Shown here: one piece after another, positions 1 through 31,892 of the stretch
Layout of the letters: each line of letters opens with the position of its first letter
How positions within the stretch are numbered: the first letter of the stretch is position 1
Assembly: GCA_947456915.1 (NCBI GenBank)
Contig: CANGUQ010000001.1
Span: 1-31,892, forward strand
Origin: Betaproteobacteria bacterium
GTDB taxonomy: Bacteria; Pseudomonadota; Gammaproteobacteria; Burkholderiales; CAIKXV01
Direction of reading: 5' to 3'
DNA: 31,892 bases
Notes under the pieces: model-generated
The model's database searches: none
Told to the model about the DNA's origin: nothing
Seen by the model: only the letters and a program-made list of their open reading frames with translations
Position numbers and translations under genes: made by a program

Positions 1-2
1 GT

Positions 3-992
3 GCGCGCCAGTCCCCCGCAGCCACGGCGGCTGCCGCCGGCACCGGGCGCACGCGCTCGGCGCTGCTCGTGCTGGCGGGACTGCTGTGCGCGCTGCCCGC
101 CGCCGCGCAGTCGTTTCCCAGCCGGCCGCTGCGCTTCGTCACCGGGGGCGGTCCCGACGCGATGGCACGCATTCTCGGCCAGAAGTTCAGCGAGACCTGG
201 GGTCAGCCGGTCGTCGTCGAGGAGCGCGGTGGCGCCGGCGGGATGCTGTCGGCAGAAGTGGTGGCGAAGGCCAACCCCGACGGACACACGCTGCTGCTGG
301 CCACCGGCACGCACACGATCAATCCCAACTTCTACAAGACGAACTACGACATGGCGCGCGACTTCGCGCCGGTGAGTCTGCTCGGCACGATCCCGTTCGT
401 GCTCACCGTCCACCCGGCGTTGCCGGTGAAGTCGGTCGAGGAGCTGGTCCGCCTCGCGAAATCGAAGCCCGGTGTGCTCAACTACGGTTCGGGTGGCAAC
501 GGCTCGCCCGGGCATCTGATCGCCGAGATGTTCCTGCGCCGCACCGGTGTGCAGATCGTGCACGTGCCGTACAAGACCGTCGCGCAGGGCGTGACGGCGC
601 TCATCGCCGATCAGGTGCAGGTGAACTTCGTCGTCGGTCCGTCGGCGATGCCGCAGATCACCGCCGGTCGCATCCGGCCACTGGCGGTGACCACGGCGAA
701 GCGTTCGGCAGTGCTGCCGGATCTGCCTACGCTCGCCGAGAGCGCAATCGCCGGCTTCGATGCGCCGGCGTGGAACGGCGTGCTGGTGCCGGCAGGCACC
801 CCCGCGGCGGTGATCTCGCAGCTGCACGCCGAGATCGTACGCGCGCTGAAGCTCCCCGACGTGATCGAGCGCATGACCGCACTCAGCTTCGAGCCGGTGG
901 GCAGCACGCCGGCGCAGTTCGGCGTGTTCTTCAGGGCCGAGCTGGCGAAGTGGGCAAAGGCGGCGAAGGAGACCGGCGCGCGCGCGGAATAG
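3..992 (+). CDS. TctC/Bug-family tripartite tricarboxylate transporter substrate-binding protein (probably 5'-partial)
   Basis: ORF 69..992 stays open back to the window start. Motifs: VVVEERGGAGG, PDGHTLLL, DFAPVS, YGSGGNGSPGHL, HVPYK, GRIRPLAVT, PDLPTLAE, W/F-rich C-terminus. Confidence 0.93.
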   Translation, partial: ARQSPAATAAAAGTGRTRSALLVLAGLLCALPAAAQSFPSRPLRFVTGGGPDAMARILGQKFSETWGQPVVVEERGGAGGMLSAEVVAKANPDGHTLLLATGTHTINPNFYKTNYDMARDFAPVSLLGTIPFVLTVHPALPVKSVEELVRLAKSKPGVLNYGSGGNGSPGHLIAEMFLRRTGVQIVHVPYKTVAQGVTALIADQVQVNFVVGPSAMPQITAGRIRPLAVTTAKRSAVLPDLPTLAESAIAGFDAPAWNGVLVPAGTPAAVISQLHAEIVRALKLPDVIERMTALSFEPVGSTPAQFGVFFRAELAKWAKAAKETGARAE

Positions 993-999
993 CGCGCAG

Positions 1000-1977
1000 T
1001 CAGTCGGCGCGCGCGCCGGAGCTGCGCACCGCCGCGGCCCACTGCCTGATTTCCGCACGCAGGAAGGCGGCGAACTGCGCTGGTGTGCTGCCGATCGGCT
1101 CGGCGCCCTGTGCCACCAGACGCTCGCGCATCACCTCGCCGCGCAGCTGCTCCGCCACTTCGCCCGCCACCCGGTTCACGCGCTCGGCAGGCGTGCCGGC
1201 GGGCGTCATCAATCCGTACCAGCCCGTCACCACGTAGCCGGGCAGCGTGTCGCCGATGGTCGGCAGCCCCGGCATCACCTGCGAGGGGCGGGCACTGGAC
1301 AGCGCGAGCGCGCGCAGCTTGCCGCTGCGGATCAGCGGCAGCGCAGCCGGCACGACCGAAAACACCATCTGCACCTGGCCGCTGACCAGATCGGTGAGCG
1401 CGGGCGTCACGCCCTTGTAGGGCACGTGCACGATGTCGATCCCGGCCTGTGAACGGAAGATCTCGGCCGACAGATGCGGCGGCGTACCGGTGCCGCCCGA
1501 GCCGTAGTGCAGTGCGCCCGGTCTGGCGCGAGCGAGCGCGATCAGCTCCTTCACCGAGTGCGCCGGCGTGGCCGCATTCACCACCAGCACATACGGCGTG
1601 CTCGCCACCAGCGTCACTGCGGCGAGATCGCGCAGGAGGTCGTAGCCGAGCTTCGGATACAGCGCGGCGGCGATCGGCTGGCTCGCGGTGGCCATCAGCA
1701 GCGTGTAGCCGTCGGCAGGCGCGCGCGCAGCGATCTCCGCACCGACGTTGCCGCCGGCGCCGGTGCGATTGTCGACCACGAACGATTCGCCCCAGCGCTC
1801 GCTCAGGTGCTGCGCGATCAGCCGCGCGACGATGTCGGGTCCCGAGGCCGGAGCGCTGGCGACGATCACGCGCACCGGCCTTGCCGGGTAGCGCGCCGCG
1901 GCATCCGCGGCGAGTGCCGCGGCGTGCACGCTGGCGAACATCGCGAGCACCGCCGATGAATGAACGACCCTGGTCAC
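1000..1977 (-). CDS. TctC/Bug-family substrate-binding protein
   Basis: Signal-like N-terminus; VVDNRTGAGGNVG, ADGYTLL, YGSGGTGTPPHL, HVPYKG, GKLRALA motifs. GTG 1977 start; an ATG at MFASV is an alternative. Confidence 0.95.
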   Translation of the reverse strand: MTRVVHSSAVLAMFASVHAAALAADAAARYPARPVRVIVASAPASGPDIVARLIAQHLSERWGESFVVDNRTGAGGNVGAEIAARAPADGYTLLMATASQPIAAALYPKLGYDLLRDLAAVTLVASTPYVLVVNAATPAHSVKELIALARARPGALHYGSGGTGTPPHLSAEIFRSQAGIDIVHVPYKGVTPALTDLVSGQVQMVFSVVPAALPLIRSGKLRALALSSARPSQVMPGLPTIGDTLPGYVVTGWYGLMTPAGTPAERVNRVAGEVAEQLRGEVMRERLVAQGAEPIGSTPAQFAAFLRAEIRQWAAAVRSSGARAD

Positions 1978-1999
1978 GGACCGTACACCGGGTGAAGCC

Positions 2000-2572
2000 T
2001 CAGAACATCCCGTCGTGCGAGGAAAAGGCGATCAGGCACGGCTTGTCCGAACGATTGCTCCACGCGTGGCTGGTGCCGCGCTGGACCACGGTGTCGCCGG
2101 CCTTCAGCTGCACCTCCGCCGTGTCCAGCACCAGCGTGATCTCGCCTTCGAGCACGAGACAGAAGTCCAGCGTGTGCGTGCGCTGCATGTACGGGTGCGG
2201 CGCGTTCAGCCCGGCAGTGCACGCCTGCGGCGAGCCCATCGCAGCGAAGAACGCCTGCACGTCGGCCGCGCGTACCGTGCTGCGCCAGCCAGCGTCCGGC
2301 GGAAAGCTCACCACCCGGCACACCGAGCCTCCTGGCGGCGGTTCGATCGTGTGCGGCGTGTCGGTGGTCTCGGTGATCAGCCGGCCATTGCGCTTGATAC
2401 GCGCCGGCGAGCGATCGGTCACCCAGATACGGGTGGCGGCATAGCCCGGACGAGCCGGATCGGTGCGCACATCGGGCGCGGGCCCGTCGGCGATCGCGCA
2501 GGAGCGGCCGTTCGGGTCGTCGATGGTGATCAGCCGGCGAATGCGGCGCGGGGCGGCAGCAGTGGCAGTCAT
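2000..2572 (-). CDS. cupin domain protein
   Basis: IRRLITIDDPNGRS N-terminus and MQRTHTLDFCLVLEGEI...AGDTVVQRGTSHAWSN cupin barrel. Start re-picked at ATG 2572, just after the upstream cupin stop at 2587. Confidence 0.88.
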   Translation of the reverse strand: MTATAAAPRRIRRLITIDDPNGRSCAIADGPAPDVRTDPARPGYAATRIWVTDRSPARIKRNGRLITETTDTPHTIEPPPGGSVCRVVSFPPDAGWRSTVRAADVQAFFAAMGSPQACTAGLNAPHPYMQRTHTLDFCLVLEGEITLVLDTAEVQLKAGDTVVQRGTSHAWSNRSDKPCLIAFSSHDGMF

Positions 2573-2586
2573 GGTATCGGCTCCGG

Positions 2587-3147
2587 TCAGTCCTCGTACT
2601 TCGCACCCATCATCACGAAGGCCATCAGGCTGCCTTCGCGCGGGTTGCACCAGCCGTGCCAGTTGCCCAGCTGCACGACGACATCGCCGGGCTTCATCAC
2701 GTACTGACCGTCGTCGAGCAGCAGCACGCGTTCGCCTTCGAGCATGATCCCGTAGTCCACCGTCTCCGACTTGTGCACTGGCGAGGAGAATGCGTTTGCG
2801 CCGCCCTTGTCCCAGGTGCCGCCGTGGCGCTGGCGCGGCTCGTGCAGCGGCACGGCGGTGGCGTCCGTGGCCGGGTCGTATCCCGGCGGCTTCGCCGGCG
2901 ACTGCACGATGCGCAGATGCCCCCCGCTCTGCGGCGGCTCGAAGCTGAACGGCAACCGCCCGTCGTCGCGGTCGCCGGCAAGCGGTACCGGCACCTCGCG
3001 GTAGACCCAGGCATCGGTCATGCAGGTGCCGGGACGGATCGCCCCCGGATTCACGTTCGGTGCAGCGCTGTCGTAGAGCACGCAGGAACGCCCCTGCGCG
3101 TCATTGCCGGTGACCACCCGGCGGATCGGCTTGATGGCCGTGCTCAT
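2587..3147 (-). CDS. cupin domain protein
   Basis: IRRVVTGNDAQGRS N-terminus; VHKSETVDYGIMLEGE...PGDVVVQLGNWHGWCN cupin motifs; GGAGG Shine-Dalgarno upstream. Confidence 0.9.
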   Translation of the reverse strand: MSTAIKPIRRVVTGNDAQGRSCVLYDSAAPNVNPGAIRPGTCMTDAWVYREVPVPLAGDRDDGRLPFSFEPPQSGGHLRIVQSPAKPPGYDPATDATAVPLHEPRQRHGGTWDKGGANAFSSPVHKSETVDYGIMLEGERVLLLDDGQYVMKPGDVVVQLGNWHGWCNPREGSLMAFVMMGAKYED

Positions 3148-3369
3148 CGCATATCCTCCCGTCGATCGCGCGGGCCCGGCCCGGCCGTACCCGCCGGATC
3201 GCCCGCATCATCCACGCGTCGCCTGCGCGTGTTCCTCCCGAATGATGCCACCGCGCCGCTTCGCGCGCGCGCGATCAGGGGCACCGAGCGGCGTGCCGGT
3301 GCTCGCGCGCAGCGCACGCCACCGTGGAGGGCAGCGGCTGTCGACACCACGCCGTGTTCACGGTGGCGC

Positions 3370-3378
3370 TGCTAGACT
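3370..3378 (+). promoter_or_regulatory. putative extended -10 promoter element (TGcTAGACT)
   Basis: TG-n-TAGACT about 33 nt upstream of the ATG at 3411; no good -35 hexamer seen. Confidence 0.3.
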
Positions 3379-3410
3379 GGCTCGCCCAATCGTTGCGAAG
3401 GAGTGTCTTG

Positions 3411-4406
3411 ATGAAAACCCCGCTGATCGGCCTGCTGCTCGCCGCGCTGAGCGGCTGCGCGGCGATGACCGGCGGCACGCCGGGCGTCTCGATCGTGGTC
3501 GACCTCGATCCCGCGAGCAGCGATCGCACGGTCATCGTCGAGAACATCACCGCCGATCGCAACGGCCTGCTGTACATGGCAGACCGCGTCAGCGGCAACA
3601 TCCTGCGCGTGGATCCCGCCTCGCCGAAGCCGGTGGTGGTCGGACGCATCGAGGCGCGCGAGATCCAGGGCAGGAAGGTCAACGCCGACGCCTCTGGACT
3701 GGAGTTCGATGCACAGGGCGATCTGTTCGTCGCGGTCGGACCGTTCAGCGAGGTCGTGCGGTTTCGCGCAGCCGATCTGAATCCGTCGCGCCCGGGTGCT
3801 GCGCAGACCTTCGCTACCGGCACGCCGGGCGCGAACGGCATCGCGTTCGATCGGCAGGGCAACCTGTTCGTGTCGGGCGGCGCAAGCGGAACGATCTTCC
3901 GCATCCCGCCGCAGGGCGGTGCCGCACAACCCGTCGTGCAGATCGAGCGCTCGGTGCGCGTGCTGCCCGACGGCAAGACGCAGCAGCCCATCGTGGCCAA
4001 CGGACTTGCGTTCGACGCGAACGGCGTGCTGCACGTGGCCGACACCTCGCGCGGCGCGGTGTGGACGGTGCGCATCGGCGCCGATGGCAAGGGCGACAAG
4101 CCTGTGCTGCTCGCGCAGAATCCTCTGCTCGAAGGCGCCGATGGCCTCGCCTTCGATCGCCGCGGCAACCTGTGGGTGGCGGCGAACGAGCTCAACGCGA
4201 TCGTGTCGGTCAGCCGCAGCGGCGCGGTGCATGTCATCGCGCGCAACGGCAGCCACGGCCCGCTCGAGTTTCCGGCGTCGCTGGTGTTCGTCGGTGACAC
4301 CGCATACGTGGTGAACTTCGACGTGCCGCGGCGCGACAACATGGATGCCAACGGCACCACCGCGCGCGATGGGGTCGGGGCGTCGGTGGCGCGCATCTCG
4401 CGCTAG
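3411..4406 (+). CDS. SMP-30/gluconolactonase/LRE-family beta-propeller, predicted lipoprotein
   Basis: GAAGGAG SD before ATG 3411; MKTPLIGLLLAALSGC lipobox; repeated blade motifs GANGIAFD, VANGLAFD, GADGLAFDRRGNLWV. Confidence 0.88.
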   Translation: MKTPLIGLLLAALSGCAAMTGGTPGVSIVVDLDPASSDRTVIVENITADRNGLLYMADRVSGNILRVDPASPKPVVVGRIEAREIQGRKVNADASGLEFDAQGDLFVAVGPFSEVVRFRAADLNPSRPGAAQTFATGTPGANGIAFDRQGNLFVSGGASGTIFRIPPQGGAAQPVVQIERSVRVLPDGKTQQPIVANGLAFDANGVLHVADTSRGAVWTVRIGADGKGDKPVLLAQNPLLEGADGLAFDRRGNLWVAANELNAIVSVSRSGAVHVIARNGSHGPLEFPASLVFVGDTAYVVNFDVPRRDNMDANGTTARDGVGASVARISR

Positions 4407-4596
4407 CCGTACGCGACGCAGGGGCTGCAGCGGCTCGTTCGCAGCGCGGCTGCAGGACGACGGCGCTCCTCGTCACAGCGGCAAGCGTACCCGCGCAATC
4501 CGGTGACCGCGGGCACGACCCGGCTGTGGTCGGCACGATCGCTCGGCCGGCGCTCTGGCCGGTGGCGCCCGGCGTGAAGCGGATCCGGTTCGCCCC

Positions 4597-4854
4597 TCAA
4601 TAGTGCGGCGGCACCTCGTCGCCCGGGTCCCCGGTCGCCGAGCGCTCGGCCAGTTCCCCGAGTTGCTGGCGCAGCCGGGCGATCTCGCGCGCGAGCGACT
4701 CGATCTGCTGCTGCTGGCGGGCAACCGTCGCGTTCAGCGCGTCGACCAGATCCTCGCCGTAGCTCGCCTTCTCCTCGAGGGCGATCAGGCGCCGCTCGAT
4801 CGCGGTCGAGTAATGCACATCGGCAGGATCGGTATCCGGGCGGCTTCGCGCCAT
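4597..4854 (-). CDS. slyX: SlyX family protein
   Basis: IERRLIALEEKASYGEDLVDALNATVARQQQQIESL coiled coil and C-terminal DEVPPHY signature. Start uncertain (ATG 4854 or 4893). Confidence 0.88.
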   Translation of the reverse strand: MARSRPDTDPADVHYSTAIERRLIALEEKASYGEDLVDALNATVARQQQQIESLAREIARLRQQLGELAERSATGDPGDEVPPHY

Positions 4855-5061
4855 CGCGTCGGGACCGGTTTCGTTCTTCGGCAGTTCGGGCATCGCGACC
4901 ACTCTACCGCGTCCGCGCCGCAGCCGGCATCCGCGCGACTTCGCGAGCAGGCCATCGGCGCCGCAGGGCGCCGACACCCCCTGCGCGAGACTCGCGGGCA
5001 CCGGACCGTCGACGTTGCGCGATGTCGTGATTCATCGCTCGCGCGCGCGAGCGCCACGCGC

Positions 5062-6054
5062 TCACGCTTTCGACGTGCCGCTGATGCCGGTCGCAGACGC
5101 CGCCTGAGACAGCGGGCCCGGACTCTCGCGGCGCCCGTTGTCGCGCATCCTCGCTTCGATGGTCACCCGATCCCACTCGGGCGCAAGCATGCCGACGAAG
5201 TCGTAGAGCGTGCCGTGCAGATACGTTCCCCGTCGCAGCTCGATCTGGGTGATCGACGGTGGAAACAGATGCCTCGCGTCCAGCGCCCGCAGCCCGCGGT
5301 CGCGCCCCGGCTCGAACGCGATCGAGGGCAGGATCGCGATGCCCAGGCCGAGCTCGACATAGGCCTTGATCACGTCGGCATCGATCGCGCTCAGCACCAC
5401 GTTGGGGACGATCCGGGCCTGCTCGAACGCGTGCAGCACCGATGAGCCGCCGATGAAGCTCTGATCCAGCGTGAGGATCGGATAGGTGCCGACCCGCTTC
5501 ATCGTCGGGCGGCGCACGTCGGCGAGCGGATGCCCCTCGGGAACGATGATGCTGCGCTCGAGCCTCGCGCACGGCAGCATGACCAGATCGGCGACGCGCT
5601 CGGGTGGCTCGCTGGTGATGCCCACGTCGGCCTCGCCCCCCGCGACCCACTGCGCGATCTGCGACGGGCTCCCCTGCCGCAGCACGAGCTGCACCTCCGG
5701 GTGACGCTTGATGAACTCGCCGATCACCCGCTTGAGCACGTAGCGCGCGTGAATGTGCGTGGTGGCGAGTACCAGCCGTCGCTTCGCGTGCTGGAACTCC
5801 TCGGCAATGCGGCGCACGTTCTGGGCATCGTCGATCATCCGCCGGGCGGTGACCAGAATCTCCGCACCCGGCGCAGTCAGCCCCTCGATGCGGTTGCCGC
5901 GCCGCCTGAGCACCTGCACGCCGAGTTCCTCCTCGAGCAGCTTGATCTGCTTGCTGATGCCGGGCTGGGAGGTGTGCAGGGCCGCTGCGGCCCGCGACAT
6001 GTTGAAGCCCGCCTCGGCGATGCCGCACACGTAGCGGAGCTGGCGAAGATTCAC
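5062..6054 (-). CDS. CysB/Cbl-family LysR-type transcriptional regulator
   Basis: GTG start; NLRQLRY...LHTSQPGISKQIKLLEEELG helix-turn-helix; ATTH..ARY and DADVIKAYVELGLGI closely follow the CysB/Cbl pattern. Confidence 0.9.
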   Translation of the reverse strand: MNLRQLRYVCGIAEAGFNMSRAAAALHTSQPGISKQIKLLEEELGVQVLRRRGNRIEGLTAPGAEILVTARRMIDDAQNVRRIAEEFQHAKRRLVLATTHIHARYVLKRVIGEFIKRHPEVQLVLRQGSPSQIAQWVAGGEADVGITSEPPERVADLVMLPCARLERSIIVPEGHPLADVRRPTMKRVGTYPILTLDQSFIGGSSVLHAFEQARIVPNVVLSAIDADVIKAYVELGLGIAILPSIAFEPGRDRGLRALDARHLFPPSITQIELRRGTYLHGTLYDFVGMLAPEWDRVTIEARMRDNGRRESPGPLSQAASATGISGTSKA

Positions 6055-6140
6055 CTGCGAGGCCCTCCTGCAGACCGGAGTTCCGGTCGTTGCCCTGCGC
6101 TGCCGCAGACCCGGACAGCGATAACCGGACGGAATCGAGC

Positions 6141-6200
6141 AATACACAAATATTCTTTTCGAACATGATACGTCCGGAGTACAGTTGTGCAAAACAGATT
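6141..6200. promoter_or_regulatory. AT-rich divergent promoter region between the CysB-like regulator and the cupin operon
   Basis: Clear AT-rich patch in GC-rich DNA. Minus strand: TTGCAC (6192-6187), 16 nt, TATCAT (6170-6165). Plus strand: TACAGT (6180-6185) with a weak -35 TTTCGA (6157-6162). Confidence 0.5.
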
Positions 6201-6217
6201 CACGCAGGAGGAGCCCC

Positions 6218-6982
6218 ATGCCCGCCGTCGCTGGAGTGCACGGCGCTGATCCGGTCGTTGCCGAGCCGTCGGCTGCGCACGCGCAGCCCGCCGGGCTGCA
6301 CGTGGCGCGCGTCGCCACCATCCCCTGGGAGGACCGGATCAACGTCGACAACTGGCCGAGTCAGGCCGGCATGTACTTCGATGACCGGGACAACGCTTTC
6401 ACGCTGCGCCTGATCAACTATCCGGTGGGGTCGATCGAACCGCGTCACGTCCACGCCGGCTCGCATGCGACCACCGTGCTGCGCGGGCGCGCGATCGTCG
6501 ACGGCAGGACGCTGGGGCCGCTGGACGTGATCCTCGGCCCGTCGCACGAGCCGCACGGACCGATCCACTATCCGGACGGCTGCAGGCTGCTGAGTGCGTT
6601 CCAGGGCAGCTACTTTCACAGCGAGGTGCAGCAGCTCTCGGGTACGCCGCAGTACCGGCTGATCGAGAGCGCCGGTCTGCCGTGGCGCGAGGACACCGCG
6701 CGCAACGCCCGCGTGCGCACGCTCGTCGATCACGGGCTCGGGCGGCTGCTGGTGGAGGTGCTGCAGTTCGACGCAAACGCGCTGCTGCCGATCGCCCGCG
6801 AGCGCTGCGCGCAGGCGGTGCTGGTGGTCGCCGGCAACGTCGGCGTCGCGGCGAGCCACGCACCGGGAGCATCAGCGGCGCCGCTGGGGGAATGGGATTT
6901 CGCCTACCTGCGCGAGCGCGGCGATGCCCTGGCGCTGGAAGTGTCGGCCGGCAGCACGCTGCTGTGGTTGACGCTGCGCTGA
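6218..6982 (+). CDS. ChrR/Dke1/DAD-like cupin protein, probably a bicupin
   Basis: AGGAGG SD before ATG 6218; GSIEPRHVHAGSHATTVLRG (G-x5-HxH) and GPSHEPHG motifs; second cupin-like half without those His motifs. Confidence 0.75.
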   Translation: MPAVAGVHGADPVVAEPSAAHAQPAGLHVARVATIPWEDRINVDNWPSQAGMYFDDRDNAFTLRLINYPVGSIEPRHVHAGSHATTVLRGRAIVDGRTLGPLDVILGPSHEPHGPIHYPDGCRLLSAFQGSYFHSEVQQLSGTPQYRLIESAGLPWREDTARNARVRTLVDHGLGRLLVEVLQFDANALLPIARERCAQAVLVVAGNVGVAASHAPGASAAPLGEWDFAYLRERGDALALEVSAGSTLLWLTLR

Positions 6983-7066
6983 GCGCTGCGACGGGCGGAC
7001 AGGGCGACGGTAACGGGAACCGGCACCGATTCCGACACGAACTCGAGACATCCGGGAGAGCAGATC

Positions 7067-8776
7067 ATGAGCAAGCAGAGCGGTGCCGACTTCATCGCCC
7101 AGGCCGTGCACGCCTACGGCATCAGCCACGTGTTCTTCGTGCCGGCGATCCTGCTGCGCGCGCTCGCGAAGATGGAACCGCTGGGCATCACGCGGGTGAT
7201 GGCGCACGGCGAGAAGGCCACCGCCTACATGGCCGACGGCTACGCGCGCGCGGCACGCAAGCCCGGTGTGGTCCTCGCGCAGCACATCGGCGGCTCGAAC
7301 CTTGCCGCCGGATTGCGCGACGCCTTCCTCGCCGGCTCGCCGGTGGTGGCGATCACCGGCGGACCGATCACTGCCACGCGCTACCGACATGCGTACCAGG
7401 ATCTGGAGCACTTCAGCCAGTTCGATCCGACCACCAAGTTCAACGCACGCGTGGACGACATCTCGCGGCTGGCCGACCTGTGGCAGACGGCGATGCGCGA
7501 AGCGGTGACCGGTGCGCCCGGTCCGGTGCATCTGGAGATCCGCGGTCACCACGCGGAGATCACGCTGGCCGAGGCGGAATTCCCGACTCTCGATGCACGC
7601 TGGACAGCAGTGCCGCCGTTTCGCCCCTCGGCCGACGCGGCCAGCGTCGAATCGGCCCTCAAGCGGCTTGCCGCCGCGCAGCGTCCGGTGATCGTCGCCG
7701 GCGGCGGTGTTGCGTGGTCGGGCGCACAGGCCGAGGTGGTTGCGCTTGCCGAGCGGCTGCAGATTCCGGTGGCGACCTCGCTCAACGGCAAGGGAACGAT
7801 CACCGAGACCCACCCGCTGGCGGTAGGGGTGTGCGGCGGCTACTCGCGCGCCTGCGCGAACCAGACGGTGGCTGCCGCCGACGTCGTCCTGTTCATCGGC
7901 AGTCACACCGGCGGGCAGGTCACCACCGGCTGGAAGGTGCCGCGCCCGGGTACCACGGTGATCCATCTCGACATCGACGCGGCGGAAATCGGCCGCAACT
8001 ACCCGACCGAGATCGCGCTCGTCGGCGATGCAAAGACCGTCCTGCAGCAGATGCTCGATGCCGCCACCGCTTCGCCCGCACTCGCCGCAGCAGCGAACGA
8101 CAGGGCGCCGTGGCTCGCGCAGGCGCGCGGCTTCGTCGAGACGTGGCGCGCCGGACTCGCCGCCCTGATGCAGTCCGACGCGGTACCGATGCGCCCGGAA
8201 CGCCTGTGCGCGGAGATCAGCCGCGCGCTGCCCGAAGGCGGCGTACTGGTTTCCGACACGGGACACTCGGGCATCTGGACCGGCGCGCTGGTGGAGTTCA
8301 CGCGGCCCGGGCAGCGGATGATCCGCTGTGCCGGGTCGCTCGGCTGGGCGCTTCCGGGAGCGATCGGGGTCAAGTGCGCGCTCCCCGCTTCGACCGTGGT
8401 GGCGTTCGCCGGCGACGGCGGCTTCTACTACCACATGGCCGAGCTGGAAACAGCCGCGCGCTACGGCATCAACATCGTGATGGTGGTGAACAACAACAGT
8501 TCGCTCAATCAGGAGATTCCGCTGATCGACGACGCCTACGGTCAGGCGATCACCGAGAAGAGCCGCGAGCTGTGGGGCTTTCGCGACGTGAACTTCGCGA
8601 ACATCGCCCAGAGCATGGGCTGTCTGGGCATTCGCGTCGAGCGCCCATCGGATCTGCCGGCGGCGTTCGCCCGCGCGTTCAGCGCCGGGCGACCCGTGGT
8701 GCTCGACGTCGTCACCGACTTTCGTGCGATGGCGCCCAAGGCGTGGACGGGCACCGCAGGCGGTGGCGGTCACTGA
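7067..8776 (+). CDS. thiamine diphosphate-dependent enzyme (acetolactate synthase-like fold)
   Basis: HGEKATAYMADGYAR (catalytic Glu), PGPVHLEI, VIVAGGGV, HLDIDAAEIGRNYP and GDGG...NNN ThDP-binding motif. Confidence 0.93.
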   Translation: MSKQSGADFIAQAVHAYGISHVFFVPAILLRALAKMEPLGITRVMAHGEKATAYMADGYARAARKPGVVLAQHIGGSNLAAGLRDAFLAGSPVVAITGGPITATRYRHAYQDLEHFSQFDPTTKFNARVDDISRLADLWQTAMREAVTGAPGPVHLEIRGHHAEITLAEAEFPTLDARWTAVPPFRPSADAASVESALKRLAAAQRPVIVAGGGVAWSGAQAEVVALAERLQIPVATSLNGKGTITETHPLAVGVCGGYSRACANQTVAAADVVLFIGSHTGGQVTTGWKVPRPGTTVIHLDIDAAEIGRNYPTEIALVGDAKTVLQQMLDAATASPALAAAANDRAPWLAQARGFVETWRAGLAALMQSDAVPMRPERLCAEISRALPEGGVLVSDTGHSGIWTGALVEFTRPGQRMIRCAGSLGWALPGAIGVKCALPASTVVAFAGDGGFYYHMAELETAARYGINIVMVVNNNSSLNQEIPLIDDAYGQAITEKSRELWGFRDVNFANIAQSMGCLGIRVERPSDLPAAFARAFSAGRPVVLDVVTDFRAMAPKAWTGTAGGGGH

Positions 8777-8821
8777 TCGCGGCAGCGACACTTCATCGAA
8801 ACGCGGAACGAGGAAGCACGC

Positions 8822-9739
8822 ATGGCTCTTGAACTCGATAGCGCAAGCGCCGGCTTCTCCCGGCTGGTCGATGCCGATGCACCGTTCGACCGCATCGCGC
8901 ACGGCCTGTACTTCGGCGAAGGCCCGGTGTGGGACCGACGCACCAAGCAGCTCTACTGGGTCGACATCATCGGCAACACGATCTGGAAATGGCGTCCCGG
9001 CGGCGGGCAGGACATCGTGATGCGCCCCTCGGCGCATGCCAACGGCATGACCTTCGACCGCGAGGGCCGGCTCAACGTGGCCGGCTGGTGCTCGCGCTCG
9101 GTGTGGCGCTTCGAGCCCGACGGCACGTGCACCACGCTCGCCTCGCACTACGACGGGGTGAAGATCAACACGCCCAACGACATCGTCGTGCGCTCCGACG
9201 GGCAGGTCTACTTCACCGACTCCGCCGGCGGCCTGGTGATCCCGGGCATGGTGGCGGAGGACGTGCAGCGCTACCTCGACTTCCAGGGCGTTTACCGGGT
9301 CGGCGGCGATGCGGCCACCGGCGGCAGCGATCGGCTGCAGCTCGCGAGCGACGAGGTGAGCTACCCGAACGGACTCGCCTTCTCCCCCGACGAGAAACTG
9401 CTGTACGTGAACGACACGCGGCAGGCCTACATCCGCGTGTTCGACGTCAACGCCGACGGCAGCCTCGGTCCCGGGCGACGTTTCCACGACATGACGGGAA
9501 CCGAGGGCGGAGTCGCCGACGGCATGAAGTGCGACAGCGAAGGCAACGTGTGGTGCACCGGTCCCGGCGGGCTGCACGTGATCGACCCTTCCGGAAAGCT
9601 GCTCGGGCGCATCTTCGTGCCCAGCCATCACGCCACCAACTTCTGCTGGGGGGGTGATGACTGGCGCACGCTGTACATCACCACCTTCACCTCGGTCTGG
9701 CGCACTCGCGTGAAGCTGCCCGGCATCCCCGTGTGGTGA
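8822..9739 (+). CDS. SMP-30/gluconolactonase family protein (canonical metal ligands)
   Basis: FGEGPVWD, ANGMTFD, TPNDIVV, YPNGLAFSPDEKLLYV, ADGMKCDSEGNVW, TNFCWGG. Confidence 0.94.
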   Translation: MALELDSASAGFSRLVDADAPFDRIAHGLYFGEGPVWDRRTKQLYWVDIIGNTIWKWRPGGGQDIVMRPSAHANGMTFDREGRLNVAGWCSRSVWRFEPDGTCTTLASHYDGVKINTPNDIVVRSDGQVYFTDSAGGLVIPGMVAEDVQRYLDFQGVYRVGGDAATGGSDRLQLASDEVSYPNGLAFSPDEKLLYVNDTRQAYIRVFDVNADGSLGPGRRFHDMTGTEGGVADGMKCDSEGNVWCTGPGGLHVIDPSGKLLGRIFVPSHHATNFCWGGDDWRTLYITTFTSVWRTRVKLPGIPVW

Positions 9740-9812
9740 GCGCGCCGGCTCTGCGGCCGAACACTGATCGAATACGCAATTCGCAACCGGTGCGCGCACC
9801 GGCAGGAGAACG

Positions 9813-10733
9813 ATGATGGGATGGAGCTTCGAAACGGTGAGCGGGCCTGGCGGCACACCCTTCACCGGCGCACTGGGCGGACTCGCCTGGGACGGCAGCG
9901 GTCTGCTGGTGAGCGCAACGGAAGCCGGATTCATCTATCGCCTCGATCCGGCGAGCGGTGCGGTGACCGAGTGGCGCAAATACGCCAATCGCGTCAACGG
10001 CATCGCGTTCTCGACCGAGCCGGGTGTGCTGTTCGGCTGCCAGGAGGGCGGCCGACGGGTGATCCAGTTCCAGCCGCGCGGCACGGCAAACCCGACGGCC
10101 ACCCGCATCGACGGCGCCGTGCACAACTTCCCGTGCGATCTGTGCGTCGACCGTGCAGGACGCGTCTGGTTCTCCGACCCGTACAGCCACGTCCTGTCGT
10201 TCGGACCGCAGATCTTCCCGCCGCTGCACCACGCCTCGGTACTGCGCCTCGCACGCGACGAGCGTGCGCACTGGCACCTCGACCGGGTCACCGAGGACAC
10301 ACATGCGCCACGCGCGCTGGTGCTCTCGCCCGACGAGAAGACGCTCTATCTCGCCGAAGGCGAGGTCGGTCGGCCGGGGCCGCGCGAACTGCGCGCCTAT
10401 CCGGTCGATGCCCACGGCCATGTCGGCCGGCCCGTCGTGCTGCACACCTTCGGCAGTGACCATCGTGGCGAGCATCGCGGCATCGAAGGACTCTGCCTCG
10501 ACTCCGCGGGCAACCTGATCGCCGTGTGCGGCGCCCGCGCCGCCGGTCCCGGTCCGCACGTGATGGTGTTTTCGCCCGCGGGTACGGTACTCGAGTCACA
10601 CCCGCTGCCCGAGGATCTGCCGGCGCGCTGTGCGTTCGGCGGCCCGGCACTCGACACGCTGTACATCTCGACGCTGACCGGCAAGATGATCAAGGCCACC
10701 GGCATCGGGCGCAGCGGGTACCGGAGGTTCTAG
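9813..10733 (+). CDS. SMP-30/gluconolactonase-like protein with substituted metal ligands
   Basis: AGGAG SD; VNGIAFS, FPCDLCVDRAGRVWFSDP, LSPDEKTLYLA, EGLCLDSAGNL, CAFGGPALDTLYIST propeller blades. Confidence 0.88.
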   Translation: MMGWSFETVSGPGGTPFTGALGGLAWDGSGLLVSATEAGFIYRLDPASGAVTEWRKYANRVNGIAFSTEPGVLFGCQEGGRRVIQFQPRGTANPTATRIDGAVHNFPCDLCVDRAGRVWFSDPYSHVLSFGPQIFPPLHHASVLRLARDERAHWHLDRVTEDTHAPRALVLSPDEKTLYLAEGEVGRPGPRELRAYPVDAHGHVGRPVVLHTFGSDHRGEHRGIEGLCLDSAGNLIAVCGARAAGPGPHVMVFSPAGTVLESHPLPEDLPARCAFGGPALDTLYISTLTGKMIKATGIGRSGYRRF

Positions 10734-10811
10734 CCGGGCGGTGGTTGCGTGGTGAGGCGTTGACTTTGTGGAGAGGCCCCGGCAGAGGGCCGCAAACCCG
10801 AGGAGGTCGAT

Positions 10812-11813
10812 ATGCTCACAGTGCGTTGGCAGAGGATCGTGCTGGAGGTCGCCGTCGCGCCGGCAGCCGCAGTCGGCGTGGCGGTGCTGGGCGCGCTGGC
10901 GGCACCGGTGCCGGTATCGGCGCAGGAGTTTCCGCAAAAGCCGATCCGCATCGTCGTCGGGCCCGGCCCGGACGTCGTCGGACGCCTGCTCGGCGCGCAG
11001 TTCACCGAGACGTGGGGCCAGCAGACGGTCATCGATCCACGCCCGGGCGGCGGTGGTGTCATCGCTGCCGAACTGGTAGCGAAGGCGCCGGCAGACGGCC
11101 ATACGCTGCTGCTGGGCAGCGCCGCCTACACGATCAATGCGGTGCTGCAACCCGGTTCGACCGACCTGATGCGCGACTTCACGCCGGTGGCGTTCGCCGC
11201 CTCCTCGCCGTTCGTGCTGCTCGTGCACCCTTCGCTGCCGGTGAAATCAGCGGCGGAGTTCGTCGCGCTCGCGCGCAAGCGGCCCGGGCAGATCAACTAC
11301 GCGTCCTCGGGCAACGGTACGCCGCCGCACCTGGCCGGCGAGCTGTTCAAGTCCTCGGCGAAGATCGATCTGGTACACGTGCCGTACAAGTCGGCGGGCC
11401 CGGCGATCATCGACGCGGTCGCCGGCCATGTGCAGATGATGTTCGGGATCGCTTCGGTGGCGGTGCCGCAGATGCAGGGCGGCAAACTGCGCGGGCTGGC
11501 AGTGACCAGTCGCGAGCGCTCCCGCCTGGCCCCGGAACTGCCTACGCTCGCCGAGGCCGCCGGGCTGCCGGGCTTCGAGGTGATCGGCTGGAACGGACTC
11601 CTCGCGCCGGCGGCCACGCCGCGGGCGGTGGTCGGTCGACTCAACGCCGAGTCGATGCGCGCGCTGGCCAAGCCGGAGTTCCAGGCGAAGCTGATCGCGG
11701 CCGGGTACGAGCCCGGCGCGCCGAACACGCCGGAGCAGTTCGTAGAGTACATGCGCGGCGAGATCGCCCGCTGGACGAAGCTCGTGAAGGAAACAGGAAT
11801 GAAGGTGGATTGA
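10812..11813 (+). CDS. TctC/Bug-family substrate-binding protein
   Basis: AGGAGGT SD; signal peptide; ADGHTLLL, YASSGNGTPPHL, HVPYKS, GKLRGLAVT motifs. Confidence 0.94.
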   Translation: MLTVRWQRIVLEVAVAPAAAVGVAVLGALAAPVPVSAQEFPQKPIRIVVGPGPDVVGRLLGAQFTETWGQQTVIDPRPGGGGVIAAELVAKAPADGHTLLLGSAAYTINAVLQPGSTDLMRDFTPVAFAASSPFVLLVHPSLPVKSAAEFVALARKRPGQINYASSGNGTPPHLAGELFKSSAKIDLVHVPYKSAGPAIIDAVAGHVQMMFGIASVAVPQMQGGKLRGLAVTSRERSRLAPELPTLAEAAGLPGFEVIGWNGLLAPAATPRAVVGRLNAESMRALAKPEFQAKLIAAGYEPGAPNTPEQFVEYMRGEIARWTKLVKETGMKVD

Positions 11814-11936
11814 GCCGTGAAGCCGCGCGGGGGCAGGCCCGGTCCGCTCCCGCGGCGCGCAGCGGCAACGGATGATGCGTGCGCCGCGCGCGCGCGCGTC
11901 AAGAGTGACGCATCCGACCTGCAAGCACAGACCACG

Positions 11937-12962
11937 ATGACCCGCACACCCTCTGCCGATGCCGTGACCCGCGGCCAGCCTGCACGCACGGGCGCTCTGG
12001 CGCTCGCGTGCGCCACGCTGCTGGTTGCAGCCGCACCGGTGCCGGCGCAGACCCCGCCGCGCGATTACCCGTTGAAGGCGCTGCGACTGGTTGCGCCGTT
12101 TCCGCCTGGCGGCTCGTCGGATCTCGTCGCGCGGGTGGTGGCCCAGGGTCTCGCCGAAGCGCTGGGCCAGGCAGTGATCACCGACAATCGCGCCGGTGCC
12201 GGCGGCAGCGTGGGCAGCGCGCTGGTGGCGAAATCGGCACCGGACGGCTACACGCTGCTGCTCGCCGGCGTGGGCCCGATCGCCACCAACGTGCACCTCT
12301 ACCCGGATGTCGGCTACGACCCGTTGCGCGACTTCGCCGCGCTGACCCCGGTGGCGAGCGCACCGACGATGCTGGTCTCGCACCCGAGCGTTCCGGCGAA
12401 GAACGTGAAGGAGCTGCTCGCGCTGGCACGACAGAAGCCGGGCTGGCTCACCTGCGGTTCGGGCGGGGTGGGCACCCCCGCCCACCTGGGCTGCGAGATG
12501 TTCAAGCTGCTCGCCCGGGTCGACATCCTGCACGTGGCCTACAAGGGCAGCGGCCAGGCGATCAACGACCTGCTCGGTGGCCAGATCCACCTCGTGTTCG
12601 CGAGCACGCCGGTCGGCGTGCCGAATCTGCGCAACGGCAAGCTGCGCGGCTTCGCCGTCACCTCGGCTGCGCGCACGCCGCAGGCACCCGAGCTGCCCAC
12701 GCTGGACGAATCCGGCGTGAACGGATACGTGTTCGACAGCTGGTGGGGCGCCTTCATGCCCGCACGCACCGCAGCGCCCATCGTCGAGCGCGTCGCCAGC
12801 GAAATCGGTCGCATCGTGCAGCTGCCCGACACGCGCGAGCGCTTCGCCACGCTCGGCCTGGACCCGTACGTGCTCACCCCGAAGCAGTTCGCCGCCATGG
12901 TGCGCGCCGACGTCGAGCGCATCGGGCGACTGGTGCGCGAAGCGGGAATAAAGCCCGAGTGA
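11937..12962 (+). CDS. TctC/Bug-family substrate-binding protein
   Basis: PFPPGGSSDLVAR, DNRAGAGG, PDGYTLL, HVAYKG, GKLRGFAVT motifs. Start re-picked at ATG 11937. Confidence 0.94.
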   Translation: MTRTPSADAVTRGQPARTGALALACATLLVAAAPVPAQTPPRDYPLKALRLVAPFPPGGSSDLVARVVAQGLAEALGQAVITDNRAGAGGSVGSALVAKSAPDGYTLLLAGVGPIATNVHLYPDVGYDPLRDFAALTPVASAPTMLVSHPSVPAKNVKELLALARQKPGWLTCGSGGVGTPAHLGCEMFKLLARVDILHVAYKGSGQAINDLLGGQIHLVFASTPVGVPNLRNGKLRGFAVTSAARTPQAPELPTLDESGVNGYVFDSWWGAFMPARTAAPIVERVASEIGRIVQLPDTRERFATLGLDPYVLTPKQFAAMVRADVERIGRLVREAGIKPE

Positions 12963-13098
12963 TGCACGAGCGCTCCCCCGATACCGCTGCGCGGCCGGCC
13001 AGTTGCACCACCATCGCAGCCGGCGGCAGCGGCCGCGCGCGCCTGTCGCGCCGGTCCGCCGTCGTCTCCCGCAACCCGAGAGCCCACCGGAGCACGCA

Positions 13099-14124
13099 AT
13101 GACCCGCCGCAGCAAGACGACCGCGAAGCCGCGCCGCATCGACGTGCACAGCCACGTGATTCCGAAGCCGATGCTGGAGGCGATCGAACGCGACCCGGCA
13201 CGCTTCCAGATGCGTTTCGAGATGCGTGACGGCAGGCGCCGCATCGTGCGCGAAGGCGGCAACGTGTTTCCCGTGTACGACGAGTTCTCCGATGCCGCGG
13301 TGAAGGTCGCCGGCATGGACCGCAAGGGTCTGGACGTGTCGTTCATCTCGCCGGCGCCGATGGTGCTGTTCTACTGGCTCGACGCCGATGTCGCGCTCGA
13401 AGGCTCGCGCATCGTCAACGACGGCATTGCCGAGATGGTGGCGCAGTATCCGGATCGGCTGAAAGGCATGGGCACGCTGCCGATGCAGCACCCTGATGCG
13501 GCGATCGCCGAGCTGGAACGCATCGTGCGCGATCACGGGTTTCGTGCGATCGAGCTCGGCACGTCGGTCGGCGAGGAGCAGCTCTCCGACCCGCGATTCC
13601 GGCCGGTGCTGCGGCGCGCGCAGGAGCTCAAGGTGTTCATCTTCGCGCACCCGTACTCGTTCACGCCAGAGTGCGGCACGGAGCACTACCACCTGCGCAA
13701 TCTGATCGGCAACCCGCTGCACACGACGATCATGGTCGGCAACCTGATGTTCAGCGGCGCGCTCGACGATCTGAAGACGCTGAAGATCGTGCTCGCGCAC
13801 GGCGGGGGCTACGTTCCCTACCAGATCGGTCGCTTCGTGCACGGGCACAAGGTGCGCCACGACACGAAGCAGCACACGAGGACCTCTCCCGAGAAGATGC
13901 TGCGGCGGTTCTGGTACGACGCTCTGGTACACGACGAGCGCGCGCTGCGCTATCTGATCGATCGCGTCGGTGCGGACCGTGTCGTGCTCGGCACCGACGC
14001 TCCGTTCGACATGGGCGAGGAAGCGCCGCTCGCGCGACTCGCGCAGGTGAAGCGGCTGACTCCTGCCGAGCGGGCGATGATCGTCCACGGCAACGCGCAG
14101 AAGCTCTACGGGAGAAAGCTGTAG
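13099..14124 (+). CDS. amidohydrolase-2 family metalloenzyme (ACMSD-like decarboxylase/hydratase)
   Basis: IDVHSHVIP (HxH), FAHP, VLAHGGGYVPYQIGR and VLGTDAPFDMG motifs. Start re-picked at ATG 13099. Confidence 0.9.
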   Translation: MTRRSKTTAKPRRIDVHSHVIPKPMLEAIERDPARFQMRFEMRDGRRRIVREGGNVFPVYDEFSDAAVKVAGMDRKGLDVSFISPAPMVLFYWLDADVALEGSRIVNDGIAEMVAQYPDRLKGMGTLPMQHPDAAIAELERIVRDHGFRAIELGTSVGEEQLSDPRFRPVLRRAQELKVFIFAHPYSFTPECGTEHYHLRNLIGNPLHTTIMVGNLMFSGALDDLKTLKIVLAHGGGYVPYQIGRFVHGHKVRHDTKQHTRTSPEKMLRRFWYDALVHDERALRYLIDRVGADRVVLGTDAPFDMGEEAPLARLAQVKRLTPAERAMIVHGNAQKLYGRKL

Positions 14125-14126
14125 CG

Positions 14127-15239
14127 ATGGTCACCGCCGATCGCATGCACCGGCGTCGCGTGCGCTGCCGTATGCCGCGGCCGGAGCGCGCCGGCTGCGC
14201 TCCCGGAACGGGTTGCGGCTGCGCTGCGGTGAAAGCGCCTCGCCGCGTACCGCTGCGGTGCGCAGTCGTGGCGCTGGCCGCGGTTGCGACGGTCGATCCC
14301 GGCTGGGCACAGTCCCCTGGCGCGTCGGCTGGCGCGACGAACTTTCCCACGCGTTCGCTGCGCCTGATCGTGCCTTCGGGCCCGGTCGGACCGAGCGATT
14401 TCCTCGCCCGGGCACTCGCCTCGCGACTGGCGGAGAACCTGAAGCAGCCGGTGACCGTCGACAACCGGCCGGGCGCGGGCGGTACGCTGGGTACCACGCT
14501 CACCGCGCGCGCGGCGCCCGACGGCTACACGCTGCTGGTGATGGGTCTGAACAACTATGCGATCAACGCAACCCTCTACGGCTCGCTCCAGTACGACCCG
14601 CTGAAGGATCTCGCACCGGTGTCGATCCTCGCCGAGGCGCCGCTGCTGATCGCCGTGCACCCGTCGGTCCCGGCGAAGAGCGTGGCGCAGCTGGTCGCGC
14701 TTGCGCGCAATCACAGGAAGGGTCTCGACTATGCCTCGGGCGGCGCAGGCACCGGCCCGCACCTGGCGATGGAGCTGTTTCTCGAGCGCACCGGCGTCAG
14801 GATGGAGCACATCCCCTACAAGGGGGCGGGCGCAGCGCTGAACGAGCTGATCGCCGGCCAGGTCGGCGTGACGATGGTCAACATGACCGCCGGACTGCCG
14901 TTCGTGCGGGCGGGCAAGCTGCGCGCGATCGCGGTGACCAGCGCCGCGCGAGCGCCGAGCGCGAAGGACATCCCGACCATCGCCGAATCCGGTTATCCCG
15001 ACTTCATCACTACCGGTCAGCACTTCGCCGTCGTTCCCGGCGCCACCCCGCGCGAACTGGTCGCTCGACTGCACGGCGAACTCACGCGGGCGATCCACTC
15101 GCCCGAAGTGCGCGAGCGACTCGCCGCAGAGGGCTCGGAGATCGTCGGCAGCACACCGGAGCAGGCCGCGCAGGTCACGCGCGAGGAGATCGCGCGCTGG
15201 GCGAAGGTGATCAGGCGGCTGGGGTTGACGGCGAACTGA
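14127..15239 (+). CDS. TctC/Bug-family substrate-binding protein
   Basis: VDNRPGAGG, PDGYTLL, YASGGAGTGPHL, HIPYKG, GKLRAIAVT motifs. Start uncertain (ATG 14127, ATG 14172 or GTG 14229). Confidence 0.92.
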   Translation: MVTADRMHRRRVRCRMPRPERAGCAPGTGCGCAAVKAPRRVPLRCAVVALAAVATVDPGWAQSPGASAGATNFPTRSLRLIVPSGPVGPSDFLARALASRLAENLKQPVTVDNRPGAGGTLGTTLTARAAPDGYTLLVMGLNNYAINATLYGSLQYDPLKDLAPVSILAEAPLLIAVHPSVPAKSVAQLVALARNHRKGLDYASGGAGTGPHLAMELFLERTGVRMEHIPYKGAGAALNELIAGQVGVTMVNMTAGLPFVRAGKLRAIAVTSAARAPSAKDIPTIAESGYPDFITTGQHFAVVPGATPRELVARLHGELTRAIHSPEVRERLAAEGSEIVGSTPEQAAQVTREEIARWAKVIRRLGLTAN

Positions 15240-15304
15240 GACGATGCGCCGGCCCGGCTGCACCGCCGCCAGCGGGCGGCGTCAACCCGGCGTACCGCGC
15301 GCGC

Positions 15305-15337
15305 TGCCGGCATGTCCGGTGCGCCGTGATGCCGGCA
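15305..15337. terminator. GC-rich hairpin between convergent genes (possible terminator or stabiliser)
   Basis: 9-bp inverted repeat TGCCGGCAT...ATGCCGGCA between convergent stops at 15239 and 15413; no U-tract. Confidence 0.25.
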
Positions 15338-15412
15338 CACGACCGGCTCACGCGACCCGCTTCGCCCTGCGCCGCAATTGCGCCGGGCCGGTGGCGGTCC
15401 GCTCCGGCTCGC

Positions 15413-15817
15413 TCACGCTTCTCGCCACTGCGCGATGTCGAAGGTGTCCGGAACAGGCAGGATCAGGCTGCGCCGCGGGCCGATCAGCTCGCGCGCCATG
15501 TGCCCCTCGCCCACGGTGTCCTCGGCGAACAGCACGTCGCCGGGGCCGAACACCCGGCTGCTGCCGTCCCCGACCTTGAGTTCCACAGCGCCGCTCAGCG
15601 TGATCACGAACTGCCGCTGCGGCGGGGTGTGAAAGTCGGGGGACCCGTCGAGCGGATTCTCGCGAAAGACGACGCCCTTCACGGGAACCATCTGCGTCTT
15701 GTAGGAGAACAGCGTCCCGAGCCTGAACTCGTCCATCGGCAGGTACAGATCCTCGAAGTGCGATCGTCCGTCATCGCCCGTGTAGACCCGCACGATCCTC
15801 GTTCGCCTGTCGCTCAT
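15413..15817 (-). CDS. small cupin domain protein
   Basis: C-terminal 134 aa of ORF 15413..16879: RIVRVYTGDDGRSHFED, DFHTPPQRQFVITLSG, FGPGDVLFAEDTVGEGH. ATG is 2 nt after the upstream stop. Confidence 0.85.
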   Translation of the reverse strand: MSDRRTRIVRVYTGDDGRSHFEDLYLPMDEFRLGTLFSYKTQMVPVKGVVFRENPLDGSPDFHTPPQRQFVITLSGAVELKVGDGSSRVFGPGDVLFAEDTVGEGHMARELIGPRRSLILPVPDTFDIAQWREA

Positions 15818-15819
15818 CG

Positions 15820-16836
15820 TCACTCCACCTTGGCCTTCGACCGCCGCACCACGACCGCCCACTTCGCGAGCTCGGACTCGATGTAGCGGGCGAACTCGGC
15901 GGGCGAACTGCCGACGATGTCGATGCCCTGCGCCTCGAACGCCTCGCGCACATCGTTCATCTTCAGGATGTTCATCGTCTCCTGGTACAGCCGGTCGATC
16001 ACCTCCGCCGGAGTGCCCGCGGGTGCGAGCATGCCGTACCAGGCGCTCGACTCGAACTTCGGGATGGTTTCGGCGAACGTCGGCACCTCGGGTGCGGCTG
16101 CAGAGCGCTTCGCCCCGGTCATGCCCAGCGCGCGAAGCTTGCCCGCCTTCACGTGCCCGATCACCGAGGGCATGCTCACCATCATCAGCGGTACCTGACC
16201 ACCGAGCACGTCGGTGACCGCGGGCGCGGCGCCGCGGTAGGGAACGTGCACGATGTCGATGCCGGTCTCCATCCTGAGCAGCTCGGCCGACAGGTGGGCC
16301 GTGGAGCCGCTTCCCGCCGTCGCGTAGTCGAGCTGGCCGGGTCGGGCTCTGGCAAAGGCGATGAAATCCTTCAGCGACCTGACCGGCAGCACCGGGTTGG
16401 CAACCAGGATGTTCGGCACCGATCCGACCAGCGAGACAGGCGCAAAGCTCCTGACCGGATCGAACGGGATCTTGCCGTACAGCGCCGGGTTGACCGCCAG
16501 CTGCGCACTTGCGGCGAACAGCAGGGTGTGGCCGTCGGGGGGCGCATTGGCGGCCATCTCGGCAGCGATGTTCCCGCCCGCACCGGCCCGGTTGTCGATG
16601 ACTACCTGCTGGCCCCAGCGCTCGGACATCTTGCGCCCGATGGTTCGCGCCATGATGTCGGTGGCGCCCCCCGGCGGAAACGGAACGATGACCCGAATGG
16701 CACGCACGGGATAGGCGATCTTCGTCGCGGGTGCCTGCGCATGCGCGGCGCCGGCAAGGCCGGCAACGCAGAATCCGCAAAGCGCGGCAAGCGTTGCTGC
16801 CGCGCGCGCGAGGGTGCCGGTCGCGCAGCTGTCCAT
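15820..16836 (-). CDS. TctC/Bug-family substrate-binding protein
   Basis: PFPPGGATDIMAR, DNRAGAGG, HVPYRG, GKLRALG motifs. Its ATG overlaps the upstream stop (TGATG). Confidence 0.95.
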   Translation of the reverse strand: MDSCATGTLARAAATLAALCGFCVAGLAGAAHAQAPATKIAYPVRAIRVIVPFPPGGATDIMARTIGRKMSERWGQQVVIDNRAGAGGNIAAEMAANAPPDGHTLLFAASAQLAVNPALYGKIPFDPVRSFAPVSLVGSVPNILVANPVLPVRSLKDFIAFARARPGQLDYATAGSGSTAHLSAELLRMETGIDIVHVPYRGAAPAVTDVLGGQVPLMMVSMPSVIGHVKAGKLRALGMTGAKRSAAAPEVPTFAETIPKFESSAWYGMLAPAGTPAEVIDRLYQETMNILKMNDVREAFEAQGIDIVGSSPAEFARYIESELAKWAVVVRRSKAKVE

Positions 16837-18572
16837 CAGGCGATCTTTCCTTCGAACAGGGTGATCGGGGGAAAGGCACGCGGATCGATGATCACGTCGA
16901 TGACCGTGGTCCCCTCGGCTGCGATCGCCGACCGGAGCGCGTGCGCGAGGTCCGCCGGATCCTCGACCCGCAGCCCGTTGCAGCCGCAGGCGCGAGCGAT
17001 CGCGGCGTGGTCCACCGGAAACAGCTGGCAGGCGTCGGTGTGGCCGCCGTAGAGAACGTCCTCGGCGTGCCACTGATAGCCGAGGATCTGGTTGTTGAGC
17101 ACGATCACCGTCACCTTGATGCCCATGCGTCTGGCCGTCTCGAGCTCCGACCACATGTGGGCGAAGCCGCCGTCGCCGCAGATGCAGAATACCTCGCTGC
17201 GCGGCGCGGCCGTCTTCGCGCCGAGCGCGGCGGGAAAGCCCCAGCCCAGCCCGGCGAGTCCGCGTCCGGCGAGAAAGCGCATGCCCGCGCGCCGGGCGGT
17301 CAGATAGTTCGCGGCCCAGATCGGCGCATAGCTCGCGTCGCTGACCACGATCGAATCGGGCTCGAGTACCGCATCCAGTTCACGCATGAGGCGCTCGGGG
17401 CGGATCGGCACTGCAGCCGAATCGACCATCGATTTCGCCTCGGCCGCGAAGGCGGCCCGCCCGGTGGCGATGCGCGCCTCCACTGCGCTGCGCGTCTCGC
17501 AGCGAAGCGCCGGATCGAGCGTTGACAGCTGAGCAGCGAGTTGCTGCAGCACGAGCCGCGCATCGCCGACCAGCCGCAGAGCCTCGTAGTTTCGCCCGAC
17601 CTCCTGCCCGTCGACATCGACGTGAATGAACTGCGCGCCGGAGGGAAACAGCGTCCACGAGTCGGTGCCGTTCTGATTGGTACGGGTACCGACGAGCAGG
17701 ATCACGTCGGCCTCGTCGATCAGCGCTCGCAGGTGTCGCGCGTTGCCGCGGGTGCCCATGAAGTAGCCGATCACGCCGATGCTGAGCGGATGCAGCTCGC
17801 TCACCGCGCCCTTGCCCATCGGTGTGGTGGCCACCGGTATGCCGGCCTGCTGCTGCAGCTGCGCGAGCGCATCCTGTGCCGCCGACAGATGGATGCCGCC
17901 ACCGGCCACGATCAACGGCGCACGCGCCGCGGCGAGCAGCCGCGCGGCCTGTTCGACGCGCTGGGGATCGGCCCCGCAACGGTCGAGCGGAAAAGTGCCG
18001 AGAGATGATGTCCGGGTCGCCGGCACGCTGCGCGCGACAGGTTCGAGCAGCAGGTCCTGCGGGACCATCAGTACGGCTGGCCCCGGACGACCGCTTGCCG
18101 CAGCAACGAACGCCATGTCGACATGGTCATCGATGCGAGAGAGCTCGGCGACCCGCCGCACCCATTTGCTGCAGCCGCGGAACACGTCGAAGTGGTCGAG
18201 TTCCTGAAACGCGTTGCGGTCGGTCTGACTGCGGCGCACGTCCTGCACGATCGCCACGATCGGCACCGAGGCCTTGAGCGCCTCGGCGAGCGCTGGCGCG
18301 AGCAGTGCCGCCGCCGGACCGTTCTGCGCGGTGACCACCGCCACCCTGCCCGACGCGCGGGCGTATCCGTCGGCCATCGCGCCGCCGGCGTTCTCGGTTC
18401 GGTAGGCGATCTGCCGGATACCGGTCTCGGGCGCGACCAGATAGAGCGCCGAAGGCAGGCTCTGGCCGAACATCACCTCGACCCCGTGGCGCCTGAGCGC
18501 GCGGGCCACCAGATGTGCTCCGCAGACGGCGGGCAGCTTGTGCGCGCTCGCGACGGGCGCGGGTTCGTTCAT
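16836..18572 (-). CDS. ThDP-dependent acetolactate-synthase-like catalytic subunit (GQSLPS subfamily)
   Basis: AGGAGGT SD; FGQSLPS, YRTENAGGAMADGYAR, NAFQE, GGGIH, HVDVDGQEVGRNY, GDGG-...-NN motifs. Confidence 0.92.
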   Translation of the reverse strand: MNEPAPVASAHKLPAVCGAHLVARALRRHGVEVMFGQSLPSALYLVAPETGIRQIAYRTENAGGAMADGYARASGRVAVVTAQNGPAAALLAPALAEALKASVPIVAIVQDVRRSQTDRNAFQELDHFDVFRGCSKWVRRVAELSRIDDHVDMAFVAAASGRPGPAVLMVPQDLLLEPVARSVPATRTSSLGTFPLDRCGADPQRVEQAARLLAAARAPLIVAGGGIHLSAAQDALAQLQQQAGIPVATTPMGKGAVSELHPLSIGVIGYFMGTRGNARHLRALIDEADVILLVGTRTNQNGTDSWTLFPSGAQFIHVDVDGQEVGRNYEALRLVGDARLVLQQLAAQLSTLDPALRCETRSAVEARIATGRAAFAAEAKSMVDSAAVPIRPERLMRELDAVLEPDSIVVSDASYAPIWAANYLTARRAGMRFLAGRGLAGLGWGFPAALGAKTAAPRSEVFCICGDGGFAHMWSELETARRMGIKVTVIVLNNQILGYQWHAEDVLYGGHTDACQLFPVDHAAIARACGCNGLRVEDPADLAHALRSAIAAEGTTVIDVIIDPRAFPPITLFEGKIA

Positions 18573-18597
18573 CGTTCCGACCTCCTGGTCACCCCGC

Positions 18598-18936
18598 TCA
18601 GCCCGCGCGGGAATTGCCGTCCGGCACGGCCCAGTCGGGGACCGGCCAGCCCTGAAGCTCCGCGAGCCGGCAGACTACCCAGCCGGCTTCGGCAGGGCTG
18701 ACCACCGAGCCTTCGATCAGCAGCCCGCGGTGGATGCGCTCGAGTACCAGATCCTCGGTGATGCCGAGCTCGTGCAGCTTGAGCGAGGCCGCTTCGGTCA
18801 GCATCTGCGCCATGTCCTCGCACAGCTCGTAGCGTGCGGCGATCGCCGCGCGCGACTCTCCCGGCCGGGTCCTGCCGGGCTCGATGAACAGCGCGATGAA
18901 CGGCTGCGGAATGACGATCTGGTTGTCGTCACTCAC
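18598..18936 (-). CDS. small hypothetical protein (112 aa)
   Basis: GTG start SDDNQIVIPQPFIALF...ARYELCEDMAQMLTE...LERIHRGLL...WVVCRLAELQGW; protein-like composition; recalled as resembling short betaproteobacterial hypotheticals. Confidence 0.7.
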   Translation of the reverse strand: MSDDNQIVIPQPFIALFIEPGRTRPGESRAAIAARYELCEDMAQMLTEAASLKLHELGITEDLVLERIHRGLLIEGSVVSPAEAGWVVCRLAELQGWPVPDWAVPDGNSRAG

Positions 18937-19018
18937 GGTGAACAGCCGGGGCAGGAACCGATCGCAGGCCGGGCGGGAGCGCCGGACTGCGCCCCGGGGC
19001 GCAATCCGATCGCCGTCC

Positions 19019-20047
19019 TCACGCGGCCTTCTTCTCCGCGTCGTAGTCGTACTCGCCGCGCGAGGCGAGACTGCACATGCGGGCGCGATGGGCGAACACC
19101 GACTGTGCGGCAGCCCAGTTCTCCTGCCTGCCGCTCCAGGCCTTGAGCGCTGTCTGGTGAAGTGCACGGGAGTAGGAATAGGTGAGCGGCCAGGGCAGAT
19201 CGCTGCCGTGATTCCTGTTCATCAGTGACAGGTGCATCGCCGACTTCTCGTCGCTCTGCCCGCCGGACAGGAACACGACGCCGGGCAGTGCCGCCGGCAC
19301 CGAGCGCTTCAGGCACTCGACGGTCATCGCCGCCACCTGCGCCTCGGGCGCCTGCGCCGCACAGCTCTTGCCGGAGATCACCATGCTCGCCTTGAGGATC
19401 ATGTGCTCGGCCGAAACGCGCTGGCTGTAGCAGGCCTGGAACGTGGCGCGCAGCGTGGCTTCGCTCACCTCGAAGCAGCGCTCGATCGTGTGGTCACCGT
19501 CGATCAGCACCTCGGGTTCGACGATCGGCACGATGTTCGCTTCCTGGCACAGCGCCGAGTAGCGCGCGAGCGCATGGGCGTTGGCTTCCACACAACCCCA
19601 CGACGGCATATCCTTGCCGATGGTGATCACCGCGCGCCACTTGGCAAAGCGCGCGCCGAGCTTGAAGTAATCGGCCAGCCGGCCACGCAGGCCGTCGAGA
19701 CCCTCGGTGACGGTCTCCCCCGGATGCGCGGGCAGGTCCTTCGCGCCGCCGTCGACCTTGATACCGGGGATGATGCCCTGCCGCTCGAGCAGCTTCGGAA
19801 AAGCCTCGCCGGCGAGCGAATTCTGGCGGATCGTCTCGTCGAACAGGATCACGCCGCTGATGCAGTCGCCGATTCCCGGCGTCGTGAACAGCAGGTCCCG
19901 ATACGCGCGCCGGTTCGGTTCGGTGTTCTCGACATTCACGCCGGCAAAGCGCTTGGCGACGGTGGCGCTGCTCTCGTCGGCGGCCAGCAGACCCTTGCCC
20001 GTGGCGACCATCGCGGCAGCCGTCGCCGCCATCAGTTTCTTGTCCAT
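19019..20047 (-). CDS. fba: fructose-bisphosphate aldolase, class I (Schiff-base type)
   Basis: GKGLLAADES, GIIPGIKVD, FAKWRAVI, PIVEPEV, ILKASMV (Schiff-base Lys), FLSGGQS, SYSRAL. Confidence 0.96.
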   Translation of the reverse strand: MDKKLMAATAAAMVATGKGLLAADESSATVAKRFAGVNVENTEPNRRAYRDLLFTTPGIGDCISGVILFDETIRQNSLAGEAFPKLLERQGIIPGIKVDGGAKDLPAHPGETVTEGLDGLRGRLADYFKLGARFAKWRAVITIGKDMPSWGCVEANAHALARYSALCQEANIVPIVEPEVLIDGDHTIERCFEVSEATLRATFQACYSQRVSAEHMILKASMVISGKSCAAQAPEAQVAAMTVECLKRSVPAALPGVVFLSGGQSDEKSAMHLSLMNRNHGSDLPWPLTYSYSRALHQTALKAWSGRQENWAAAQSVFAHRARMCSLASRGEYDYDAEKKAA

Positions 20048-20132
20048 GTCCGGTTCCTCGCGGGTTCGTTGAACGTTGTGGTGGGATTGCGGATTCGGGA
20101 AATCGCGGCGGCCCCTTCGTGCAGGGGCGCGA

Positions 20133-21569
20133 TCAGGGCTTGCGGTGCTCGCCCACGCGCACGATCTTCATCGTGTTGGTGCCGCCTGCCTTGCCGAAAG
20201 GCTCGCCGATGGTGATGATGATCAGGTCGCCGTTCTGCACGGCGCCGCGCTTGAGCAGTTCGTCCTCGGCGAAGTTGAGCGTCTCCTCCGGGTCCTTCGA
20301 CTTCACCGCGAAGTTCACCGGGTAGACGCCGCGAAACAGGGTGACGCGGCGGCGCGTCTCGACCAGCGGCGTCAGCGCGTAGATCGGCACGGCGGAATCG
20401 TTGCGCGACATCAGCAGCGCGGTCTTGCCGCTCTGCGTGAGCGCGGCGATCGCCCTGATCGGCAGGTAGTTGGCGGTGGACATCACCGCACGACCCACCG
20501 CGCTCTCCACGTCGCGAGTGGTCTCGCCCACTGCACGCCGCTGCTCGTGCCGCGCGATGTCGGCCTTCTCCGCCTCGATGCACACGCGTGCCATCGCCTC
20601 CACGGTCTCGACCGGATACTGGCCAGCGGCGGTCTCGGCCGAGGTCATCACCGCGTCGGTGCCGTCGAGCACTGCGTTGGCACAGTCGGAAACCTCCGCG
20701 CGCGTCGGAATCGGCGAGTTGATCATCGACTCCATCATCTGCGTGGCGGTGATCACCACCTTGCTCTTCGCGCGGGCCATGCTGATCATCCGCTTCTGCA
20801 GCGCCGGGATCACCGCATCCCCGACTTCCACCGCGAGGTCCCCGCGTGCAACCATGATGATGTCGGAGGCGTCGATGATCTGCTCCAGATCGGCGATCGC
20901 CTCGGCACGCTCGATCTTCGAGCAGATCAGCGCCTTGCCGCCGGCCTTGGTCAGCAGGGACCGCGCCCACTCGATGTCCTGTCCGGAGCGCGGGAAGGAC
21001 ACGCCCAGATAGTCGGCCTTGAGCTCGGCCGCGATCCGGATGTCCTCCATGTCCTTCTCGGTGAGCGCGGGGGCGGTCAGGCCGCCACCCTTGCGGTTGA
21101 TGCCCTTGTTGTTGGACAGCACCCCGCCCTGCTCGACCACGGTGATGATCTGCGGACCCTTGACCTCGACCACGGCGAGCACGATCAGTCCGTCGTTGAG
21201 CAGCAGCGTGTCCCCGGCGCGTACGTCCTTGGGCAGGTTGACGTAGTCCAGCCCGACGCGCTCGTCATCGCCGAGCTTGCAGCGCGCGTCGAGGATGAAT
21301 CTCGCACCGACCTTGAGCGTGGTCTTGCCGTTCTCGAACTTGCCGATGCGGATCTTGGGGCCCTGCAGGTCCATCAGGACGCCGATCGTCCGACCGGCCG
21401 CACGGGCGAGCGAACGGATGGTCTCCACCCGCCTGGCGTGCTCCTCGGGCGTGCCGTGAGAGAAGTTGATGCGCACGACATCCATGCCCGCCTCGATCAT
21501 GCGGGCGAGTACCTTGGGATCGGTACTGGCCGGGCCCAGCGTGCAGACGATCTTCGTGCGGCGGGTCAT
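20133..21569 (-). CDS. pyk: pyruvate kinase (PykA-type, K+-independent signature)
   Basis: RRTKIVCTLGPAS, RINFSHG, DLQGPKIRI, SKIERAEA, IMVARGDL, TATQMMESM, NAVLDGTDAVM. Start ATG 21569. Confidence 0.97.
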   Translation of the reverse strand: MTRRTKIVCTLGPASTDPKVLARMIEAGMDVVRINFSHGTPEEHARRVETIRSLARAAGRTIGVLMDLQGPKIRIGKFENGKTTLKVGARFILDARCKLGDDERVGLDYVNLPKDVRAGDTLLLNDGLIVLAVVEVKGPQIITVVEQGGVLSNNKGINRKGGGLTAPALTEKDMEDIRIAAELKADYLGVSFPRSGQDIEWARSLLTKAGGKALICSKIERAEAIADLEQIIDASDIIMVARGDLAVEVGDAVIPALQKRMISMARAKSKVVITATQMMESMINSPIPTRAEVSDCANAVLDGTDAVMTSAETAAGQYPVETVEAMARVCIEAEKADIARHEQRRAVGETTRDVESAVGRAVMSTANYLPIRAIAALTQSGKTALLMSRNDSAVPIYALTPLVETRRRVTLFRGVYPVNFAVKSKDPEETLNFAEDELLKRGAVQNGDLIIITIGEPFGKAGGTNTMKIVRVGEHRKP

Positions 21570-21660
21570 GCGGTCTCCAGTGAAGCGGTAGTCGCGGGGC
21601 CGGTGCGCAGTGTCGCACCGCTTCCGGCACAGGCGCACCGGAAGCCGGACACCGGGCCGC

Positions 21661-22845
21661 TCAGGCGGCGCGCTGCTGCAGGATGGCCAGTGCCGGGAGT
21701 TCCTTCCCCTCGAGGAACTCGAGGAAGGCACCACCGGCGGTGGAGATGTAATCGACGTCTCCGGCGATACCGAACTTGTTGATCGCGGCGATCGTGTCGC
21801 CGCCTCCGGCCAGCGAGAACGCCGGTGAGCGGGCGATCGCCGCAGCGATCGCCCGCGTGCCGCCGGAGAAGGCGTCGAACTCGAACACGCCCACCGGCCC
21901 GTTCCAGACGATGGTGCCCGCGCTCTGCAGCAGCTCGCCCAGCATCGCGGCCGTCTTCGGCCCGATGTCGAGGATCATGTCGTCGGCAGCGACCGCAGAG
22001 GCCGCCTTCTCGGTGGCCGGCGCATCGGGCGCGAACGACTTCGCCACCACGACATCCACCGGAATCGGCACCTCGCCGCCCTTCGCGCGCAGCATCGCCA
22101 TCACCTTCCTCGCATCCTCGACCAGATCGAGCTCGGCGAGCGACTTGCCGATCGGCAGGCCGGCGGCTGCCATGAACGTGTTGGCGATGCCGCCACCGAC
22201 GATCAGACGATCGACCTTGCCGGCAAGCGCCTGCAGGATGGTGAGCTTGGTCGAGACTTTCGAGCCGGCGACGATCGCCACCAGCGGTCGCTTCGGCTGC
22301 GCGAGCGCGCGCGTGAGCGCGCTGACCTCCTCGGCCATCAGCGGGCCGGCGCAGGCCACCGGCGCGAACTTCGCGATGCCGTGGGTAGTCGCTTCCGCAC
22401 GATGCGCGGTACCGAACGCATCGTTCACGTAGACATCGCACAGCGCAGCCATCTTCCGCGCCAGCGCGTCGTCGTTCTTCTTCTCGCCCTTGTTGCAACG
22501 GCAGTTCTCGAGCAGCACGACTTCCCCCGGCGCCGGCGCCACCTCTCCGGCATCGATCCAGTCGCGCCTGACCGCCACGGGCCTGCCGAGGAGCGCCGCC
22601 AGGCGTTCGGCGATCGGCGCGAGCGAATCCTCGGGCCTGAACTCGCCTTCCTTCGGGCGGCCCAGGTGGGAAGTCACCATCACCCGCGCGCCCGCCTTCA
22701 GCGCGAACTCGATCCCCGGCAGCGAGGCGCGGATGCGCGTGTCGTCGGTGATCGCGCCGCGTTCGTCCTGGGGCACGTTCAGGTCGGCGCGGATGAACAC
22801 CCGCTTGCCGGAGAGATCGAGGTCGGTCATCCGCCGGATGTTCAT
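21661..22845 (-). CDS. pgk: phosphoglycerate kinase
   Basis: [71 protein letters not shown]. Confidence 0.98.
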
Positions 22846-22866
22846 CGCTTCACCGTCCCGCCGTCG

Positions 22867-23880
22867 TCACTTCGCCGCCATCAGCGCGACCGTGGTGTCG
22901 AGCATCCGGTTGGAGAAGCCCCACTCGTTGTCGTACCACGACGACACCTTGACCAGCGAGCCGCTCACCTTGGTGAGCGTCGAGTCGAACATGCTCGAGT
23001 GCGAGTCGTGGTTGAAGTCCACCGACACGAGCGGCGCGTCGTTGTAGCCCAGCACGCCCTTCCACGCCGGCATCGCCGCGGCTTCCTTCATCGCGGCGTT
23101 GACTTCCTCGACTGTCGTCGCTCGCGCAGCGACGAACGACAGATCGACGATCGACACGTTGATCGTGGGCACACGGATCGCGTAGCCGTCGAGCCTGCCG
23201 TTGAGCTGCGGCAGCACGAGACCCACGGCAGCCGCGGCGCCGGTCTTGGTCGGGATCATCGACTGCGTGGCAGAGCGCGCGCGGCGCAGGTCCTCGTGAT
23301 AGACGTCGGTGAGCACCTGGTCGTTGGTATAGGCGTGGATCGTGGTCATCAGTCCGTTGACGATGCCGATCTTCTCGTGCAGCACCTTGGCCATGGGCGC
23401 GAGGCAGTTCGTGGTGCACGAAGCGTTGGAGATCACGGTGTCGGAGGCCTTGAGCACGTCGTGATTGACGCCGTACACGACCGTCGCATCGACATCCTTC
23501 CCCCCCGGGGCCGAGATGATCACCTTCCTGGCCCCGCCCTTGAGGTGGGCGCCGGCCTTTTCCTTGGTGGTGAACAGGCCGGTGCACTCGAGCACGACGT
23601 CCACACCCAGCGAACCCCACGCGATCTCCGCCGGATTGCGCACGGCGAACACCTTGATGCGGTCGCCGTTTACGATCATCGAATCGCCATCGACTTCGAC
23701 CTTGCCCGGGAACCTGCCGTGCGCGGTGTCGTGGCGGGTCAGATGCGCGTTGGTCTTCGCATCGCCCAGATCGTTGATGCCGACGATCTGGATGTCCTTC
23801 GTGCGCTGCGCCTCGTACAGGGCGCGCAGGATGTTTCTGCCGATACGGCCGTAGCCGTTGATGCCAACACGGATCGCCAT
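22867..23880 (-). CDS. gap: type I glyceraldehyde-3-phosphate dehydrogenase
   Basis: GGAGGAG SD; [23 protein letters not shown] (catalytic Cys), [18 protein letters not shown]. Start ATG 23880. Confidence 0.98.
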
Positions 23881-24158
23881 GGACTCCTCCGGAATTTCGT
23901 TGCGTTGCGTGACGGGGACGCTGCGCCGGACACGTGCCGGCGCTGCTGCCGGGGCCGGCGCAGCGCGCTGGCGCCCGCATCCACCAGCCAGGGCGGCAAC
24001 GTGATCGGCCCGCAGCACGACCGGGCGCCGTGCACGGTCGGACCCGCCCCGGGTGGTCGCGTGGACCCGTCACCGGCCCGCGCCCGTCCCCACGACCCGG
24101 GAAGTCTACCGCATGGACGGTAGCCGGCTGTTGCCGCAGCGGCGCCTGCGGGTGGCGA

Positions 24159-26189
24159 TCAGCCGCGCAGGACGGCGCGGGCAAGTGCCGCCACGGCCTC
24201 GGCGGTGAACCCCAGATGCCGGAACGCCACGGCCGCCGGTGCCGATTCGCCGAAGCGGTCCAGTCCGAGCACCGCGCCGCGGCCATCGTCGGCGGCACCG
24301 ACATACTTGTACCAGCAGTCCCTGACCCCCGCCTCGACCGCGACGCGCGGTACGCCGCGCGGCAGCACCGCTGTCCGATACGCTTCTTCCTGACGATCGA
24401 ACACGGAGGTGCACGGCATCGACACCACGCGCACGACGATCCCCTCGGCAGCAAGCAGGGTGCGCGCGGCAACCGCCAGCTGTACCTCGGAGCCGGTGGC
24501 AATCAGCACGACCGCCGGCGCCCCGCCGTCGGCCTCGACGAGCACGTATCCGCCGCGCGCAATCGACGCGAGCTGGGCCTCGCTGCGCGGCTGCGGCGGC
24601 AGCCCCTGGCGCGACAGCGCGAACGCCGTCGGTCCGTCGCGACGGCCGAGCGCAGCCTGCCAGGCGACAGCGGTCTCAGCCCCGTCGCACGGACGCCAGA
24701 CCTCCAGATTGGGGATCAGCCGCAGTGCCGAGACATGCTCGACCGGCTGGTGCGTCGGCCCGTCCTCACCCAGCCCGATCGAGTCGTGCGTGAACACGAA
24801 GATGTTGCGCACGCGCATCAGCGCCGCCATGCGCAACGCGTTGCGCGAGTAGTCGGAGAAGGTGAGGAAAGTACCGGTCTGCGGAATGAACCCGCCGTGC
24901 AGCGCCACCCCGTTGGTGATCGCTGCCATCGCGAACTCGCGTACGCCGAAGTTCACGATGTTGCCGGACAGTGTCGGACCACCGGGGGCCACCACGCGCG
25001 CGCCCTTCCAGTCGGTGAACACGCTGCCCATCAGATCGGCTGAGCCGCCCAGCAGTTCGGGCAGCGCGGGAGCGAGCAGGTTGAGCGTGTTCTGCGAGGC
25101 CTTGCGGGTGGCGAACGCATCGGCCTTGCCCTGCGCGGCGACGATCGCCGCCTGCGCGTGCTGTGCGAACTGCTCCGGCAGTTCGCCGCGCATGCGTCGG
25201 TCGAACTCGCGGGCGAGTTCGGGATGGGCAGCAGCATATGCGGCCTGGCGCTCGCGCCACGCCGCATGCGCCGCCGCGCCGCGTGCGCGCTGGTCCCACG
25301 CCGCACGCACCGGCTGCGGGATCTCGAACGCAGGCGCGCTCCAGCCCAGCGCCTGGCGGGCCGCCGCCACTTCCTCAACGCCGAGGGCCGAGCCGTGAGT
25401 ATCGGCACTGCCCTGCTTGTTCGGCGCGCCCTTGCCGATCACGGTGCGGCAGCAGATCAGCGTCGGGCGGGCGCGCTCGGCCTGCGCGCTGCGGATCGCC
25501 GCGTCGATCGCCTGCGGGTCGTGCCCGTCGACGGCCGGAATCACCTGCCAGCCGTAGGCCTCGAAGCGCTTTGCCGAGTCGTCGGTGAACCAGCCCTCGA
25601 CCCGTCCGTCGATCGAGATGCCGTTGTCGTCGTAGAAGGCGATCAGCTTGCCCAGGCCGAGCGTGCCGGCGAGCGAGCACGCCTCGTGCGAGATCCCTTC
25701 CATCAGGCACCCGTCGCCGAGGAAGACGTATGTGTAGTGGTCGACCAGCGTGTGCCCGGGACGGTTGAACTCGCTGGCGAGCAGCGCCTCGGCGAGCGCC
25801 ATGCCAACAGCATTGGCGAGCCCCTGTCCGAGCGGTCCGGTGGTGGTCTCCACGCCGGCGGTGATGCCGTACTCCGGGTGTCCGGGCGTCTTCGAGTGCA
25901 GCTGGCGGAACGCGACCAGCTCGGCCATCGGCAGGTCGTAGCCCGTCAGATGCAGCAGCCCGTACAGCAGCATCGACCCATGCCCGTTGGACAGCACGAA
26001 CCGGTCGCGGTCTGGCCAGTGCGGATCGGCCGGATCGTGCTTGAGGTGGCCGCGCCAGAGTGCCTCGGCAATGTCGGCCATGCCCATCGGCATGCCCGGG
26101 TGACCGGAATTGGCCTTCTGGACGGCGTCCATGGCGAGGACGCGCAGGGCGTTGGCGAGTTCGAGGCGGGCGGGCGAGCGTTCGGACAT
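24159..26189 (-). CDS. tkt: transketolase
   Basis: [65 protein letters not shown]. Confidence 0.98.
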
Positions 26190-26275
26190 GCGGATCAGGC
26201 CGGACAGCCGGCCTCGCGGCCGGCAGGAGTGGACGGGACGCCGGGCGCCGGCGAGCGCGCGATGCGCGCGCGCCG

Positions 26276-26281
26276 ATTATC
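26276..26281 (-). promoter_or_regulatory. putative -10 element (GATAAT) for the tkt-gap-pgk-pyk operon
   Basis: GGGATAAT on the minus strand about 87 nt upstream of the tkt ATG, in otherwise GC-saturated DNA. Confidence 0.4.
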
Positions 26282-26346
26282 CCGCATTGTTCCCCGGCCC
26301 GCTGCGCGCGCCGGCGGCCCCCGCAGGCGCAGCGCGCGCAACGACG

Positions 26347-27627
26347 CTAGTCTTCGCTGCGCCGGGTACGGATGCCGAGCTGCTTGATCTTGCGATAGAG
26401 GTGGGTCCGCTCGAGCCCGACCTTCTCCGCCACCCGGCTCATGTTGCCGCCCTCGAGCGCGATGTGATGCTCGAGGTAGGACTTCTCGAACGCATCGCGT
26501 GCCTCGCGCAGCGGCGCATCGAAGTTCAGCCCGGCCGCCGGGTTGGGCGCCGGTGGCGGCGCGGCGGCGGCGCTGGCAACCGGATCGTTCTGCGCAATCA
26601 GCCGCGCCACGTCCTGCGCGCTGATGTCCGCGCCCAGCGCGGTGACGGCGAGCGAGCGCACGACCTGCTCGAGCTGCAGCAGATTGCCTGGCCAGTCGTA
26701 GTTGCGCAGCGCGTTGAGCGCCGCCGTGTCGAAGCTGCGCGCGGGGCTCTCCTTTGCCTCCACCACGCGGGTGAGCAGCAGATTCGCGAGCTCGGGTACG
26801 TCTTCGCGGTGCTCGCGCAGCGGCGGCACCTGCAGCGTGACCGGCGCCGCATCGAGCAGACGCGGCTCGGCGTGGCCGGCGGCGACCAGTTCCGACAGCG
26901 GCGGCTGCGAGCCGATCACCACCCGCGCGCGGTGCCGGTCGGCGCGCGCCAGCGCGAGGGCGAGCCCCTTCTGTTCAGCACGCGACAGCTGCGCAAGATC
27001 GGGCACGTACAGCACGCCGTCGTTCGCGCTCGCCGCGAGCTCGAGCGGCGAGGCGGCAAAGCCCCGGCTGTCCTCGACGCACACCCACGGCGTGTTCGGT
27101 GCGCGCAGGTACTGCGCGCACAGGTCGATGCGGCAGCCCGCCTCGGCCACCAGCAGCACCGCGCCACGCATCGCGCGCAACTGCGCAAGGCGCTGCTTGA
27201 GCTCGCCCATCAGCGCCGAGCGTCCGAGGCTGTCGAGCGACAGTTCGGGAATCGGCGCGGTCTCCGCGCGACGCAACGCGCGACCGACCGTGGACAGCAG
27301 CTTCTGCAGCGCGATCGGCTTTTCCAGGAAGTCCGACGCGCCCAGTTTGGTCGACTCGACAGCGGTGTCGATGGTCGCGTGACCGGACATCATCACCACC
27401 GGCATCGTGAGCTGACCGCCGCGTGCCCACTCCTTGAGCAGAGTGATGCCGTCGGTGTCCGGCATCCAGATGTCGAGCAGTACCAGATCGGGCCGTGCAC
27501 GGCTGCGCTCGCGCCGCGCCTGGTCGCCGTTCTCCGCGAGTCGCACGCTGTGACCTTCGTCGCGCAGGATCTCCGAGAGCAGTTCGCGAATGCCGATCTC
27601 GTCGTCCACGACCAGGATGTCGCTCAT
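26347..27627 (-). CDS. ntrX: NtrX-like response regulator (REC + degenerate AAA+ + Fis-type HTH)
   Basis: ILVVDDE, LLDIWMPD (phospho-Asp), MSGH, FLEKP receiver; PPLREHRED and WPGN remnants; C-terminal AEKVGLERTHLYRKIKQLGI HTH; conserved rsmB-DUF4390-kinase-regulator context. Confidence 0.88.
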   Translation of the reverse strand: MSDILVVDDEIGIRELLSEILRDEGHSVRLAENGDQARRERSRARPDLVLLDIWMPDTDGITLLKEWARGGQLTMPVVMMSGHATIDTAVESTKLGASDFLEKPIALQKLLSTVGRALRRAETAPIPELSLDSLGRSALMGELKQRLAQLRAMRGAVLLVAEAGCRIDLCAQYLRAPNTPWVCVEDSRGFAASPLELAASANDGVLYVPDLAQLSRAEQKGLALALARADRHRARVVIGSQPPLSELVAAGHAEPRLLDAAPVTLQVPPLREHREDVPELANLLLTRVVEAKESPARSFDTAALNALRNYDWPGNLLQLEQVVRSLAVTALGADISAQDVARLIAQNDPVASAAAAPPPAPNPAAGLNFDAPLREARDAFEKSYLEHHIALEGGNMSRVAEKVGLERTHLYRKIKQLGIRTRRSED

Positions 27628-27694
27628 CGCGGCGCCCCCATGCGCGGCAGTCTCCTGCTTGTCGTTGGCGGGCGGGCGTGTCGCATCTTCGCGC

Positions 27695-29998
27695 TCACGC
27701 CGTCTCGCCCGCAGCGTCGGGCTGCGTGCGCGCGATCACGACCGGCACGGTGAAGCTCACCCGCGCGCCCTGCGGTTGCACGTTGCCCACTTCGATCGAG
27801 CCGTGATGTTCCTCGATGATCTTCTTCACGATGGCCAATCCGAGGCCCGTTCCCTTCGGCTTGCTGGTGACATAGGGTTCGAACACGCGCTCGAGCATGT
27901 CCGGCGGAAAGCCGCATCCATTGTCGGTGACCGTGAGCCGCGCGAGCGGCCGCTGGCGAGTTCCGGCCGGTTCCGTTCGCACCCGGATCTGGGGCGCGGA
28001 CGCATCCACCAGAGCGTCGAGCGCATTTTGCATCAGGTTGTGCAGAACCTGCCGCAACTGTGTCGGGCTGCCTACCACCCGCGGCAGTTCGGGCGCGAAG
28101 TCGGCTTCGATCGACACCGCACGCGCGCCTGTCTCGTACAGCCCGAGAACCTCGCGCACCAGTGCGTTCAGATCGATCTCGCGGTGCGCGGTGTCGGGCT
28201 TGCTGCGTGCGTACTCGGAGAAGGCGTCGACCATGTTCTTCAGCGCGGAGACCTGGTTGACGATCATCTGGGTCGAGCGCTCGAGCATCTGCGCATCAGG
28301 CGTGTCGAGCTTGGCCGCGAGCTTCACGTGCAGGCGCTCGGCAGAGAGCTGGATCGGGGTGAGCGGGTTCTTGATCTCGTGCGCGAGCCGCCGCGCCACC
28401 TCTCCCCACGCCGCGTCGCGCTGCGCCTGCATCAGGTTGGTGACGTCGTCGAACACCAGCACATAACCGGCGTCGGCACCCGCCGCGGCAGTCGCCTGCT
28501 GCTGCGGCGCCTCCTCGTGTGCCGGGCCCTCGCCTTCTCGGTCGAGCGCGAGCGGAGAGCCGCGCAGCAGCAGCGTGCGCCGGCCGCCGCGGCCGGCGTA
28601 CTCGACCTGCGCCTCCCAGTTGCGCTCCCCGGGCAGCGATTGCCCGAAACGGGCGCGCAGCTCGGCAGCGAAGCTGGCGAGCGCCGAGGCTGCCGCCCCG
28701 TCGGCATCGAGCGTGCGTCCGAGCAGCGCGCCCAGATCGACGCCGAGAATGTCGCTTGCGCTGCGATTGGCTGCGCGCAGCCGCATCCTGGCGTCGAACG
28801 AAATCACGCCGGAGGAGAGATTGCCGAGTACCCCCTCCAGATACGCCTTCGCGCCTTCGAGCTGCGCCTGATTGCGCAGGTTGGCCGCGCGCGCCTCGTC
28901 GAGCTGGCGCGTCATGGCATTGAACGAGCCGGTGAGCACGCCGAGCTCGTCACCGCTGCGCACGGTGGCGCGCTGGCTGAAGTCCCCGCGCGCCACCGCT
29001 TCGGTGCCCTCGGCGAGGATCGACAGCGGGGAGGCAAGCTGCTCGGACAGGAAGATCGCCAGCGCGAACGCCCCGAGCAGCCCGAGCAGCAGCGTGAGAC
29101 TCAGGGTGAGCCCGTAGAGCTGCTTCAGCCCGGCGCGCGACAGAAGCAGTTCCTGATAGTCCCGGTAGCCCAGCTGAACCGACTCGGCCGCCGCGCCGAG
29201 CTGCGTCGGCACCGGCTGCAGCACCTGCAGCACCCGGATGTCTTCCGCGAGCGACAGCGTGTTCACCGGCACCACCACCCGCAGGTAGAGCCCTTTCTCC
29301 GGCAGCGACTCCACCGAGGACACCGGCTGCTGGGCGCGCACCTGGCGCAGCGCGGGTCCGAGCGGCAACTCCGACATCACCGCGATGCCGCTGCCGGCAA
29401 CGGCCAGTGTCGCCCCGCGCGCGCTGAACAGTGCCGCCTCTTCCACGCGGTAGCGGTCGCGCAGCGCATTGAGCGCGCCGGGCTGCTGCACCGGCGGGCG
29501 CTGCGCGAGATCGGCAGCGATCGCCTCTGCCCGCTCGGTGAGATCGCGCAGTGCGCCGTCGAGCGTGGAGCGCCCCAGAGCGAGCCCGCTCTCCAGCGCA
29601 TTCTCGATCTTCACGTCGAACCAGGACTCGATGCTGCGCGCGACGAACTGCACGCTCACCGCGTAGACGAGCGCGCCAGGCAGTACCGCGACCAGGGAAA
29701 AGAAGATCGCCAGCTTGAACGCGAGCTTCGAACCGAACACGCGCGCCTTGAGCTTGCGCCGCAGCCCCCACAGCTGCCAGCCGATCACCGACACCATCAG
29801 CAGCACCAGCGCGCCGTTGGCGGCGAGCAGGAGCCGGTAGTGTTCGGCAAACAGCTGGCTGCTCGCGGTGGCCGTCGACAGCAGGAACAGCAGCACCGCG
29901 GCGAAGCCCACCAGCAGCAGCGCCGCGTAGCGGAACCGCCGCGAGGCGATCCAGCCGGCACGCACACCGCTCTCGTGTGGAGTGCTGCCCGCCGTCAA
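27695..29998 (-). CDS. ntrY: NtrY-like membrane sensor histidine kinase (periplasmic, HAMP, PAS, HisKA, HATPase)
   Basis: N-terminal TM helices; RSIESWFD; HAMP (VARGDFS...DELGVLTGSFNAM); ARRLAHEIKNPLTPIQLSAERL H-box; NLMQNA, DNGCGF, FEPYVTSKPKGTGLGL. Start TTG 29998 or GTG 29965. Confidence 0.92.
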   Translation of the reverse strand: MTAGSTPHESGVRAGWIASRRFRYAALLLVGFAAVLLFLLSTATASSQLFAEHYRLLLAANGALVLLMVSVIGWQLWGLRRKLKARVFGSKLAFKLAIFFSLVAVLPGALVYAVSVQFVARSIESWFDVKIENALESGLALGRSTLDGALRDLTERAEAIAADLAQRPPVQQPGALNALRDRYRVEEAALFSARGATLAVAGSGIAVMSELPLGPALRQVRAQQPVSSVESLPEKGLYLRVVVPVNTLSLAEDIRVLQVLQPVPTQLGAAAESVQLGYRDYQELLLSRAGLKQLYGLTLSLTLLLGLLGAFALAIFLSEQLASPLSILAEGTEAVARGDFSQRATVRSGDELGVLTGSFNAMTRQLDEARAANLRNQAQLEGAKAYLEGVLGNLSSGVISFDARMRLRAANRSASDILGVDLGALLGRTLDADGAAASALASFAAELRARFGQSLPGERNWEAQVEYAGRGGRRTLLLRGSPLALDREGEGPAHEEAPQQQATAAAGADAGYVLVFDDVTNLMQAQRDAAWGEVARRLAHEIKNPLTPIQLSAERLHVKLAAKLDTPDAQMLERSTQMIVNQVSALKNMVDAFSEYARSKPDTAHREIDLNALVREVLGLYETGARAVSIEADFAPELPRVVGSPTQLRQVLHNLMQNALDALVDASAPQIRVRTEPAGTRQRPLARLTVTDNGCGFPPDMLERVFEPYVTSKPKGTGLGLAIVKKIIEEHHGSIEVGNVQPQGARVSFTVPVVIARTQPDAAGETA

Positions 29999-30026
29999 GC
30001 CGGTCTCCCGCGAGCGTGCGTGCGGT

Positions 30027-30653
30027 TCACGGCGAAACGGTGAAGCGGTACCAGTCGGCGACGAGGTTCCACTCGCGCGAGGCGAACGGACTCGCCTGGA
30101 ACGGCCGCGGCAGCTGCGTGAGATCGAGTCGCATGCGTACCGCCGCGCTGTAGCTGTTGCCACGGCTCAGCCCAGCCAGCGGCAGTACCGGTCGACGACG
30201 CACGCGCCCGAGCACTGCGAGCGCCTCGTCCAGCGTGGCGAAGTTCTGGAACAGCGTCCCGGCGCTGAGGCGATACTGGCGGGTCAGGATGTTGTAGGAC
30301 AGCCGGTAGGTCTGACTGCTGCCCGCCACCCGCTGGTCGAACCAGTACCAGCGCGAGCGATTGACCTCGGTTTCCAGAACGAAGAACAGCGTGATGCCCT
30401 TGGACAGCGCATCCTCGATCGGCGTGCTCAGCGTGATCTCGAAATCCGCCGACACCGCCCAGGCGTCCTCCAGCGGCTCGAGCCACGCCGCGCGCGCGAC
30501 GATCGCATCGGCGCTCGCCTGCGCAGTGGCCAGCACGAGCAGCAGCGCACAGCCCACCGCGCACCAGCGACGCACGATCGCCCGCCACCGCCCGATCAGG
30601 GGCGCCGCAGCGCGCAGATCATTCCTTGGTGAACAGGGCGTAGTAGAAGCCAT
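30027..30653 (-). CDS. DUF4390 domain protein (predicted exported)
   Basis: Signal-like RRWCAVGCALLLVLATAQA; EDALSKGITLFF, RSRWYWFD, LSYNILTRQY, LDLTQLPRPFQ; position between rsmB and the ntrY-like gene. Start ATG 30653 (overlapping rsmB) or GTG 30575. Confidence 0.85.
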   Translation of the reverse strand: MASTTPCSPRNDLRAAAPLIGRWRAIVRRWCAVGCALLLVLATAQASADAIVARAAWLEPLEDAWAVSADFEITLSTPIEDALSKGITLFFVLETEVNRSRWYWFDQRVAGSSQTYRLSYNILTRQYRLSAGTLFQNFATLDEALAVLGRVRRRPVLPLAGLSRGNSYSAAVRMRLDLTQLPRPFQASPFASREWNLVADWYRFTVSP

Positions 30654-31892
30654 CGTGGTCGGCGTCCGGCAGCAGCTCGAGCGCCTGCGCGCCCGAGGGC
30701 GCGGCCTCCTCGGCGTGCTGCGTGCAGGATACCCGACGCGCGCCCGGACAGTCTGCGTCGATCCACGCCGCGACTTCGGCATTCTCCGGCGCGAACACCG
30801 AACAGGTGCAGTAGAGCAGCCGACCGCCGGCGGCCAGCAGCGGCCAGAGCGCGGCAACGAGCCGGCGCTGCTGTTGCGCAAAGCGCTGCAGGTCGGCTTC
30901 GCGGCGCAGCCACTTGATGTCCGGATGGCGGCGCACGACGCCCGAACCGGAGCACGGCGCGTCGATCAGGATGCGGTCGAACGCCCGCCCGTCCCACCAG
31001 GCTGGCACGTGCGCCGCGTCGACCGCATGCAGCCGCGGTGCCGCCACGCCCGGGCGCGCAACGCTCAGGCCGAGCCGGTCCAGATTGGACTGCACCCGCT
31101 GCAGTCGCTGCGCATCGGAATCGAGCGCCACCAGTTCGACGTCGGCCAGTTCGAGCAGATGCGCCGCCTTGCCACCGGGTGCGGCACACGCGTCGAGCAC
31201 GCGCATGCCGGGCCGGGCGGCAAGCAGCGGTGCCGCCAGTTGCGCCCCGGCGTCCTGCACACTGCACGATCCGGCCGCGAACCCGGGCAACTGATCGACC
31301 GGCAGCGCCTGCTCGATGCGCACGCAATGGGCCAGCGCCTGGGGCACGATCGACTGCACGGCCGAGGCTGCGGGAGAGCCCGGCGCGAGCACGGGCATCG
31401 CCCGCGCGGCGATGCCACGCTGCGCGCAGTCGGCAAGCAGATCGGCGACTTCACCGCGCCGCCGATTGACCCGCAGCGTGAGCGGCGGGTGCCCATTGCC
31501 CTGGGCGAGAATCTGCGCCCACGCGGCGGGTTGCTCGCGGCGCAGCCGCTCGATCCACCACTGCGGGTGAGAAAAACGCCCGGTGTCGGTCTGCCGGGCC
31601 ACCCGATCGAGTTCGCCCTGCTGGCGCAGCGCGTTGCGCAACACGGCGTTGGTCAGCCCGCGCGCGCGTGGCTGCCCGAGCGCGGCGCAGGCATCGACCG
31701 CCGCATCGACCACCGCGTACGGCGCGGCGCGCGTATGCCGCAGCTGGTACAGCGCCACCCACAGCAGCGCCTGCAGCGACGCATCGGTCAACGCTCGGGC
31801 AAGCAGCGCATCGGCGACCACACGCAATTCGCCGAGAAACCGCAGGGTGCCGTAGCACAGGTCCTGCAGTTGTCCGCGCTCCGCCGGGCCGA
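30619..31892 (-). CDS. rsmB: 16S rRNA m5C967 methyltransferase RsmB (5'-partial)
   Basis: Frame open to the window end (ERGQLQDLCYGTLRF); SHPQWW, VQDAGAQ, LDACAAPGGKA, DAPCSGSGVVRRHPD, YCTCS, HDGFYYALF. Confidence 0.96.
   Translation of the reverse strand, partial: GPAERGQLQDLCYGTLRFLGELRVVADALLARALTDASLQALLWVALYQLRHTRAAPYAVVDAAVDACAALGQPRARGLTNAVLRNALRQQGELDRVARQTDTGRFSHPQWWIERLRREQPAAWAQILAQGNGHPPLTLRVNRRRGEVADLLADCAQRGIAARAMPVLAPGSPAASAVQSIVPQALAHCVRIEQALPVDQLPGFAAGSCSVQDAGAQLAAPLLAARPGMRVLDACAAPGGKAAHLLELADVELVALDSDAQRLQRVQSNLDRLGLSVARPGVAAPRLHAVDAAHVPAWWDGRAFDRILIDAPCSGSGVVRRHPDIKWLRREADLQRFAQQQRRLVAALWPLLAAGGRLLYCTCSVFAPENAEVAAWIDADCPGARRVSCTQHAEEAAPSGAQALELLPDADHDGFYYALFTKE

Follow-up and report, generated by a model that had tools for sequence, protein, structure and literature searches.

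The window analysed here is a stretch of 31,892 nt from a Betaproteobacteria bacterium (assembly GCA_947456915.1, contig CANGUQ010000001.1, positions 1 to 31,892 of the forward strand; GTDB lineage Bacteria; Pseudomonadota; Gammaproteobacteria; Burkholderiales; CAIKXV01). The host is a freshwater bacterium represented by metagenomes alone. Genes between 5062 and 15239 were called with Pfam and NCBIfam scans and GC3 frame analysis, which bear out every gene named in the original prediction: a LysR-type regulator gene on the minus strand (5062-6054) opposite eight co-directional genes (6218-15239). These and neighbouring features are the following.

3..992, plus strand: TctC_a, binding protein at the outer edge of the cluster, conserved in close relatives (PF03401 at 1.3e-67)
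1000..1977, minus strand: TctC_b, binding protein downstream of the cupin pair (PF03401 at 7e-61)
2000..2578, minus strand: monocupin B (cupB), about 190 aa, start approximate (Cupin_2 at 5e-9)
2587..3147, minus strand: monocupin A (cupA), 186 aa (Cupin_2 at 1e-5, under the Pfam cut-off)
3324..5001: insert specific to the lineage, separating the cupin pair from the LysR gene (Pfam)
3324-4406, plus strand: beta-propeller gene within the insert (weak Pfam SGL/NHL match)
4597-5001, minus strand: slyX within the insert (Pfam SlyX)
5062..6054, minus strand: cluster-specific CysB-family LysR regulator (HTH_1 and LysR_substrate; GTG start at 6054)
6121..6170: putative conserved operator, a motif within the divergent intergenic region 6055-6217
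6218..6982, plus strand: ChrR-like bicupin, 254 aa, signature gene of the system (weak Cupin_2/Cupin_7 matches)
7067..8776, plus strand: ThDP-dependent enzyme (all three TPP domains)
8822..9739, plus strand: SGL1, canonical cytoplasmic SMP-30/gluconolactonase-type lactonase (PF08450 at 3e-56)
9813..10733, plus strand: SGL2, SMP-30-fold propeller (PF08450 at 8e-27)
10812..11813, plus strand: TctC_1 (PF03401 at 2.5e-56)
11937..12962, plus strand: TctC_2, lineage-specific tail (Pfam)
13099..14124, plus strand: ACMSD-like Amidohydro_2 protein, lineage-specific tail (Pfam)
14127 (or 14229)..15239, plus strand: TctC_3, lineage-specific tail (Pfam)

From 6218 onwards the order is bicupin, ThDP enzyme, canonical SMP-30 protein, substituted SMP-30 protein, TctC, TctC, ACMSD-like amidohydrolase and TctC. 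The intergenic gaps (84, 45, 73, 78, 123, 136 and 2-104 nt) agree with the range of about 2-136 nt given at the outset, and the two largest, 123 and 136 nt, lie on either side of TctC_2. No terminator-like site occurs in 4400-15900, against 3.8 expected in shuffles. The divergent promoter region had been called AT-rich: it has 57% GC, falling to 43% in its lowest-GC part (6121-6170), compared with 69% in the window.

Conservation and co-inheritance

The cluster is real, and it recurs in about a dozen other uncultured bacteria. The same gene order is found on the MAG contigs L006, L009-L011 and G015, with 67-90% protein identity; all bicupin homologues (459/459) and all GTDB loci (70/70) come from MAGs or metagenomes. 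We counted the partners lying within 10 kb of the bicupin gene in 68 loci and found a ThDP orthologue in 32, cupA (47-90% identity) in 23, cupB adjoining cupA (55-70%) in 22, and SGL1, SGL2 and LysR in 13 each. The LysR orthologues of these 13 loci, and that of G015, are divergent from the cluster and 45-85% identical. Where the SGL pair is present (13 loci), it comes with the ThDP gene in 12, the cupins in 11-12 and the regulator in 10, and in 16 out of 16 pairs the two genes are adjacent, always SGL1 then SGL2. Within the genus, G015 holds the regulator, bicupin, ThDP enzyme and substituted propeller (SGL2) in one cluster, and none of these four markers is found in G073, G123 and G167, which are 97-100% complete. 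In this genus the genes are gained and lost jointly.

The core is also co-conserved over two proteobacterial classes, with shuffled gene order. Organic-anion uptake components always accompany it: TTT binding proteins in Betaproteobacteria and, replacing TctC, a TRAP DctPQM system in Alphaproteobacteria. The DctP of the latter is closest in the PDB to 4p56 (8e-50) and 7nr2, which presumably bind mandelate and aromatic 2-oxo acids. Orthologues of TctC_1 (63-66% identity, against a paralogue background of about 42%) lie directly 3' of SGL2 in L051, L056 and L063 and after the ThDP gene in L016, and TctC_1 is likely the cognate binding protein of the core. The widely conserved core consists of LysR, the ThDP enzyme, the bicupin, the SGL1/SGL2 pair, TctC_1 and the monocupin pair at 2000-3147. 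The original prediction, drawn at 5062-15239, left this last pair outside a system to which it belongs. Its single unit of eight genes stands for bicupin-ThDP-SGL1-SGL2-TctC_1, which is widely conserved, and not for the last three genes. In the gene-neighbourhood comparison it is the core that recurs in other genomes, the tail being limited to close relatives plus a single, more distant locus: orthologues of TctC_2 and TctC_3 are confined to close relatives, and an amidohydrolase gene lies near the bicupin in only 4 of the 68 GTDB loci, plus G015 and L006.

At the outer edge, L006 and G015 carry a TctC_a orthologue in the corresponding place (80% identity), and L006, G015 and L009-L011 likewise one of TctC_b (74%). 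The insert is absent from this position in G015, L006, L010 and L011 (in L006 and G015 cupA is directly downstream of the LysR gene), and its beta-propeller gene is present in L009 with 69% identity. Past the end of the run, close relatives have a GFO/IDH/MocA dehydrogenase gene, and G015 carries a paralogous ThDP-SGL1-SGL2-TctC module beside an enolase-superfamily gene. Since this 4 Mb genome has about 350 TctC-family frames, TctC adjacency alone carries little meaning and some of the TctC genes may be bystanders. Because gene order is kept in related MAGs, presence and absence are joint within the genus and an operator motif is conserved, the eight-gene run is more than a chance arrangement. 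MAG synteny supports the co-conserved, regulator-linked cluster of uptake and enzyme genes that had been proposed.

Regulator and operator

Among NCBIfam models the LysR protein matches the CysB family (NF009327) best, with 365 bits, which is below the 402-bit cut-off. A CysB-family paralogue elsewhere in the genome, on contig C433, is above this cut-off at 446 bits and seems the better CysB candidate. The regulator at 5062-6054 is a third paralogue, inherited along with the cluster; its orthologue is absent from the three same-genus genomes lacking the cluster. The predicted operator motif, ATAAC-N7/8-(T)ATCGA-N3-AT(A)-N5-AA(T/G)ATTCTTTT-N3/4-CAT, recurs in the orthologous intergenic regions of 10 betaproteobacterial loci, with either the bicupin or the ThDP enzyme as first downstream gene, and occurs once in the 4.0 Mb assembly. 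One sigma-70-like promoter (6193..6165) points toward the LysR gene.

Enzymes of the cluster

The ThDP enzyme belongs to the acetolactate synthase/glyoxylate carboligase superfamily, in a subfamily outside curated NCBIfam families. It is under every NCBIfam cut-off, and its best PDB matches are glyoxylate carboligase (4e-63) and cyclohexane-1,2-dione hydrolase (about 1e-50). It scores 173-217 bits with glyoxylate carboligase, acetolactate synthase and cyclohexanedione hydrolase, and about 106 bits with benzaldehyde lyase. Across 48 orthologues it keeps both the activating Glu49 and the cofactor motif GDGG...NN. Xsc was considered as an identity and rejected, its models giving 229-234 bits for cut-offs of 620-676.

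The two SMP-30 proteins differ in their metal sites. In SGL1, whose best PDB matches are the putative gluconolactonases 3e5z (4e-37) and 3dr2 (4e-34), residues E33, N119, N183 and D233 do not vary across 17 orthologues; by our own reading its N-terminus has no signal peptide. SGL2 is substituted, as had been noticed, at all four metal-ligand positions (G/C/R/E vs E/N/N/D). Its AlphaFold model (pLDDT 90.4) superimposes on lactonases with TM 0.74-0.78, and 6-deoxy-6-sulfogluconolactonase is one among many fold matches (TM 0.72). Q77, R81, R82 and H or Q at 104, without E/N/N/D, are found in 27 of 34 full-length representative relatives. The tetrad of metal ligands is gone from SGL2, which has acquired a conserved Q-RR-HN motif.

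The first domain of the bicupin has a four-His motif (H77, H79, H83 and H113, invariant in 48 homologues). The fold in its AlphaFold model (pLDDT 89.8) is that of a generic bicupin, most similar to 2qdr (TM 0.73); ChrR-like proteins, ureidoglycine aminohydrolase and quercetinase, rather than IolB or KduI, lead the fold matches. In cupA, H125, D131 and H164 are invariant and may form a 2-His-1-Asp metal site, and no sequence match to HAO was detectable in the PDB; cupB conserves H119, Q123, E137 and H162. These cupin metal motifs look dioxygenase-like. Distant cupA homologues in Variovorax and Bradyrhizobium adjoin fumarylacetoacetase (FAH)-family hydrolase genes and TctC, and an FMN-dependent 2-hydroxy-acid dehydrogenase gene adjoins the bicupin in 6 loci. 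Some versions of the cluster have a 248-aa partner protein with EthD/ABM-type likeness, an Atlas lead only. The amidohydrolase, expected to be of decarboxylase type, is of the ACMSD type: it is closest to human ACMSD (3e-61), has isoorotate, 5-carboxyvanillate and gamma-resorcylate decarboxylases among its other matches, and retains the catalytic set H9, H11, H176, D292, H226 and R237.

Proposed function and alternatives

We think it probable that the cluster is an accessory one for the breakdown of an organic acid taken up from outside, gained and lost as a unit and controlled by its own CysB-derived LysR protein through an operator in the divergent promoter. As to the substrate, our best guess is that an acidic keto-lactone, or the 2-oxo acid from it, is imported. 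As no enzyme here reaches any curated functional family, we infer each chemical step. The regulator would turn the cluster on via the conserved operator. The acidic lactone, most likely a sugar-acid-derived keto-lactone or reductone (dehydroascorbate-like or keto-aldonolactone-like), would be bound by TctC_1, imported via a TctAB channel encoded elsewhere, and opened in the cytoplasm by SGL1 to a 2-oxo or diketo acid that the ThDP enzyme would decarboxylate or cleave next to a carbonyl. The four-His bicupin and the monocupin pair may carry out metal-dependent steps on enolisable intermediates, be it oxygen-dependent cleavage or isomerisation. SGL2, with an arginine-rich motif and no hydrolytic metal site, might bind or rearrange the ring-opened polycarboxylate rather than hydrolyse it, and the ACMSD-type enzyme, added in the host lineage, might remove a further carboxyl group. 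Both SGL1 and the context in Achromobacter point to sugar lactones. In these cultured bacteria the gene of a 49%-identical ThDP enzyme has a canonical SGL lactonase gene on one side and TctC genes on the other, with a glucose 1-dehydrogenase gene and another SGL gene nearby. The GFO/IDH/MocA gene of close relatives and the paralogous module of G015 are likewise in favour of this reading. Yet dehydratases, aldolases and kinases of the kind usual in sugar-acid routes are lacking from the core.

The same cluster might instead serve an aromatic carboxylate, such as a mandelate-like or phenylglyoxylate-like 2-hydroxy or 2-oxo acid, a possibility that we find rather doubtful. Decarboxylation of the oxo acid would then fall to the ThDP enzyme and ring cleavage to the cupins, as dioxygenases; SGL1 would hydrolyse a ring-derived lactone and the ACMSD-like enzyme would decarboxylate a ring-fission product. 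To our knowledge, all known ACMSD-type decarboxylases use aromatic carboxylates or ring-cleavage products; this substrate range, the dioxygenase-like motifs (four His in the bicupin, H-x5-D...H in cupA) and the FAH-family neighbours of distant cupA homologues favour an aromatic substrate. So do the nearest structures of the alphaproteobacterial DctP, the 2-hydroxy-acid dehydrogenase gene beside the bicupin and the EthD/ABM-like partner. But the ThDP enzyme is far nearer the carboligase, synthase and dione hydrolase than benzaldehyde lyase, most versions lack the ACMSD-like gene, any ring-hydroxylating oxygenase, aldehyde dehydrogenase or hydratase-aldolase is missing from the conserved set, and SGL1 and the Achromobacter context indicate sugar lactones.

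The original prediction also raised a possible link to sulfur, here read as organosulfonate use or sulfur scavenging under CysB/Cbl-type control, with an Xsc-like ThDP enzyme and a lactonase like that of the sulfo-Entner-Doudoroff route. We consider this very unlikely, even if CysB is the regulator's best family match, a sulfogluconolactonase is among the SGL2 fold matches and TauD/TfdA-family genes adjoin one distant bicupin homologue, lie about 5 kb upstream in G015 and stand beside the ThDP-SGL unit of Achromobacter. The regulator, a paralogue specific to the cluster, misses the cut-off passed by the C433 protein and is absent where the cluster is absent, and the ThDP enzyme is not Xsc. There is no sign of sulfur economy, since the Cys+Met content of the operon enzymes lies at the 42nd-86th genome percentile, and nothing in the conserved set is a sulfite exporter, sulfite dehydrogenase, desulfonating monooxygenase or sulfo-ED dehydratase/aldolase. 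We give still less credit to there being no single system but chance neighbours in a TctC-crowded genome, or at least two independent transcription units. The abundance of TctC frames, the gaps around TctC_2 and the tail genes unconserved outside close relatives would fit, whereas synteny contradicts chance; the core is kept in two classes despite shuffling and is gained and lost jointly, the operator is common to the loci and the run has no terminator-like site. Least credible to us is a biosynthetic cluster building a small metabolite by ThDP carboligation and cupin tailoring. The ThDP enzyme does have carboligases (glyoxylate carboligase, acetolactate synthase, BbmA) among its nearest relatives of solved structure, and cupins and propellers are also known from natural-product pathways; yet every version has periplasmic uptake binding proteins (TTT or TRAP), none has an exporter, adenylating enzyme or synthase, and control by a divergent LysR-type activator is typical of catabolic operons.

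Comparison with known systems

The combination had not been recognised as a named pathway, and no described pathway or paper for this gene set was found in PDB, NCBIfam and literature searches. In the L-ascorbate pathway of Cupriavidus necator H16, likewise a betaproteobacterium, a gluconolactonase-family lactonase reportedly opens a keto-lactone (dehydroascorbate). A propeller-fold protein is said to carry out a non-hydrolytic benzilic-acid-type rearrangement of 2,3-diketogulonate, alongside an amidohydrolase-superfamily enzyme. That pathway reportedly includes a cytochrome b561 as well as a PdxA-family decarboxylase, and has neither a ThDP enzyme nor cupins. Compared by description, our SGL1/SGL2/amidohydrolase trio resembles this set, but here there are a ThDP enzyme and cupins, no cytochrome b561 or PdxA-family decarboxylase, and an amidohydrolase of the ACMSD decarboxylase type that most versions lack. 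The ascorbate pathway (Stack et al. 2020, J Am Chem Soc 142:1657) is cited in PMC11066805.

With SMP-30 sugar and uronate routes (xylonolactonase XylC, gluconolactonase, L-arabinolactonase), SGL1 shares the fold and the E/N/N/D metal site. These lactonases are its best sequence and fold matches, and the GFO/IDH/MocA dehydrogenase gene of the relatives is a further likeness. Yet such routes go on via a dehydratase, aldolase or semialdehyde dehydrogenase, none of which is in the conserved set, and have no ThDP enzyme, bicupin or paired pseudo-lactonase. In myo-inositol catabolism a ThDP diketone hydrolase (IolD) is paired with a cupin isomerase (IolB), recalling the tight link between an acetolactate-synthase-superfamily enzyme and a bicupin here, and cyclohexane-1,2-dione hydrolase is among the better PDB matches of the former. 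However, no IolD model is in its best 25 NCBIfam matches, neither IolB nor KduI tops the bicupin fold matches, and IolE, IolC and IolJ genes are absent. 3-Hydroxyanthranilate dioxygenase and ACMSD (kynurenine and 2-nitrobenzoate pathways) are echoed by the co-occurrence of a possible 2-His-1-carboxylate cupA and an ACMSD-type decarboxylase, but aminomuconate-semialdehyde dehydrogenase and downstream genes are absent, the ACMSD-like gene is outside the core and cupA has no detectable PDB sequence match to HAO.

The regulator has the domain architecture of CysB, Cbl and SsuR, but is under curated cut-offs, has its own operator motif and faces an operon without sulfur economy. Another comparable system is the uncharacterised TauD/TfdA-GntR-TctC-SGL-ThDP-TctC-SDR unit on plasmids of Achromobacter insolitus and A. 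denitrificans (NZ_CP026974, CP150726), cultured bacteria of the host's taxonomic order, where the gene of the 49%-identical ThDP enzyme adjoins an SMP-30 lactonase gene and TctC genes; unlike the present cluster, it has no bicupin, monocupin pair or SGL2-type protein, and its regulator is GntR rather than LysR.

Gene content and limits of the cluster

The cluster at 5062-15239, together with a cupin pair next to it, is real, conserved, catabolic and as yet undescribed, and the boundaries of the unit should be redrawn. The window has a GC content of 69% and its genes were mapped by GC3 frame analysis combined with Pfam and NCBIfam scans.

Features of the window (coordinates, strand, description; TctC, TTT-type binding protein; SGL1 and SGL2, SMP-30-fold proteins; ThDP, thiamine diphosphate)
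3-992, plus: TctC
1000-1977, minus: TctC
about 2000-2578, minus: monocupin cupB
2587-3147, minus: monocupin cupA
3324-4406, plus: beta-propeller (weak SGL/NHL/ScyE-like matches)
4597-5001, minus: slyX
5062-6054, minus: CysB-family LysR regulator
6055-6217: intergenic region
6218-6982, plus: bicupin
7067-8776, plus: ThDP enzyme
8822-9739, plus: SGL1
9813-10733, plus: SGL2
10812-11813, plus: TctC_1
11937-12962, plus: TctC_2
13099-14124, plus: ACMSD-like amidohydrolase
14127 or 14229 to 15239, plus: TctC_3
15413-18572, minus: small cupin, TctC (15820-16800) and second ThDP enzyme
19019-26189, minus: class I fructose-bisphosphate aldolase, pyruvate kinase, phosphoglycerate kinase, GAPDH and transketolase run
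26347-30163: ntrX/ntrY-like genes
30619-31890: rsmB

The eight-gene run facing a divergent regulator, as originally predicted, is borne out by the frame analysis, the domain scans, the gap sizes and the low-GC intergenic region. Successive genes of the run are separated by 84, 45, 73, 78, 123, 136 and 2-104 nt, no terminator-like site was found in 4400-15900, and the intergenic region (6055-6217) has 57% GC with a core at 43%. On the other side of the regulator, the cupin pair is separated from the LysR gene by the propeller gene and slyX (3324-5001). Both genes are missing from that position in the same-genus genome G015 and in three related loci of other genomes (L006, L010, L011). G015 and L006 have the cupins immediately downstream of the regulator gene; a further locus, L009, has the propeller at 69% identity. 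In the lineage of the window, the two genes have been inserted between the regulator and the cupins.

We also considered the unit at 15413-18572, which carries its own TctC and a 125-aa cupin, as a member of the system. It was rejected: it is not co-conserved, it gives cross-hits of only about 35%, and the genes downstream of the run differ between the window and its relatives. Its ThDP enzyme belongs to the uncharacterised PRK06112 'acetolactate synthase catalytic subunit' subfamily (904 bits, cut-off 673). The glycolytic run, the ntrX/ntrY-like genes and rsmB are ordinary housekeeping neighbours of an accessory cluster.

Conservation and gene order

The bicupin is the signature gene of the cluster. 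None of its 459 homologues in a large protein collection comes from a named cultured organism, those that are labelled are called hypothetical or generic cupin proteins, and no homologue was found in a plasmid collection. When each GTDB species was represented by a single genome, 70 bicupin loci came up, all in MAGs, mostly of Burkholderiales/Betaproteobacteria and some of Alphaproteobacteria; the gene is present in three genomes of an even 201-genome sample of the order. Some MAGs have three bicupin paralogues.

In 68 of these loci the bicupin was matched over at least 60% of its length, and there we used tblastn of the window proteins to count the orthologues lying no more than 10 kb away from it. 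The ThDP enzyme was found in 32 loci, cupA in 23, cupB in 22, SGL1, SGL2 and the LysR regulator in 13 each, and the amidohydrolase in 4. Many of these contigs are short; where the bicupin is flanked by 8 kb or more on each side (27 loci), the counts were 15 (ThDP enzyme), 11 (cupA), 11 (cupB), 8 (SGL1), 8 (SGL2), 7 (LysR) and 3 (amidohydrolase). The 13 loci with the SGL pair have the ThDP enzyme in 12 cases, the cupins in 11-12 and the regulator in 10, and in all 16 SGL pairs SGL2 comes immediately after SGL1.

Gene order differs by lineage. The window type is LysR<>bicupin-ThDP-SGL1-SGL2-TctC..., and a second betaproteobacterial order is LysR<>ThDP(-ThDP)-TctC-bicupin-cupA-cupB ... ThDP-SGL1-SGL2-TctC(-SGL1-SGL2-TctC). 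The alphaproteobacterial order is LysR<>cup-cup-DctP-DctQ-DctM-bicupin-SGL1-SGL2-x-ThDP-cup-cup, where a TRAP system replaces the TTT type. Maintenance of a gene set while its order shuffles is a classical signature of a functional unit, and since the set is conserved in these different arrangements, this is how we interpret the cluster. Organic-anion uptake components are found in every version. One group of relatives (L016/L007, 5243-5989, and 11 other loci) encodes a 248-aa protein with no Pfam match, its gene lying between those of the ThDP enzyme and the bicupin; the ESM Atlas places it near EthD/DUF4286/ABM-like proteins, which is a lead only.

Within the genus, G015 has the regulator (85% identity), the bicupin (69%), the ThDP enzyme (81%) and SGL2 (81%) in one cluster, and none of the four was found in G073, G123 and G167, which are 97-100% complete. 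The cluster, regulator included, is thus accessory and gained or lost as a unit. Yet its eight genes do not behave as the single co-conserved set that had been proposed. In distant versions, TctC_1 has orthologues at 63-66% identity, placed directly after SGL2 or after the ThDP gene, whereas TctC_2 and TctC_3 drop to the paralogue background (about 42%) beyond the closest relatives. Since these two and the amidohydrolase are restricted to few relatives, the conserved core consists of bicupin-ThDP-SGL1-SGL2-TctC_1 with the regulator and cupA/cupB, the latter pair lying outside the limits first drawn, and TctC_2-amidohydrolase-TctC_3 is a lineage-specific tail. The two largest gaps of the run set off this tail.

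Paralogous modules occur elsewhere. In the source assembly, ThDP (65%) and SGL1 (50%) homologues lie on contig C453, a cupA/cupB pair (45-47%) on C37 and an SGL2 homologue (44%) on C89. G015 has a full module (L083; contig C28, 184000-200000) in the order MR_MLE, acyl-CoA-dehydrogenase-like, alpha/beta-hydrolase, ThDP, SGL1, SGL2, TctC.

A regulator dedicated to the cluster

The LysR regulator scores under the cut-offs of both the curated CysB model NF009326 (324.6 bits, cut-off 436) and the CysB-family model NF009327 (365.4, cut-off 402). Three CysB-family paralogues are found in the genome, and only the copy on contig C433 exceeds the family cut-off (445.7 bits against 402). Of the four same-genus genomes, the cluster-bearing G015 alone has an orthologue (85% identity), the best matches in G073, G123 and G167 being CysB paralogues at 43% identity. 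The idea that the window copy is the housekeeping CysB was rejected, given the three paralogues, the higher score of another copy and the co-inheritance of the window copy with the cluster.

The protein has the HTH_1 and LysR_substrate domains and is divergent from its target run. A common motif, ATAAC-N7/8-(T)ATCGA-N3-AT(A)-N5-AA(T/G)ATTCTTTT-N3/4-CAT, was found upstream of ten betaproteobacterial orthologues and is the same whether the bicupin or the ThDP enzyme is the first downstream gene. On its left side, several loci have a perfect inverted repeat, ATAAC-N5-GTTAT (general type ATAAC-N5/6-GT(T)AT), which is a LysR box of the classic T-N11-A form. Since the putative operator is shared by ten loci and occurs once in this genome, at 6121-6170, it supports a dedicated control of the divergent operon by its own regulator.

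The enzymes

SGL1 is a six-blade propeller (PF08450, 191 bits) with the complete E/N/N/D metal tetrad (E33, N119, N183, D233), invariant in 17 orthologues. It is closest to (putative) gluconolactonases and, from the reading of its N-terminus, would lack a signal peptide. SGL2 (PF08450, 94.9 bits) is also confidently predicted to be a six-blade SMP-30 propeller (pLDDT 90.4, TM 0.74-0.78 to lactonases), but the tetrad is lost, in line with the substitutions originally noted in this second protein: the ligand positions are G22, C108, R167 and E225, variable among relatives, and the conserved residues are instead Q77, R81, R82, H104 and N105. An exhaustive search gave only 76 representative clusters of relatives at E <= 1e-30. 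In 27 of the 34 full-length representatives Q77, R81 and R82 come with H or Q at position 104 and with loss of E/N/N/D. In 6 others E/N/N/D is intact and position 77 is a Glu, a combination also seen in a Haloferax volcanii homologue (38% identical). Given the pattern shared by the 27, SGL2 is no decaying copy but a member of a small and distinct subfamily that is under selection.

The ThDP enzyme shows the hallmarks of its superfamily, with three TPP domains, an activating Glu and a GDG-x(24-27)-NN motif for the cofactor; the 48 orthologues compared all share E49 and G449-D450-G451...N475-N477. Its nearest relatives are glyoxylate carboligase (Gcl), acetolactate synthase (ALS) and cyclohexane-1,2-dione hydrolase, but it stays under all curated NCBIfam cut-offs, with 273.6 and 214.9 bits against the Gcl models (cut-offs 791 and 711) and 320.2 bits against biosynthetic ALS (cut-off 538). 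It keeps the activating Glu, unlike E. coli Gcl, which has Val at this position. The cluster links a competent lactonase to a competent ThDP enzyme.

In the predicted bicupin model (pLDDT 89.8), the first barrel carries four His that are invariant. Searched against PDB, the protein gave nothing with phmmer and only the ChrR-like 3o14 with a profile (6e-5), and fold searches with the bicupin and SGL2 models pointed to no specific function, the matches being no more than generic bicupin and lactonase folds. For the monocupins, the PDB matches were all cupins from structural genomics; H125, D131 and H164 are invariant in cupA, and H119, Q123 and H162 are conserved in cupB. The ESM Atlas gave only the labels 'ChrR cupin-like', 'SMP-30' and 'hypothetical/EthD-like'.

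The amidohydrolase had been proposed to be a decarboxylase, which its match to human ACMSD (3e-61) supports. It retains the residues of an ACMSD-type decarboxylase of the amidohydrolase_2, cog2159 group (H9, H11, H176, D292, H226, R43/R45, R237), their roles (HxH, a distal His and an Asp as metal ligands, a catalytic His, substrate-binding Arg) being assigned after the P. fluorescens enzyme. Four more ACMSD-like paralogues, 50-56% identical to the window copy, lie on contigs C61, C101, C25 and C90 of the source assembly.

What is the substrate?

Uptake and lactone hydrolysis of an acid, as originally predicted, would fit the uptake components, the competent lactonase and the dedicated regulator; the suggestion of a sulfonated substrate is not supported. 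TctC adjacency alone carries little weight, since the source assembly (a MAG of 4.0 Mb, 83% complete) has about 350 TctC-family frames and only four TctA genes. Bordetella and Cupriavidus are known for such an expansion of 'orphan Bug proteins', of which the present genome is an extreme example. We consider it rather probable that the cluster is dedicated to the catabolism of an imported acid by lactone opening and ThDP chemistry. The coupling makes chemical sense: 2-oxo acids are the standard ThDP substrates, and if the lactone were a 2-keto-lactone, its hydrolysis would yield a 2-oxo acid for the ThDP enzyme.

A sugar-derived keto-lactone or reductone is in our view slightly favoured over an aromatic acid. 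SGL1 is related to sugar lactonases, the next gene after the run in relatives encodes a GFO/IDH/MocA dehydrogenase, and the paralogous ThDP-SGL1-SGL2 module of G015 includes an enolase-superfamily gene. Moreover, cultured Achromobacter has a 49%-identical ThDP enzyme whose gene is flanked by one for an SGL lactonase and by TctC genes, close to glucose 1-dehydrogenase. An aromatic 2-hydroxy or 2-oxo acid, which we favour less, would fit the ACMSD-type enzyme, the dioxygenase-like cupin motifs, the FMN-dependent 2-hydroxy-acid dehydrogenase genes in six loci and the FAH-family genes beside distant cupA homologues. It would also fit the nearest solved relatives of DctP (PDB 4p56 among them), which reportedly bind mandelate and aromatic 2-oxo acids. 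The sulfur link first suggested, an organosulfonate system under CysB-type control, might be read into the TauD/TfdA-family genes near some relatives, but this family is broad. Against it, the regulator is cluster-specific and not the housekeeping CysB, the ThDP enzyme misses the cut-offs of the models for sulfoacetaldehyde acetyltransferase Xsc (TIGR03457, 229 bits against 676; NF005713, 234 against 620), and the conserved neighbourhoods hold no desulfonation or sulfite-handling genes. Cys+Met contents of the enzymes lie at the 42nd-86th percentile of the genome's proteins, a soft criterion, the bicupin alone being low (5th percentile); a sulfate-starvation reading was rejected for this lack of Cys/Met depletion. 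A sulfur system is thus highly improbable and the link should be dropped.

Starting from the favoured keto-lactone or reductone, one might speculate further, although we think this unlikely, that the cluster encodes a new type of pathway for acidic, ascorbate-like or dehydroascorbate-like compounds from the dissolved organic matter of freshwater and soil. SGL1 would open the ring, the QRRHN-type SGL2, evolved from a lactonase, would rearrange or isomerise the product without metal, and the new ThDP subfamily and the four-His bicupin would then cleave the carbon chain. If true, this would bring three new enzyme activities in one operon.

Setting and comparison with known systems

LysR-controlled operons combining uptake and enzymes are ordinary. 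This one is built almost wholly from families without a characterised member: a four-His ChrR-like bicupin found only in uncultured bacteria, a paired monocupin, an unassigned ThDP subfamily and a distinct SMP-30 propeller subfamily in which an arginine-rich motif replaces the metal site. It also provides clean examples of how a regulator from the CysB family can be taken up into the control of a non-sulfur catabolic operon and of how selection can maintain a pseudo-lactonase next to the canonical enzyme. The carriers are Burkholderiales of freshwater, groundwater and soil with extreme TctC numbers, thought to live on dilute dissolved organic matter, and naming the substrate would name one compound that they use. 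DNA near-identical to positions 5900-15300 was found in lake-water, freshwater and drinking-water metagenome runs of three separate studies; hence, the organism is a widespread freshwater bacterium. All of these were DNA runs, with no RNA run among those listed.

We found no literature on this gene combination, and no curated family threshold was reached by the cluster enzymes in our comparisons. Together with the PDB searches, this agrees with the original supposition that the set matches no named pathway. The IolD/IolB, HAO/ACMSD and sugar-lactone routes each have one or two parts in common with it, and the kynurenine partners of ACMSD, 3-hydroxyanthranilate dioxygenase and aminomuconate-semialdehyde dehydrogenase, are absent from the window and from the conserved neighbourhood. 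In its logic, the ascorbate pathway of C. necator is the nearest described analogue. There, a lactonase and an amidohydrolase are reportedly joined by a rearrangement enzyme of propeller fold. It is also said to involve cytochrome b561 and a PdxA-family decarboxylase, genes for which were not seen in the conserved neighbourhoods, and to lack ThDP and cupin enzymes, whereas the present cluster has both.
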